A stretch of 64,000 nt of DNA, taken from the NCBI GenBank assembly GCA_963520015.1, contig CAUQPM010000014.1, forward strand, positions 2,484 through 66,483, in the 5' to 3' direction. Each line of letters starts with the position of its first letter. Position 1 is the first letter of the stretch. Below the pieces are notes generated by a model that did not search any database, was not told the DNA's origin, and was given only the letters and a program-made list of their open reading frames with translations. Source of the DNA: an uncultured Oscillospiraceae bacterium. Its GTDB lineage: Bacteria; Bacillota; Clostridia; Oscillospirales; Acutalibacteraceae. The position numbers and the translations under genes were made by a program. Shown piece by piece: positions 1 through 64,000 of this stretch.

Positions 1-1
1 T

Positions 2-1651
2 GTAGATGACAGCGGTCCGGAACAGCTGGTGTATGAAGCCGCCAAGAAAAAAGGGATTCCGACCACCGTGGCGTCCGATATTACAAAACTGTATGGTTTG
101 ACCAGAAGAACCAGAACTGCCGCAATCAATGCCAGTATTCTTCCCAAAATGCTGGATACCGCAAATTCAACCGAAGCTTCTGTCAGGGAAGCGGGTGTGA
201 ATGTACCGTTAATGATTATGCGCGGTGACGGCGGCGTTATGGAAATCAACGAGATGAAAAAGCGCCCGGTGCTTACCATGCTGTCCGGCCCGGCTGCTTC
301 TGTTATGGGTTCCCTGATGTACCTGCGTGCCTCCAACGGCGTGTACTTCGAAGTCGGCGGTACAACGACAAATATCGGCGTTATCAAGAACGGGCGTCCG
401 GCTATCGATTATTCCATCGTAGGCGGCCATCCTACTTATATCAGTTCACTGGATGTACGTGTGCTCGGTGTAGCAGGCGGTTCTATGGTGCGTGCCAACA
501 AGAACGGCGTTGTAGATGTCGGACCGCGTTCCGCTCATATTGCGGGTCTGGATTATTCTGTTTACTCAGACCCTGACAAAATGGTGAATCCTAAAGTGGA
601 GTTCTTTTCACCCAAACCCGGTGACCCAAGCGATTATGTGGCGATTCGATTGGAAAACGGAGAGCGTGTCACCCTTACAAACTCTTGTGCGGCAAATGTG
701 TTGGGTCTTGTAAAACCGGAGCATTTCTCTTACGGTAATATCGAAGCCGCAAGAAAAGCGATGCAGGCGTTGGCAGACTACTGCAACACCACGGTAGAGG
801 ACATTGCAAAGCAGGTTATGGAGAAAGCTTACGCAAAAATTGAACCGGTCATCCTGGATTTGGCCGAAAAATATAAGCTTGAAAAAGACCAGATTTCGCT
901 GGTCGGCGTCGGCGGCGGCGCGGCTTCGCTGATTATCTATTTTTCCGAGAAAATGGGTATAAAGTATAGTATCCCGGAGAATGCAGAGGTTATTTCCTCC
1001 ATCGGCGTGGCGTTGTCCATGGTTCGTGACGTGGTAGAACGTATTATTCCTTCCCCCAGTCAGGACGACATCCGTTCCTTGAAGATGGAAGCAATGGATA
1101 AGGCGATTGAGAGCGGTGCTACGGCGGACAGCGTGGAAATCCACATTGAAATCGACCCGCAGACATCCAAAGTTACCGCAATCGCGACCGGTTCCACAGA
1201 AGTTAAGACCACTGACCTTTTGAAGGAATGCGATGAAAATGAAGCGCAGAAACTTGCAGCCGACGATATGCGAATCAATATAGACCAGACCGAGCTTTTA
1301 GAGAAAACAAAGTATTTTTATGTGTTCGGTGCCAAGGCAGTCAGCGCAGGCAAGTCAGTCCCGGTGCGTATCCTTGACACAAAAGGTTTTATCAAGGTTC
1401 AGCGCGGGAACGCTATGGTACTGAAGACCACAGCGCAGGATTACTTGGAGGCAGTTAAAAAGCTTTGGGAAGATATGGCTGTTTACCAGACTGAATTGAT
1501 TGCCAGGCCGGATTACTACCTGTGCATGGGCGCCAGGGTCATGGACTTTACGGCAGCAGATTTCAGCCAGCTGCAGCTGCTTATGGGAATCGAAATGTCT
1601 TCCCTTGACCCGGATACCGAGGTTATTATAGTGGCTGCCAATCAAAAATAA
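2..1651 (+). CDS. Hydantoinase/oxoprolinase family protein (5'-truncated by window edge)
   Basis: Frame is open from base 2 (VDDSGPEQLVYE...). Motifs MRGDGG, SGPAAS, EVGGTTT and GVGGG match the Hydantoinase_A actin-like ATPase fold. Confidence 0.85.
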   Translation, partial: VDDSGPEQLVYEAAKKKGIPTTVASDITKLYGLTRRTRTAAINASILPKMLDTANSTEASVREAGVNVPLMIMRGDGGVMEINEMKKRPVLTMLSGPAASVMGSLMYLRASNGVYFEVGGTTTNIGVIKNGRPAIDYSIVGGHPTYISSLDVRVLGVAGGSMVRANKNGVVDVGPRSAHIAGLDYSVYSDPDKMVNPKVEFFSPKPGDPSDYVAIRLENGERVTLTNSCAANVLGLVKPEHFSYGNIEAARKAMQALADYCNTTVEDIAKQVMEKAYAKIEPVILDLAEKYKLEKDQISLVGVGGGAASLIIYFSEKMGIKYSIPENAEVISSIGVALSMVRDVVERIIPSPSQDDIRSLKMEAMDKAIESGATADSVEIHIEIDPQTSKVTAIATGSTEVKTTDLLKECDENEAQKLAADDMRINIDQTELLEKTKYFYVFGAKAVSAGKSVPVRILDTKGFIKVQRGNAMVLKTTAQDYLEAVKKLWEDMAVYQTELIARPDYYLCMGARVMDFTAADFSQLQLLMGIEMSSLDPDTEVIIVAANQK

Positions 1652-1747
1652 GGCTGACCGCATAGCTCTTAACGGCTTACGGATGATATTGTATTTGAAT
1701 TGGAAAGAACTTGGATGAAAAAGGCTTGCATGAAAGCAGGGTGGCGT

Positions 1748-2464
1748 ATGGGTAAACCGGTAAAAATAAATATGTCGTTAAGCAGTATGATGTCATCTTT
1801 GCGGGATATCGATGATGAAATCTGGGGTGAATATGCTTTTTCCAGGGATATTTTAAGAGACCGTATCCCCGAAGAAAAAAAGTTTGAATATATTAGAAAT
1901 TCAATCCGGTGCGGGGAAGAATATGCGGATCGTATTCTGCAGGAAACCGGGCAGAGCGGCCCGCGTGAGATTGCGAACTGTCTTGGACTTCATGTTATCC
2001 CAAGCGACCTCCCCATGACGAGCAAACGGGTATTGTTTGCTCAGTATACCCCGCCGGATCAAATCGAGATCCTGCAGGAGCCGCTTGCAAAGTATAAGGC
2101 GGTTCTTGCGCATGCGACAGAAGAGGAATCCGCTCAGCTGGTTGCCGAATCGGAAATTCGTAACGTACTGCTTGGACACGAGATCTTTCATTTTTTGGAA
2201 GACCGGTACGAGGATGAGATTTACACCCGGACGGAAAAAATACGGCTATGGCGCATCCTGAACTTCAAAAACGACTCTACCGTAAGAGCGTTGGGTGAGA
2301 TCGCAGGCATGGCTTTTTCGAAAAGGCTTAACCATATCACTTATTCCCCGTTCTTACTTGATGTTTTGCTGTTTTTTGGTTATAATCCAGAAGGAGCGAA
2401 TAACATTTACCAGGACATCATGGCTATTAGTCAAAGCAAAAAATCTAACAAGGAACTGGTGTGA
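1748..2464 (+). CDS. Hypothetical protein with HEXXH zinc-metallopeptidase motif (ImmA/IrrE-like)
   Basis: LLGHEIFH followed by a downstream GEIAGMAF. The start is uncertain (1700 TTG, 1748 ATG or 1772 ATG). Confidence 0.65.
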   Translation: MGKPVKINMSLSSMMSSLRDIDDEIWGEYAFSRDILRDRIPEEKKFEYIRNSIRCGEEYADRILQETGQSGPREIANCLGLHVIPSDLPMTSKRVLFAQYTPPDQIEILQEPLAKYKAVLAHATEEESAQLVAESEIRNVLLGHEIFHFLEDRYEDEIYTRTEKIRLWRILNFKNDSTVRALGEIAGMAFSKRLNHITYSPFLLDVLLFFGYNPEGANNIYQDIMAISQSKKSNKELV

Positions 2465-2467
2465 AAA

Positions 2468-3139
2468 ATGCGTCAAGGCGGATCACTAAATGATGTAATC
2501 TATAAAAAAATCAGCGACGATATTATGGATTTGACGTTGGAACCGGGAGCAACCGTAAGTGTGCAGAAATTAGCGGATATGTACGGAGTCAGCCGCACTC
2601 CGGTAAGGGAAGCGGTTATTCGGCTTCAGAAAAAAGAACTTGTAGTCATTTATCCGCAGGCAAAAACAATCATATCTAAAATCAACTTAAAGAGGATACA
2701 GCAGGAACGTTATATACGTAAAGCATTGGAGCTTGCAGTGGTTGATGACTTTATTCAAAACAGCAACGCGCAGGTAATCGATGCGATGGAAAATATGATA
2801 CTTATCCAGAAAAATTGTATCAGCAAAAAAAATTATAAAGAATTCTTTGCTGCGGATAACGAATTTCATAAGATAATATTTGAAACAGCAGAAGAGAGTT
2901 TAGCTTGGGCTACGGTTAACGATGTCGTTTCACATTATAACAGGTTCAGAATCCTGTCCACAAAATTGGAAGGCATCGACCGAAAAATCATAAGTGAGCA
3001 TGAAGAAATTCTAAATGCTGCAAAGGAAAAAGACGTAGCCGGAATGAGAGAGATACTGAATGCCCATTTAAACAAGGTTAAGAGTGAACTTGGCAGCTTG
3101 CTTAACATCTATTCTCAATATTTTGTTGACGCACAGTAA
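2468..3139 (+). CDS. GntR family transcriptional regulator (FCD domain)
   Basis: wHTH motif LADMYGVSRTPVREA; C-terminal DNEFH...EHEEI. Confidence 0.92.
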   Translation: MRQGGSLNDVIYKKISDDIMDLTLEPGATVSVQKLADMYGVSRTPVREAVIRLQKKELVVIYPQAKTIISKINLKRIQQERYIRKALELAVVDDFIQNSNAQVIDAMENMILIQKNCISKKNYKEFFAADNEFHKIIFETAEESLAWATVNDVVSHYNRFRILSTKLEGIDRKIISEHEEILNAAKEKDVAGMREILNAHLNKVKSELGSLLNIYSQYFVDAQ

Positions 3140-3173
3140 AGCCAAAACTCATGAAGGAAAGGGGAAAGCACAC

Positions 3174-4244
3174 ATGCAAATGACCATGAGATGGTACGGA
3201 AGCAAATATGATACCGTTACATTAACACAGATTAAGCAGACCGCATATGTTACGGGGATCATCTCCACCCTGTACGATAAAATGCCGGGCGAAGTTTGGA
3301 CAAAAGAGGAGATTCTGGCGCTTAAAAAAGAAATAGAAGACGCAGGCCTTACACTTTCGGGTATTGAAAGCGTCAATGTAAGCGATGCAATCAAGAACGG
3401 TTCAGCAGACCGGGACAAGGATATCGCGGCATATATTGAGACCTTGAAAAATTTGGGTGAAGCAGATATCCATATGGTGTGCTACAATTTCATGCCTGTG
3501 TTTGACTGGACTCGGACGGAACTGGCAAGAAAACGCCCCGACGGGTCGACCGTAATGGCATATAATCAGGCTGCGGTTGATAAAATCAATCCGGACGAGC
3601 TGTTTGAATCCATTTCGAGCGAGATGAACGGTACGGTCATGCCCGGTTGGGAGCCTGAGCGTATGTCAAAGGTCAAAGAGCTGTTCGAAATATACAAAGG
3701 TATCGACGAGGAAAAGCTGTTTGAAAATTTGAAATATTTTCTGGATGCAATCATGCCGGTATGTGACCAATACAATATTAACATGGCAATCCATCCGGAT
3801 GACCCCTCTTGGAGCGTATTTGGTTTGCCGCGCATCATCAATAACAAGGAGCATATCCTGCGCGTTATGAAAATGGTGGATAATCCGCACAACGGCGTCA
3901 CGTTCTGCACCGGTTCCTATGGCACCAGTCTGAAGAACAATCTTCCGGATATGATTCACGCCCTGAAAGGACGCATACACTTTGCTCACGTCCGCAATCT
4001 TCAGTTCAATGATGAGGAACGCGATTTCGAAGAATCCGCACACCTGTCCTCGGACGGCACTTTTGACATGCATGCAATTGTGAAAGCACTCTACGACATC
4101 GGGTTTGAGGGGCCGATCCGTCCCGACCACGGCCGTATGATTTGGGGTGAGGTCGCTATGCCCGGTTACGGCCTTTATGACAGGGCACTTGGTGCAGCCT
4201 ATCTGTGCGGACTTTGGGAATCTGTTGTGAAGGAAAATAAATAA
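3174..4244 (+). CDS. uxuA: Mannonate dehydratase
   Basis: MTMRWYG N-terminus, CYNFMPVFDWTRT, HPDDP, RPDHG and PGYGLYDRALG; AAGGGG RBS before ATG 3174. Confidence 0.96.
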   Translation: MQMTMRWYGSKYDTVTLTQIKQTAYVTGIISTLYDKMPGEVWTKEEILALKKEIEDAGLTLSGIESVNVSDAIKNGSADRDKDIAAYIETLKNLGEADIHMVCYNFMPVFDWTRTELARKRPDGSTVMAYNQAAVDKINPDELFESISSEMNGTVMPGWEPERMSKVKELFEIYKGIDEEKLFENLKYFLDAIMPVCDQYNINMAIHPDDPSWSVFGLPRIINNKEHILRVMKMVDNPHNGVTFCTGSYGTSLKNNLPDMIHALKGRIHFAHVRNLQFNDEERDFEESAHLSSDGTFDMHAIVKALYDIGFEGPIRPDHGRMIWGEVAMPGYGLYDRALGAAYLCGLWESVVKENK

Positions 4245-4329
4245 ACGAAATCAGCCTATCTGTCTTCAATGATTATGTCCGTTCAGGTTGACCTTTTAAA
4301 GGTAATCGGAAAATATGCAAATATGAACT

Positions 4330-4360
4330 AACACGCCGCCTATCATGGGGGCGTGTTTTT
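4330..4360 (+). terminator. Stem-loop with T-tract between uxuA and uxaC
   Basis: AACACGCC...GGCGTGTT followed by TTT. Confidence 0.55.
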
Positions 4361-4379
4361 ACAAAAGGATGATGAATCA

Positions 4380-5795
4380 ATGAAAAAATTTTTAGACAAT
4401 GACTTTTTACTTCACAATGATACGGCAAAGACATTGTTTGATTCTTATGCGAAGGATATGCCGATTTTTGATTTTCACAACCACCTTTCCGCGGAGGAAA
4501 TTTATGAACACAGAAAATACGATAATATTACGCAGCTCTGGCTTGGGGGCGACCATTACAAATGGCGTGCCATGCGGGCGGTCGGTATTGATGAGCGCTA
4601 CATCACAGGGGATGCGCCTGATAAGGAAAAATTTTTGAAATGGGCATGGACAGTGGAACGAATTCCCGGCAATCCGCTTTATCACTGGACGCATCTTGAG
4701 CTGCAGCGCTATTTTGGCATACAGGAGCCTCTGTGCGAAAAGACTGCCGGGGACATTTGGACCCGCTGTAATGATTTGCTTGCCACGCCGGGCTTTGACG
4801 CTCTTGGATTGCTGCAGCAGCGCAAAGTAACGGCGCTTTGCACGACGGATGAACCCTTTGATTCGCTGGAATGGCACATAAAAATCAAAGAGGACCCGAA
4901 TATCTCCATTCAGGTATTGCCAGCGTTCCGTCCGGATAAACTTCTGCACATCGAAGACCCGGCCTTTTGCGGAGCTTTGCACCGCATGGAGGAGCGTTTT
5001 GCCGTTCCCATCCACTGCATGGCCGACCTGCAGCTGGCGCTGCAAAAAACGCTGGATCATTTTAAAACAGCCGGCTGTATTTTATCCGACCATGGCTTTT
5101 CCCTCTTTTCCTACGAACGCGGCGGCAATGCCGATGAGGTTCTGAAAAAAGCAATGACGGGGAACAGCCTGAGCGCACGGGAAATCGCTGTTTATAAAGG
5201 CGCGCTGTTGCGCTTTTTGGGAGCGGAATATTGTAAGCGCGGGATGTCGATGCAGCTTCACCTGGGCGCGCAGCGCGACAATAACACACCGATGCTGCAA
5301 AAGCTTGGCCCTAACTTCGGTTACGACAGCGTTGGGGAAGGTACGAAACCGGCGTTACTTTCCATGTGCCTTGATGATCTTGTTACCGCGGGCAACCTGC
5401 CCAACACGGTGCTTTACTGCCTGAACCCCGTTGATAACGCGGTGCTTTCCACGATGGCGGTGAACTTCGCCTGCGGTTCGGTACGCGGTAAAGTGCAGTT
5501 TGGCAGCGCATGGTGGTTTGAAGACAATGTGCGCGGTATTTCGAATCAGCTGGATGAACTGCTGGAAACCGGGCTGATTTCGACCTTTATCGGGATGCTT
5601 ACAGACAGCCGCAGCTTTACAAGCTTTACCCGCCATGAATATTTCCGCCGGATCCTGTGCGACAAGCTGGGGAAAATCATTGAAGACGGGGAGTACCCCA
5701 ACGATCTTGCGGCAATGGGCAAGATGATTCAAAATATCTGTTATGATAACGCTGTGGCCTATTTTGGCCTAAATGCAGGGGGAATTCAAAAATGA
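4380..5795 (+). CDS. uxaC: Glucuronate (uronate) isomerase
   Basis: DFHNHL, DHYKWRAMR, GNPLYHWTHLEL, AWWF, GMLTDSRSF and RHEYFRRILC. Confidence 0.96.
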   Translation: MKKFLDNDFLLHNDTAKTLFDSYAKDMPIFDFHNHLSAEEIYEHRKYDNITQLWLGGDHYKWRAMRAVGIDERYITGDAPDKEKFLKWAWTVERIPGNPLYHWTHLELQRYFGIQEPLCEKTAGDIWTRCNDLLATPGFDALGLLQQRKVTALCTTDEPFDSLEWHIKIKEDPNISIQVLPAFRPDKLLHIEDPAFCGALHRMEERFAVPIHCMADLQLALQKTLDHFKTAGCILSDHGFSLFSYERGGNADEVLKKAMTGNSLSAREIAVYKGALLRFLGAEYCKRGMSMQLHLGAQRDNNTPMLQKLGPNFGYDSVGEGTKPALLSMCLDDLVTAGNLPNTVLYCLNPVDNAVLSTMAVNFACGSVRGKVQFGSAWWFEDNVRGISNQLDELLETGLISTFIGMLTDSRSFTSFTRHEYFRRILCDKLGKIIEDGEYPNDLAAMGKMIQNICYDNAVAYFGLNAGGIQK

Positions 5796-7402
5796 AACTG
5801 AACAAAGCAAGTTTGCAGGATGTCGGCGCGTGGAAGTCTGCGAATGTCATCCTTCCTCAGTTCGATATCGATACCATGGTGCAGGCAACAAAACAGGTTC
5901 CGATTTGGGTGCATTTTGGGGCAGGAAATATCTTTCGGGGATTTATAGCCCGGCTGCAGCAGCAGCTATTGAATAAAGGACTTTCCCAAAGCGGTGTAAT
6001 CGCTGCGGACACATTTGATTATGATATCATAGATATGATTTATGAGCCTCATGATAATCTTACTTTACTGGTCAGTCTAAATCCGGACGGAACCACGGAT
6101 CGGGAAATCGTAGCGAGTATCGCGGACAGCATCCGCGCTGACAGTGCCGACTCTGAAGAAATGGCAAAACTAACCGCCATTTTTGAAAATCCGAGTTTGC
6201 AGGTAGTGAGTTTTACGATCACCGAAAAAGGATACGCGCTGGCTGACCTTCAGGGCAAATATTTTCCGGTTGTGGAAGCCGATATTAAGAATGGCCCCGC
6301 CGGCGCACGGCATGCAATGAGCGTTGTCACAGGGCTGATGCTCGCGCGTTACCGCTCAGGCGCCGCGCCCTTGACCCTTGCCAGCATGGACAATTGCAGC
6401 CATAACGGGGAAAAGTTGCGCTCTGCGGTTCTTGATATTGCAAAAGCGTGGCGGGAAAACGGATTTGCAGACGACGGGTTTGTTACCTATTTGGAAGATG
6501 ATACAAAGGTAACGTTTCCCTGGAGCATGATTGATAAGATCACACCTCGTCCTTCTGAAATTGTTGAAAGATCTCTTGCTGATTCCGGTATAGAGGGTAT
6601 GGCGCCAATCATTACAAGCAAAAATACATTTATCGCGCCGTTCGTCAATGCTGAAGTGCCGCAGTACCTTGTGATAGAAGACACGTTCCCGAACGGCCGC
6701 CCGCCGCTCGAGGAAGCGGGTGTCTATTTTACAGACCGTGAAACGGTCAACAATACCGAGCGCATGAAGGTGACGACATGCCTGAACCCGCTGCATACTG
6801 CGCTGGCTGTGTACGGCTGCCTGCTGGGCTATACAAGTATCGCCGCCGAAATGCTGGACGCCGACCTCAAGGCTTTGGTATCGCATATCGGTTACGACGA
6901 GGGAATGCCTGTTGTGGTAGACCCCGGTATCCTCAGCCCGATGGATTTTATCCGCGAGGTAATCGATCAGCGGTTGCCGAATCCCTTTATTCCCGACGCC
7001 CCGCAGCGCATAGCAACCGACACAAGCCAGAAGATCGCAATCCGTTTCGGGGAGACCATCAAATCTTATATCGCGCGGGACAGTTTGGATGTTACGGAAT
7101 TGAAGTACATTCCGCTCGCGATTGCCGGATGGCTGCGTTATCTGCTGGCTGTTGATGATAAGAACGAGACAATGGCGGTAAGCAGCGACCCAATGCTGCA
7201 CGAGCTTCAATCCCAGCTTGCGGGTATTGCAGTCGGCAATCCAAAAACTTATCATGGCCAGCTAAAGCCGATTTTGTCGAACTCCGTGCTGTTTGCTACA
7301 GATTTGTGCAAAACAGGGCTAGGTGATAAAATCGAGGCAATGTTCTGCGAAATGATTGCCGGCCCCGGCGCGGTGCGTGCCACATTAAAAAAGTATTTGT
7401 AA
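5792..7402 (+). CDS. uxuB: Mannitol dehydrogenase family protein, probable D-mannonate oxidoreductase (fructuronate reductase)
   Basis: HFGAGNIFRG, TITEKGY, MIDKITP and DTSQK; ATGA overlap with uxaC; uxuA/uxaC context. Confidence 0.85.
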   Translation: MKLNKASLQDVGAWKSANVILPQFDIDTMVQATKQVPIWVHFGAGNIFRGFIARLQQQLLNKGLSQSGVIAADTFDYDIIDMIYEPHDNLTLLVSLNPDGTTDREIVASIADSIRADSADSEEMAKLTAIFENPSLQVVSFTITEKGYALADLQGKYFPVVEADIKNGPAGARHAMSVVTGLMLARYRSGAAPLTLASMDNCSHNGEKLRSAVLDIAKAWRENGFADDGFVTYLEDDTKVTFPWSMIDKITPRPSEIVERSLADSGIEGMAPIITSKNTFIAPFVNAEVPQYLVIEDTFPNGRPPLEEAGVYFTDRETVNNTERMKVTTCLNPLHTALAVYGCLLGYTSIAAEMLDADLKALVSHIGYDEGMPVVVDPGILSPMDFIREVIDQRLPNPFIPDAPQRIATDTSQKIAIRFGETIKSYIARDSLDVTELKYIPLAIAGWLRYLLAVDDKNETMAVSSDPMLHELQSQLAGIAVGNPKTYHGQLKPILSNSVLFATDLCKTGLGDKIEAMFCEMIAGPGAVRATLKKYL

Positions 7403-7423
7403 ATTAATAAGCGAATCTTAATT

Positions 7424-7454
7424 TACCCCCGCATAGACACTGAGTGCGGGGGTA
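7424..7454 (+). terminator. Intrinsic terminator after uxuB
   Basis: 10-bp stem TACCCCCGCA / TGCGGGGGTA. Confidence 0.7.
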
Positions 7455-7600
7455 CTTCATATTAAATTATTTTCAGGAAAATAAAAATTATTGTATTACT
7501 AGGATTGTAATAATATGGGAAAGGTTATAGAATAAATTTATATTCAAATACTGCTTGAATATCCCAAAAGTTCTTCCGGGTATTTCAGTTATTCCTTATT

Positions 7601-7686
7601 AAAGTCAATTACGGTTCAAAACCTTCGGCGCGCGCACGCGCTTTTAAGGCGAATTTTGTTTTTAAACTGAGAACAAAATTGACTTT
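7601..7686. repeat. Dispersed ~90-bp element with inverted ends, copy 1 (MITE/REP-like)
   Basis: Ends are AAAGTCAATT...AATTGACTTT. The first 45 nt match 40216-40260 with 2 mismatches. Confidence 0.8.
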
Positions 7687-7743
7687 GCATATTATTGATT
7701 TAGGATCATTGAAAATATGACAATATGAATGAGGAGTTTTAAC

Positions 7744-8619
7744 ATGGCTACAACAAGACGGCGTTTCGGCGATAGGAAAGACGGCAGAAAATTACGAACT
7801 TTGGCTCCTTATAATACGGTTTCACCTTATATCATGGTCTCACGCAACGATTCCCAGAATTATCTGGCCGATAAATTTGAAACGTCGGCAGTGGATAAAT
7901 ATGTCCAGCAGAAGCGCGGCAGCGGGCTGGAGGGCTTTGGAATCCTGCATGTTATTCTTGCGGCCTATGTGCGAATGGTGTCCCAGAGGCCCGGCATCAA
8001 CCGGTTTATCGCCGGTCAAAAGATTTACGCCAGACCAAAGATTGTAATCAATATGGTTGTGAAGAAAAGACTCCGTGCAGACGATATCGATACTGTTATC
8101 AAAATAGTATTTGATCAGTCCGACACTGCGGAAGATGTTTATCGCCGCTTTCATACTGCAAGGGCAAAGGCATTCGAGAATGAAGAAAATGCCTTTGACG
8201 GAACAGCCAGAATTTTAAATTACATACCCGGACTGGTCAAAAAGTTCGCAGTCTGGTTTTTAAAACTGTTGGATTACTTTGGTTTGCTTCCAATGGCCTT
8301 AATAAACGTCAGTCCTTTTCATGGCTCAATGTTTATCACATCGATGGGGTCACTGGGTATTCCGCCTATTTATCATCATCTGTACAATTTCGGCAATGTT
8401 CCCGTCTTTCTGGCTTTCGGCGCCAAAAGGTCTGAAAATCAAATGAATGACACGGGCAAGGTTGTGAAGAAGAAATACATTGATTTTACCTTTGTAACGG
8501 ACGAACGCATCTGCGATGGCTTTTATTTTGCAGCCGGGCTGAAGCTGTTCCGTTCTTACCTCGCGAATCCTTCTATATTGGATATTCCGCCGCAGGAAGT
8601 TATCAGTGATGTCGAGTAA
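7744..8619 (+). CDS. Stand-alone 2-oxoacid dehydrogenase E2-like acyltransferase catalytic domain
   Basis: ITSMGSLG and DERICDG (E2 consensus DHRxxDG); no lipoyl domain; GAGGAG RBS before ATG 7744. Confidence 0.75.
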   Translation: MATTRRRFGDRKDGRKLRTLAPYNTVSPYIMVSRNDSQNYLADKFETSAVDKYVQQKRGSGLEGFGILHVILAAYVRMVSQRPGINRFIAGQKIYARPKIVINMVVKKRLRADDIDTVIKIVFDQSDTAEDVYRRFHTARAKAFENEENAFDGTARILNYIPGLVKKFAVWFLKLLDYFGLLPMALINVSPFHGSMFITSMGSLGIPPIYHHLYNFGNVPVFLAFGAKRSENQMNDTGKVVKKKYIDFTFVTDERICDGFYFAAGLKLFRSYLANPSILDIPPQEVISDVE

Positions 8620-8676
8620 ATTACATCTTTTCAATAATTCATGGGGATTATATATGGAAGAGAGTTGGTGCTTACA

Positions 8677-9612
8677 ATGTTGTTTCAGAAAAAAATACTT
8701 CTGATTGACGACAGCTATTTTTTCACCAAGAGCATTACGGCAACTTTAACTGCTGCGGACTATGACGTAATACATTCGGTTACAGGTGAGGACGGATTGC
8801 GAAAGGTAAGAGAAGAAAAGCCGGACTTGGTATTACTTGATGTGGTCATGCCGGATATTGACGGATTTGAGGTATGCCGTATCTTAAGGGAATCCGAAAG
8901 TAACAATTTAATGCCGATTATCATGCTGACCTCACAGAACAATGAAGAAGATAAGCTGGTAGGGCTGGAATTAGGAGCAGATGACTATATTACGAAACCC
9001 TTCAATAACAGGGAAATGTTAAGCAGAATCAAAAATACACTAAGAAGAATTGACAGGAACAGGGGAGCGAATCCTTTAACCGGACTGCAGGGTAATTTGC
9101 AGATTCAGGCCGAAATAAACTCCAGAATTGTAAAAGACCTGCCGTTTGCGGTTATTTATGCCGATTTGGATAATTTCAAAGCTTATAATGATGTTTACGG
9201 CTTTGCCCAAGGAGATATCGCCATTAAACTGCTTGCGGATATTTTATCCGACCAAGTTCGTGACCGTGGGGACAAAAATGATTTTATCGGGCATATTGGC
9301 GGCGACGACTTTGTATTAATCACCTCAGTCGAAAATGCTGAAGCAATATGCAAGGGAATCATTGATGAGTTCGATCAGCGCGTTCGCGAGCTTTACAGAG
9401 ATGAAGACCGCGAAGCGGGGTTTATCTCTGCCTTAGACCGCAGGGGGGAACGGGTTGAAACACCAATCATGTCCATATCACTGGCGATAATTACAAATGA
9501 ATATCGCCATTTTCAAACTTATCTTCAGGTAGCTGAAATTGCCGCGGAATTAAAGAAAAAGGCAAAGTCGCTGCAAGGGAGCAACTTTGTCAAGGACCTG
9601 CGCAGGCAGTAA
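8677..9612 (+). CDS. Response regulator receiver + GGDEF-type diguanylate cyclase
   Basis: REC domain (LIDDS, LLDVVMP, KPF); NPLTGL, DLDNFKAYNDVYG and GHIGGDDF. Alternative start at 8641. Confidence 0.9.
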   Translation: MLFQKKILLIDDSYFFTKSITATLTAADYDVIHSVTGEDGLRKVREEKPDLVLLDVVMPDIDGFEVCRILRESESNNLMPIIMLTSQNNEEDKLVGLELGADDYITKPFNNREMLSRIKNTLRRIDRNRGANPLTGLQGNLQIQAEINSRIVKDLPFAVIYADLDNFKAYNDVYGFAQGDIAIKLLADILSDQVRDRGDKNDFIGHIGGDDFVLITSVENAEAICKGIIDEFDQRVRELYRDEDREAGFISALDRRGERVETPIMSISLAIITNEYRHFQTYLQVAEIAAELKKKAKSLQGSNFVKDLRRQ

Positions 9613-9625
9613 CTGATTGATGACA

Positions 9626-9666
9626 AAGTAAAACCCGCATGGCCGCCGGCTTTGCGGGTTTTACTT
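9626..9666 (+). terminator. Intrinsic terminator
   Basis: 14-bp stem AAGTAAAACCCGCA / TGCGGGTTTTACTT. Confidence 0.75.
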
Positions 9667-9718
9667 GTGCAAGAGTTTATCCTAACGGATCATTGCGATA
9701 AGTGCCATGATACTGCAC

Positions 9719-9748
9719 TTGACAAGTTAACCGCAATAACGCTATGAT
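9719..9748 (+). promoter_or_regulatory. Sigma-A promoter for the araC-family gene
   Basis: TTGACA-18 nt-TATGAT. Confidence 0.55.
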
Positions 9749-9797
9749 AATTTAATCCGACGTCCTGCGAAGGTTTTAACTCATGGGAGGTGTATTG

Positions 9798-10724
9798 GTG
9801 GATTATAAAAAAACGGTATTAACACAGAAAATTGTGATAAACCAAATCATATCAGTTCATTATTTTGAATATACCAATAATTTTTTCTTTCCCGGCGAAG
9901 CCCATGATTTTTGGGAATTTCTTTACGTCGATAAGGGCGAAATTACGGTCAATGCCGGGACAAATGTCACCCAGCTGAAACAGGGAAATATTATCTTCCA
10001 CAAACCGATGGAGTTTCACAGCCTTCGCGCAAACGGTATCGACGCACCAAATTTGGTTGTCATATCTTTTGAAAGTTTATCAAAGTCAATAAGCTATTTT
10101 GAAAATGCACAATTTTGTATCGGAGACGAAGAGCGCGATTTGATTTCTAAAGTGATTTTAGAAGCACGGAATGCATTTTCCTCCCCGCTGGACGAGCCTC
10201 ATCTGTTATATTTAAAAAGGCGCAATGAAAAGACTGCTTTTGGCTGTGAACAGCTGATCAAGCTGCATCTGGAGGAACTGTTCATTAAAATCATCAGAAA
10301 AGATGAAAAACAGAATAATACAAATAAAACAACAACCTCGTTTCAAGAACAGTCCCGTTTGGATTTAGTAAACCGCACGATTCTGTATATGGAACAAAAC
10401 CTGAGGAAGAACTTAAATATTGAAGATATTTGCACAGGGACCCAGATTGGGCGCTCCCGTTTACAAAAACTATTCCGTAATAAAATCGGATGCGGAATTA
10501 TGCAGTATTTTACACAGATGAAAATTGAAGTAGCAAAGCAATTGATTCGGGAAGGTCAAAAGAATTTTTCCGAAATAGCGGAGTACTTGGGGTATTCTTC
10601 GGTTTATTATTTTTCCCGCAGCTTCAAACGGGTTACAGATATGTCGCCCACACAGTACAGCGCGTCCGTTCAGTCACGTATACAATCGCCCAGCTTGAAT
10701 TTTTTTCCGCATTCGTCCTATTAA
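9798..10724 (+). CDS. AraC family regulator with cupin domain
   Basis: GEAHDFWEFLYVDKG cupin motif; C-terminal IAEYLGYSSVYYFSRSFKR. GTG start after GGAGG (alternative ATG 9783). Confidence 0.9.
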   Translation: MDYKKTVLTQKIVINQIISVHYFEYTNNFFFPGEAHDFWEFLYVDKGEITVNAGTNVTQLKQGNIIFHKPMEFHSLRANGIDAPNLVVISFESLSKSISYFENAQFCIGDEERDLISKVILEARNAFSSPLDEPHLLYLKRRNEKTAFGCEQLIKLHLEELFIKIIRKDEKQNNTNKTTTSFQEQSRLDLVNRTILYMEQNLRKNLNIEDICTGTQIGRSRLQKLFRNKIGCGIMQYFTQMKIEVAKQLIREGQKNFSEIAEYLGYSSVYYFSRSFKRVTDMSPTQYSASVQSRIQSPSLNFFPHSSY

Positions 10725-10831
10725 AATAATCACCAATACACAATCGGACAAATAAGATGAACAATTTGGTATTTGATTCATACTGAGTTTGTTCCATAAT
10801 ATAAATGAAAATAATTGCGGCGGAGGTAATC

Positions 10832-11746
10832 ATGAAAGAGCCAATTTTGTTGGTCCTGTCGGCGGGAATCGGAAGCCGATACGGAGGATTAAAGCAGATA
10901 GACCCAATCGGAAAGCATGGGGAAATTATCATTGATTTTTCCCTTTACGATGCATTGCGGGCAGGTTTTAAGCGGGTAATTTTTATCATTACCAAGAACA
11001 TCGAGACGGATTTTAAAGCTGCCATCGGCGACCGGATTTCCGAAATTATGGAAGTACGGTATGCGTATCAGCAAATAGACGACTTGCCGGGCGGTTTTTC
11101 TGTTCCGGACGGCCGAACAAAGCCGTGGGGAACAGGTCATGCTGTGCTTATTTGCCGCGGCCTGATTGACGCTCCGTTTGCAGTAATTAACGCAGATGAT
11201 TATTACGGCAGGGAAGCGTTTCAGAAAATTTACCAATTTCTTCGTACTGTCAAGGAGGGCACCCCGTATCAATTCGGAATGGTCGGTTATACTTTGGAGA
11301 ATACTTTAACGGACAACGGTTTTGTTGCGCGTGGAGTCTGCACGGTGCAAGACGGAATTCTCACCGACATTGTGGAGCGTACTCATATTGAAAAACGATC
11401 AGGGTGTGCCCAGTATACTCTGGACGGCGAAAATTGGATTACGATTCCCGCTCATTCTGTAGTATCAATGAATCTTTGGGGATTTACACCCGGCCTGATA
11501 ACGGAGCTTCGGGAGCATTTCCCGGCATTTTTGGAAAATGCTATCTTACAAAATCCGCTGAAAGCAGAATACTATCTGCCAACCGTTGTGAATGAATTAA
11601 TCCAAAATGGGAAAGCTTCTGTGCGGGTACTTAGTTCCAATGATAGATGGTATGGCGTAACATACAAACTTGATAAACCCGTTGTCCAAAAAGCAATTGC
11701 CGACATGATTGCTGCCGGTACATATCCCGAAACGTTATGGGAATAA
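10832..11746 (+). CDS. Sugar-phosphate nucleotidyltransferase family protein
   Basis: LSAGIGSRYGGLKQ, KPWGTGHA and VINADDYYG; GGAGG RBS. Confidence 0.88.
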   Translation: MKEPILLVLSAGIGSRYGGLKQIDPIGKHGEIIIDFSLYDALRAGFKRVIFIITKNIETDFKAAIGDRISEIMEVRYAYQQIDDLPGGFSVPDGRTKPWGTGHAVLICRGLIDAPFAVINADDYYGREAFQKIYQFLRTVKEGTPYQFGMVGYTLENTLTDNGFVARGVCTVQDGILTDIVERTHIEKRSGCAQYTLDGENWITIPAHSVVSMNLWGFTPGLITELREHFPAFLENAILQNPLKAEYYLPTVVNELIQNGKASVRVLSSNDRWYGVTYKLDKPVVQKAIADMIAAGTYPETLWE

Positions 11747-11755
11747 AACCGCCTT

Positions 11756-11809
11756 AAAAAAAGTTACCGCCCAACAGCGAATCTCTTCGCTGTTGGGCGG
11801 TAATTTTTT
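11756..11809. terminator. Bidirectional terminator between convergent genes
   Basis: Perfect 18-bp stem TTACCGCCCAACAGCGAA / TTCGCTGTTGGGCGGTAA, flanked by A and T tracts. Confidence 0.85.
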
Positions 11810-11816
11810 CAGGGGG

Positions 11817-12422
11817 TTATAGAATATGGTTGGCTTCAAAGTAGTCTGAAAGTTCCTGAGCACCTTGGAACAAATGCCCGTTTAAGCCCGCCCTGATTGC
11901 CCCGTCAATATTAACCTGCAAATCATCGATAAAAATGCACTCGCTGTTCTTCAGGTCGTATCTGCTGCACAGGCAATCGAAAATCGCGGTATCCGGTTTT
12001 ACCAGCCTTTCTTTCGCTGAAATGATAAATCCATCAAAACAATGAAACATTTCAACTTTATCCCGATACTGAAAAAATCTGATACTGGTATTGGAAAGAA
12101 GATAAATTCTAAAACCCTTTTCTTTCAGTCTTTTTACGATTTCCGGCATGCCCTCCATTGGCGTTAGGTCGGAATGCCAGTTGTCCATTGATTTCTGCAC
12201 ATAGCTTGCATACTGGGGAATCCTGGCGCTTACCTGTTTAACGGCGTATTCCTCCGAAATGGTTCCGGCGTCCAGCTCCTCCCATTCTTTCGAATTGAAA
12301 AGCTCCTTCAGAACGGCCTGAGCAATTACTTCATCCTGCGTGATGGTTTTCATGTAGTCCTGCGGAGTGTAAGACAGAAGGACATTTCCCATATCAAATA
12401 CTACATTTTTTATCATTATCAT
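11817..12422 (-). CDS. HAD family phosphatase (YihX-like)
   Basis: VVFDMGNVL, LLSNT, KP and FIDD motifs. Confidence 0.9.
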   Translation of the reverse strand: MIMIKNVVFDMGNVLLSYTPQDYMKTITQDEVIAQAVLKELFNSKEWEELDAGTISEEYAVKQVSARIPQYASYVQKSMDNWHSDLTPMEGMPEIVKRLKEKGFRIYLLSNTSIRFFQYRDKVEMFHCFDGFIISAKERLVKPDTAIFDCLCSRYDLKNSECIFIDDLQVNIDGAIRAGLNGHLFQGAQELSDYFEANHIL

Positions 12423-12428
12423 ACCTGC

Positions 12429-13217
12429 CTAATTCAATTTTTCTCGGAATTCTTTTGGAGTAACTCCAACCAGCTTTTTAAATATTGCACTGAAATAACG
12501 CTGATCCTTATATCCGATCAGGTTGGCGACCTCATAGATTTTTCCATCCGGCCGCCTTAAAAGTTCACAAGCCTTTTTAATTCTGTAATAGGTAAGGTAA
12601 TCGCCGAAAGTTTGGCCAACCGTGGTTTTAAACAAGCGGCTCAAATAGCTTTCACTGATGAAAAGACTGTCCGCAACACTTTTCACACTGATATCCTTCT
12701 GATAATTCTGGCTGATATGCCGTACTGCGCGTGTGACATAGTCGTCGCCTTTTCCCTCATCAAACATGTACTCTTTGAAAAGCATCACGCGGCTGTCTGA
12801 GATATCATCCATTTTATTCTGTATTTTATCAATTCTAAGCTTATCGCGTACCGCCACACAGGTATTCAGAAGCGCGCGGTCAAGGTCTTCGTCGTCTATC
12901 GGCTTAGTCAGAAAATCACGGACGCCCAGTTTTACCGCCTGACGTGCATATTCGAACTCACTATAGCCCGAAATAATAATAAATTCCGGCTTCAGTCCGT
13001 CGGATTTCGCCTGTTTAATCATTCCGATTCCGTCAAGCCCCGGCATGCGCACATCCGTGATTACAATATCCGGCTTCAGCCTCGCAATTGCATTCATTCC
13101 TTCGAGTCCGTTGGATGCTTCCCCAACTACTTCACAGCCGTACTTTTGCCAGTCTGTCGTAAGAATCAGGCCTTTTTTTACCAAAGTTTCATCTTCTACA
13201 ACAATAATCTTAATCAT
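12429..13217 (-). CDS. Two-component response regulator, REC + AraC HTH (YesN-type)
   Basis: VVEDE and ITDVRMP; C-terminal GYKDQRYFSAIFKK. Confidence 0.92.
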   Translation of the reverse strand: MIKIIVVEDETLVKKGLILTTDWQKYGCEVVGEASNGLEGMNAIARLKPDIVITDVRMPGLDGIGMIKQAKSDGLKPEFIIISGYSEFEYARQAVKLGVRDFLTKPIDDEDLDRALLNTCVAVRDKLRIDKIQNKMDDISDSRVMLFKEYMFDEGKGDDYVTRAVRHISQNYQKDISVKSVADSLFISESYLSRLFKTTVGQTFGDYLTYYRIKKACELLRRPDGKIYEVANLIGYKDQRYFSAIFKKLVGVTPKEFREKLN

Positions 13218-14991
13218 GGTTTGGCAGCCCCCCTTCCTCATCCGTAAGCGGGGCATTGGAGAACGGCATCGTAATGTACGTTATCGTGCCAATGTTTTCT
13301 GCGCTTTTGATCTCTAGCCCATATTCTTCGCCGTAATACAATTTAATCCGTTTATTCACATTGGCAATTCCAATGCTGTCATCGTTCGTTGCCTGTGTCA
13401 GTTTACGAATCCGGTCCAGTTTTTCCCCGGGGATTCCCACACCGTCGTCTTTCACTTCAAAAATAATCTTATTTTCTTCATGCCAGCCTTTGATCATCAG
13501 ATGTGCCTTTCCGACTTTATCCTCAATGCCGTGAATAATCGCGTTTTCTACAATCGGCTGAATAATAAATTTAGGAACCACACAGTCCAAAATGCTTTCC
13601 TCTATCTGGATATCAACATCAAACTTATCGCTGTACCGTACTTTTTGAATGGCAAGGTAATTTCCGATCAGACTGATTTCTTCCGAGATGAGCACGGAAT
13701 CCTTTTGATTGCGGATACTGTTTTTTAGCAGTTTACCAAGCTGTGAAACGATCAGTACAATGTCGTCCACACCGTTGAGCTTCGCAAGCCACTTGATGGA
13801 GTCAAGTGTATTATAGAGGAAATGCGGATTGATCTGTGCGTACAGAGCCTTTAGTTCTGCCATCCGTAATCGATTCTGCTTTTCCAAGTTGGTCGCAAAG
13901 AGCTCGTTCAGGTTGTCAAGCATTGAATTCAGACTTTTGCCTATGTACCCGAATTCATCATTGTTTTTAAGCGAGACACGTGCATGAGTATCTCCGTCCT
14001 GAACTTTGTTCATTGTACGCACAATCGCGTTCAGCGGCTTAGTCAGGCTCCGTATAATGATAGGGGACAGAACTAAACACAGTAAAATCGCGGCCATAGC
14101 AACCGCAAAGGTAGTAACCATAATGTAATTGCTGTTAATCACTACCAAATCAACAGGGATGGACGATATTACCCGAAGCGGATATTCACCTTTTGTCGTA
14201 TTCCAAGTGATAAATCGCTGCGGATCTTTCAAGTAAAGCTTTCTGGTTTGTTCTGAGGAAGTCATTTGATTTCGAAATTCTTTATTCAAAAAGGTTTCGT
14301 TCAAAGCAATGAAATTCTCATCGTACAGAAGGTAATTGTTTTCATCCACAATCGTGTAACGAATGGGAAGTGATACGTTGACCGCATCAAGAGCTGTTTG
14401 AAAAACATCCGCGGGGATATCAATAATCGCATACGCGACGATTTCTCCGTGCTGCTTAATACTGTGCGCGACTGCCATGGAATAACTTTTCCCAGTCTGT
14501 GAAACATATCGGTTCGAATAGGTAACCGTATCGTCCGTTAAGTTGATTTTGCGGAAAACGCCCCAATCACTGTGGTTCTTTAAAGTATAAACCTCCGGTA
14601 TTACAGAGGTTGAAATTTGGAACGTTCCGTCTGCCTTAATTACATGCATTGCAACTTTCGTGGACTTACCCGCAAGCAGGATATACATTTTTTGATAAAT
14701 ACTGGTACGGCTGCTTTCTGTAACTTGATTTGTGCTGATCATATTGATGATTTCATTGTCCGTGCAAAAATAGGAAAGAGCGGACTTGTATTCCCCAACG
14801 GTGCGTTCTAGGCTTGATGTGGCATTGTTGACGGTATTCATAGCCTGATACTCAACATTGCGCATGGAAACGTTTGATGAAATGATGTAAGTGAGTGTTC
14901 CAAGCAAAGCTACAGGAACAATGCTGATTACTGCAAAACAGATAAAGAGCTTTGCAAAAAAGCTGATTTTACTTTTCTTTTCAGAACGCAT
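13210..14991 (-). CDS. Sensor histidine kinase (YesM/LytS-type, extracellular Cache-like domain + HAMP)
   Basis: Two TM segments flanking a ~250-aa loop; QINPHFLYNTL, QPIVENAIIHG and DDGVG. Confidence 0.92.
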   Translation of the reverse strand: MRSEKKSKISFFAKLFICFAVISIVPVALLGTLTYIISSNVSMRNVEYQAMNTVNNATSSLERTVGEYKSALSYFCTDNEIINMISTNQVTESSRTSIYQKMYILLAGKSTKVAMHVIKADGTFQISTSVIPEVYTLKNHSDWGVFRKINLTDDTVTYSNRYVSQTGKSYSMAVAHSIKQHGEIVAYAIIDIPADVFQTALDAVNVSLPIRYTIVDENNYLLYDENFIALNETFLNKEFRNQMTSSEQTRKLYLKDPQRFITWNTTKGEYPLRVISSIPVDLVVINSNYIMVTTFAVAMAAILLCLVLSPIIIRSLTKPLNAIVRTMNKVQDGDTHARVSLKNNDEFGYIGKSLNSMLDNLNELFATNLEKQNRLRMAELKALYAQINPHFLYNTLDSIKWLAKLNGVDDIVLIVSQLGKLLKNSIRNQKDSVLISEEISLIGNYLAIQKVRYSDKFDVDIQIEESILDCVVPKFIIQPIVENAIIHGIEDKVGKAHLMIKGWHEENKIIFEVKDDGVGIPGEKLDRIRKLTQATNDDSIGIANVNKRIKLYYGEEYGLEIKSAENIGTITYITMPFSNAPLTDEEGGLPNHD

Positions 14992-15063
14992 ATCATCACC
15001 ATCCATCAGTTAATCACGTATTTTACTAATTATAGTTCCAGGGCGGCAGTCGATACAATTGCA

Positions 15064-15096
15064 AGAGGGGAGCAGGCAGTATTGCCTGTTCCCTCT
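15064..15096 (-). terminator. Stem-loop after ABC permease
   Basis: AGAGGGGAGCAGGCA / TGCCTGTTCCCTCT. Confidence 0.6.
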
Positions 15097-15126
15097 ATAA
15101 AGCATTGGAATTTCGATGATAGTTTT

Positions 15127-16797
15127 TTATACGACGGAAACCTTACCCTTGCTCACCCAGTTGAACAGCAGCAGCGACAGAATGGTGGCAACTGTTAAAA
15201 TGGAAGCCAAAGCCGCGGCTGTGCCGAAGCTCGAACGAACAACCTCCGTGTAAATTGCCACTGAAATAGTCGCTGTTTTTCCGCTGTACAGCATAACACT
15301 TGAGCTAAGTTCATTAATGGTGGTAATCCAGCTTAATATTGCACCGGACAGCACGCCGGGTGCCATCATACGCGCAGTAATCTTGAAGAAGGTACGCATC
15401 GGCGACACCCCAAGGTTAATCGAGGCTTCCTCAATACTGGGGTCTATTTGGTATAGAAGAGCGCTGCTGGAACGAATCGTATACGGCATTTTTCTTATTA
15501 CATATGCGATAATCATAATTGCGGCTGTCCCTGACAGCATCAGCGGGGGTTTGTTAAAGGCGACCAGCATGCTGATACCTAAAACAGCGCCCGGAATAAC
15601 ATATGGGAACATCAGGAGCAGGTCCAGCGCGCCGCTGATTTTGCTTTTCTTTTTTACAACAAGGTACGATAAGAGCATACCAAAAATTATGATAATAATA
15701 ATTGCGATAATGGAGTATGAAAAGGTATTCATAATATTTTTGGAAAGTTTATAGAAGATCTTTTCGTAGCTTTCCAGACTGAATCCCTTCACAAAAATAG
15801 GCCCGCTTGTTTTCACGAAGGAGGTTATCACAACAACAATCTGCGGCAAAAAGGCGATAAATGCAACAAGCATGCAGACAGCGGTCAGAAGGAACTTCTT
15901 GCCCTTTGAAACTTCTTCCACAACGGGAGGCCGCATGGATGTCATTGTGTAGCTTTTGCGTGAAACCACATATCTTTGAATCAACAGTACAGCGGTGGAG
16001 CAGCAAATAATAATAACACTGAGTGCGCCCGCCATGTTGGCGTTGCCGCCCATTTCGCTCATGTATTCCTCGTAAACTAAAACAGGAAGAACTTTATAGC
16101 CTTCCCCAATCAGCATCGGGGTCCCAAAATCAGCCAAGGAAGACATGAACACCATAATTGCACCGGCTGCCAAAGTCGGCATAATAACAGGCATGGTAAT
16201 GGTGAGGATTCTCCTCAGTTTACTGGAGCCAAGGTTTTCGGCGGCTTCCTCCAGGGAGCGGTCAATGCTCGACATTGCTCCGGAAACGTACAAATAAACA
16301 TAAGGGAAAAACTTCAGGGTAAACACCAGCACAATTCCGCCAAAGCCATAAATCGGCGGAGTGGTAATCCCGATTTTATCAAACAGATTTGTAATGGCGC
16401 CGTTCCGGCCAAGCAGCATAATCCACGAATATGCGCCGATAAAGGGTGGCGACATCAAAGACATGATAATCAGCATATTAATGGCTTTTTTCCAGTAGAT
16501 ATGAAACCGGCTGGTTATGTATGCGAGCGGAACGCCGATCAGAACCGCGAAGATAGTGGCAAGTGTCGAAGTGGCCAAACTGTTTTTTAAGGTGCGGAAA
16601 TAATAGGCCTTTGTAAAAAATGTTTTATAAAACTGCAGGGTGAAGGAGCCCTCGCTGCTGGTAAAGCTATGTAGTATAATAGAGAAGAACGGGAAAACCA
16701 AAAATACAACCAGCAGAAGTAGGGATGCGTATTTTACGACATTCCAAAAATCGAAATAGCTTTTAATACTTTTTCCGGAAGCCTTTTCGGCATTCAT
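15127..16797 (-). CDS. ABC permease, FbpB/AfuB-type (duplicated TM domain)
   Basis: Two EAA motifs (LEEAAENLG, IEEASINLG); DFGTP. Confidence 0.9.
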   Translation of the reverse strand: MNAEKASGKSIKSYFDFWNVVKYASLLLLVVFLVFPFFSIILHSFTSSEGSFTLQFYKTFFTKAYYFRTLKNSLATSTLATIFAVLIGVPLAYITSRFHIYWKKAINMLIIMSLMSPPFIGAYSWIMLLGRNGAITNLFDKIGITTPPIYGFGGIVLVFTLKFFPYVYLYVSGAMSSIDRSLEEAAENLGSSKLRRILTITMPVIMPTLAAGAIMVFMSSLADFGTPMLIGEGYKVLPVLVYEEYMSEMGGNANMAGALSVIIICCSTAVLLIQRYVVSRKSYTMTSMRPPVVEEVSKGKKFLLTAVCMLVAFIAFLPQIVVVITSFVKTSGPIFVKGFSLESYEKIFYKLSKNIMNTFSYSIIAIIIIIIFGMLLSYLVVKKKSKISGALDLLLMFPYVIPGAVLGISMLVAFNKPPLMLSGTAAIMIIAYVIRKMPYTIRSSSALLYQIDPSIEEASINLGVSPMRTFFKITARMMAPGVLSGAILSWITTINELSSSVMLYSGKTATISVAIYTEVVRSSFGTAAALASILTVATILSLLLFNWVSKGKVSVV

Positions 16798-17879
16798 GAA
16801 AATACCTCCGTTCCGTCTTCGCTGAATACGCTGATTTTATCCGGGTTGAAGTGCAGACATACTTTATGGCCGATATCGCGGATAAAATCAATATCTTTTG
16901 TATATTCGTTTGCTTCAACGACTTGGCCGTTTGCCAGCTTGACTTCATAATTTGCAAAATCCCCAAGGAAAGTATACATCTGAATTTCACCGGGAATCCC
17001 TATGCCGTCAGGGTCGTTTACGATAAACTGCTCTGGCCTGACTGAAATTTTAATCGGCCCTTCGACCTTTTTTTTCAGCTTCACAGAAAATTCCATCCCG
17101 GACTTCAGTTTTATGTGCGCGGTCATGTCAGGATCAAACTTTTCAACGTACCCTTCCATAAAGTTGGAAGTTCCTATAAAACCGGCGACGAATGTGTTCC
17201 GGGGCTTTTTATAAATGGTGGCGGGGGAATCAATCTGCATGATACGGCCGGCGTTGATAATTGCAATTTTATCGGAGATTGCAAGCGCTTCTTCCTGATC
17301 ATGAGTTACATAAATTGTAGTAATGTTCAGTTCTTTTTGCAGCTTGCGAATAATTGTCCTCATTTGAACACGCAGTTTTGCGTCCAGATTGGATAATGGT
17401 TCGTCCATAAGAAGAACGCCCGGCTTTATGACGATGGCCCTGGCAAGGGCAACACGCTGCTGCTGACCGCCGGAAAGTTCGGACGGTTTTCTGTCTTTCA
17501 AATCTTTGATCTGTACCAGTTCAAGCGCTTCCATCACTTTTGGGGCAATCTGCTCTTTCGGCACCTTACGGGCTTTCAAACCATAGGCCACATTATCGAA
17601 AACCGTCATATGCGGGAAGATTGCATAGTTTTGGAACACCATTCCGATGTCGCGTTTATAGGCTTCTATATTGTTAATTACTTTGTCGTCAAAATAAATT
17701 TTTCCGCCGTCAATTGTATTAAATCCTGCAATCATTCTAAGCAGGGTGGTCTTTCCGCAGCCGGAAGGCCCAAGCAGGGTAAAAAACTCTCCCTGCTGAA
17801 TTTCACACGAAATATCATTTACCGCGATGAAATCATCATACCTTTTTACTACATTACAAATCTTAACACTGTGGCTCAA
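16794..17879 (-). CDS. ABC ATP-binding subunit, FbpC/AfuC/PotA-type
   Basis: GPSGCGKTT, LSGGQQQR, MDEPLSNLD and a TOBE-like C-terminus. Probable TTG start after AAGGGG. Confidence 0.92.
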   Translation of the reverse strand: MSHSVKICNVVKRYDDFIAVNDISCEIQQGEFFTLLGPSGCGKTTLLRMIAGFNTIDGGKIYFDDKVINNIEAYKRDIGMVFQNYAIFPHMTVFDNVAYGLKARKVPKEQIAPKVMEALELVQIKDLKDRKPSELSGGQQQRVALARAIVIKPGVLLMDEPLSNLDAKLRVQMRTIIRKLQKELNITTIYVTHDQEEALAISDKIAIINAGRIMQIDSPATIYKKPRNTFVAGFIGTSNFMEGYVEKFDPDMTAHIKLKSGMEFSVKLKKKVEGPIKISVRPEQFIVNDPDGIGIPGEIQMYTFLGDFANYEVKLANGQVVEANEYTKDIDFIRDIGHKVCLHFNPDKISVFSEDGTEVFS

Positions 17880-18042
17880 TCTGCTCAACCCCTTTAAACT
17901 TACACTGTGATTGTGAGTGATAGAAAACAACTTTAATAATGCGTGATATAAATTGCGTGCAGACGCTGAGGTATCTCCGACGTCCGCACGCAGCTTTTAC
18001 ATTTTACTGAATTCTTTGAAAGCGATTATGTACCATTCTTGA

Positions 18043-19104
18043 TTAACCCACTACGACTTCTTTCCATTTTTCCATAATCTCTGTTTTTTGTGAGGATGCC
18101 CATGCGAAATCATAGTCTACTAATTTAATATTTTTCATCACAGGAACGCCCTTAGGAGGATCAGTATCCAATCTTACGCCTCTTCTGGCGAAATCGTTCG
18201 CCATCATGGTCTGGCATTCTTTGCTAAGTACAAAGTTCATGAAAGTTTCTGCATTTTCTTTGTTTTTGCAGCCTTTTACGATTGCAATACCGTCCGGAAC
18301 AGCTGAAGTGCCTTCTGACGGGTATACGATTCCAACGTCTGCGCCGGCCTGAACATATTTAATTGCTTCTTTTTCAAGTGTTAAGCCAACGCTATATTCT
18401 CCGTCGGAAACCTTCTTGTAAACATCGCCGGAGGAGCCGAGAATCTTGCCATCCAAATTGGACACAAATTTCTTAATGAAATCCCATCCCTTACCGTCAT
18501 CTTTACCGAATGCAGTCAGCATGGTGCAGAGAATTGTATAGGACGAACCGGATTTTGCAGGGTCGGCATATGCGATTTTTCCTTTAAATTTCGCGTCGAT
18601 CAGGTCGCCCCAACCCTTGGGGACATCGTTTTCGCCTACCAGCTTTTTATTGTACATCAGAACCATCGGCAGCGGGGATTCGCCTGTCCACAGGCCGTCA
18701 GTACTGACATATGTCTTATCAATGCTGTTAATATCGGTCGGTGTGAACTTATCAAAATATTTACCGTATGCTGCAAGTGAGTCGGCACCGCCGCCCCAGA
18801 ACACGTCGCAAAGAGGGCTGCTGCTTTCAGCTTCGATTCTCTTTAATAATTCACCGGTTCCTGCCGCTACTACGTCAACTGTAATACCGGTCTTCTCCTG
18901 AAATTCTTTTACGCCTGCATTTAACGGGTCTGCCGGGTGAGGGGAATAAACTGTTACATGTTTGGAGTTTGGTTCTTGGGGAGCCGCCTGGCTGGCCTCG
19001 GCTTTGCTTTGTGCTGCGGATGCTGTGCCGTTCGAGCTGCTGCATCCGGCAAACACTCCAGCGATCATTGTTACCGCTAAAAGTGCGCTGAGTATCCTTT
19101 TCAT
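18043..19104 (-). CDS. ABC substrate-binding lipoprotein, AfuA/FbpA-like family
   Basis: Lipobox VFAGC; GTGELL, DVFWGG, DPAKSGSS and VYPSEG; GGAGG RBS. Confidence 0.88.
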   Translation of the reverse strand: MKRILSALLAVTMIAGVFAGCSSSNGTASAAQSKAEASQAAPQEPNSKHVTVYSPHPADPLNAGVKEFQEKTGITVDVVAAGTGELLKRIEAESSSPLCDVFWGGGADSLAAYGKYFDKFTPTDINSIDKTYVSTDGLWTGESPLPMVLMYNKKLVGENDVPKGWGDLIDAKFKGKIAYADPAKSGSSYTILCTMLTAFGKDDGKGWDFIKKFVSNLDGKILGSSGDVYKKVSDGEYSVGLTLEKEAIKYVQAGADVGIVYPSEGTSAVPDGIAIVKGCKNKENAETFMNFVLSKECQTMMANDFARRGVRLDTDPPKGVPVMKNIKLVDYDFAWASSQKTEIMEKWKEVVVG

Positions 19105-19290
19105 AATCAATGTCCTCCCAATCAATATTTTTAGAATGCACGGGATCAACCTGTGTTTCATGTCATAATTATTACATTTTGAATTTGTGAATACAATGTG
19201 ACAGTACTGTACTTTTGTAGAGTATTCTATCATATTAACCAAAATAAGTCTTATAATGATATAAAACTGTGCAAATTGATATATTTTAAC

Positions 19291-19319
19291 TTGAAAACAG
19301 AAAGATTAGATGCTAAAAT
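19291..19319 (+). promoter_or_regulatory. Sigma-A promoter for the phosphohexomutase
   Basis: TTGAAA-17 nt-TAAAAT with TGn extended -10. Confidence 0.6.
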
Positions 19320-19350
19320 AACCCCCAGATTAAACATTGGAGGGGTTCAA

Positions 19351-20763
19351 ATGATAAAATTTGGGACGGGCGGTTTTCGGGCGATTATAGGAGAAGACTT
19401 TACGCGGAGCAATCTGGAAATGCTGTCGCTGGCATTAATCAGAATGATAAAGCGTGATGGGATGGAGGAAGAACCGGTCATCATTGGCTATGACCGCAGA
19501 TTTTTATCCGACATTGCTGCTAAATGGATTGCTTGTGTATTTGCCGCCGAAGGAATCAAAATACACCTCATTCATTACGATGCGCCTACGCCGTTAATTA
19601 TGTTTCAGGTGATGAAAGAAAACGCTTCGTACGGAATGGCAGTGACTGCAAGCCATAATCCGGCGGAATACAATGGCGTAAAAATTTTTACAGCCGGCGG
19701 CAGAGATGCAACAGAAGAAGTTACGGATGAAATTGAAGCGCAGATTGAAAAAATTATTCCGTCGGAGATTCGTTCGATGGACTATTCCCAAGCGATTGCA
19801 ACAGGGGTGATCAAAGAAATCAACCCTCAGAATAACTATATCGACAGTATCCTCAATGTTATTGATATAAAAGCAATCAAGCAAAAAAGTTTGAAAATAC
19901 TGCTTGACCCAATGTTTGGTGTCAGCAAAACTACCTTGCAAACCATCTTGCTGACATGCCGCTGCAGTGTTGATGCAATTCACGACCGGCATGATACGCT
20001 GTTTGGCGGCCGTCTGCCGGCACCGAACAGCTCAACGCTGACACACCTTGCTCAAATGGTGGTACAGGGCGGCTATGATTTAGGAATCGCAACTGACGGT
20101 GACGCGGATCGGATCGGATTAATCGACACGAACGGCACCTTTATTCATCCGAATGATATTTTGGTGCTTCTTTACTATTATCTGCATGAATTTAAGGGGT
20201 GGAAGGGCGCCGTTGTGCGCAGTATTGCGACAACTCACTGCCTTGACCGAATGGCCGACAGTTTTGGCGAGAACTGTTATGAAGTTCCGGTTGGCTTTAA
20301 ACATATTTCCTCCAAGATGGAACAGACAGACGCCTTAATCGGCGGGGAATCTTCCGGTGGGCTGACTGTTCGCGGGCATATTCACGGGAAGGATGGCGTT
20401 TACGCAGGCACATTACTGGTCGAAATGATTAGCGTTATCGGGAAACCGCTTTATGAGGTGCTGAATGATATTCATAAAAAATTCGGCACCTTTGTTATGG
20501 ATGAGTATGACTGCCATATGACCGATAAACATAAAGATGAGTTAACGCACATGCTTTTTGAAGAAAAACAGCTTCCGCAATTCGATATGGAAATTGAAAA
20601 GGTATCTTATTTGGACGGATGCAAGGTCTACTTTAAAAACGGCGGATGGATTATTTGCCGTTTCTCCGGAACAGAACCCGTTCTGAGAATTTTTTGTGAA
20701 ATGGCATGCATGGAGGAATCAGTCAGAGTCAATCAAATTTTTCGTGAATTTCTTCATGTATAG
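19351..20763 (+). CDS. Phosphoglucomutase/phosphomannomutase family protein
   Basis: FGTGGFR, TASHNP (phospho-Ser), DGDADR, GGESSGG and RFSGTEP. Confidence 0.93.
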   Translation: MIKFGTGGFRAIIGEDFTRSNLEMLSLALIRMIKRDGMEEEPVIIGYDRRFLSDIAAKWIACVFAAEGIKIHLIHYDAPTPLIMFQVMKENASYGMAVTASHNPAEYNGVKIFTAGGRDATEEVTDEIEAQIEKIIPSEIRSMDYSQAIATGVIKEINPQNNYIDSILNVIDIKAIKQKSLKILLDPMFGVSKTTLQTILLTCRCSVDAIHDRHDTLFGGRLPAPNSSTLTHLAQMVVQGGYDLGIATDGDADRIGLIDTNGTFIHPNDILVLLYYYLHEFKGWKGAVVRSIATTHCLDRMADSFGENCYEVPVGFKHISSKMEQTDALIGGESSGGLTVRGHIHGKDGVYAGTLLVEMISVIGKPLYEVLNDIHKKFGTFVMDEYDCHMTDKHKDELTHMLFEEKQLPQFDMEIEKVSYLDGCKVYFKNGGWIICRFSGTEPVLRIFCEMACMEESVRVNQIFREFLHV

Positions 20764-20806
20764 TCAAGTGTTCCGCCATTATTTCTAATACGCGATTTGT
20801 TGATTT

Positions 20807-20842
20807 TGGGCTTTCTGAAAATGATTTCAGAAGGCCCATTTT
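20807..20842 (+). terminator. Intrinsic terminator
   Basis: TGGGCTTTCTGAAA / TTTCAGAAGGCCCA followed by TTTT. Confidence 0.75.
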
Positions 20843-21071
20843 GCATTTTACACTCCGCATAGTTACTGACAAATGTAGAAATTTCTCGGGTTTGTTCGGA
20901 ATTAGTCAATTATACAGTATTAATAAGAATAAAATGTTATAATATTAACTTTTGTTGATTATTTTTAATATATAATTTATAATAAAAAAGAAACTTATTA
21001 TAAAATGAACATTTCTTTATTTACCTGCGTCGTCATTTGAACTGCAGGATAAAAAATTAGGTGGTGATATA

Positions 21072-21380
21072 TTGGCAAGCGAAACAATTGAAAAAATCCG
21101 TCAGGCAGAATTACAAGCACGTGAAATTGAAAAGAGAGCGGAGGATGAAAGCAAAGAAATCATTCAACAGGCAGGGAATCAGGCAAGTAAAATAATCAGC
21201 GAAATGACACAGGATGCGCAGGAAAGTGCGAAGCATAAAATGGCTGAGGCTCATCAGAACGGTGAGAAAATCCTCGCGGATGCGCTTCTGGCTGCGGAAC
21301 AGGAGATAGCGCGGCTGCACATACAGGCGAAGGAGAATGAACCGGAAGCAATCCGACTTATTGTAGCGGAGCTTACTTAA
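21072..21380 (+). CDS. ntpF: V/A-type ATPase subunit H/G (peripheral stalk)
   Basis: 102-aa charged coiled coil (IRQAE..AR.I) at the head of the operon; TTG start. Confidence 0.8.
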   Translation: MASETIEKIRQAELQAREIEKRAEDESKEIIQQAGNQASKIISEMTQDAQESAKHKMAEAHQNGEKILADALLAAEQEIARLHIQAKENEPEAIRLIVAELT

Positions 21381-21410
21381 ATTCAGCTTAAAAAGGGAGG
21401 TGTCTGTTTC

Positions 21411-23904
<2,494 letters not shown>

Positions 23905-23923
23905 CAGTTAGGAGTACTCGTCA

Positions 23924-24517
23924 ATGATAGGCTTAGATAAGATGGTTCAGGAAATTCTGAACGAGGCAAACTCCGCTGCCGCCTCATCCCTTTCCGCCGC
24001 ACAGCTGCAATCACAGGCAACGATGGCTGATGCAAAGGAACAGGGTATAGCGCGGTCTGCGGACATTGCAGCACAGTCAGCTATGGATACAGCCGATTAC
24101 CTTAGCCGTGCGCAATCTGCTGCCGAACTGCAAAAAAGGAAAAACATACTGGTTGCAAAGCAACAAATCATTCAAGACATGATTGAACGTGCCAAACAGA
24201 GCCTTTACAGTGCAACGCCGGAACAGTATTTTGCACTGGTTCTTAAAATGGCATCCAAATATACCTTACCGCAGGCAGGTGAAATTATCTTTTCAAAAAA
24301 AGATTTAGCACGGCTTCCGGCGCAGTTTGAGCCGGCACTAAATGAAGCTGTTCAGGCAAAAGGTGCTGTTCTGCGCATTTCCGGGGAAACACGTGAAATC
24401 GACGGCGGATTTGTTCTGGTTTACGGCGATATAGAAGAAAACTGCTCATTTTCGGCGCTGCTCGAAGCCGACCATGATATACTTCAGGATCAAGTACATG
24501 AACTATTGTTTACATGA
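23924..24517 (+). CDS. ntpE: V/A-type ATPase subunit E
   Basis: IDGGFVL..G.IEENCSF; position in operon. Confidence 0.9.
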   Translation: MIGLDKMVQEILNEANSAAASSLSAAQLQSQATMADAKEQGIARSADIAAQSAMDTADYLSRAQSAAELQKRKNILVAKQQIIQDMIERAKQSLYSATPEQYFALVLKMASKYTLPQAGEIIFSKKDLARLPAQFEPALNEAVQAKGAVLRISGETREIDGGFVLVYGDIEENCSFSALLEADHDILQDQVHELLFT

Positions 24518-24546
24518 GCAAAATTCGCTGAAAGGAGGTCGGTCAC

Positions 24547-25518
24547 ATGTCCGATATGCAGTATGCCTATGCTGTTGCGCGCATCCGATCAAAGGAACTT
24601 TCCCTGCTGAATATGCAGGTACTTGAACAGCTTTTGGCGAGTAAAAGTTATGAGGACTGCCTGCACCTTTTGCATGACAGGGGATGGGGCGGATCAGACG
24701 GCCGCGAAAATTCCGAGCAGCTTTTGCAGTACGAACGGGAAAAAACGTGGAGCCTGATTCGTGAACTAGTTGATGACATGTCCATTTTTGATGTATTTTT
24801 ATATGCAAATGATTATCATAATTTAAAGGCTGCAATTAAACTGGTTTATGAAAATCAGGAAACGGGTCATGTTTTTATTGATCACGGTACAGTTGACCCG
24901 CAAGTAATTTTTAAAGCGGTAAAGGAACATGATGATTCTTTGCTCCCCGAGCAAATGCGTAAGCCGGCGAAGGAAGCGTTTGAAACTTTGCTGCACACCG
25001 GCGACGGTCAGCTTTGCGACTTTATACTTGACAAAGCGTCACTTGACGCAGTCTATTCCGCAGGAAGCTTATCCAAAAATGAGTTACTGAAGACATATGC
25101 AGAAGTTACCGTTGCTGCGGCAGATATCAAAATTGCTGTGCGGGCATGCAGGACGGGCAAGTCCTTTGACCTGATTTTGCGCGCTTTGGCACAATGCGAT
25201 TCCTTGGATATTCAGGAGCTTGCGCGAGCCGCTGCGCAGAAGGAAGAAGCAATTTATGACTGCCTTGGAAAAACTGTGTATGCGGATGCCGTAGAAGCGC
25301 TGAGGCAATCCCCATCCGCTTTTGAACGCTGGTGCGATAATGCGGTTATTCGCGCTATACGCCCGCAGCTGTATAATCCGTTTACCGTGGCACCTTTGGC
25401 AGCATATATTCTCGCAAGGGAAAACGAGATTAAGGCCGTTCGGTTGATTCTGTCCGGCAAGATGAATCATCTGCCGGAACAATCCATTCGGGAAAGGTTA
25501 AGGGAAATGTATGTATAA
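24547..25518 (+). CDS. ntpC: V/A-type ATPase subunit C (d)
   Basis: YAYAVARIR, DYHNLK, ENEIKAVR and RERLR. Confidence 0.92.
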   Translation: MSDMQYAYAVARIRSKELSLLNMQVLEQLLASKSYEDCLHLLHDRGWGGSDGRENSEQLLQYEREKTWSLIRELVDDMSIFDVFLYANDYHNLKAAIKLVYENQETGHVFIDHGTVDPQVIFKAVKEHDDSLLPEQMRKPAKEAFETLLHTGDGQLCDFILDKASLDAVYSAGSLSKNELLKTYAEVTVAAADIKIAVRACRTGKSFDLILRALAQCDSLDIQELARAAAQKEEAIYDCLGKTVYADAVEALRQSPSAFERWCDNAVIRAIRPQLYNPFTVAPLAAYILARENEIKAVRLILSGKMNHLPEQSIRERLREMYV

Positions 25519-25855
25519 GATTGCGGTAATGGGCGACCGTGACAGCATTTACGGCTTTGCTGCGCTTGGCTTGGAAACTTTTCCTGTTACCGGCGCGGAG
25601 GAAGCGGGCAAAAAGCTGCGCTCGCTCGCCGAGGAGAAATATGCGATTATTTACATTACCGAAGCAATGGCAGCAGCTATTGAGCCGGAAATCGACCGAT
25701 ACCGTTCGGAGCGGATTCCCGCTGTCATCCTGATTCCCGGGGTCTCTGGCAACACGGGAATGGGAATGAAGAATGTAAAGAAATCTGTGGAGCAGGCAGT
25801 TGGCTCGGATATTATTTTTAACGGTGAAAACGAGAGAGCAGGTGGAAATAAATGA
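25511..25855 (+). CDS. ntpG: V/A-type ATPase subunit F
   Basis: [14 protein letters not shown] and VEQAVGSDI. Confidence 0.93.
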
Positions 25856-27621
25856 GCAAAGGAACGATTAAAAAAGTTGCCGGGCCTTTGGTAATTGCCG
25901 AGGGGATGCGCGACGCTAATATGTTTGACGTGGTGCGCGTCAGCGAGCAGCGCCTCATCGGTGAAATTATCGAAATTCACGGCGACAGGGCATCCGTACA
26001 GGTTTATGAGGAAACCTCCGGTCTGGGTCCCGGCGAGCCGGTTGAATCGACGAACGCGCCTTTGAGCGTTGAATTGGGGCCGGGGTTGATCGGAAGCATA
26101 TTTGACGGAATTCAGCGTCCTTTGGACGAAATTATGAAGGTTTCGGGTAATAATCTGCAGCGCGGCGTGGAAATTCCCGCGCTAAAGCGAGACACCAAAT
26201 GGCATTTTACTCCTGCTGCCGCAGTTGGAGACGAAGTAATTGCCGGCGATGTTATCGGCACTGTGCGGGAAACGGAGATCGTTCTTCATAAGATTATGGT
26301 GCCGAACGGTGTTTCTGGCAAAATCACCTCCATTATTGAAGGAGATTACACCATTACCGAAACGCTTGGTAGCATTCAGTCGAAGGACGGCACAGAACAC
26401 CCGCTTACCTTAATGCAAAAGTGGCCGGTTCGAGTCGGCCGCCCTTACAAAGAAAAATTGTCGCCGGAAATGCCGCTTGTTACCGGTCAGCGTGTCATTG
26501 ACGCTCTGTTCCCGATTGCAAAGGGCGGCGTTGCGGCGGTTCCCGGCCCGTTCGGCAGTGGAAAAACCGTGGTGCAGCATCAGCTTGCCAAGTGGGCGGA
26601 AGCGGATATTGTTGTTTACATCGGCTGCGGTGAACGCGGCAACGAAATGACCGATGTTCTGAATGAATTCCCGGAATTGAAAGACCCGAAAACAGGCTAT
26701 TCCCTCATGGAACGTACTGTTTTAATCGCCAATACTTCCGATATGCCGGTTGCCGCGCGCGAAGCTTCCATTTATACCGGCATCACCATTGCGGAATATT
26801 TCCGTGACATGGGTTACTCTGTGGCGCTGATGGCGGATTCTACCTCCCGCTGGGCGGAGGCTCTGCGTGAGATGTCCGGGCGCCTTGAGGAAATGCCCGG
26901 CGAGGAAGGTTACCCCGCTTACCTTGGCAGCCGCCTTGCACAGTTTTACGAGCGTGCAGGCCGTGTGAAAGCTGTCGGCAGGGAGGGCAGGGAAGGCGCA
27001 CTGTCGGTAATCGGTGCCGTATCGCCGCCCGGCGGTGATATTTCCGAACCTGTTTCGCAGGCGACTCTTCGTATTGTAAAGGTATTCTGGAGCCTTGATT
27101 CTGCGCTGGCATACAGCCGTCATTTTCCCGCGGTCAACTGGCTTACCAGCTATTCTTTGTACGTAGATACGATGGGAAAGTGGTTTAATACCCATGTCCA
27201 TCCTGACTGGATGGAGCAGCGAGGCCAAATTATGCGCCTGCTGCATGATGAATCCGAATTGCAGGAAATTGTAAAGCTGGTTGGCATGGATGCACTTTCC
27301 GCTCCCGACCGACTAAAGCTGGAAGCGGCGCGTTCTATTCGGGAGGATTTTCTGCATCAGGACGCATTCCATGAAACGGATACCTATACTTCGCTAGAAA
27401 AGCAGTACACCATGATGAAGCTGGTGCTCGATTTTTACCGAACATCTGTTGACGCGCTGAGCAGCGGGATATCGGTGGAAAAATTGGTGAGGTTGCCCGT
27501 GCGTGAACAAATCGGCCGCTTTAAATATATTCCGAACGATCAGATTCAGCATGAATATGATGAAATTATTAAAATGCTTGGCAGCGAAATTGATGAACTG
27601 AAACAAAAGGAGGACTACTAA
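25852..27621 (+). CDS. ntpA: V/A-type ATPase catalytic subunit A
   Basis: [16 protein letters not shown] and [11 protein letters not shown]. Confidence 0.97.
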
Positions 27622-28991
27622 TGCCAAAAGAATATAGAACAATTGAAGAAGTGGCAGGCCCTCTGATGCTGGTTCGCGGTGTGGAAAATGTCAACTATAA
27701 TGAATTGGGTGAAATTGAGCTTTCAAGCGGGGAAAAACGCCGCTGCAAGGTATTGGAAATCGACGGAGGCAATGCTTTGGTTCAGCTGTTTGAAAGTTCC
27801 ACCGGAATCAATCTGAGCAACAGCAAGGTTCGCTTTTTGGGGCGCAGCATGGAGCTTGGCGTGTCGGAAGATATGCTTAGCCGCGTGTTTGACGGCCTTG
27901 GCAGACCAATTGACAGCGGTCCCGAAATTTTACCTGATCAGCGGATGGATATCAACGGCCTGCCGATGAATCCTGTCGCGAGGAATTATCCGCAGGAGTT
28001 TATTCAGACCGGTGTGTCTGCAATTGACGGACTGAACACATTGGTTCGCGGGCAGAAGCTGCCCATCTTTTCCGCAAGCGGTCTTCCGCACGCAAACCTC
28101 GCCGCCCAAATTGCGCGGCAGGCAAAGGTGCGCGGAACCTCGGAGCCGTTTGCCGTTGTATTCGCCGCTATGGGCATTACTTTTGAGGAAGCGAATTTCT
28201 TTATAGAAAGTTTCCGCGAGACCGGCGCAATCGACAGAACCGTTCTGTTTGTCAATTTGGCAAACGATCCCGCGGTCGAACGTATTGCGACGCCAAGAAT
28301 GGCGCTGACTGCTGCCGAGTACCTCGCTTTTAAAAAAGATATGCATGTTTTGGTCATCCTGACCGATATTACAAACTACGCCGATGCCCTGCGTGAGGTT
28401 TCAGCCGCGCGCAAAGAAGTTCCGGGCCGCCGCGGTTACCCGGGTTACATGTATACGGATTTGGCGTCGCTGTATGAGCGCGCAGGCCGGCAGAAGGGCA
28501 AGGCGGGCAGCATCACCATGATTCCTATTTTAACAATGCCGGAAGATGATAAAACCCATCCGATCCCTGATTTGACCGGCTATATTACGGAAGGCCAGAT
28601 TATTCTAAGCCGTGAACTTTACCGCAAGGGAATTACGCCCCCCATTGATGTTCTGCCGTCCCTTTCCCGCTTAAAGGACAAGGGAATCGGTGAGGGAAAA
28701 ACGCGTGCCGACCACGCGAACACCATGAATCAGCTTTTTGCAGCGTACGCACGCGGCAAGGACGCAAAGGAGCTCATGGTGGTTTTAGGGGAAGCTGCTT
28801 TGACGGATATTGACAAGCTGTACGCCAAATTTGCGGATGCCTTCGAACAGGAATATGTATCGCAGGGATATCATATCAACCGCGATATTGAGGAAACGCT
28901 GGCACTTGGCTGGAAGCTGCTGTCAATTTTGCCGCGAAGTGAATTGAAGCGCGTAAAGGATGAATTTTTGGACCAGTATTATGGAAAGTAA
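27621..28991 (+). CDS. ntpB: V/A-type ATPase subunit B
   Basis: [22 protein letters not shown] and [14 protein letters not shown]. Confidence 0.97.
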
Positions 28992-29003
28992 TTTAAAGGG
29001 GGG

Positions 29004-29684
29004 ATGGATTTGGCATCTGCTCATGTAAACCCGACGCGCATGGAGCTGACAAGGCTCAAAAAGAAACTGGTTACAGCGACCAGAGGGCATAAGCTGCTCA
29101 AGGACAAACGGGATGAATTGATGCGCCAGTTCCTCGATTTGGTGCGGGAAAATAAAACACTTCGGGAAAAAGTGGAGCGGGGGATAGCATCCTCCAATCA
29201 AAACTTTGTGCTTGCTAGGGCGGTTATGCAGGATGAGGTTTTGAATACCGCACTGTTGACGCCGAAACAGGAGGTTTCGCTCGAAATGGAAACGCGCAAT
29301 GTAATGAGCGTCGAAATACCGCAGTTCCATTATAAAACCAGAACAGCGGATGTAAACGATATTTTTTGCTATGGATTCGCGTTTACATCCGGCGACCTGG
29401 ATGACGCGGTGAAATCTCTTGCAGACCTTCTTCCCGATATGCTGCATTTGGCGGAGTGTGAAAAATCCTGCCAGCTAATGGCGGCGGAAATTGAAAAGAC
29501 CCGTCGCCGTGTCAATGCGCTGGAACATGTCATGATTCCCGAAATGAAGGAAAATATCAAGTACATTACTATGAAGCTGGATGAAAATGAGCGCAGTACT
29601 CAGATTCGTCTGATGAAAGTAAAAGATATGATGTTGGAGCAGGCGCACCATTATAAAGAAAGACAAAATGAAACAGCCGAGTAA
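29004..29684 (+). CDS. ntpD: V/A-type ATPase subunit D
   Basis: PTRMEL, GHKLLKDKRD and TRRRVNALE. Confidence 0.96.
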   Translation: MDLASAHVNPTRMELTRLKKKLVTATRGHKLLKDKRDELMRQFLDLVRENKTLREKVERGIASSNQNFVLARAVMQDEVLNTALLTPKQEVSLEMETRNVMSVEIPQFHYKTRTADVNDIFCYGFAFTSGDLDDAVKSLADLLPDMLHLAECEKSCQLMAAEIEKTRRRVNALEHVMIPEMKENIKYITMKLDENERSTQIRLMKVKDMMLEQAHHYKERQNETAE

Positions 29685-29739
29685 TTAACGGTGTGCGGTT
29701 CCGCTTTCAGCACCGAAATTTGATAATACACTCGCTTGC

Positions 29740-29787
29740 AAAAAATGCGGCTGGCACCAAAAAAGGTGTTGGCCGCATCGTTTTTTT
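29740..29787. terminator. Terminator after the V-ATPase operon (possibly bidirectional)
   Basis: ATGCGGCTGGCACC / GGTGTTGGCCGCAT with an A-tract and a T7 tract. Confidence 0.8.
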
Positions 29788-29905
29788 GCTTTAGAATATA
29801 GTTGAGAAACAAAATCTAAAGTTCTTAGAGCATAACAAATTCAAGTATTATTTTTTTAATACAATGTGAAAACATGGTATAATCATAATGTATTCTCTTA
29901 ACTCT

Positions 29906-31108
29906 TTAGTTGGAAGGATGAGCGCTGTTGCGGTAATCGTTTGGTGAAACGGAAAGATAGCGCTTAAAAAGCGTACAGTAATAACTTTGGTTGCAAAAAT
30001 GATAAAAGCTGGCGATATCCGCGATTTCATAGTCGGTGAACGCAACAAAGTACGTGGATTCCTCAATGCGGTGCCGGGTAATAAAGTTCGTGATGGAGCA
30101 GCCGGTTTCTTTTTTAAAAATACTGCTCAGGTAGTTAGGGTGCACATAGGCGTGCTTTGCAATATCGGCAAGATTCAATTTTTGTGTCAGATTATTGTTA
30201 ATGTATTGCATCGCGTCAAATATAGGGCGCGAGTATTTTGCGGAAGTATTTTCCCGCACCAGCTTGATGAACTGCTTTAATATTTCCTGTTCGTAGCTCC
30301 TTACTTCGGAAATACCGTTCATTTTTTCAATTTCCTCAATAAAGGTATCACTGTATGTAAAAGCAATATCCGGAAAAACCCCGGCTTCGATTACGGCACG
30401 GGTGAAAAAAGTGCAGGAACAGATGATGGAGTCTTTCAGGGAACGAAGGGGGTCTTTTGTCAGCACGGCACGGTTCAGCAGATTAATTTCTTTGAGGGTG
30501 TTCAGCGCGCCGTCCTGATCGCAGATTGCGATTTGATTAATCAACTTTTTTTCAAGGAAATAAGGTGGATGCGTAAACATTTTTTCACGGTTCTTATATG
30601 TGTTTTGAAAATATTCCTGAATAAAGCTGATTTCATGACCGACAGGCCGCTGTTCCGCGGGCGTTTCAACGTTTTTGGAACCGAACAGCACCGAAATCAG
30701 TTTGCCGCAGTAATAATAAGTTTGTGAGCTGACAACCTTTAAATTTTGATAATAAGATTCCAATTTTGGTTTCAGTTTAATCGGGATTTTTTTGTTTTGT
30801 ATTAAATTTACGATTGCGCCGCTGCGCACCGGTTCTGTTAAAAACGGGCCTACCGTCACCACAAATGAGTCATCCAGCACATAGAAAATGAACAGCTCTT
30901 CGTAATCACTGGCAAGATACTGTACGGTATTGTATTCCTGCGGACTATACGCGACATGCAGTGCAGATTCCCCTGTGATCAGCTTTTCTGCTGTCATGAA
31001 ATGTTCAGGAAGCGACTGATCCAGACTTCCGTTTTTCAGAATGCAAATCGGAAGCTGTGTTGCGTAATGAAATGTATTGATAGGTTCAGACAAATCATAT
31101 TGAAGCAT
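29906..31108 (-). CDS. AraC family regulator with large N-terminal sensor region
   Basis: C-terminal HPNYLSSIFKKETG...FCNQSYYCTLFKR. Confidence 0.88.
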   Translation of the reverse strand: MLQYDLSEPINTFHYATQLPICILKNGSLDQSLPEHFMTAEKLITGESALHVAYSPQEYNTVQYLASDYEELFIFYVLDDSFVVTVGPFLTEPVRSGAIVNLIQNKKIPIKLKPKLESYYQNLKVVSSQTYYYCGKLISVLFGSKNVETPAEQRPVGHEISFIQEYFQNTYKNREKMFTHPPYFLEKKLINQIAICDQDGALNTLKEINLLNRAVLTKDPLRSLKDSIICSCTFFTRAVIEAGVFPDIAFTYSDTFIEEIEKMNGISEVRSYEQEILKQFIKLVRENTSAKYSRPIFDAMQYINNNLTQKLNLADIAKHAYVHPNYLSSIFKKETGCSITNFITRHRIEESTYFVAFTDYEIADIASFYHFCNQSYYCTLFKRYLSVSPNDYRNSAHPSN

Positions 31109-31264
31109 AACAGGCTCCTTAAAACATTTATTTTATATATTTTTTTTACTACTATTATGATTTTAACATAAATCTTAATATTTTAAAATACATAACCAAA
31201 TTTTAGGTATATGATAAAAGCGTTCTCAGGGGAGGACGGAAAGAATTTTAGGAGGATTGTTATT

Positions 31265-32539
31265 ATGAAAAAATTATTAGCAACGTTCCTCGCAATATCC
31301 ATGCTGGTCGGGATAACGGCCTGCACAAGTCAGGCACCAGCAGCAGCTTCACAGGCTCCTTCTGCGGCACCAAGTTCGCAGCCCGCATCGTCTGCAGCCG
31401 AACCGGCCAAGACAGAAACCATAACATTGAAATTCGGAGCACAGGCGGATTCTACTCCCGCCACACAGGCCGTTGTAGATGCTTTTAATGCATCACAAAC
31501 AAAATACAAGGTAGAGTGGGATCAGTTTACAAATGATTCCGCGCAGATGCATGACCAGTTGTTGACATCCCTTTCTTCCGGTTCGTCCGATTATGATGTA
31601 ATCTCATTGGACGTTGTTTGGGCCGGTGAGTTTGCCGCGGCAGGCTACATTGCCCCAATTGATGTAAAAATGAGCGAAGCCGGATACAAGAAAACAGATT
31701 TCAACAAGGGTTCCATGGATTCCGGAAACTATCAGGGCAAACAATACACACTGCCGTTCTTCCCGGATCTTGCGCTCCTGTATTATCGCTCCGACATCGT
31801 CTCCAAAGAAGACGGGGCAAAACTTGTGAGCGGCGACTATACATATGACGACCTTTATAAAATGGTTGAAAAATATAAGGGCCAAAAGGGCACCGCAGAC
31901 GGTTACGCTTTCCAGGCAAAACAATATGAAGGTCTAACCTGCAATGCGAATGAGTTCACTGCAAATTTCCAGGATATTAAAGGCGGACTGGAAATTATGA
32001 AGAAATTCACTTCCTCGAAATTGGTTCCGGCCGATGTTTTGAACTATAACGAAGGCTCCACCGATGCCAGCTTTAAAGGCGGCAAAACGGTATTCTCCCG
32101 CAACTGGCCTTATCAGTACGGGTTAATCAAAGCAGGGGATGTAGCGGTTAAAACAAATCAGGTTGGCGTTGCACCTCTTCCAAAAGGCGGCTGCGTAGGC
32201 GGATGGCTGCTTGGTATGAACGCTAAATCCAAGAATTTGGACGGCGCTTGGGAATTCATTAAGTACCTTGCAGGGCCGGACGGTCAGAAGATTATGTCCA
32301 CCAAGGGCGCTTATCTTCCCGGCTACAATGCACTCATTACAGATTCCGATGTTACTGCATCCAACCCGCTCCTTTCAATGGAAGGATTCCAAAAAGCATT
32401 GAGCACCACAATTGCAAGGCCTGTTTCCGGACAGTATTCGAAAACGAGCGACACGATTCAAATCAATGTTCATAAGTATTTATCCGGGAGTCAGGACATT
32501 GACACTACCGTAAAAGCTGTGCAGGACGCGTTGAAATAG
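31265..32539 (+). CDS. Sugar ABC substrate-binding lipoprotein (CUT1, trehalose/maltose-like)
   Basis: Lipobox ITAC; DVVWAGEFA, YEGLTCN and RNWPY. Confidence 0.9.
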   Translation: MKKLLATFLAISMLVGITACTSQAPAAASQAPSAAPSSQPASSAAEPAKTETITLKFGAQADSTPATQAVVDAFNASQTKYKVEWDQFTNDSAQMHDQLLTSLSSGSSDYDVISLDVVWAGEFAAAGYIAPIDVKMSEAGYKKTDFNKGSMDSGNYQGKQYTLPFFPDLALLYYRSDIVSKEDGAKLVSGDYTYDDLYKMVEKYKGQKGTADGYAFQAKQYEGLTCNANEFTANFQDIKGGLEIMKKFTSSKLVPADVLNYNEGSTDASFKGGKTVFSRNWPYQYGLIKAGDVAVKTNQVGVAPLPKGGCVGGWLLGMNAKSKNLDGAWEFIKYLAGPDGQKIMSTKGAYLPGYNALITDSDVTASNPLLSMEGFQKALSTTIARPVSGQYSKTSDTIQINVHKYLSGSQDIDTTVKAVQDALK

Positions 32540-32629
32540 TGTGGGGTAATCAAAGGGGCGTGCACCAAACCGATGCACGGCCCCTTTTTGCCATAAATGT
32601 TACAGATGAGCTTGATTGTGGGGGTTCTT

Positions 32630-33856
32630 ATGAAAAGAAAATTAACTTTTAAACAATTCCTGTTCCTTGTTCCGTTGATTCTAATTATAGCGGTCTTCTC
32701 CGTGTGGCCGATTTTGACTTCTTTTTCTTATTCCTTTTTTGATTATCAGCTGAATGACCTGCAGAAATCAAAGCTTAGTTTTTCAGGTGCGTTTTCGGCA
32801 GAGCGATTCAAGGAAAACAGTGAGTATGTAAAGCTGTTTTTAAACGATGACGCGTCGGCAGCTTCAAAAGACAATCAGGCTGCCGGTGATTTTGCCGCCG
32901 CCATTTCGGATACGGAAAAGTACATCCGGCAGTTTTCCACTTTAGCAACCGGAAAAATCCCTGCTGACAAAAGCCGGGAATATGTTACTGCGACGGAGAA
33001 GCTGCAGGGCGAAATAAAAGCGCTTTATCAAAATCATCCCAATTCAGAGTATGCAAATGCGGAGTCGTTACCTAAGATTTTTGAAGAGCTTCAAAAGGCG
33101 ATTTCTCCGTCCAACTTTATCGGACTGTCAGGATACGGCAAGATATTCAGTGATCAAAGGATGTTTTCCGCGCTGGGTCATACGGTGTATTTTACTTTGA
33201 TCTCTGTTTTTATTGAGTTTATTCTTGGGCTTGGTCTTGCTCTTATCATGAACAGGGCGATTCGGGGCATTGGGCTGATACGGGCCGGGGCTCTGATTCC
33301 GTGGGCTATTCCAACAGCGGTTTCCGCATTGATTTGGAGTTATCTTTACGACGGTTCGAATGGAATCATCTCGCATATTTTTGCGCAGGCAGGGCTGATT
33401 CCTTCATCGGAATCCATGCTTCTGTCCGGTTCGGGCGCCATGTTCGCTGTTATTTTAACGGACGTCTGGAAAACGACCCCGTATATGGCGCTTTTGCTGC
33501 TGGCCGGCTTACAGGTAATTGACAAAGGGCTGTATGAAAGCAGCTCCATCGACGGTGCGGGCAGGCTTCAAACATTTATTAAAATCACGCTTCCGCTTTT
33601 AAAGCCTTCCATACTGGTTGCGGTTTTATTCCGCACACTTGACGCCTTCCGTGTTTATGACCTGATTGCGGTTTTGACCGGCGGCGGCCCCGGTGGTTCG
33701 ACCGAAACACTTTCCGTTTACGCTTACAAAACAATGTTTTCTCAGACGAATTTTGGGTATGGTTCTATTCTTGTAATGTTCATGTTTCTATGCGTGATGA
33801 TAATTGCAGCCCTGTTCGTCAAAGTTTTGGGCGCCAATGTTATGTCTTCGGATTAG
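32630..33856 (+). CDS. Sugar ABC permease (MalF-like, long extracytoplasmic loop)
   Basis: LIPWAIP, DVWKTTP, LYESSSIDGA and GGPGGST. Confidence 0.9.
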   Translation: MKRKLTFKQFLFLVPLILIIAVFSVWPILTSFSYSFFDYQLNDLQKSKLSFSGAFSAERFKENSEYVKLFLNDDASAASKDNQAAGDFAAAISDTEKYIRQFSTLATGKIPADKSREYVTATEKLQGEIKALYQNHPNSEYANAESLPKIFEELQKAISPSNFIGLSGYGKIFSDQRMFSALGHTVYFTLISVFIEFILGLGLALIMNRAIRGIGLIRAGALIPWAIPTAVSALIWSYLYDGSNGIISHIFAQAGLIPSSESMLLSGSGAMFAVILTDVWKTTPYMALLLLAGLQVIDKGLYESSSIDGAGRLQTFIKITLPLLKPSILVAVLFRTLDAFRVYDLIAVLTGGGPGGSTETLSVYAYKTMFSQTNFGYGSILVMFMFLCVMIIAALFVKVLGANVMSSD

Positions 33857-33867
33857 GAGGAGTTAGC

Positions 33868-34692
33868 ATGAAAAAAACGGAAAATTATTTATTTTATATT
33901 TTAACAGCAGTTTTTTTAGTAATTATCCTGTTTCCCTTTTTCTGGATTTTGATTACGTCGGTTAAACCGTCAAACGAGATTTTTGGCGCCGAAGCATTCC
34001 GCATTTTCAGCAAAAATCCGACTTTACAAAATTACAACGCGGTTCTTAATGGAAAAAATATTTTAAGTTCCATCAAGAACAGCTTAGTTGTTTCATCTGT
34101 TACAACGCTCTATGTGATTTTCGTAGCGACAATGGCCGCCTATGCCATTTCCCGGTTTCACTTCCGTTTTAAAAATTTGCTGATGGGTCTCATCCTTGTG
34201 ATTTCCATGTTTCCGCAGATGATTATAGTTGGTCCGATTTTTAATTTGTTTACCACGCTGCACTGGACGAACTCTTATTTTATTGTGCTTCCGTATTCCA
34301 CGATTACCATTCCAATGGCTGTCTGGATTATGGTGGCTCATTTCGGCAATATACCGCTCTCCATTGAAGAATCGGCGAAAATCGACGGCGCTTCGCCTTT
34401 CCGTATTCTTTGGAATATTGTATTTCCGCTTGCGGCACCGGGTGTGTTTACCACCGCGATCATCACTTTTATTGCGGCGTGGAATGAATATTTATTGACA
34501 GCTACCCTGAATACGGAAATTTCCATGCAAACGGTTCCCGTGGCAATTTCCTTCTTACGGACACAATTCCAAATTCTGTGGGGAGAAGTTTCAGCGGCTA
34601 CTGTAATCGTTACGATACCTACGATTATTATTGTATTGATTTTTCAAAAAAGGATCGTTTCGGGTCTTGTTTCAGGAGCGGTAAAGGAGTAA
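33868..34692 (+). CDS. Sugar ABC permease (MalG-like)
   Basis: IEESAKIDGA and AWNEY; GGAGG RBS. Confidence 0.92.
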   Translation: MKKTENYLFYILTAVFLVIILFPFFWILITSVKPSNEIFGAEAFRIFSKNPTLQNYNAVLNGKNILSSIKNSLVVSSVTTLYVIFVATMAAYAISRFHFRFKNLLMGLILVISMFPQMIIVGPIFNLFTTLHWTNSYFIVLPYSTITIPMAVWIMVAHFGNIPLSIEESAKIDGASPFRILWNIVFPLAAPGVFTTAIITFIAAWNEYLLTATLNTEISMQTVPVAISFLRTQFQILWGEVSAATVIVTIPTIIIVLIFQKRIVSGLVSGAVKE

Positions 34693-36998
34693 TGATGGAG
34701 CAAAATAATTATGTCTATGAAGTTAAAAATTTCAGTCTGGGGAATAGCCAACTGATGCTTTGCGAAACACTTTTCCATAATGCCAACGGGTATTTGGGGG
34801 TGCGCTCCAATTTTGAAGAAGGATATCCCATTGATTTTCAATCGATAAGGGGCGAATACCTGAACGGGTTTTATGACTACACGGAAATGAAGCAGGCGGA
34901 AAATCTGTGCGGTCTGACGGAAGAAAAGCAAACCATGCTGAATGTTGCCGACACACAGGGTATTCTGCTTTACCTTGACGGTGAGGTATTCAGCATGTTT
35001 GAGGGCGAAGTGTTGCAAAGCGTCCGTCGGCTGGATATGGAAAAAGGAATCACCGTGCGTCATGTGATATGGCGTTCCCCCGGACAAAAAGAAGTGGAAA
35101 TCGACATTATAAGAATGGCGTCTTTTGAAATGCTGCCGCTTTTTACCATAGAATACCGTGTAAAAGCGCTTAATTTCAACGGACAGATCGCGATACAGTC
35201 CACGCATGTCGGCAGTGTGCTGAATTACAGCGCGCCGGGGGATCCGCGTGTTTCCAGTGAAACACTGCAGCATCTGATTTCGGAAGAAGCGGTGTATACT
35301 GCGGACGGTTGCTCTGTCATTACTGCCCATACGTCAAAGTCCGGTCTTTCCGTGACCAGTGTGGTGAAAAATGTGGTTTCAAAACCTGCGCTTGTACGGC
35401 AGAAAACCCAAAACAGCTCAGCAATGCAACGGTTCAATGTGGAGATTGGCATGGGGGAAACGGTCACACTGATCAAATACACAGTTCTGTGCGACACGAT
35501 CCGCTACCCTGATTGCCGCGGTGAAGCGTTGGGACTTATGAGTCAGGCTGTCGCCAAACCGCTTTCCCATTGGTACTGTAAACAGGAAGAATACCTTAAA
35601 AAGTATTGGGAGAACGGTGCGGTTCATCTGGAGGGTGACGATGAATTAAGCGAAGCGATTACCTATAATCTTTATGAACTGATTCAATCGGTAGGAAAGG
35701 ACCCGCACAGCAATATTGCCGCAAAGGGCCTTTCCGGTGAGGGTTATGAAGGGCATTATTTTTGGGATACGGAAATGTATATTCAGCCGTATTTTTTACT
35801 GACCAAACCCGAAATTGCTAAAAATCTGATTGCATACCGTTATACCACACTTGACGCAGCGCGTGAAAATGCACGTCTGCTTGGGCATCAAAAAGGTGCC
35901 CTTTACCCTTGGCGCACTATTATGGGAAAAGAGTGTTCCGGCTATTTTCCATCCGGAAGTGCGCAGTATCATATCAACGGCGACATTGCCTATTCCATTG
36001 TAAATTATTATCTTGTAACAAAAGATATCGACTTTATAGTACGCTGCGGTGCGGAAATTGTCTTTGAGACCGCACGGCTTTGGCTGGATGTGGGAAACTA
36101 TTATGAAGGCAGGTTCCAAATTAACTGCGTGACAGGCCCGGATGAATACACCTGTATTGTAAATAACAATTATTACACGAATGTGATTGCACGGCACAAC
36201 TTAAAATGGGCGGTTAAATTTTATGAGCTGCTCAAAACGCAGGGATATCTTTTACCGATTGCGGATAAGATTAGCTTAACGGATGATGAAATTGCCGTGT
36301 TTCAAGGGGCCGCGGAGTGTATGTATCTTCCTTATGACAAGGAATTGGATATCAACCCGCAGGACGATTCCTTTTTAATGAAGAAGAGGTGGAATTTAAA
36401 AGATACTCCGCGTGACAATCATCCGCTGCTGCTTCATTATCATCCGCTTTATCTTTATCGATACCAGGTGTGCAAGCAGGCCGATACCGTTTTGGCTCAC
36501 TTTATATTGGAGGATGAGCAGGAACTGTCCACCATGCGTAACTCCTTCGCATATTATGAGGAAATTACGACGCACGATTCGTCACTTTCATCCTGCATTT
36601 TCTGTATTATGGCGTCACGCCTCGGGATGCCCGAAAAAGCTTACGACTATTTTGGGGAATCGTCCAAGATGGATTTGTTGAATACACACAATAACACAAA
36701 GGACGGAATTCATACGGCTAATATGGGCGGGGCCTATATGTCAATCGTATATGGATTTGGCGGACTGCGCATTAAGGCGGACGGGCTGCATCTTGCACCT
36801 GCCCTGCCTTCTCAATGGACGGAATACGACTTTAAACTGCAGAACGGGGACAGTTTGATTCAAGTGGCGGTCAAAGGGGATTCCGGCGAAGTCACCCTGC
36901 TAAGCGGAACAGAAAAGAACCTGTTTATCTATGACAGGGAATATACATTGCAGGATCGCCTCGTCTTTCCACTGGAAAAGTGGGGAATTGCAGAATGA
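34692..36998 (+). CDS. Glycoside hydrolase family 65 phosphorylase (kojibiose/trehalose/maltose phosphorylase-like)
   Basis: ANGYLGVR, KGLSGEGYEGHYFWDTE, GPDEY, KQADT and HDSSLS. Confidence 0.93.
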   Translation: MMEQNNYVYEVKNFSLGNSQLMLCETLFHNANGYLGVRSNFEEGYPIDFQSIRGEYLNGFYDYTEMKQAENLCGLTEEKQTMLNVADTQGILLYLDGEVFSMFEGEVLQSVRRLDMEKGITVRHVIWRSPGQKEVEIDIIRMASFEMLPLFTIEYRVKALNFNGQIAIQSTHVGSVLNYSAPGDPRVSSETLQHLISEEAVYTADGCSVITAHTSKSGLSVTSVVKNVVSKPALVRQKTQNSSAMQRFNVEIGMGETVTLIKYTVLCDTIRYPDCRGEALGLMSQAVAKPLSHWYCKQEEYLKKYWENGAVHLEGDDELSEAITYNLYELIQSVGKDPHSNIAAKGLSGEGYEGHYFWDTEMYIQPYFLLTKPEIAKNLIAYRYTTLDAARENARLLGHQKGALYPWRTIMGKECSGYFPSGSAQYHINGDIAYSIVNYYLVTKDIDFIVRCGAEIVFETARLWLDVGNYYEGRFQINCVTGPDEYTCIVNNNYYTNVIARHNLKWAVKFYELLKTQGYLLPIADKISLTDDEIAVFQGAAECMYLPYDKELDINPQDDSFLMKKRWNLKDTPRDNHPLLLHYHPLYLYRYQVCKQADTVLAHFILEDEQELSTMRNSFAYYEEITTHDSSLSSCIFCIMASRLGMPEKAYDYFGESSKMDLLNTHNNTKDGIHTANMGGAYMSIVYGFGGLRIKADGLHLAPALPSQWTEYDFKLQNGDSLIQVAVKGDSGEVTLLSGTEKNLFIYDREYTLQDRLVFPLEKWGIAE

Positions 36999-37642
36999 AA
37001 TATCATGGCGCAATATTCGATTTGGACGGAGTGCTGGTGGACACCGCGAAGTATCACTATTTGGCGTGGAAAGAACTGGCTGGAAACCTTGGATTCGAAT
37101 TTACAGCCGAACAGAATGAGTGGCTTAAAGGCGTATCACGCATGGATTCCTTAAACATTCTTTTGGAGGCGGGCGGAATGCAGAACCGTTTCTCCCAAAA
37201 GGAGAAGGAACAGATGGCGTCATGGAAAAACGACCGGTATGTACGATTTGTAACAGAATTAAATTCATCGGAACTGCTTGCCGGTGCAGAGCCGCTTTTG
37301 ACGGAACTCAGAAGCCGCAATGTAAAAATTGCGCTCGGTTCCGCCAGCAAAAATGCTCAGATGATATTAAAAAACACAGGAATATTCTTATTTTTTGATG
37401 CGATTGTTGACGGAAACAGTGTTTCCAGAGCAAAACCGGACCCGCAGATATTTCTGCTCGGCGCCGATGCGCTTGGACTTGCTAACAGTGACTGTGTGGT
37501 GTTAGAGGACTCGGAGGCAGGGCTGCAGGCAGCTCGACGGGCAGGAATCTTAGCTGTTGGCATAGGGAACCGGCGAAATCTGCAAAGCGCTGATGAAGTG
37601 TATCCAAACCTTTTAAAATTTGAAACAGACCGTTATTTTTAA
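36995..37642 (+). CDS. pgmB: Beta-phosphoglucomutase
   Basis: FDLDGVLVDTAKYHYLAW, KGVSR, SASKNA and KPDP; follows the GH65 gene. Confidence 0.93.
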   Translation: MKYHGAIFDLDGVLVDTAKYHYLAWKELAGNLGFEFTAEQNEWLKGVSRMDSLNILLEAGGMQNRFSQKEKEQMASWKNDRYVRFVTELNSSELLAGAEPLLTELRSRNVKIALGSASKNAQMILKNTGIFLFFDAIVDGNSVSRAKPDPQIFLLGADALGLANSDCVVLEDSEAGLQAARRAGILAVGIGNRRNLQSADEVYPNLLKFETDRYF

Positions 37643-37775
37643 TTTGAAAAAAGCTCCTGCTCTGGACTGTTTCAGATTAATCGAACAGAGAAAAATCCGT
37701 GCTTCAGAATATTATCGATTTACGCAAGCTAAATGTTCCATAGACATTTGTGAGGCATTCGTGCTTCATCTGCCG

Positions 37776-37821
37776 AAAATAGCCTCCTGCTGTAGTTTTT
37801 ATTACAACAGGAGGCTGTTTT
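37776..37821 (+). terminator. Intrinsic terminator
   Basis: AAAATAGCCTCCTG / CAGGAGGCTGTTTT. Confidence 0.7.
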
Positions 37822-38082
37822 ATAGTTTCAGCGATGGTTGCTGATTGTTTGCGCTGTATTTATGATTTTAAAGCGATATACACTATGGCGATCAGTGTAT
37901 GAAACGCAACTGCTTCTATGTGCGTACTGCCAAGAATGAAAATGTTTACAAGGAAGTATGATTTGCGTATACAGGATTACCGTTTTTTTATATTAAAGGA
38001 AGATAGAAGATAGACTTTTTCTCATTTTGATATATAATATAAGGATACTAAAAATCCAGTTGGGTTCGGGAAAGGTAATGTA

Positions 38083-40149
38083 ATGTTTAATAAAAGTGAA
38101 ACAGAAGAAAAAAAGTATCTTGAAATTATCTTGGCAAAGCTTCGTGAAGCAGCGCAGAAATTGGATGTAAAAATGTCCGATTATTCAAAGGTAATTCAAG
38201 AAACAAAAAAATATATTTGGGAAAATCTATCTCAGTTTGACTCAGTCGAAAAAACAGCAAACAGATTGTCGGTGCATCAATCGGTTGACTCTGCAGAGGA
38301 TGCGGCGAAAGAACAAAGGCGGATTTTTAAACTAATCAGCTCCCCTTATTTCGGCAGGATTGACTTTGCACGATACGATGAAACAACTGCAAAATCTTAT
38401 TACATTGGGATTCATTCTTTTACCAATGAAAAGAACTTTGAAATTCTGATATATGACTGGCGCGCGCCGATATCGAGTTTGTTTTATGATTTTGAAATAG
38501 GAAAAGCTTTTTTCATGGCGCCCATCGGCAGGATTGATGGTGAAATTTCATTAAAAAGACAGTATAAGATTAAAGACAGTGTAATGCAGTACATGATTGA
38601 AAGTTCCATTAATATTAATGATGATATTCTTCAAAAAGAATTAAGCAGCACTTCGGATGAAAAAATGAAGAATATTGTTGCTACCATTCAAAAAGAACAA
38701 AATGTTATTATCAGAAATGACACTTCAAATATTCTGATCATTCAAGGAGTAGCGGGCTCCGGAAAAACCTCGATTGCTTTGCACCGGGTTGCCTTCCTGC
38801 TTTATAAATTTAAAAAAACATTAAACTCTAAAAACATTCTGATTATTTCTCCAAACAAGGTTTTTGCAGACTATATTTCAAACGTATTGCCGGAACTTGG
38901 TGAGGAGGAAATTTTGGAAATAGGCTTTGATGAAATAGCGGAAAAACAGATTGGCACTCAATATAAATTCCAAACCTTTTATCAGCAGGTATCCGAACTG
39001 ATTGATGAAGTGGACGACGCTATTGTTGAGCGTATAAAATTTAAAGCCACAATTGATTTTGTAAAAGAACTGGATGCATTTTTAGAACATGCAAATACCG
39101 AATATTTTATTCCTGCGGATATCGAATTTGATACGGTAAGCATTTCAAAAGATTATCTAATGCGCCGATATACGGCGTATAATAAAATACCGATTCAGCA
39201 AAGACTGGACCTGTTGGCCTCAGATATCATTGAAAGCAGCAGGACCAGTGACGGTAAGATGTTGAAGTCTTATGCTACCAGGAAAATTAAATCCGATATT
39301 CAAAAAATGTTCAAATCTGAAGATGCATTAACATTATATAAAGACTTTTATCATCATATTGGAAAGCCCGAAATGTTTCATTTCAAAGAATCACAAACAT
39401 TTGAATTTGCAGATGTATTCCCGTTTATTTACGTAAAGATATTTTTTAACGGGACAGAGAATTATCATTATGTGAAGCATTTGTTAGTGGATGAAATGCA
39501 GGATTATACGCCGATACAGTATGCGGTTCTATCAAAACTGTTTAAATGTAAAATGACAATATTGGGTGACAGCAGCCAGTCTGTCAATCCCTACAGCTCG
39601 ACTTCCCTTGAAGAAATCAATAAGGTTTTTACAGAAGCCGATTGTGTCGAACTTTGCAAGAGCTATCGCTCTACGTTTGAAATTACAAATTTTGCACAGA
39701 AAATACAAAAGAATAAAAAACTAATCCCTATTGAGCGGCACGGTGAAGAACCGATGATTACCCAGTGCACAGATAAAAGCGATGAGCTTGACAAAGTGAA
39801 AAATGCGATCACAGAGTTCTTGAAATCGAGTTTCAGCTCGCTTGGAATTATCTGCAAAACGCAGGAGCAGGCGGATGAAGTATATAAAACGATGAAAAGT
39901 TCGGGCTTCAAAATATCCTTATTAGATGGCGAAAGCAAAGAGTTTAAGAATGGAATTATCATTACTCCGTCCTTTATCGCGAAAGGATTGGAGTTCGACC
40001 AAGTGATCATTCCGTTTGTCTGCGAAGAGACCTATAAGACTGATTTAGATAAAAGCATGCTGTACGTTGCCTGCACCAGAGCAATGCATAAATTGGATTT
40101 AACCTATTCCGGCACGGTGACCTCTTTGCTGAAGAATAATATTTCATAA
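38083..40149 (+). CDS. helD: HelD-like SF1 helicase-family ATPase (RNA polymerase recycling factor family)
   Basis: SPYFGRIDF, YDWRAP, IVATIQKEQN, GVAGSGKT, DEMQD, KGLEFD and LYVACTRA. Confidence 0.8.
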   Translation: MFNKSETEEKKYLEIILAKLREAAQKLDVKMSDYSKVIQETKKYIWENLSQFDSVEKTANRLSVHQSVDSAEDAAKEQRRIFKLISSPYFGRIDFARYDETTAKSYYIGIHSFTNEKNFEILIYDWRAPISSLFYDFEIGKAFFMAPIGRIDGEISLKRQYKIKDSVMQYMIESSININDDILQKELSSTSDEKMKNIVATIQKEQNVIIRNDTSNILIIQGVAGSGKTSIALHRVAFLLYKFKKTLNSKNILIISPNKVFADYISNVLPELGEEEILEIGFDEIAEKQIGTQYKFQTFYQQVSELIDEVDDAIVERIKFKATIDFVKELDAFLEHANTEYFIPADIEFDTVSISKDYLMRRYTAYNKIPIQQRLDLLASDIIESSRTSDGKMLKSYATRKIKSDIQKMFKSEDALTLYKDFYHHIGKPEMFHFKESQTFEFADVFPFIYVKIFFNGTENYHYVKHLLVDEMQDYTPIQYAVLSKLFKCKMTILGDSSQSVNPYSSTSLEEINKVFTEADCVELCKSYRSTFEITNFAQKIQKNKKLIPIERHGEEPMITQCTDKSDELDKVKNAITEFLKSSFSSLGIICKTQEQADEVYKTMKSSGFKISLLDGESKEFKNGIIITPSFIAKGLEFDQVIIPFVCEETYKTDLDKSMLYVACTRAMHKLDLTYSGTVTSLLKNNIS

Positions 40150-40177
40150 AGCGTATTTAATCTAAACAGCGAATTGA

Positions 40178-40215
40178 AACAAAGCGGGTAAATCTTGTGA
40201 TTTACCCGCTTTGTT
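40178..40215. terminator. Bidirectional terminator
   Basis: Perfect 17-bp stem AACAAAGCGGGTAAATC / GATTTACCCGCTTTGTT. Confidence 0.8.
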
Positions 40216-40309
40216 AAAGTCAATTACGGTTCAAAACCTTTGGCACGCGCACGCGCTTTTTCTGTCTCAGCAGACCTTACCATCGGCTTTAGCAAATGGT
40301 AATTGACTT
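40216..40309. repeat. Dispersed ~90-bp element with inverted ends, copy 2
   Basis: 11-bp inverted ends AAGTCAATTAC / GTAATTGACTT; 5' half shared with 7601-7645. Confidence 0.8.
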
Positions 40310-40925
40310 ACGATACTTCTTTCATTAGTATATGGCAGATGAAGTCTGCCGCCTGATCAATTCTGTCAGCGCAATTACTCATATGACGATACAGCTCCCT
40401 CATTTTAATAATGTACTTGATATCGTCGCCGCTCAGCAGCTCTGCAATGGATTCCCGGTAAAGTGCTTCCACCTTGTTTTCGCTTTTTTTCGCTTTCATT
40501 GCATTTTCCATCGACGCAGCCGGGTCGGATTTAATCCGGTAAATTGCGTCGCAGATATTCTGGCTTCCGGATTGAAGCAGTGAGACAAACTCTATCAGCT
40601 CGGGGGAGGAATCGATTCTGTAAATTTCTATTTCATTAACAGCTGTTTTATAATAATCGAGTATATCATCAAGTGATTTTGATAAAATGTAAATATCTTC
40701 ACGGTCAAATGGCGTTATGAAGGTTTTACTCAGATTTTGTACCAGCTCCTGCCGCTTCTTGTCGGCTTCTTTTTCCAGTGTTTTCACTTTTTCGGAATAC
40801 TCCGGATTGGCCGTTTCCACATAAAGTGCGAGTGCATTGACCGATTCGATCAGGAAGTTGGACTGTTCTTCCAATAATTTATAAAAGTCAATTTTTTTCC
40901 CTAGAATTTTTATTAATTTCATCAT
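40308..40925 (-). CDS. DUF47 / PhoU-like phosphate transport accessory protein
   Basis: LEKEAD, FITPFDREDI and LDDILD; adjacent to the PiT gene. Confidence 0.9.
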   Translation of the reverse strand: MMKLIKILGKKIDFYKLLEEQSNFLIESVNALALYVETANPEYSEKVKTLEKEADKKRQELVQNLSKTFITPFDREDIYILSKSLDDILDYYKTAVNEIEIYRIDSSPELIEFVSLLQSGSQNICDAIYRIKSDPAASMENAMKAKKSENKVEALYRESIAELLSGDDIKYIIKMRELYRHMSNCADRIDQAADFICHILMKEVS

Positions 40926-40934
40926 GATTTACCT

Positions 40935-41939
40935 CTATAGATGACATAAAATCAGGTAAAATCCAGCCGAAAGCAGCAATGCTGCCGGAATGGTGATTAC
41001 CCAGGCGGTTAACATTCTTTTTGCGTATTCCCATCCAACGGCATTCGGCCGGTCAGCCGCGCCTACACCCAGGATAGCAGAATTTACAATTTGTGTGCCG
41101 CTAATCGGAAAACCGAGCAAGGACGCCGAACCAATCACCGCAAGTGCGGACACCTGCGCGCTCATGGAATGAAGTGCCTTCACACAATAGATTTTGGTGC
41201 CCACACTCTTAATGATTCTAAGTCCGCCGATAATTAAACCGGACGAGATTGCCAGAGCCGACCAGAAGAGCATCCTGCCTGAAATATTTAAACTGCCGCT
41301 GCTGGAACCGGCCATTAGCAGCAATGCGAGTACGCCGATTCCTTTTTGCGCATCATTGGAACCTTGAAACGCATTAATTGATGCGCATGTGATGACTTGC
41401 GACAGCCGGAACATGTTTTTGATGTGAATCCCGTGTTTTCCAAAGCAAACTACGTTAATTTTATAGATTAAAAATCCGAAAACATATCCAATCAGCGGTG
41501 AGGTAAACAGGGGCAGAAGCACGCTGAAAACCAAACCGTTCAGTTGGATGGCGCCTATACCGAATTTTACGATAAACGGCCCCATCAGGCCGCCGACAAT
41601 AGCGTGTGAGGAACTGGACGGAATCCGGAAAATCCATGTGATGATATTCCAGATAATAGCGCTAAGCATAGCTGCGCAGATCATAACGGACATTTCTTTC
41701 GGATCTTTTGTGATCTGATCCAGATTAAGCAGATTCGAAATGGTGCGCACAGCTACTTTTGTGCCAAGAAATATGGTTCCTAAAAACTGTGACACAAAAG
41801 CCAGTGTAAAAATTACATAGATGTTTAACGAACGTGATGTGATAATGGTAGCGATTAAATTTCCTTCATCATGAAAGCCTGTAATAAATATGAAGAGAAA
41901 AATCAGGGCTACAGAAATATAAAAGAACAAGACAGACAC
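40935..41939 (-). CDS. Inorganic phosphate transporter (PiT family)
   Basis: GFHDEGN, IPSSSSHA, GSNDAQK, PISGTQ and AWVITIP; GTG start. Confidence 0.88.
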   Translation of the reverse strand: MSVLFFYISVALIFLFIFITGFHDEGNLIATIITSRSLNIYVIFTLAFVSQFLGTIFLGTKVAVRTISNLLNLDQITKDPKEMSVMICAAMLSAIIWNIITWIFRIPSSSSHAIVGGLMGPFIVKFGIGAIQLNGLVFSVLLPLFTSPLIGYVFGFLIYKINVVCFGKHGIHIKNMFRLSQVITCASINAFQGSNDAQKGIGVLALLLMAGSSSGSLNISGRMLFWSALAISSGLIIGGLRIIKSVGTKIYCVKALHSMSAQVSALAVIGSASLLGFPISGTQIVNSAILGVGAADRPNAVGWEYAKRMLTAWVITIPAALLLSAGFYLILCHL

Positions 41940-42064
41940 CTACTTTTGGGAATTTACGCTGTATCACAAACAGCAAAGCAGGAAACGGCTGCAGTTGTGC
42001 TTTCTTCCGCTTTCCTGCTCTTGATTTTTAGATCATTGATTGTCTCAATATATATGTAATAAAA

Positions 42065-42868
42065 TTATTGAACAGAGTTGAAATCGGAGCGGCCTCCCAT
42101 CAAGATATGCTCCACTCCCTCGGAAAACCCGAAACCGCCTTCCAGCGTTGTAACATATTTGGGAAGACACTTCATTTGATCAATAAAAGGCACAACATTT
42201 GCGACGCCGCAGCTGTTGGGGAAATAAGTAAACATCGGTTCATCATTTGGGGAATCACCGAAGAAAATTACGCTGTTTTGAATGTCACTCTCGCCCAAAA
42301 TCTTTTGCAGAAAGAGCCGTGCCATCTTTAGCTTGTCATATTTTCCATACCATACATTAACATGAATCGAACTGATCTTGGCTTCCGCTCCCATAGAAAT
42401 ACAGATATCTTTAATTTTTTGCGCTGCCTCAAGTCCCAGATGCGGAGAATCTTCATTGAAGTCGATTGCAAGGTCATACTGGCGGAACGGTTGATCTTTT
42501 GTGACGCGGCAGCCCGGAACCTGTTCGATGCACGCTGTTTTGACAGCGTCAAGCTGTCTGTGAATTTCTGAAGTGGCAACTTCAGGGTGGATAAATGTCT
42601 TAAACTGAGAATCTTGAAAGTAGTATACGAAAGCGCCGTTTTCACCCACTACCGCATCCACGGGCCATTCTCTTATGATTAAATCACACCATCCGGCCGG
42701 ACGGCCTGTAACGGGAATTACATGATACCCCGCACGATGCAGTTTCCACATTGCGCTGTAGGCTTCCGGCATCAGTTTGCCGTTGTTCGTAATTGTGTCG
42801 TCAATATCGCATAAAACATATTTTATTTTAGATACGCTTTGAGCGTCTAGCTCTTTGATTGGTTTCAT
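42065..42868 (-). CDS. HAD-IIB family hydrolase
   Basis: CDIDDTIT, VTGRP and GDSPNDEPMF. Confidence 0.9.
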   Translation of the reverse strand: MKPIKELDAQSVSKIKYVLCDIDDTITNNGKLMPEAYSAMWKLHRAGYHVIPVTGRPAGWCDLIIREWPVDAVVGENGAFVYYFQDSQFKTFIHPEVATSEIHRQLDAVKTACIEQVPGCRVTKDQPFRQYDLAIDFNEDSPHLGLEAAQKIKDICISMGAEAKISSIHVNVWYGKYDKLKMARLFLQKILGESDIQNSVIFFGDSPNDEPMFTYFPNSCGVANVVPFIDQMKCLPKYVTTLEGGFGFSEGVEHILMGGRSDFNSVQ

Positions 42869-42934
42869 TTGCTGTTCCTTTCGAGAATGCTTTTCGGTTG
42901 CAACATGATGTATTCAGCCCATTGCCGGCGGGTA

Positions 42935-43804
42935 TTATTTCATAGCTGCCTTGGACATACCGGTTAGTATGTATTTCTGCAGCACAAAGAAAACGACGAT
43001 GATCGGCACCACGGCCATGACCGCCCCGGCCATAATCTGGTTTGTATTCATGGTTTCCAGCCCTGCATAGGAACGTTTTAACTCGTACACTCCCTGTGCG
43101 ATGGTGCGCCTGGTCATATTGGTTGTGACCATTTTAGGCCAGAAATAAGAGTTCCAGCTATCAATAAAGGTAATGACTCCCACTGTCATAATGGTTGGCT
43201 TGCACATGGGGCAAAGGATGCGAAAAATAACACCAATCCGGCCCAGTCCGTCAATTTTTGCCGCTTCCAAATAGCTGTTGTCCACAGCCATGAATGTCTG
43301 CCTCAGCATAAAAATAAAATAGGCCGAAACCGCATTTGGAACAATCAATCCGGCAAAAGTATTAAGCCAGTTTAATTTAGCGACCATAACATAAATGGGA
43401 ACGAACGTAATTTGAATGGGGATCATTAATGCGCCTAAAACCAGCAGGAACAGGGTGTCCCTGCCTTTAAACTTACCTTTTGCAAAACCGTAAGCGGCAA
43501 AAATACCAGTGGTAAGCTGAAAAACCATAATTCCAACTGTCATTACAATTGTATTGAAAAAATAAAGACCGAATGGAGCCATTTTTAAAGCGTCCGGATA
43601 GTTATTCCAGAAAAACTGTTTCGGCCAGAGAGTCGGAACTGCAAGCAGCAGTTCTTCCGATGATTTTAGAGAAGAAATAATCATCCAGTAGATTGGAAAT
43701 AACATGATAAGTGTAATTATAATTGCACAAAGATACTGCAATCCGGTCAAAAGCTTCTTTGGTATTTTAGAAGGCCTTTTGCTTTTGTTTATGATCTGTA
43801 CCAT
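42935..43804 (-). CDS. Carbohydrate ABC permease (UgpE-like)
   Basis: LEAAKIDG and WNSYFWP. Confidence 0.9.
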   Translation of the reverse strand: MVQIINKSKRPSKIPKKLLTGLQYLCAIIITLIMLFPIYWMIISSLKSSEELLLAVPTLWPKQFFWNNYPDALKMAPFGLYFFNTIVMTVGIMVFQLTTGIFAAYGFAKGKFKGRDTLFLLVLGALMIPIQITFVPIYVMVAKLNWLNTFAGLIVPNAVSAYFIFMLRQTFMAVDNSYLEAAKIDGLGRIGVIFRILCPMCKPTIMTVGVITFIDSWNSYFWPKMVTTNMTRRTIAQGVYELKRSYAGLETMNTNQIMAGAVMAVVPIIVVFFVLQKYILTGMSKAAMK

Positions 43805-43821
43805 ATGTATTCTCTCCCTCC

Positions 43822-44748
43822 TCATGAATCGTAGTGGACATTCTTATTTGAAATCTTCATTGTTGCCACTGTGAAGACGAGCAGTATAACAAAAAATACA
43901 CAGGATACTGTTGCGGCGCGGTCAACCCTGAAATCAACAAAGGCAAGGTCATAAATCCAATATACCATGACATTGGTTGATTTGTACGGACCTCCGGCTG
44001 TCATAACATCAATTGATTGGAAAACCTTCATGGATGCAATGAAAGTTGTCACAAACAGGAACAATGTGGTGGGGGACAGCAGCGGCAGTGTAATATACCG
44101 AAACCTCTGCAGGCTGCTTGCACCATCCAGAGAAGCCGCTTCGTAATAATCTGTGGAAATCCCCTTCATAGCGGAAAGATAAATAATCATTGCATAACCT
44201 ACCACTCGCCACGCAGTCAGGAATAACACGGAGATTAAGGCGGTACTTTGCGAGGTAAGCCAGTCGATCTTCCCGATTCCGAATAACTGCAAAACATAGT
44301 TCAGAATTCCGTAGTCTCCGTTGAGTATCCAGGAAAATACGATGGCCGACGTGGAAATTGCGATATATTTTGGCATAAAAACAACGGAACGCATAAAAGA
44401 AAAGCTGGAAGTCATTTTATTGAACAAAGCGGCAAGCAGTATGCCGCCGATCAGTGTAATTGAAATTTCACCCAGTGTGTATGAGAATGTGATACGCAGT
44501 GAGTTAAGCCATTCGGACATACCGGAGCCCTGAAACAGCCATATGTAATTTTTAAAACCGACGTATTTATATTGATCGTTTATTAAATTCCAGTTTGTAA
44601 AACTGATGCGGAAAAGATTGACGATAGGGTAATATACAAAAATAGCTAAAACAATAAGGGCGGGGGCGACACATAAAAAATCTTTGATTTTCTCAATCCT
44701 TTTATAGCGAGAGCTCGGCACCTTTATTGCACTTTTTTTCGAATTCAT
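43822..44748 (-). CDS. Carbohydrate ABC permease (UgpA-like)
   Basis: YYEAASLDGA, LPLLSPT and MTAGGP. Confidence 0.9.
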   Translation of the reverse strand: MNSKKSAIKVPSSRYKRIEKIKDFLCVAPALIVLAIFVYYPIVNLFRISFTNWNLINDQYKYVGFKNYIWLFQGSGMSEWLNSLRITFSYTLGEISITLIGGILLAALFNKMTSSFSFMRSVVFMPKYIAISTSAIVFSWILNGDYGILNYVLQLFGIGKIDWLTSQSTALISVLFLTAWRVVGYAMIIYLSAMKGISTDYYEAASLDGASSLQRFRYITLPLLSPTTLFLFVTTFIASMKVFQSIDVMTAGGPYKSTNVMVYWIYDLAFVDFRVDRAATVSCVFFVILLVFTVATMKISNKNVHYDS

Positions 44749-44963
44749 GATATTCACTCTTCTCTAAAAATAATCGTGGAATTCTTATTATTCATATGTG
44801 AAAATTGAAGACTTCAATAAACGAGATAATTCGACTTTTTTAATAGATAGCGAAAGATGTCGGTAAAGCATCTTTCGCTATCCTTATTGATACAAATTTC
44901 GTGAGCAGAGACTGAATTGCGATAGAATCGGGTTCAAAAAACTGGAAGGGAGAAATTGGTGAA

Positions 44964-46310
44964 TCAGGAATCCTGAAGTGCTTCGTTGATTTTTTTCCCT
45001 GCATCTTTCATTGCGCTTGTCATGTCGGTGTTTTCCATTACGGATTTCGCCATGGCTTCCATCCATACCTTAGCCAGCGTAGAGTAAGCACCGTTTTGAA
45101 TTCTTGGTTTGATATTGTCGAGGTTGTCAAAGATAGCGGAGAAAGAAGGTTTTTTTTCGAGGAAGGCTTTTGCTTCATCTGTCTTCGTTACGGAGTTACG
45201 GGTAGGCATATATCCGGTTTTTTCAGCCCACTTCATGTTAACGTCTTTCCCTGTAAGGTAAGAAAGAAGTTTCCAACCGGCATTTTTTGCTTCTTGGGAA
45301 TTCTTTGAGGGAATCAGGAGCACGCAGCCGCCGATTTCGGAATTCCTTGTTTCGCCGCCCGGAAGGTAAGCCATGCCAACGTTGAATTTGCAGTTTTGCA
45401 CATACATGTCATACAGGCTTGAAGTATGAATAACGGAGAATGCTTTTCCATCGATGAAATTTTGGCGCATATTGCTGGAACCGTCTTTTCCGTAAGCCCA
45501 ATAGGCCTTACCGTCAGTGCACCAGCCTTTTAGCTTATTGGCGATACCGATTGCTTTTTCGCTGTCAAGATCGGTCGTTGCATTGTCATCGTTTACAATT
45601 TTAACGCCGTTATTAAGATAGAAAGGTTCATAATACCACTGATCCCATCCCGGGAATACTGTGGCGTAGCGGGTCGTTTTTCCGCCTGAAGCCTTCGTCG
45701 CCTTTGTCAGGAAGTCATCCATTTGATCCCATTTTTCGGGAATGGTGATTCCTTCTTTATCGGCAATGTCCTTATTGTAAAACATGACCTGAGTGGAGAT
45801 GAGGAAGGGCAGAGCAACCTGCTGTTTGTTATAGCTGGAAGCTTCAATAAGACCGCTGCCGAAATCGTTAATGTCAAAATTGGTAGCCTGAACATACGGA
45901 TCCAGAGCTTCGCAAAGGCCGGAAGCACCATACTGTGCAACATATGGGGTATTGGCAACTGTAAGGGCAGGAAGAGTAGTGCCCGCTGCCTGGGCTGCAA
46001 TTAATTTTTCGTTCAAATCTGAGTAACTGCCCTGATAAATGGCCTTGACGGTGATGTTTGGATTTTTTGCTTCAAAATCTTTTACCATCTCGTCAATTAG
46101 CGGAGCATACTGGGACTCCAGTGCGTGCCACCATTCAATTGTAATCGGTTTGGTTACATCGTACTTCGCAGCGTCCGCAGCGGTTGCCGCAGCTGAGCTT
46201 GTAGGAGTGACCGTTGAATTTTTGTCCCCTGCGGGAGCGGAGCTTCCACATCCTGTGATTGCCGAGCATGCGATCAATACGCACACAATTAATGCCAGTG
46301 CCTTTTTCAT
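44964..46310 (-). CDS. ABC substrate-binding lipoprotein (UgpB-like)
   Basis: Lipobox ITGC; IEWWHA, YQGSY and TGYMP. Confidence 0.88.
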   Translation of the reverse strand: MKKALALIVCVLIACSAITGCGSSAPAGDKNSTVTPTSSAAATAADAAKYDVTKPITIEWWHALESQYAPLIDEMVKDFEAKNPNITVKAIYQGSYSDLNEKLIAAQAAGTTLPALTVANTPYVAQYGASGLCEALDPYVQATNFDINDFGSGLIEASSYNKQQVALPFLISTQVMFYNKDIADKEGITIPEKWDQMDDFLTKATKASGGKTTRYATVFPGWDQWYYEPFYLNNGVKIVNDDNATTDLDSEKAIGIANKLKGWCTDGKAYWAYGKDGSSNMRQNFIDGKAFSVIHTSSLYDMYVQNCKFNVGMAYLPGGETRNSEIGGCVLLIPSKNSQEAKNAGWKLLSYLTGKDVNMKWAEKTGYMPTRNSVTKTDEAKAFLEKKPSFSAIFDNLDNIKPRIQNGAYSTLAKVWMEAMAKSVMENTDMTSAMKDAGKKINEALQDS

Positions 46311-46434
46311 ACTGATTCTCTCCTTTTCAATACATTAATCTCCTAGCCAATATTCTGTACAAACTTTGAATTCATTTAGCTGTGTGTGGAAGCTTTCGAA
46401 AACAAAGCCTGTAACTAATGAATTAAAGAATCTG

Positions 46435-47223
46435 TCAATTGAAAAAATCCTCCAGGAGCTGCTTTCCTTCCGTTAGCTTTTGGATTGGAATACCGGTATC
46501 GTATTCCAGTACCAGACTGGGGTTACTTTCAGTCTGCTTTACTGTGTTGAAAATGGAATTCCAATTGGTGGTTCCCTCTCCGATGGGAAGATGCTGATCA
46601 CTGATCCCGTCATTGTCGTGAATATGTATGGCAAACAGTCTGCCTTTAACGGAAAGAAGAAGCTTCTCAATATCCCAATGGTTCATATGTGCATGGCCGA
46701 TATCAATCAGGTAACCGGCTTCTTTTGGGAAACCATTCAGAAAGTTCACATATTCATCAAAGGTGAAAATCGAATGAACTGCATTTCCTACGTTTTCTAT
46801 TAATAACAGCATGCCGTAATCTTTGTTGAACTCGATCAGTTCTTTTATATAAGCTTTCGATCTGGCTTTTGCGATCTCTTTATTAAATGTACGGCTTTGG
46901 CTGAATCCGGGATGCACGACTACGTGCGTGGCGTTTAATTTTGACGCGAAAATAATGGATTGGCGTAAGGATTCCATTACCGCCTCACGTATATGGTAAC
47001 TTTCACTGGTTAAATTCGTATCCCAAACAGGGGAGTGTACGGAATAGGTAACGGGTCTTTTTTTTAATTCAAATACAATGTCATCCATTCTATTGTGAAA
47101 TTCATTCCAGTGCTGCCCGTCAAGCATAAGTTCAATATGATCGGCACCACCTTCAATCATCTTATCTACATTTTCAAAAATGTCCCCGCCTATAACGCAC
47201 AACTCAGAATAATAAATATCCAT
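46435..47223 (-). CDS. Sugar-phosphate isomerase/epimerase (AP-endonuclease-2 TIM barrel)
   Basis: VVHPG, IENV, DIGHAH, HIHDNDG..DQHLPIGEG and VLE. Confidence 0.88.
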   Translation of the reverse strand: MDIYYSELCVIGGDIFENVDKMIEGGADHIELMLDGQHWNEFHNRMDDIVFELKKRPVTYSVHSPVWDTNLTSESYHIREAVMESLRQSIIFASKLNATHVVVHPGFSQSRTFNKEIAKARSKAYIKELIEFNKDYGMLLLIENVGNAVHSIFTFDEYVNFLNGFPKEAGYLIDIGHAHMNHWDIEKLLLSVKGRLFAIHIHDNDGISDQHLPIGEGTTNWNSIFNTVKQTESNPSLVLEYDTGIPIQKLTEGKQLLEDFFN

Positions 47224-47339
47224 CGTGTTTCATCTCCTTAAATAATCCAATATGAGGTATTAAAATTGATAAAGCTTTGTACTAAATATTTAATAGAATT
47301 TGTATCTCTAATATTTAATTTCTAGCTTTTATGATACAT

Positions 47340-47368
47340 AGTCTAACAACTAATTTGGCAAATGTCAA
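47340..47368 (-). promoter_or_regulatory. Sigma-A promoter for the isomerase-ABC operon
   Basis: Minus strand TTGACA-17 nt-TAGACT. Confidence 0.55.
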
Positions 47369-47432
47369 TATTAATATCAATAGATTAATAAAATATTTAG
47401 GCATATCAATCATAAATATTTTAGTTTAAATA

Positions 47433-47460
47433 TTGCATATACAGAAAATATGTGTATAAT
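47433..47460 (+). promoter_or_regulatory. Sigma-A promoter for the lacI-family gene
   Basis: TTGCAT-16 nt-TATAAT, preceded by TGTG. Confidence 0.55.
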
Positions 47461-47498
47461 GAGTATTGAAATATTAGTAAAGACGGTGATTAATTATC

Positions 47499-48581
47499 AT
47501 GGATGCTCAACAAAAGCCTACCCTTGTCGATATTGCAAAAATGACAAATCTTTCACAGGCTTCTGTTTCTATGATTTTAAATGGAAATAGCGGTATGTCA
47601 TTTTCAGAGGAAACAATTAAAAGAGTTCATGATGCAGCGGAAAAATTGCATTATACTAAGCCAAATCAAAAAGGCAGAGTGGTAAAAATCTTTAATAAAA
47701 ATACGATTGTCATTTTCTGCCCGACCATTACCAGTCCGTATTACGCCACCCTTGTGCAGGCAATCGAACAATCGGCCCGTGCAAAAAAGTTCAATACCTT
47801 TATCTTTAATACCTATCGTGATCTGGACAGCGAATTAAAAAGCCTTTCGATGCTTCGAAATACTGATGTGGCAGGAATTATTTTCACCTTTATTCCCCAA
47901 GCAAGTGAAATGATTGAAGAAATTAACCTTACTATACCGGTGGTAGTAATTGGTGACCGTAACAACGATGTCAATGTAGATACCGTTGAAATAAATAATT
48001 ATACTGCCGGTGTTATTATCGCGCAGCACATGATTCAGTTGGGTCATAAACATATAGCTTATATCTCCACGACGCTTAATCTAAGCAATTCAGCGCGTAT
48101 TAAAAGGCTGCAGGGCCTACAGGACACCTTCCAAAAACAATGTCCCGGCGGTACCGTTTTGGTAAAGTCAAAAGTGATTTCCCCACAGGACGATCTGAAC
48201 AATCTGCTGGTTGAACACACGGCGGGGTATGAACTGACAAAGGAGTGCTTGTCCCAAAAAAAAATTACGGCATTTGTTGCCGTAAATGATATGGTCGCGT
48301 TTGGTGTGATGGACGCACTGCAATCAGAAAACTATAAAGTTCCGGAAGATTACAGTGTCTGCGGGTTCGATAATATTTTTCCATCGCAGTTTTCAGCGGT
48401 TTCCCTGACGACAGTGGAGCATCACATTTTGGAAAAAGGCCACAACGCATTTGATATTTTATTCAGAAAAATCGGTAACATAAATTCCGACGGCACATTC
48501 CCAACCAGTATTACCCGCGTGGAATATCAACACCAGCTGATTGTTCGCAATTCAACTTCATCGCCCAGAAAAGACGGATAA
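47499..48581 (+). CDS. LacI family transcriptional regulator
   Basis: TLVDIAKMTNLSQASVS; NDMVAFG, VPEDYSVCGFDN and LTTV. Confidence 0.93.
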   Translation: MDAQQKPTLVDIAKMTNLSQASVSMILNGNSGMSFSEETIKRVHDAAEKLHYTKPNQKGRVVKIFNKNTIVIFCPTITSPYYATLVQAIEQSARAKKFNTFIFNTYRDLDSELKSLSMLRNTDVAGIIFTFIPQASEMIEEINLTIPVVVIGDRNNDVNVDTVEINNYTAGVIIAQHMIQLGHKHIAYISTTLNLSNSARIKRLQGLQDTFQKQCPGGTVLVKSKVISPQDDLNNLLVEHTAGYELTKECLSQKKITAFVAVNDMVAFGVMDALQSENYKVPEDYSVCGFDNIFPSQFSAVSLTTVEHHILEKGHNAFDILFRKIGNINSDGTFPTSITRVEYQHQLIVRNSTSSPRKDG

Positions 48582-48681
48582 TATTTGATCATGCCGGTTA
48601 TTTTTCAAAATGCTGCTGTTGTTTTAAAATACAGCAACGTAAATTTTAAAAATAGAAACGAATGAAAAGGCGGTTAACAAC

Positions 48682-49413
48682 ATGACAAAAAACATTGCAC
48701 ACAGAGGTTTCAGTAAATCGTACCCGGAAAATACCATGCTCGCATTCAGAAAAGCGGTTGAAGCGGGATGTGACGGCATTGAATTGGACGTTCAGCTTAC
48801 AAAAGACAGCCAATTGGTTATTATTCATGATGAGGATACCAAACGCACCACCAGTCGTTCCGGATTAGTAAAGGATTATACATTAAGTGAACTGCAGTGT
48901 TTGGACGCAAGCAATGGCTTTGAAGGGAGGTTCGGCTTTAATTCAATCCCAACGCTTCGTGAGTATTTTGAATTTGTAAAAGACAAAGATGTCTTTACCA
49001 ATATCGAATTGAAGAACAGCGTCGTGCCTTATGATGGAATGGAAGAGCAAACAATTAACATGATCCGGGAATTCGGTCTTACAGACAAGGTAATGTTTTC
49101 CTCGTTCAACCATTTTTCAATGGTAAAGTGCAAAACGCTTTCACCAAACAGCAAATGTGCTTTTCTCACCAGCTGCTGGCAGATCGGGGCAGGGGCTTAT
49201 GCAGAGCAGAACGGAATTGATTTTATCAATCCACGCTATAATTTTCTTACGGATGAAAATATAAAAGAGTTAAATGATCATCATGTCGGCGCGCAGACAT
49301 GGACAGTGAATCAAGAGGAAGAGATGAAACGACTTATTGAGCGTAATGTTTTCGCAATTATCACCAACTGTCCGGATGATTTAAAAAGAATACTGGAAAA
49401 TCAAAAAAACTGA
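48682..49413 (+). CDS. Glycerophosphodiester phosphodiesterase
   Basis: AHRG, PENT, IELDVQLTKD, IHD, NIELK and WTVN. Confidence 0.93.
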   Translation: MTKNIAHRGFSKSYPENTMLAFRKAVEAGCDGIELDVQLTKDSQLVIIHDEDTKRTTSRSGLVKDYTLSELQCLDASNGFEGRFGFNSIPTLREYFEFVKDKDVFTNIELKNSVVPYDGMEEQTINMIREFGLTDKVMFSSFNHFSMVKCKTLSPNSKCAFLTSCWQIGAGAYAEQNGIDFINPRYNFLTDENIKELNDHHVGAQTWTVNQEEEMKRLIERNVFAIITNCPDDLKRILENQKN

Positions 49414-49479
49414 ACCGTTAGAATTATGAATTGGACTCCGTAATTTTGAATACGAAGCAAAACGGGAGGGTGTATTAAA

Positions 49480-50616
49480 TTGATAAAAGCGAATAAAAGG
49501 TCCATTCTTACTTTTACATATCTTGCTGTATGCATGGTCTTTTTTGCCGGGTGCGCTGCTGACGCGGTTCCGTCTGCTTCAAGCAGCGCATCAGTCGCCG
49601 AAAGTGGCAGTGTCAGCTCCGAGTCAAACGGGAATTACGCACAGGATGACGTTGTTCCGGATATTTCCGCCAAGTCATACCCTGACTTTTTTGCTGTTGG
49701 GAAACCTGCTTTCGTGATACCCGGACTCAAAGAGGATTTAGTCCCTCAAGGAATGTGTTACATTTCTTCTGAAAATGTCGTGGTGGTTTCCTACTACTTG
49801 GAAAGCAAACAAAACTCAATGCTTGCTGTTGTGGATGCAACAAGCGGAAAGCTGATAAAAGCTGTCAAATTAGTGAATGAGGACGGTACCCCATACACCG
49901 GCCATGCGGGCGGAATAGCAGCCAGCAGTAAAAATTTGTGGGTTGTAACGGGCGGTGATGCGCAAAGGCTGCCGGTTTCGGATCTTATGAAGGCGGAATC
50001 AATGGCGGAAGTACGTTTTGTTGACAGATTCCGCACCTGTACCAGAGCTTCCTTGGCCAATTGTGTTGACGGCGTACTGTGGATTGGTGATTTCTATACT
50101 CCCGGCGGCGATTACGAAACTGACGAATCCCACCATATGACTGCACCCAACGGTTCCGGGAACAGTGCTTGGATTGTAGGCTACAAACTGAATTCTGTGG
50201 CGGAAAACGAACTGAATCCGGCCAGATATGCGAACCCTTCTACTACGGTTGCGCCCGATTATATTCTTTCTGTTCCCGACAGAATTCAGGGGGTTACCCG
50301 CCTTAACACAGGGGAGTTTATTTTTAGTGAATCTTACGGCAGGAAAAATGACTCCCATATTCTAATCCATAAAAATGTTTTGAAGACGAATGCAAATACA
50401 AATGCTGAAATAAGCGGAATCAAAGTGCCGCTCTGGTTTATCGACAGTGATACACTGGTAAAAAGCATTACCGCACCGCCTATGACCGAATCGATAGAGA
50501 ATGTCGAAAATAGCATTTATGTTTTGTTTGAGTCCGGCGCCAGCCTTTACCGCAGCAATGCAATCAACCCAATGGATGAAGTTTATCAGCTTACAAATCT
50601 TTTAAATGCAAAATAA
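49480..50616 (+). CDS. Uncharacterised lipoprotein (probable beta-propeller)
   Basis: Lipobox FFAGC and a Ser-rich linker; PQGM, HAGGIA, IQGV, SYGR and FESGA beta-strand blocks; TTG start after GGAGG. Confidence 0.7.
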   Translation: MIKANKRSILTFTYLAVCMVFFAGCAADAVPSASSSASVAESGSVSSESNGNYAQDDVVPDISAKSYPDFFAVGKPAFVIPGLKEDLVPQGMCYISSENVVVVSYYLESKQNSMLAVVDATSGKLIKAVKLVNEDGTPYTGHAGGIAASSKNLWVVTGGDAQRLPVSDLMKAESMAEVRFVDRFRTCTRASLANCVDGVLWIGDFYTPGGDYETDESHHMTAPNGSGNSAWIVGYKLNSVAENELNPARYANPSTTVAPDYILSVPDRIQGVTRLNTGEFIFSESYGRKNDSHILIHKNVLKTNANTNAEISGIKVPLWFIDSDTLVKSITAPPMTESIENVENSIYVLFESGASLYRSNAINPMDEVYQLTNLLNAK

Positions 50617-50679
50617 ACTTTGAACTCGGGAAAAAGAAGATTTATGCACCCAGTCCAGTTATGAAATGAGAGAAAAACA

Positions 50680-51627
50680 ATGAATTTCAACATTATTTTC
50701 AATAACTGTTTCAAAGTAATTTCCATGGGAACTGGTTATTTTCCAATTAGGTTTACCGAGAAACAGCTGGAAGGATATAAAAACATCAGCGCGCTTTTTG
50801 AAGAAAGAAGTTTGTGCCCTTCCGGTGTGGTAATGGAATTCCTTACCGATTGTCCCGAAATCTCCTTCTGCTACAATGTTGTGAAATTGTATAAACCCAA
50901 CGCGGTCTTTGACATTTATGAAAACGGCATCCTTTGCAAAGTCTTTCAGCACAATGATCTTGACCAAGCAGGCAGGGTAGTGTATAAAAGGCAAAGTGCC
51001 GGGAAATCGAAAATAACAATTTATTTGCCTCATTTGGCTCAGCTTATCATAGATCATATTGAAATCGGCAGTTTCGAGCCAATTTGTGACAATCGTAAAA
51101 AGCTGCTGTTTCTGGGTGATTCCATTACACAGGGAATGTCAGCTGTTTCTCCGTCCATGTCGTTTGCCAGCTTAATCGCCCGCCATTTTAACGCGGATTA
51201 TTTAAACCAGGCTGTTGCCGGGGAATGCTTTCGCGAAGAAAATCTAGACGAGAATCTCGGAATCAGTCCTAAAGTGATCATAGTCGCATATGGGACGAAT
51301 GACACGGTCAAGGTAGACAGCCTGAATGAAATAAAAAATAATATCTGCGCCTATTTTGACAAGCTGACTTCTATTTACAGCAAAAGCAGAATATATGCCA
51401 TTACCCCAATTTGGCGCGATTTTACAGCGGAACCGTCTTACTGGGAAAAGTCAAAGCGAGTGGAGCAAATGATTTGGGACAAAGCTCAAAAAAGCGGGTG
51501 CCGAGTGGTTGATGGTTTAAAACTGGTACCGCACCTTGCATCCTGTTACTCTGATGCTACAACACACCCGAATGAATTAGGCTTTCATCAATATGCATTC
51601 AATTTGTGCAATCAAATTGATCTTTAG
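50680..51627 (+). CDS. SGNH/GDSL hydrolase family protein
   Basis: FLGDSITQG, AYGTND and DATTHPN. Confidence 0.88.
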   Translation: MNFNIIFNNCFKVISMGTGYFPIRFTEKQLEGYKNISALFEERSLCPSGVVMEFLTDCPEISFCYNVVKLYKPNAVFDIYENGILCKVFQHNDLDQAGRVVYKRQSAGKSKITIYLPHLAQLIIDHIEIGSFEPICDNRKKLLFLGDSITQGMSAVSPSMSFASLIARHFNADYLNQAVAGECFREENLDENLGISPKVIIVAYGTNDTVKVDSLNEIKNNICAYFDKLTSIYSKSRIYAITPIWRDFTAEPSYWEKSKRVEQMIWDKAQKSGCRVVDGLKLVPHLASCYSDATTHPNELGFHQYAFNLCNQIDL

Positions 51628-51642
51628 AAGGGGAGTCGATCC

Positions 51643-51815
51643 ATTATAGAAGGTTTCGAAATACTCCATAACTTAAACCTGATTTCAATCACTGTCCGAA
51701 TTCTTTTGTCAGTATTAATCGGCGGAGCATTAGAGTTTAGTAAAGTCGTTCCCACACTGAGGTGTCGCAGGTATTAGGCTGTGCAACGAGTCTTAACTGT
51801 ATTGAAGAATTATAA
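51643..51815 (+). pseudogene. MgtC/SapB family remnant (internal deletion and frameshift)
   Basis: After RBS GGGGAG, one frame reads IIEGFEILHNLNLISITVRILLSVLIGGAL (MgtC-like N-terminus, no ATG). A second frame reads RSHTEVSQVLGCATSLNCIEEL* (C-terminus-like). Confidence 0.6.
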
Positions 51816-51829
51816 AACCAATCATAAGA

Positions 51830-51872
51830 ACCCCTAACCGCAGGATGTTATACTGCGGTTAGGGGTCCTTTT
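51830..51872. terminator. Terminator between convergent units
   Basis: 14-bp stem ACCCCTAACCGCAG / CTGCGGTTAGGGGT. Confidence 0.8.
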
Positions 51873-51903
51873 AAATATTTGATTTTTACCGGGCTGTTTG
51901 CAT

Positions 51904-52920
51904 TTAGCTTTGGCTGTTCTTTTCAAAGAAGGTAATCTCAAACTGGTATGTAATGCTTTGCTGGGGGTTCAGATATTTCAGTGAGTTTTGTTCCACTGCC
52001 AGCTCGTGACCGTCCAGCAGGGAGTTCATCGGTTCAAGCCCCATCACGTATTCGCCTTTGCCGAACATCTTCCACTGGCAAAAATGATCCAATTTTTCCG
52101 CATCAAATTTTACCTTAACGCCAATGTCCAATTTTGGCTGATACAATGAGTAGGAAGAAAACCCTTTTTCGTCTTTTTTTAATGTGTGGAAATAACACAT
52201 TTCTTCAAAATCATCTTTTGGGGCTTCGATTTTATTCCAGTCCTGCACATGCTCTGCCGCGTGAAGATTACGGGGGTTGACATTTTCGGAAGGAAGCGAA
52301 AGTTCAGCATCCTCATCCAGCATGGGATAACCAAAATTAAAATGGTATAACAGCATAAATGGAATTTTTTGAAACCCGTGATTGGTTACCGTATCTTCCA
52401 GACGAATTTGATTTTTACTATAGGGAATGGTAATTTTACGGTTTAGGGAAAGATTTTCGCCGAACAGCACAGCTTCCTTCATTTTACCGGATAAAACAGC
52501 GGTCGGCAAACCCTCGATGTCTTCGCAGGAGCAGTGGAACTGGTCGGCGGGTGTGTTTGAAAGTCTGCCATGCATTCCGTACTCTTTACCCTGATAGACA
52601 TCGGGAGCACCGATGTTCTGCAATCCGCATGTGGTGAGGAATCCTACATAAAAATTACGTAAAAATTTATCGCCGCTGTCATTAAAATATTGGGGTGAGG
52701 CAATGCCGCAGGGGCTCAGGTAGTTGATATTGTGCCCCTTAAATCGGACCTGATAAAAATCCATGCAGCGGTCGGGAAGAATCGTGGCTTCGAGCCCTGC
52801 GCCGTTATTGATTTCGACAACGTGCACACCCTCCTGGCGCCCGCCGATCAGGCGGCCCTCCTGAATGGAGATAAGCTGAGAAACGTCACCGATATATTCC
52901 AGCTGATTATGAAAATCCAT
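51904..52920 (-). CDS. Aldose 1-epimerase family protein (DUF4432-like)
   Basis: PDRCMD, FLTTCGL, HGR, LYHFNFG and YVMGLEP. Confidence 0.85.
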   Translation of the reverse strand: MDFHNQLEYIGDVSQLISIQEGRLIGGRQEGVHVVEINNGAGLEATILPDRCMDFYQVRFKGHNINYLSPCGIASPQYFNDSGDKFLRNFYVGFLTTCGLQNIGAPDVYQGKEYGMHGRLSNTPADQFHCSCEDIEGLPTAVLSGKMKEAVLFGENLSLNRKITIPYSKNQIRLEDTVTNHGFQKIPFMLLYHFNFGYPMLDEDAELSLPSENVNPRNLHAAEHVQDWNKIEAPKDDFEEMCYFHTLKKDEKGFSSYSLYQPKLDIGVKVKFDAEKLDHFCQWKMFGKGEYVMGLEPMNSLLDGHELAVEQNSLKYLNPQQSITYQFEITFFEKNSQS

Positions 52921-52937
52921 AAAGATCTTCCTTTCCG

Positions 52938-53792
52938 TTACGCTCGGCCCACACTTCCAAAGATTCGCATTTTTTCAAGAGTCGCCTGTTTAATCGCTTC
53001 TGTGATTGCCGGCATTACGTCCGTCATGCCGCTGCCCGTTTTGTAGTTGTCGTGCACCGCTTTTGCCGCCGCACAGTTAATGTCTGTAAAGATATTCACT
53101 TTGGAAACGCCGCAGGCAATTGATTTTTTAAAATCCTGTTCAGATAATCCGGAACCGCCGTGAAGGACAATCGGAGCGGTTACCATTGAGGCAATAACCC
53201 TCAATCGCTCAAAATCGAGCTTCGGGGTGCTTTTATAAGCGCCGTGAGCAGTACCGATGGCCACAGCCAACGCATCAACTCCGGTGGCTTTGTAAAAATC
53301 CAATGCTTCCTGCGGCTCTGTATAAATACTGTTGTCGCTGCTTTCAGAGTTTACCCCTTCCGCGCTGCTTGCATTTGCTCCAACGTGACCTAATTCCGCT
53401 TCTACGGTGATACTCCTTAAGTGGGCGGTTTTTACCATGTTGGCTACCTCTGTACTGTTGTCTTCAAAGCCAAGTGTGGAACAGTCGTACATAATGGAGG
53501 AGAAGCCCAAATCCATGGCGTGCAGAATAGCATCCTTTGTCAGTCCGTGATCAAAGTGAACAACGACCGGCACAGTGGCTTTTTTAGCGAGAGGGATTAA
53601 GAAGGAAGCAAGATCATCCAGACCGGCAAAGGGCAAAAGCACTTCCGCGGTGCCGATAATTACAGGGGAACGGCTTTCTTCAGCAGCAGCGAGCACGCCT
53701 TTCGCCATTTCAAGGTTTACGGTATTGAACAGACCTACACCGTATTTTTTCTGTTTGGCATCCTGCAAAACTTCGTTCAAATTAACAAGCAT
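52938..53792 (-). CDS. Class II fructose/tagatose-bisphosphate aldolase family
   Basis: HFDHG, VEAELG, AIGTAHG, VLHGGSG and KVNIFT. Confidence 0.93.
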   Translation of the reverse strand: MLVNLNEVLQDAKQKKYGVGLFNTVNLEMAKGVLAAAEESRSPVIIGTAEVLLPFAGLDDLASFLIPLAKKATVPVVVHFDHGLTKDAILHAMDLGFSSIMYDCSTLGFEDNSTEVANMVKTAHLRSITVEAELGHVGANASSAEGVNSESSDNSIYTEPQEALDFYKATGVDALAVAIGTAHGAYKSTPKLDFERLRVIASMVTAPIVLHGGSGLSEQDFKKSIACGVSKVNIFTDINCAAAKAVHDNYKTGSGMTDVMPAITEAIKQATLEKMRIFGSVGRA

Positions 53793-53794
53793 GA

Positions 53795-54346
<552 letters not shown>

Positions 54347-54361
54347 TCATCCTTTCAAATA

Positions 54362-55306
54362 TTATAATAATGGGTGTTCCTCCATAAATTGAAGTGTTTC
54401 GGAAATGGATTTAATGCCGGTTGAAGCACCGATTTCCATAACACAGTGCGTACCGACCGCGTTCGCAAATCGGCCGCATTCGCGGTAATCCCAGCCCAAA
54501 GACAGGCCGCACAGGAATCCTGCACAGAAGGAATCCCCGGCTCCGGTTGTATCCACAGGTTTTACAGAGGCATAGGTCGGTAATATGTAGCGGCTGCCAT
54601 TCTGCTCACAGATGTATGCGCCGTCTTTGCCCAACTTAATAATAATGTTTTTGGCTCCCAATGCGAAAAAGGTGTCTGCAATTTTTGAAATTTCCGTTTC
54701 TCCCGAAATTTTGGCGGCTTCCTCGTAGCTTGGCATAAACAGGTCAAGGGACTGAATGGATTCTTTTACTTTTGGCAACCAAATTCCGTCCAGATCAAAA
54801 GCGGTGTCCATTACGGTGTATTTGCCCGCCTGCTGTGCCCGACGCAGAAAATCAGCGCAGGGGCTGCCGTCAAACGCGGTAAGGATTAACGCACCCGCAA
54901 CAAATACAATGTCACTGTCAGCAAAGCATTGCTCCGGGATATCCTTTGCAAAGAAGGCAGATGTGGAACCGGGGTTGTATAACATGCTGCGCTCACCGCT
55001 GGAATTAACACAAACAACGGATGCGGTCGTGCTTACGGAGGGATCCTTCGTCACCCCGCCGACATCAACACCGGCGGCTTTGGCGGTTTCAACCACAAAG
55101 CTTCCGAAATTGTCCTTTCCCACTTTGCAGCACAGGATGGGGTAAGCGCCAAGTTTTGCCAAGTCGATCGCGGCATTGGACGCGCAGCCGCCCACATGTG
55201 TTGTCACGGTTTTTACGCTGCTCATGGTGCCCGGTGAGGGGATGCTGTCCGCTGGGGAAACAATAATGTCTGTGGTCACGCTTCCAATGCAAAGAATTTT
55301 TTTCAT
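54362..55306 (-). CDS. PfkB family carbohydrate kinase
   Basis: GGCASNAA and VDTTGAGDSF. Confidence 0.93.
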   Translation of the reverse strand: MKKILCIGSVTTDIIVSPADSIPSPGTMSSVKTVTTHVGGCASNAAIDLAKLGAYPILCCKVGKDNFGSFVVETAKAAGVDVGGVTKDPSVSTTASVVCVNSSGERSMLYNPGSTSAFFAKDIPEQCFADSDIVFVAGALILTAFDGSPCADFLRRAQQAGKYTVMDTAFDLDGIWLPKVKESIQSLDLFMPSYEEAAKISGETEISKIADTFFALGAKNIIIKLGKDGAYICEQNGSRYILPTYASVKPVDTTGAGDSFCAGFLCGLSLGWDYRECGRFANAVGTHCVMEIGASTGIKSISETLQFMEEHPLL

Positions 55307-55388
55307 GTTTTCACTTCCTTTCAATAATAGTTCATATAGTTCATAAAACGGTTTGACAAAGAAAGATTGGGTAATCTTATAAAAACAG

Positions 55389-55465
55389 TTGATTTATTTC
55401 GAAACTATTATATAATATGTATGTTAGTAAAGTCAATATACTAATTAAAGTAATTTTTTACTTTA
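55389..55465. promoter_or_regulatory. Overlapping divergent promoters with two palindromic operator candidates
   Basis: Plus strand TTGATT-16-TATAAT; minus strand TTGACT-18-TATAAT. Palindromes TTAGTA-N9-TACTAA and TAAAGTAA-N4-TTACTTTA. Confidence 0.55.
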
Positions 55466-55480
55466 GAAAGAGGTATTACG

Positions 55481-56650
55481 GTGCACGAAAAACCCGGAAT
55501 GAACAGTCAAAATTTAAAATATAAAAACAGAGGGTTGCTGCTTAAGCTGATTTGTACCAGTGAGGAGCCGTCAAGAATTTTACTTTCACAGCTGACCGGT
55601 CTTACAAAAATGACAGTGACAAATATTATTGCAGAGCTGATTGAAAAAGGCTATGTGGCGGAAAGCGCAACCAGTTGCAATGCCAGTGTGGGAAGAAATC
55701 CCATCACGTTGACGATTGCATCCTCCGCTCCTAAAATTCTGGGGATTCATCTTTTTCGTGACGGCTGCTATGCTATGCTTTTTGATATGAAACTGCAGGT
55801 TCTGGCGGAAGAAATGGAGCCGTTCGAAGCGGAAACGGAAGAAACTGTGCTCGAAAAGTTGTTTCGTGTGACAGACCGGATTTGTAACAAAGAGCAAAAT
55901 ATTCTCGGCTGCGGTGTATCCGTCATCGGCCCGCTGGACGTGACAAGCGGTACTGTTTTAAATCCGCCGAACTTTTTCGGAATCGAAGATTTGCCATTGG
56001 AGCAAATCTTGACTGAACGTTATCACATACGGGTGACAGTGAACAACGATATGAACAGCGCAGCTCTTGCTGAAAAGTTATACGGTAAGGGAAGGCGGTA
56101 TCGAAATTTTTTATATGTCGGAATTTCCAACGGTATTGGTTCGGGCATTATCGCGGATGACAAACTGTATCAGAACAGCAGCGGGTTTGCCGGGGAACTT
56201 GGGCATACCAGCATAAACTATCAGGGGGAACAGTGCAGCTGTGGCCGCCGGGGCTGTTTGGAGTGCTATATCAGCAAACCGGTTATATTGAAAAAGCTGC
56301 AAAAAGCAACAGGACTGAAGCTGACCTTCCGCGAATTCTGTTCCATGTCGGAAGATTCCGGCGTAGACAAAATTTTAATTGATATGATTGATCAGCTATC
56401 GCACGCACTTGTCGATCAAGTCAATATGCTGAATCCGCAGATGATATTCATCGGCCATGAAGGCTCTTATCTGCCAAATAAATATATTGAACGGCTGAGA
56501 AATGAGGTTAACCTCAAAAAGTTTTCACAGAATTACTTGCAGGTTGGGGTGGAAAAATCACTTTTTGGCTTTTTGGCACCTCTTTATGGAAGTGCATGTC
56601 TTGTACTGGATCGCTTTTTTGAAAGCGGCGAACTGAAAAAAGAAGAATGA
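55481..56650 (+). CDS. ROK family transcriptional regulator (HTH + ROK)
   Basis: N-terminal SRILLSQLTGLTKMTVTNII and GRNP; GELGH and CSCGRRGCLE. Confidence 0.92.
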   Translation: MHEKPGMNSQNLKYKNRGLLLKLICTSEEPSRILLSQLTGLTKMTVTNIIAELIEKGYVAESATSCNASVGRNPITLTIASSAPKILGIHLFRDGCYAMLFDMKLQVLAEEMEPFEAETEETVLEKLFRVTDRICNKEQNILGCGVSVIGPLDVTSGTVLNPPNFFGIEDLPLEQILTERYHIRVTVNNDMNSAALAEKLYGKGRRYRNFLYVGISNGIGSGIIADDKLYQNSSGFAGELGHTSINYQGEQCSCGRRGCLECYISKPVILKKLQKATGLKLTFREFCSMSEDSGVDKILIDMIDQLSHALVDQVNMLNPQMIFIGHEGSYLPNKYIERLRNEVNLKKFSQNYLQVGVEKSLFGFLAPLYGSACLVLDRFFESGELKKEE

Positions 56651-56795
56651 GACTTTTTTCTATTGCTTATTTTCAGTTATTTGTTTATAGTAATGGGGAA
56701 CATAATGTCACGTGATTTATACTGTTTTTTTATAGAAACAATACAATATTCAACTGGTATCGCAGGTTTAAACAGAATGGAGTTGAAAAGAAAAG

Positions 56796-57773
56796 ATGAT
56801 TGTGGTTGGTGTTGATATCGGCGGAACCAAATGTGCGGTCAATCTGGGCGAAGTTTCAGCGGACAACGCCTTTGTGATTCATAAGTGTAAAATCAGAGAA
56901 ACAAAGTCGTATTCTCCGCAAAAAATGTTGGATGGATTAGTGGAGGATATTTTATTCTGCGCGACAATGTTGGACGGTTCCCAACAAATACAGGGAATCG
57001 GAATCAGCTGCGGCGGCCCGCTGGACAGCAAAACAGGAACAATCCTTTCACCGCCGAATCTTCCCGGCTGGGATGATATTCATATTACAGATTACATAAA
57101 CGAAAGAACCGGGTTCCCCACGTGGCTTTGTAACGATGCCAATGCCTGTGCCCTTGCGGAATGGAGGCTGGGCGCGGGAAAGGGCAGTTCCAGCATGGTT
57201 TTTATGACCTTTGGCACAGGGCTTGGGGCAGGTATCATCTTAAATAGCAGGCTGTACAGCGGGGCTTGTGACATGGCGGGTGAAATTGGGCATATCCGTC
57301 TTTCTGACTATGGTCCAACGGGATATGGAAAAACAGGCTCCTTTGAAGGGTTCTGCAGTGGCGGTGGCATTGCACAACTGGCAAAGTCAATGATTCTTGA
57401 AGAATTCCAGTCAGGGCACAAGGTTGAGTTCTGCAACGGTTCTGAGGAGTTGAAAGATATCACGGCTGCCAAAGTTGGCATCGCGGCGAAAAACGGAGAT
57501 TTGCTGGCTTGTAAAATACTAAAGCTGGTTGGTTTACAGCTGGGCAAAGGACTGTCGATTCTAATGGATTTATTAAATCCGGAGTGCATCGTTATTGGGA
57601 GCATTTTTGTGCGGAACTATGAAGAAATATGGCCCTATGCCCAGAAGGTAATTGAAATGGAAACATTGCCTGACGTCCGAAAGGCTTGCAGGATTTTGCC
57701 AAGCGAACTGTCGGAGTCAGTTGGGGATATTGCCGGGTTAATTGTTGCTGGCTACAACCTTGGATTGGAGTAA
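56796..57773 (+). CDS. ROK family sugar kinase
   Basis: GVDIGGTK, NDANACALAE and GEIGH; no HTH. Confidence 0.92.
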   Translation: MIVVGVDIGGTKCAVNLGEVSADNAFVIHKCKIRETKSYSPQKMLDGLVEDILFCATMLDGSQQIQGIGISCGGPLDSKTGTILSPPNLPGWDDIHITDYINERTGFPTWLCNDANACALAEWRLGAGKGSSSMVFMTFGTGLGAGIILNSRLYSGACDMAGEIGHIRLSDYGPTGYGKTGSFEGFCSGGGIAQLAKSMILEEFQSGHKVEFCNGSEELKDITAAKVGIAAKNGDLLACKILKLVGLQLGKGLSILMDLLNPECIVIGSIFVRNYEEIWPYAQKVIEMETLPDVRKACRILPSELSESVGDIAGLIVAGYNLGLE

Positions 57774-57776
57774 TTT

Positions 57777-58424
57777 ATGAAAGAACGTACCATGCGTCAC
57801 TGTGATCATTTTTTTGAACTGCATCAGGACTTACTGCCGTTAAAAGAAAAAATACTGACTGTTTGTAATGTCCTTCTGAATGTGTACTGTAACGGAGGCA
57901 AAGTTCTGATTTGCGGAAACGGCGGAAGCTGTGCGGACGGCGACCATATTGTCGGGGAACTTATGAAAGGTTTTTTATTAAAAAGGCCTTTGAATAAAGA
58001 GATAAAAGATCAGTTTGAACAATATTATGGCGCTGAAGGCGCTTTGGCTGCGGAAAAGCTGCAGTGCGGGCTTTCGGCGATATCGCTTAACGCCCACGCT
58101 GCGTTGATGTCGGCTTTTTCCAACGATGTGGACCCTGAACTGGTTTATGCCCAGCAGGTGATGGGTTACGCAATCAAGGGAGACGCCGTAATCGGAATCA
58201 GCACTTCCGGCAATGCGGCCAATGTTGCATATGCGCTAATGGCTGCAAAGACGGTGGGGGCGGTTCCCATTGCCCTGACCGGACGGGACGGCGGAAAAAT
58301 AGGAAAAATTGCGGATTTCAGCCTGATTGCCCCGGAAGAAGAAACCTATCGTATTCAAGAGTATCACCTGGCCATTTACCACTTAATTTGTGCTTATGTA
58401 GAGTCGGAAATTTTCCCATGCTAA
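57777..58424 (+). CDS. gmhA: SIS-domain phosphoheptose isomerase (GmhA-like)
   Basis: ICGNGGS, FSND, ISTSGN, LTG and RIQEYH. Confidence 0.8.
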   Translation: MKERTMRHCDHFFELHQDLLPLKEKILTVCNVLLNVYCNGGKVLICGNGGSCADGDHIVGELMKGFLLKRPLNKEIKDQFEQYYGAEGALAAEKLQCGLSAISLNAHAALMSAFSNDVDPELVYAQQVMGYAIKGDAVIGISTSGNAANVAYALMAAKTVGAVPIALTGRDGGKIGKIADFSLIAPEEETYRIQEYHLAIYHLICAYVESEIFPC

Positions 58425-58458
58425 ATGAAGATGTCGCGTACCGTAAAGGAGGAAGTGT

Positions 58459-60075
58459 ATGATTAAGGTCATAATCGCAGATGATGAAGAGAATGTATGT
58501 CAGCTGATTCGCGGCCTGATTGATTGGAATTCGCTTGGTATGGAAATTGTGGGGGTCGCCCACAACGGAGTTGAGGCTTTGGACATGATTAAAGCGCTCT
58601 CGCCCGAACTGATGATTACAGATATCCGTATGCCGGGTTATGACGGGCTGGAAATGATTCAGCGAGCCAAAATAATAAAGGACGATTTGGATTTTATTAT
58701 AATCAGCGGTTACAGCCATTTTGAATACGCGCAGAATGCAATCAAATACGGCGTGGGCGATTATCTTTTAAAACCGATTAAAAAAGACGATTTTTTGGCT
58801 GCGCTCAATAAGATGCGTGACAGATATATTCAACGAACGGAGCAGCTGAGCAACGAAGAACGTTTAAAAAATCAGCTGAAAATTGATGCGATTAAACTGC
58901 GCTCCAATCTGTTTACGGAGCGGCTGCTGAAAAAAGGTATGACCACAGAAGACCAGACTCTGGATACAATCAATGAAACTTATCATTTCTTTTTTCAGCC
59001 AGGCCTTTTTCAAGTATGTGCGGTTAAAATTGATTGCGGATTCGAGGATCAGTATAACAATACCATTCAAATTTTAGAAGAGAAGGTCATGCGCATTTTA
59101 AATAGTCTTCTAAAAGAACATTGTCACGAAATGGAAATTTATGCGGATGACAGCGTTACATACTGTGTTCTGAATTTTGATGCCATTCATAAAAAAACAA
59201 TAAGGAAACAGATGAAAGCGGTATTTGACGATTTGATGGTGCAAAAAGTCGCATTTGAACAGCATGAATTCACGATTGCCGCGGGTACGGTGGTCGATGA
59301 TGTCAAACAGCTAAAAGAGTCTTTCCGGACGGTAAGGTATGCAGTCGGACAGAGGCTCCTTTTAGGAACGGGCAGGTTTATCGAAGACATCACAATGCAT
59401 GTCGAATCTCAAAAGGAAGGCGCATTGCTGGCGGAATTGAATAAAACGATGGGCGCGGCTCTTGAAGTGCTCGACAAGGATGCTGTAATGAACTGTATTC
59501 TCGGGCTGAAGCAGCAAATAGAAACGGAAAATCTTTTGAGTGGACAGGAAATCGTTTCCTTATCCCATCATGTTTGCGAAATGTACTTAACGCACCTTCG
59601 TAACAATCAAATTCAAATTCAGTACGGCGACGAATTTTACGAGAAGTTCTGTATTCATGCCGACCGTTGCAGTTCCATTGGGCAGCTTTTTGAATATTTG
59701 TCCGTCATGGTGGGGGAATCGCTTGAAGTAATCATTGAAGATAAAAGGCAGCTGGATACGAAACCTATCCGCCTTGCAAAGCAGTATATCCAGCAAAATT
59801 ATATGAAACTAATCAGTTTAGAGGAAGTCAGCAGCTACGTTGGCTTTAATCCAACCTATTTCAGCACATTGTTTAAAAAAGAAAACGGCAGCAATTTTGT
59901 TGATTATATTTCCGAAATCCGCATGAATAACGCTAAGGAGCTCTTGAGGGAAACAAATTTAAATATTGCCGTAATCTGTGATAGGGTTGGATACAACGAT
60001 TTAAAGAGTTTTACAAAGAGTTTTAAGAAAAACGTAGGATTAAAGCCAAATGAATACCGTAAGTTATATTCTTAA
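58459..60075 (+). CDS. Two-component response regulator, REC + central domain + AraC HTH
   Basis: IADDE and TDIRMP; PTYFSTLFKKE and VGYND. Confidence 0.92.
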   Translation: MIKVIIADDEENVCQLIRGLIDWNSLGMEIVGVAHNGVEALDMIKALSPELMITDIRMPGYDGLEMIQRAKIIKDDLDFIIISGYSHFEYAQNAIKYGVGDYLLKPIKKDDFLAALNKMRDRYIQRTEQLSNEERLKNQLKIDAIKLRSNLFTERLLKKGMTTEDQTLDTINETYHFFFQPGLFQVCAVKIDCGFEDQYNNTIQILEEKVMRILNSLLKEHCHEMEIYADDSVTYCVLNFDAIHKKTIRKQMKAVFDDLMVQKVAFEQHEFTIAAGTVVDDVKQLKESFRTVRYAVGQRLLLGTGRFIEDITMHVESQKEGALLAELNKTMGAALEVLDKDAVMNCILGLKQQIETENLLSGQEIVSLSHHVCEMYLTHLRNNQIQIQYGDEFYEKFCIHADRCSSIGQLFEYLSVMVGESLEVIIEDKRQLDTKPIRLAKQYIQQNYMKLISLEEVSSYVGFNPTYFSTLFKKENGSNFVDYISEIRMNNAKELLRETNLNIAVICDRVGYNDLKSFTKSFKKNVGLKPNEYRKLYS

Positions 60076-60089
60076 ACTGAGGTACGAAA

Positions 60090-61115
60090 ATGAAAAATAA
60101 AAGTACAAGGTATCTCTCCTACCGTATCGCGTGGATGTCGGCAATCCTGTTTGCATTGGTTCTTGTTCTCCTTATCATTCTGACAGTCATCGCAATTCAG
60201 AATCAGGATTATCTGGTTTTGGTTCTTGGCGGATATTTATCGCTGATTGTTGCAGCACAGGTCTTTTATAAGTGGATTTATCGGCCTTATAAGGGGAGTG
60301 CAAAGGTACTGCGGCTTTTTGTAACAGGCTACACAATCCATGGCCTCTTTAGCCAGAGCATATTTTTCAGCCCCGAAATCGAAGAGGTTACGAAAAAAGT
60401 TCAGGAAATTATGAATACGGATGAACTTTTCAACGCAACGAAAAAGCAGGCGCAATACCTTGCCTTGCAAAATCAGATTAACCCGCATTTTCTTTACAAT
60501 ACCCTCGAGGGTATCCGTGGGGAAACATTAAATGCAGGTCTGGAAAATGTAGCCAAAATGACGGAAGCGTTGGCTACATTTTTTCGTTATACCATTTCAA
60601 ATGTCGAAAATTTGGTGACACTGGAAGATGAACTGACCAACGTGAATAATTATTATATTATTCAGCGTTACCGTTTCGGCGAGAGACTTAACCTAAGCGT
60701 AGAATACGACACGGAAAATGAAATGGAAATCATGTCGTACAAACTTCCAAAGCTGACACTGCAGCCCGTTGTAGAAAATTCCATTTATCACGGAATCGAG
60801 CGTAAGATTGGAAAAGGAAACGTACATATTAAAATCGAAACAACAGCGACGCGCTTGATTATTACCATATCCGATAATGGAATCGGGATGACAGAGGAGA
60901 GGTTAAGGGAGATTGATGAGAAACTGAACCGCACAACATTGGAATATATTAAACCCGACAGTGAGGCTCACAGTGGAATTGCCGCTGTCAATGTGAATAA
61001 CAGAATCAAGCTTTTGTTCGGCGAGGAATACGGAATTTGCATGTACAGCACATCAAACGTAGGCACGGATGTGGAAATCACGCTGCCGCTGATAAAAAAG
61101 GATATAAAAGAATGA
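60090..61115 (+). CDS. Histidine kinase (YesM/LytS-type core, 2 TM, no extracellular domain)
   Basis: QINPHFLYNTL, QPVVENSIYHG and DNGIG; only 341 aa. Confidence 0.9.
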   Translation: MKNKSTRYLSYRIAWMSAILFALVLVLLIILTVIAIQNQDYLVLVLGGYLSLIVAAQVFYKWIYRPYKGSAKVLRLFVTGYTIHGLFSQSIFFSPEIEEVTKKVQEIMNTDELFNATKKQAQYLALQNQINPHFLYNTLEGIRGETLNAGLENVAKMTEALATFFRYTISNVENLVTLEDELTNVNNYYIIQRYRFGERLNLSVEYDTENEMEIMSYKLPKLTLQPVVENSIYHGIERKIGKGNVHIKIETTATRLIITISDNGIGMTEERLREIDEKLNRTTLEYIKPDSEAHSGIAAVNVNNRIKLLFGEEYGICMYSTSNVGTDVEITLPLIKKDIKE

Positions 61116-61116
61116 A

Positions 61117-62583
61117 ATGAAAACTGAAATTTTACGGCTCGAAAAAGTCACTACAATTCAAGATGAGGTTACTCTGCTGGATAATTTCAATCTGCACATT
61201 TTTCAGAGCGAAATTATGGGGCTCGTCTGCTTAAACGCAAATGGGAAAGAGTCTTTAATTCATCTTATCAGCCAGAATTTGCCCATACATTACGGACGTG
61301 TTTATTTTAACGAGGTACTCGTAAATAATTATCAGCACAGTCCGCTTACAATGAACAAAGTAGCCGTAATTGAACAGAAAAGTAAACTGATTGAGGATTT
61401 AAGTGTTGCTGACAATGTGTTCGTGTTGCGCAGGGGCTTTAAAAAGTATTTTATCAATCCCCGCGTCCTGAATGAGCAGCTGCAGCGGTTTACCAATGAG
61501 CTGGGGGTGCATATCGACGGAAACGAATTGGTAGCAAAGCTGAGTCCTTATGAAAAGAGTGTGGTTGAACTTTTACGCGCAGTGATTATGGGCGCAAAGC
61601 TTATTGTAATAAGGGATATCAGCAACTGCGTCAGTGCGGCGGACCTTGCGAAATTCCATAATATCTTAAGGTATTACTGCAAAAAAAACTTTTGTTTTCT
61701 CTATATCTGCAATCATCATGAAGAAGCGTTCAAAATATGTACAAGGGTATCCCTGATGAGAGACGGCAAAATATTAAGGGTATTCAATCAGGATCAGTTT
61801 CAAAATGACAATTTGACTCCGTATTATATCGGCGAATTTGCAAACGTGAAGAAAACGATTGTGAATAACCACAGTCAGGAGGGAATACTGACTTTTCAAA
61901 ATGTTTGCACGGAAAATTTAAACCATATGTCATTTGCAGTGGCAAAGGGCGAATGCACTGTATTATTTGATATGGACAATACTATATTATCGGACATTAT
62001 GCAGCTGATGAATGGCCAGCTGCAGCAGGACAGCGGAACTGTTTTTTTAGAAAATAACGTTTATTCACAAAAGCAGGCGCGGCATGCGGTGGGAAGCGGA
62101 GTGGCTTTTATCGGTGAAGATCCTGTTCGAACAATGCTTTTTAAAGAAATGGATTATGTCAATAATCTATGCTTTCTGCTTGACAAAAAACCGAATTCGG
62201 TAAGATTAAATCAAAAAATCTTAAAAAATGTTATTCAGGAATATGAACCTGTTGTGGGCAAAGAAATCTATGAAACGAATATTATGAATTTAAAATTGCA
62301 GTCGCTATATGATTTAATATATTACAGAATTCAGTTATGCCGCCCAAAAATTGTTTTCTGTGTGCAGCCGTTCGCGGGTGCCGACATGTACCTAAGGCGG
62401 CATTTAGTGGATTTAATCAATAAACTCAAAAAAAAGGGAATCACGGTGATTCTTCTTGCGGTAAATATTGCGGATTCATTAGTGATAGCGGACAAACTGA
62501 TTCTGCTGGAACAGGGCCGATTCAACAGCGAATATTCCAGATCGGAATTTCATCTTTTCAGCGATCAGGGAATTGTAATTTAA
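61117..62583 (+). CDS. Degenerate tandem sugar-ABC ATPase-like protein (probable pseudo-ATPase)
   Basis: RbsA-like length and layout (LSVADNVF), but the Walker A, signature and Walker B motifs are degenerate in both halves. Confidence 0.75.
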   Translation: MKTEILRLEKVTTIQDEVTLLDNFNLHIFQSEIMGLVCLNANGKESLIHLISQNLPIHYGRVYFNEVLVNNYQHSPLTMNKVAVIEQKSKLIEDLSVADNVFVLRRGFKKYFINPRVLNEQLQRFTNELGVHIDGNELVAKLSPYEKSVVELLRAVIMGAKLIVIRDISNCVSAADLAKFHNILRYYCKKNFCFLYICNHHEEAFKICTRVSLMRDGKILRVFNQDQFQNDNLTPYYIGEFANVKKTIVNNHSQEGILTFQNVCTENLNHMSFAVAKGECTVLFDMDNTILSDIMQLMNGQLQQDSGTVFLENNVYSQKQARHAVGSGVAFIGEDPVRTMLFKEMDYVNNLCFLLDKKPNSVRLNQKILKNVIQEYEPVVGKEIYETNIMNLKLQSLYDLIYYRIQLCRPKIVFCVQPFAGADMYLRRHLVDLINKLKKKGITVILLAVNIADSLVIADKLILLEQGRFNSEYSRSEFHLFSDQGIVI

Positions 62584-62652
62584 AACATAGACAGTTAAAT
62601 AAATTATTTTTAACATGTTTTACTTTTATATGCAAAGAACATAAAAAAACAG

Positions 62653-62714
62653 AAGATGCACCCCATAATTCAAAATCTGCCCCCCTTATGGAGAGGAAAG
62701 ATCGATGCTATACT
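62653..62714 (+). promoter_or_regulatory. Activator-dependent promoter with 21-bp-spaced direct repeat
   Basis: AAGATGCACCCCATA / AATCTGCCCCCCTTA, then TGc-TATACT. Confidence 0.5.
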
Positions 62715-62762
62715 TATAACATTGAAACGGGTTCCAGAGAAATAAGGATAGGTGGATTTTTT

Positions 62763-64000
62763 ATGGGGGAATACATAGCTGAACTGAATCACATTAATAA
62801 AAGTTTCCCGGGCGTTAAGGCACTGGACGATGTATCGTTTAATCTAAAGGCTGGGGAAGTTTTAGCTCTGCTGGGTGAAAACGGGGCAGGAAAATCAACT
62901 CTTGTAAAAGTCTTGAGCGGTGTTTATACAAGGGATGACGGTGAAATGAAAATCTTTGATCAAGAGATAGGTGATTTATCGCCTAAAAAAGCACAGGAAC
63001 TGGGCGTAGCGATTATTCACCAGGAATTGAATATGTGCGCACACCTTTCCGTGGCGGAGAACATCTTTTTAGCACGCGAAAAAACACATTCCGGGATTCT
63101 TTCTAATAAGGAAATGAATAAAGATGCAAAGGCCATTTTAAATCGGCTGAATATTGACATTGACCCTACAACTATAGTCGGCGATTTGGCGGTACCGAAG
63201 CAGCAAATGGTTGAAATTGCAAAAGCGCTTTCCACTGATGCAAAAATCCTGATCATGGATGAACCTACGTCAGCATTAACCTCAAATGAAATTGATGATT
63301 TGTTTAATATCATAAGAAAGCTGAAAGCAGAGGGCTGCGGCATTGTTTACATCTCTCACCGGCTGGAGGAATTACAGTATATCGTTGACCGTGTAACAAT
63401 CATGCGTGACGGAAAATACATTACATCAATGAATTTTGCGGATACCAATATGGGCGAGATTATTTCCAACATGGTAGGTCATGAAATTAAAGAGAAATTC
63501 CCTCGGGTCAATTGTAAACGGGGCAAAAAAATATTTGAGGTAAAAAATCTAAATGCAGGGAAAATGGTGCGCGATATTAATTTTGATCTTTATGAGGGTG
63601 AAATTGTCGGCATCGCCGGTCTTATGGGCGCAGGACGAACAGAAACGACCAGAGCTATTTTCGGAGTGGACTTAAAAGAGTCCGGTGAAATTTTTTTAGA
63701 TGGCAAAAAAGTAACGATAAATAAGCCGATAGATGCAATTCGTGCCGGAATTGTACTTGCCCCGGAAGACCGGAAAAAGGACGGATTGTGTGTCAAATTA
63801 AGCATACGGGATAATATCGCTTTACCGAATCTGGACCTTGTGTGCAGTAAATTCGGGATCGTTGACAGAAAAAAAGAAAAGACAATGACAGATAAAGCAG
63901 TCAGCAGCCTGTCGATTAAACTGTCCACCGCAGAGGCGGACGCAGGAACTCTGTCAGGCGGCAATCAGCAAAAAGTGGTTGTTGCAAAATGGCTGGCACG
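62763..64000 (+). CDS. Sugar ABC transporter ATP-binding protein, RbsA/MglA-type (3'-truncated; absent from ORF track)
   Basis: My translation gives MGEYIAELNHINKSFPGVKALDDV...GENGAGKST...MDEPTS...ISHRL...GLMGAGRTE...LSGGNQQKVVVAKWL, open to the window end. Confidence 0.93.
   Translation, partial: MGEYIAELNHINKSFPGVKALDDVSFNLKAGEVLALLGENGAGKSTLVKVLSGVYTRDDGEMKIFDQEIGDLSPKKAQELGVAIIHQELNMCAHLSVAENIFLAREKTHSGILSNKEMNKDAKAILNRLNIDIDPTTIVGDLAVPKQQMVEIAKALSTDAKILIMDEPTSALTSNEIDDLFNIIRKLKAEGCGIVYISHRLEELQYIVDRVTIMRDGKYITSMNFADTNMGEIISNMVGHEIKEKFPRVNCKRGKKIFEVKNLNAGKMVRDINFDLYEGEIVGIAGLMGAGRTETTRAIFGVDLKESGEIFLDGKKVTINKPIDAIRAGIVLAPEDRKKDGLCVKLSIRDNIALPNLDLVCSKFGIVDRKKEKTMTDKAVSSLSIKLSTAEADAGTLSGGNQQKVVVAKWLA

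Follow-up and report, generated by a model that had tools for sequence, protein, structure and literature searches.

A catalytically degenerate CUT2-type ATPase encoded with a sensorless histidine kinase in an uncultured Oscillospiraceae bacterium: a candidate signalling component

In the BceRS-BceAB modules of Bacillota (and also in VirAB-VirRS-AnrAB), as described in the sources cited, a kinase with two transmembrane (TM) helices and no extracellular sensor relies on an ABC transporter and induces the transporter operon, and in the Bce structure the cytoplasmic part of BceS shifts toward the BceA ATPase (PMC7828314, PMC6978683, PMC10314905). In these descriptions BceA is active, the permease BceB has a loop of 200–250 aa and the signals are antibiotics; in the Bce model, signalling is started by ATP hydrolysis (PMC10314905). 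PstSCAB-PhoU-PhoR/PhoB is presented as an ABC importer controlling a kinase without periplasmic sensor via a non-transporting cytoplasmic linker (PMC6978683).

Sugar importers are also controlled by two-component systems. In XylFII-LytS-YesN of Clostridium beijerinckii, by the account cited, a xylose ABC importer operon is controlled by a sugar-sensing kinase that works with a third component (PMC8050422). A dedicated binding protein there meets an extracellular domain of the kinase. The E. coli LmvK/LmvR-lmuKAIZYX lyxose/mannose island, as far as its description goes, contains a CUT2 importer, a D-lyxose/D-mannose isomerase, a PfkB kinase and an aldolase under a two-component system whose kinase is a large hybrid (PMC10128022).

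The locus and its sensorless kinase

The locus analysed in the current study (table 1) is part of a 64,000-nt stretch of DNA, referred to here as the window. The tight coupling of the regulator, kinase and RbsA-like genes noted in the preliminary description was found again, with gaps of 14 and 1 nt. Genes for the importer permease (343 aa, CUT2 type) and a sugar-binding lipoprotein (322 aa) lie 3' of the intact ATPase gene, just outside the window.

Table 1. Features of the locus, in positions of the window.
Feature	Position	Strand	Remarks
Divergent catabolic operon: PfkB kinase, D-lyxose/D-mannose isomerase, class II aldolase, DUF4432 protein	51904..55324	-	
ROK-family repressor-like protein	55481..56650	+	PF00480
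ROK sugar kinase	56796..57773	+	Relatives in 40/52 related loci
SIS-domain sugar-phosphate isomerase, GmhA-like	57777..58424	+	Match below family cut-off
Response regulator, 538 aa	58459..60075	+	PF00072 receiver and C-terminal PF12833 AraC-type HTH, YesN-like; D55 at usual phospho-acceptor position
Histidine kinase, LytS/YesM type, 341 aa	60090..61115	+	PF06580 and PF02518; orthologue alignment (n=49), hydropathy, conservation, model
Pseudo-ATPase: tandem-NBD CUT2 (RbsA/MglA-type) ABC protein without catalytic motifs, 488 aa	61117..62583	+	Uninterrupted ORF
Two 19-bp direct repeats, 21 bp apart, consensus CnAAAnnnnnCCCCnTWA	62650..62689	+	Conserved in alignment; candidate regulator site
Predicted extended -10 element TGCTATACT of importer promoter	62706..62714	+	Conserved alignment columns
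Intact CUT2 ABC ATPase, 505 aa	62763..64000	+	Continues beyond window edge

The two hydrophobic helices of the kinase are joined by a loop of about 4 residues, which confirms that there is no extracellular sensor domain. They are followed by a HAMP-like helical segment (a label read from the kinase sequence, with no family match), a DHp domain with H133 and an ATP-binding domain. With PF06580, a QINPHF H-box and HATPase_c, the protein is of the LytS/YesM class, and the large extracellular domain of typical YesM kinases is absent. It is the sole short one among the 17 PF06580 kinases in the genome (341 aa vs. 574–676), with 128 residues before the H-box vs. 374–474 in the 13 others in which the motif was located. 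The kinase previously chosen for comparison at 13210–14991 exists, but its correct span is 13210–15006 on the minus strand (598 aa). The TM helices were poorly conserved (0.35–0.36 vs. 0.88 for the DHp domain), and intramembrane ligand sensing by them is unlikely, since no TM column was conserved.

The kinase resembles those of Bce systems in having two TM helices and lacking an extracellular domain. Unlike in Bce, it is of the PF06580 type and accompanied by a receiver-AraC regulator, a binding-protein-dependent sugar importer with a 343-aa CUT2 permease, and a separate, degenerate ATPase devoted to the kinase. PhoU, which is not an NBD, bridges the active PstB to the kinase, whereas here the linker would be a dead ATPase copy; family searches with this protein returned ABC_tran, a hydrolase model below cut-off and no PhoU-family match, and the importer is of the CUT2 type. 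The kinase and regulator classes are presumably those of XylFII-LytS-YesN, but here the third gene encodes a cytoplasmic pseudo-ATPase, and in none of the 52 loci did the triad include an extra binding-protein gene. The E. coli lmu island has no annotated pseudo-ATPase, and orthology with the Lmu importer was not supported (importer proteins 28–42% identical). The module appears to work like Bce or Pst-PhoU co-sensing while being a member of neither, and the literature searched contained no published description of a dead ATPase wired to a sensorless kinase.

Motif loss and family of the pseudo-ATPase

The 488-aa ORF was full length, and all motifs quoted for it earlier were recovered (CLNANGKES at residue 38, VIRD at 164, CNHH at 198, FDMDNT at 284, LKLQSL at 392 and FCVQP at 414). 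The claim that the catalytic motifs are lost holds for the Walker A Ser, Walker B DE and H-loop His of NBD1 and for LSGGN of NBD2. The degenerate NBD2 Walker A, also cited in its favour, is uninformative, as is the NBD1 signature, because both are ordinarily degenerate in CUT2 ATPases; GLMGAGRTE (NBD2 Walker A) and LAVPKQQ (NBD1 signature) stand in the intact neighbour itself. The site motifs read CLNANGKES, IRDI, CNHH and LKLQS, none as in an active enzyme, and the single composite working site of CUT2 ATPases is gone, suggesting from sequence that the protein has no ATPase activity. By contrast, the catalytic motifs were intact in all 17 active CUT2 ATPases that the genome encodes, which served as the control. 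None of the 140 full-length 50%-cluster representatives of the pseudo-ATPase family has a Walker B DEP, and a canonical Walker A is retained by three, all deep members.

The pseudo-ATPase is currently misannotated, by its source names, as a ribose transport ATPase; its best NCBIfam match was RbsA (166 bits vs. a cut-off of 745). It matches the CUT2 ATPases (RbsA, MglA, XylG, AraG) in length, in its tandem NBD fold and in overall profile, but differs from them in the lost composite site, in low identity (20% to the adjacent intact ATPase, 23% to a different one in the genome) and in forming, with its family, a separate group on the tree, apart from active CUT2 ATPases. The neighbouring intact ATPase is present, as had been noted; recent duplication is ruled out by the 20% identity and the separate tree group. 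At 50% identity the family splits into at least 150 clusters. Ordinary ATPases are picked up by the deep profile (A3) too (active enzymes in 26/26 new loci checked), so that its tally of 255/401 genomes is not a family count. The plasmid collection contained no family member, the best matches being 24% (pseudo-ATPase) and 38% (kinase).

The model of the pseudo-ATPase (pLDDT 89, pTM 0.83) matched tandem ABC NBD folds of about 500 aa, and a fold search with it returned generic tandem ABC folds only. Conservation of the phosphate motifs was down to 0.24–0.44, while that of the segment following the NBD1 Q-loop was 0.60, as in active ATPases (0.60). The corresponding NBD2 segment was also conserved, but unlike active ATPases (BLOSUM 0.37 vs. 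a mean of 0.57). By MalFGK2-type structures, we take the NBD1 post-Q segment to line the permease-binding groove. The new cleft residues were nearly fixed among the 120 closest homologues (C38 103/120, C198 119/120, H200 120/120, H201 117/120). Family-wide they vary (0.35–0.44, near the mean of 0.42), which rules out that CNHH and C38 build a new pocket for a ligand or metal in all members.

Conservation of the module and the importer promoter

A check suggested in the preliminary description, synteny of orthologues with dN/dS below 1, was carried out. The order regulator-kinase-pseudo-ATPase was kept in 52/52 Bacillota loci, and the median dN/dS of the pseudo-ATPase was 0.077 (range 0.04–0.20, 16 independent pairs), compared with 0.085 for the kinase and 0.068 for the regulator. 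A topoisomerase/kinase-tail chimera (L053) and partial matches of 22–23% (L054–L056) were left out of the synteny count, as were two weak partial matches (L131, L133) from the metagenome set. The pseudo-ATPase gene followed the kinase gene in 8/8 non-self kinase-anchored matches, with a spacing across loci of -11 to about 80 nt. Its frame was broken in 3/52 loci, all metagenome-assembled; in one of them (L002) the neighbouring genes are whole. One in-frame kinase/pseudo-ATPase fusion (P0099, a single cluster), which could result from a one-base slip, was present among the 120 homologues listed, and searches of longer proteins gave no further fusion.

The cognate ATPase gene lay within the locus in 47/52 cases, and the permease was elsewhere in the genome in 4/4 cases checked. 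Where the importer was displaced by 8–13 kb, the pseudo-ATPase stayed beside the kinase. The module also accompanies importers of two other kinds, MglBAC and a third one of the CUT2 class; at the latter locus (L128) the pseudo-ATPase gene is upstream of the importer, separate from the regulator and kinase genes. Same-subfamily importers (ATPase 64–77% and permease 64–70% identical to those here) with a LacI repressor (L149, L150) or without two-component genes nearby (L148) had neither pseudo-ATPase nor repeat; its absence from the LacI-run paralogous importers indicates that transport does not need the pseudo-ATPase. Over 52 branches, its rates covaried with those of the regulator (0.78) and kinase (0.66) but not with those of the importer genes (0.07 to -0.27; permease -0.23). 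The higher value for the regulator than for the kinase means that shared-operon history may explain this covariation.

The direct repeat, newly noted here, was the best match in the 3.69-Mb genome (43 bits, next 20) and moves together with the importer. It is likely to be the binding site of the response regulator, and would be a ready-made reporter promoter. Its second copy overlaps with the place where the -35 of the importer promoter would be expected. A sigma-70 consensus scan did no better than chance (20 hits vs. 18.3 expected), and missed the extended -10 element TGCTATACT because this has no -35 match.

Possible roles of the pseudo-ATPase

The preliminary description had proposed a retained signalling adaptor. 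Retention as a signalling component, rather than decay, is well supported by synteny, dN/dS, absence from the LacI-run importers and rate covariation. Binding to the kinase, for which co-folding had been suggested, was weakly supported: prediction of the pseudo-ATPase with the kinase dimer (residues 80–335) gave 0.34 vs. 0.00 for the best control, with at least 95% of contacts agreeing between runs and partner pLDDT of at least 78. In a benchmark, 116/157 solved and 2/215 mismatched pairs attained this mark, but just 18 solved pairs and both mismatches did so at values of 0.60 or less.

The explanation that we favour, at about an even chance, is that the pseudo-ATPase serves the sensorless kinase as its input subunit, docking on the permease and relaying the occupancy of the binding protein. 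It would replace the working ATPase on the neighbouring permease, giving a non-transporting receptor of binding protein, permease and pseudo-ATPase. Sugar-loaded binding protein would then shift the permease and pseudo-ATPase, the latter touching the cytoplasmic part of the kinase and switching it on, and phosphorylated regulator on the 21-bp-spaced repeat would activate the importer operon. The pseudo-ATPase may thus read the state of permease and binding protein. The sugar sensed is probably D-mannose or D-lyxose; solved-structure searches with the binding protein did not name a ligand (best match E 3e-27). Besides the evidence for retention, the NBD1 post-Q segment kept as in active ATPases, the weak predicted contact with the kinase and the single fusion speak for this reading. 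The loci examined showed no second permease reserved for the pseudo-ATPase, which would therefore have to compete with the working ATPase. The lack of rate covariation with the permease and the divergence of the conserved NBD2 post-Q segment from active ATPases count against this receptor, as does the need for the permease to change shape without nucleotide cycling.

The main rival, which we regard as unlikely, is a cytoplasmic sensor: the pseudo-ATPase, on a membrane-anchored kinase, would bind imported sugar, sugar phosphate, nucleotide or metal in its repurposed cleft, with the permease uninvolved. The poorly conserved TM helices, rates following the kinase and regulator rather than the permease, the nearly fixed cleft residues of close homologues and the three canonical Walker A motifs all suit such a sensor, as does an orthologous locus (L043) that keeps the pseudo-ATPase with a single-TM kinase lacking the HAMP-like segment. 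It is weakened by the variation of the cleft in the wider family, and by one family serving at least three different importers; moreover, no ABC NBD fold is known to us to contain a site for sugar.

Somewhat less probable again is a partner switch, modelled on the sequestration of MalT by MalK, in which the kinase is kept inhibited, or in phosphatase mode, by the pseudo-ATPase until sugar draws the latter onto the permease. Tight translational coupling to the kinase would suit a fixed-ratio inhibitor, and the weak predicted contact and retained post-Q segment are consistent with it. No result here gives the sign of regulation, and the fusion, if real, better fits a stable complex.

It is very improbable that the protein belongs to the importer, as a subunit that transports or regulates transport, and just shares a transcript with the regulator and kinase. 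A CUT2 importer is almost always near the pseudo-ATPase, and the arrangement in L128 fits such a subunit, but similar importers lack the protein where there is no such kinase, and displacement of the importer does not part it from the kinase. A decaying, functionless duplicate of the neighbouring ATPase has a negligible probability, as the three broken frames are contradicted by a dN/dS of about 0.08, the many clusters, the separate tree group and the confidently folded model.

More broadly, we tentatively propose, at slightly below an even chance, that such modules are widespread Bacillota sugar sensors in which an importer is rebuilt as a receptor: a dedicated, nucleotide-independent pseudo-ATPase replaces the motor and links the occupancy of the binding protein directly to a histidine kinase, one permease serves in transporting and signalling complexes, and the module is re-wired to several importers. 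Known transporter co-sensors rely on a working transporter. If the proposal is true, a dead ATPase kept for signalling alone would uncouple sensing from transport, and could reveal if permeases are able to relay substrate binding when there is no ATP cycle. An input would also be assigned to this family of sensorless kinases, which occur in Bacillota of the gut, rumen, soil and fermenters.

Loss of the catalytic site in a conserved family

CUT2 ATPases normally have a single working site, formed by the Walker A, Walker B and H-loop motifs of NBD1 together with the signature of NBD2, and the intact ATPase neighboring the triad displays this pattern. In the RbsA-like protein that follows the kinase, GKST is changed to GKES, DE to RD, the H-loop His to Asn and LSGGN to LKLQS. 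Every motif quoted in the preliminary description was found in place and, as judged from the sequence, the working CUT2 site is lost. A homologue search returned 339 proteins, the best 120 of which (50–100% identity, query included) were analyzed; the closest named relatives among them, with 82% identity, came from Caproiciproducens. Among these 120, 97 carry Glu in place of the Walker A Ser, 111 carry Arg or Lys in place of the Walker B Asp, and 101 carry Asn in place of the H-loop His. A profile search gave at least 150 clusters at 50% identity; among the matches listed, none of the 140 full-length members had the Walker B DEP, three kept a canonical Walker A, and four contained LSGG, each time off the signature position. 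All three motifs were present in 17/17 active CUT2 ATPases of the window's genome.

Three deep members (P0253, P0263 and P0264) retain a canonical Walker A, without Walker B and signature; another protein of this type, L126:1534-3015, comes after the same regulator and short kinase, and these proteins look like evolutionary intermediates. In a quick tree of 75 rows with long branches, a single branch (support 100) separated 55 degenerate from 20 active proteins, and the three Walker A keepers were the degenerate proteins nearest the active enzymes. Within the closest 120 of the 339 homologues, four residues where the P-loop and H-loop used to be, C38, C198, H200 and H201 (window 61228-61719), are nearly invariant; they could constitute a metal or redox site confined to this subfamily.

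The predicted structure (pLDDT 89, pTM 0.83) matched tandem ABC folds. For the RbsA-like protein, the median dN/dS was 0.077 in 16 non-overlapping pairs, within the limit of 1 set in the preliminary description; the corresponding values were 0.085 (kinase), 0.068 (regulator) and, over 13 pairs, 0.044 (intact ATPase). Frequent frameshifts would have meant decay, an explanation to which we give virtually no credence; the frame was broken in just 3 of 52 loci (L002, L005 and L006), and in two of these assemblies, L002 being the exception, other genes were also broken.

Linkage to the short kinase and to the importer

The genes of the triad are separated by 14 nt (regulator/kinase) and 1 nt (kinase/pseudo-ATPase). 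The window also contains, at 12429-19242, what reads as an iron-type ABC transporter (permease, ATPase and binding protein), with a conventional YesM/YesN-like pair downstream.

Positions of the triad, the importer and its promoter elements in the window
Feature	Position	Remark
Response regulator, receiver-AraC, 538 aa	58459-60075	
Histidine kinase, PF06580, 341 aa	60090-61115	
RbsA-like pseudo-ATPase, 488 aa	61117-62583	
Two 19-bp repeats, 21 bp apart	62650-62689	5' of intact ATPase gene
TGCTATACT	62706-62714	3' of repeats
Intact CUT2 ATPase	start 62763	
Permease, then sugar-binding lipoprotein		3' of intact ATPase, past window edge

Species genomes were scanned and yielded 56 loci; a chimera and three matches that were weak and partial were removed, leaving 52. 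The order regulator-kinase-pseudo-ATPase was seen in all 52, which span Oscillospiraceae, Lachnospiraceae, Clostridium, Paenibacillus and Bacillus relatives. When the search was anchored on the kinase, the pseudo-ATPase came next in 8/8 non-self matches (7 of 300 family genomes). The distribution is patchy: when 400 further genomes from the phylum were examined, 5 had the module.

The kinase, described earlier as sensorless, proved to be the sole short member among the 17 PF06580 kinases of the window's genome. Its conservation fell from 0.88 in the DHp to 0.57 in the HAMP-like part and 0.35–0.36 in the pair of TM helices; the latter look like anchors, and input from the cytoplasmic side is more likely. 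One orthologue (L043:6167-6988, 274 aa) has one N-terminal hydrophobic helix, lacks the HAMP-like segment, and is still flanked by both regulator and pseudo-ATPase.

Evolutionary rates were compared branch by branch for the window together with 37 loci, 52 of the 73 branches entering the comparison. The rate of the pseudo-ATPase covaried with those of the regulator (0.78) and kinase (0.66), and not with those of the importer ATPase (0.07), permease (−0.23) or binding protein (−0.27); this does not demonstrate contact, since a common operon history can cause the same signal. An in-frame kinase/pseudo-ATPase fusion, obtainable by a one-base change within the usual gene overlap, was found once among the best 120 of the 339 homologues (P0099), and no further fusions were found among the longer proteins searched. 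Of the co-folding suggested in the preliminary description, the part concerning the kinase was weakly positive: the pseudo-ATPase with two copies of kinase residues 80-335 scored 0.34, against 0.00 for the best control, with at least 95% contact agreement between runs and a partner pLDDT of at least 78. In calibration the mark was passed by 116 of 157 solved pairs and 2 of 215 mismatched pairs; at scores of 0.60 or below, it was passed by just 18 solved pairs and both mismatched pairs. The models lend weak support to a predicted pseudo-ATPase/kinase contact. Overall, the pseudo-ATPase is very probably a third component of the kinase system.

The cognate ATPase gene was within the locus in 47 of the 52 cases. 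Of the other five, three stop at a contig edge and two contain insertions, which place the permease 8–13 kb away; the permease was located in all four genomes checked. The linkage is not reciprocal. Cognate permeases occurred in ten non-self family genomes, seven of which had a kinase match, and G205 adds a pseudo-ATPase at a contig edge. In G036 (99% complete) and G212 (74% complete) the permease was present and no pseudo-ATPase family member was found. In two genomes, a second importer from this subfamily (with 77% identity in the ATPase and 70% in the permease) adjoins a LacI repressor and an AGE-type epimerase, without kinase or pseudo-ATPase. Because such importers occur without these partners, the pseudo-ATPase is not needed for transport, and a role as a transport subunit is very unlikely. 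In most Lachnospiraceae loci (L020-L045, e.g. L029:12073-13905), the lipoprotein is a tandem duplication of about 615 aa with two Peripla_BP_4 domains.

Importer promoter and predicted substrate

A model of the repeat was trained on 18 other loci. The window site scored 43 bits, the top match in the genome (runner-up, 20 bits), and scores of at least 13 bits were reached in 45 of 52 loci, including 28 of 35 outside the training set, against a genome background of 8 per ten million positions. Displaced importers retain the repeat alongside (L063 and L064), and, when scored with this model, the three importer loci that lack the triad (L148-L150) had no such repeat. The repeats are spaced by 21 bp and overlap the −35 position, features typical of AraC-type activators, and we infer that the repeats are a candidate binding site for the triad's response regulator. 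In L012, L014 and L019 near 8470, the first copy starts about 15 nt or less from the pseudo-ATPase stop codon. Two weaker pairs of about 19–20 bits elsewhere in the genome (G000:C7:154518 and G000:C20:14287) could be additional targets or chance matches.

The divergent operon of the window encodes a D-lyxose/D-mannose isomerase. Isomerases of this family were found in 14 of 38 loci having at least 900 nt past the binding-protein gene, and 2 of 59 loci had a mannose-6-phosphate isomerase. The lmu island of E. coli, as described in the accessible part of the source (PMC10128022), contains a matching set of enzymes and enables growth on lyxose and mannose, although the lmu importer is only 28–42% identical to that of the window. 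Mannose or lyxose is a likely candidate substrate. Apparent myo-inositol catabolism genes lie directly 5' of the regulator at L096:13736-19999 and L014:1-4161.

Distant members accompany other importers. A second triad in G113 is preceded by mglBAC and by two long genes, one of which encodes a GH3-type glycosidase; one good repeat half-site 5' of mglB (L087:8931-8994), spaced from a TATAAT just as in the main family, hints that this triad controls mglBAC. A third CUT2 importer (L128) has the pseudo-ATPase upstream of it, and regulator-kinase come immediately after the importer. Two distant triads (L094 and L126) are on contigs that start within the regulator.

Proposed sensing mechanism and relation to known systems

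In type I importers, the groove that receives the coupling helix of the permease is lined by the segment after the Q-loop. In NBD1 of the pseudo-ATPase this segment is conserved as strongly as in active ATPases and is still similar to theirs; its NBD2 counterpart is conserved yet altered. The position of Walker A Asn40 is Asn or Asp in 118 of 141 family members, and Pro418 and Asp423 of the NBD2 D-loop are also retained, so that NBD-NBD contact would be preserved through these residues. Conservation of the phosphate-handling motifs across the wide family was average or lower (0.24–0.44). Docking on the permease is favored because the NBD1 segment and the NBD-contact residues were kept and the phosphate motifs were not. 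The docked pseudo-ATPase and the permease would together make up a receptor that does not transport and that would activate the kinase; we put the chances of this model at about even. The pseudo-ATPase might instead be a cytoplasmic ligand sensor, but the average or lower conservation of the phosphate motifs argues against a new ligand pocket common to the family, and such a sensor role is rather unlikely. That it is an inhibitor released through partner switching is unlikely.

The module would operate in the manner of BceAB-BceS and PstSCAB-PhoU-PhoR, in which, according to the accessible parts of the sources, sensorless kinases receive their input from an ABC transporter (PMC7828314, PMC6978683, PMC10314905), and XylFII-LytS has the same three-component logic of sugar sensing (PMC8050422). 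Membership tests place the triad module outside all three systems. No description of a dead ABC ATPase in kinase signaling was found in the open-access literature searched. The pseudo-ATPase module is real and conserved, is apparently undescribed so far, and represents an apparently new variant of transporter-assisted signaling.
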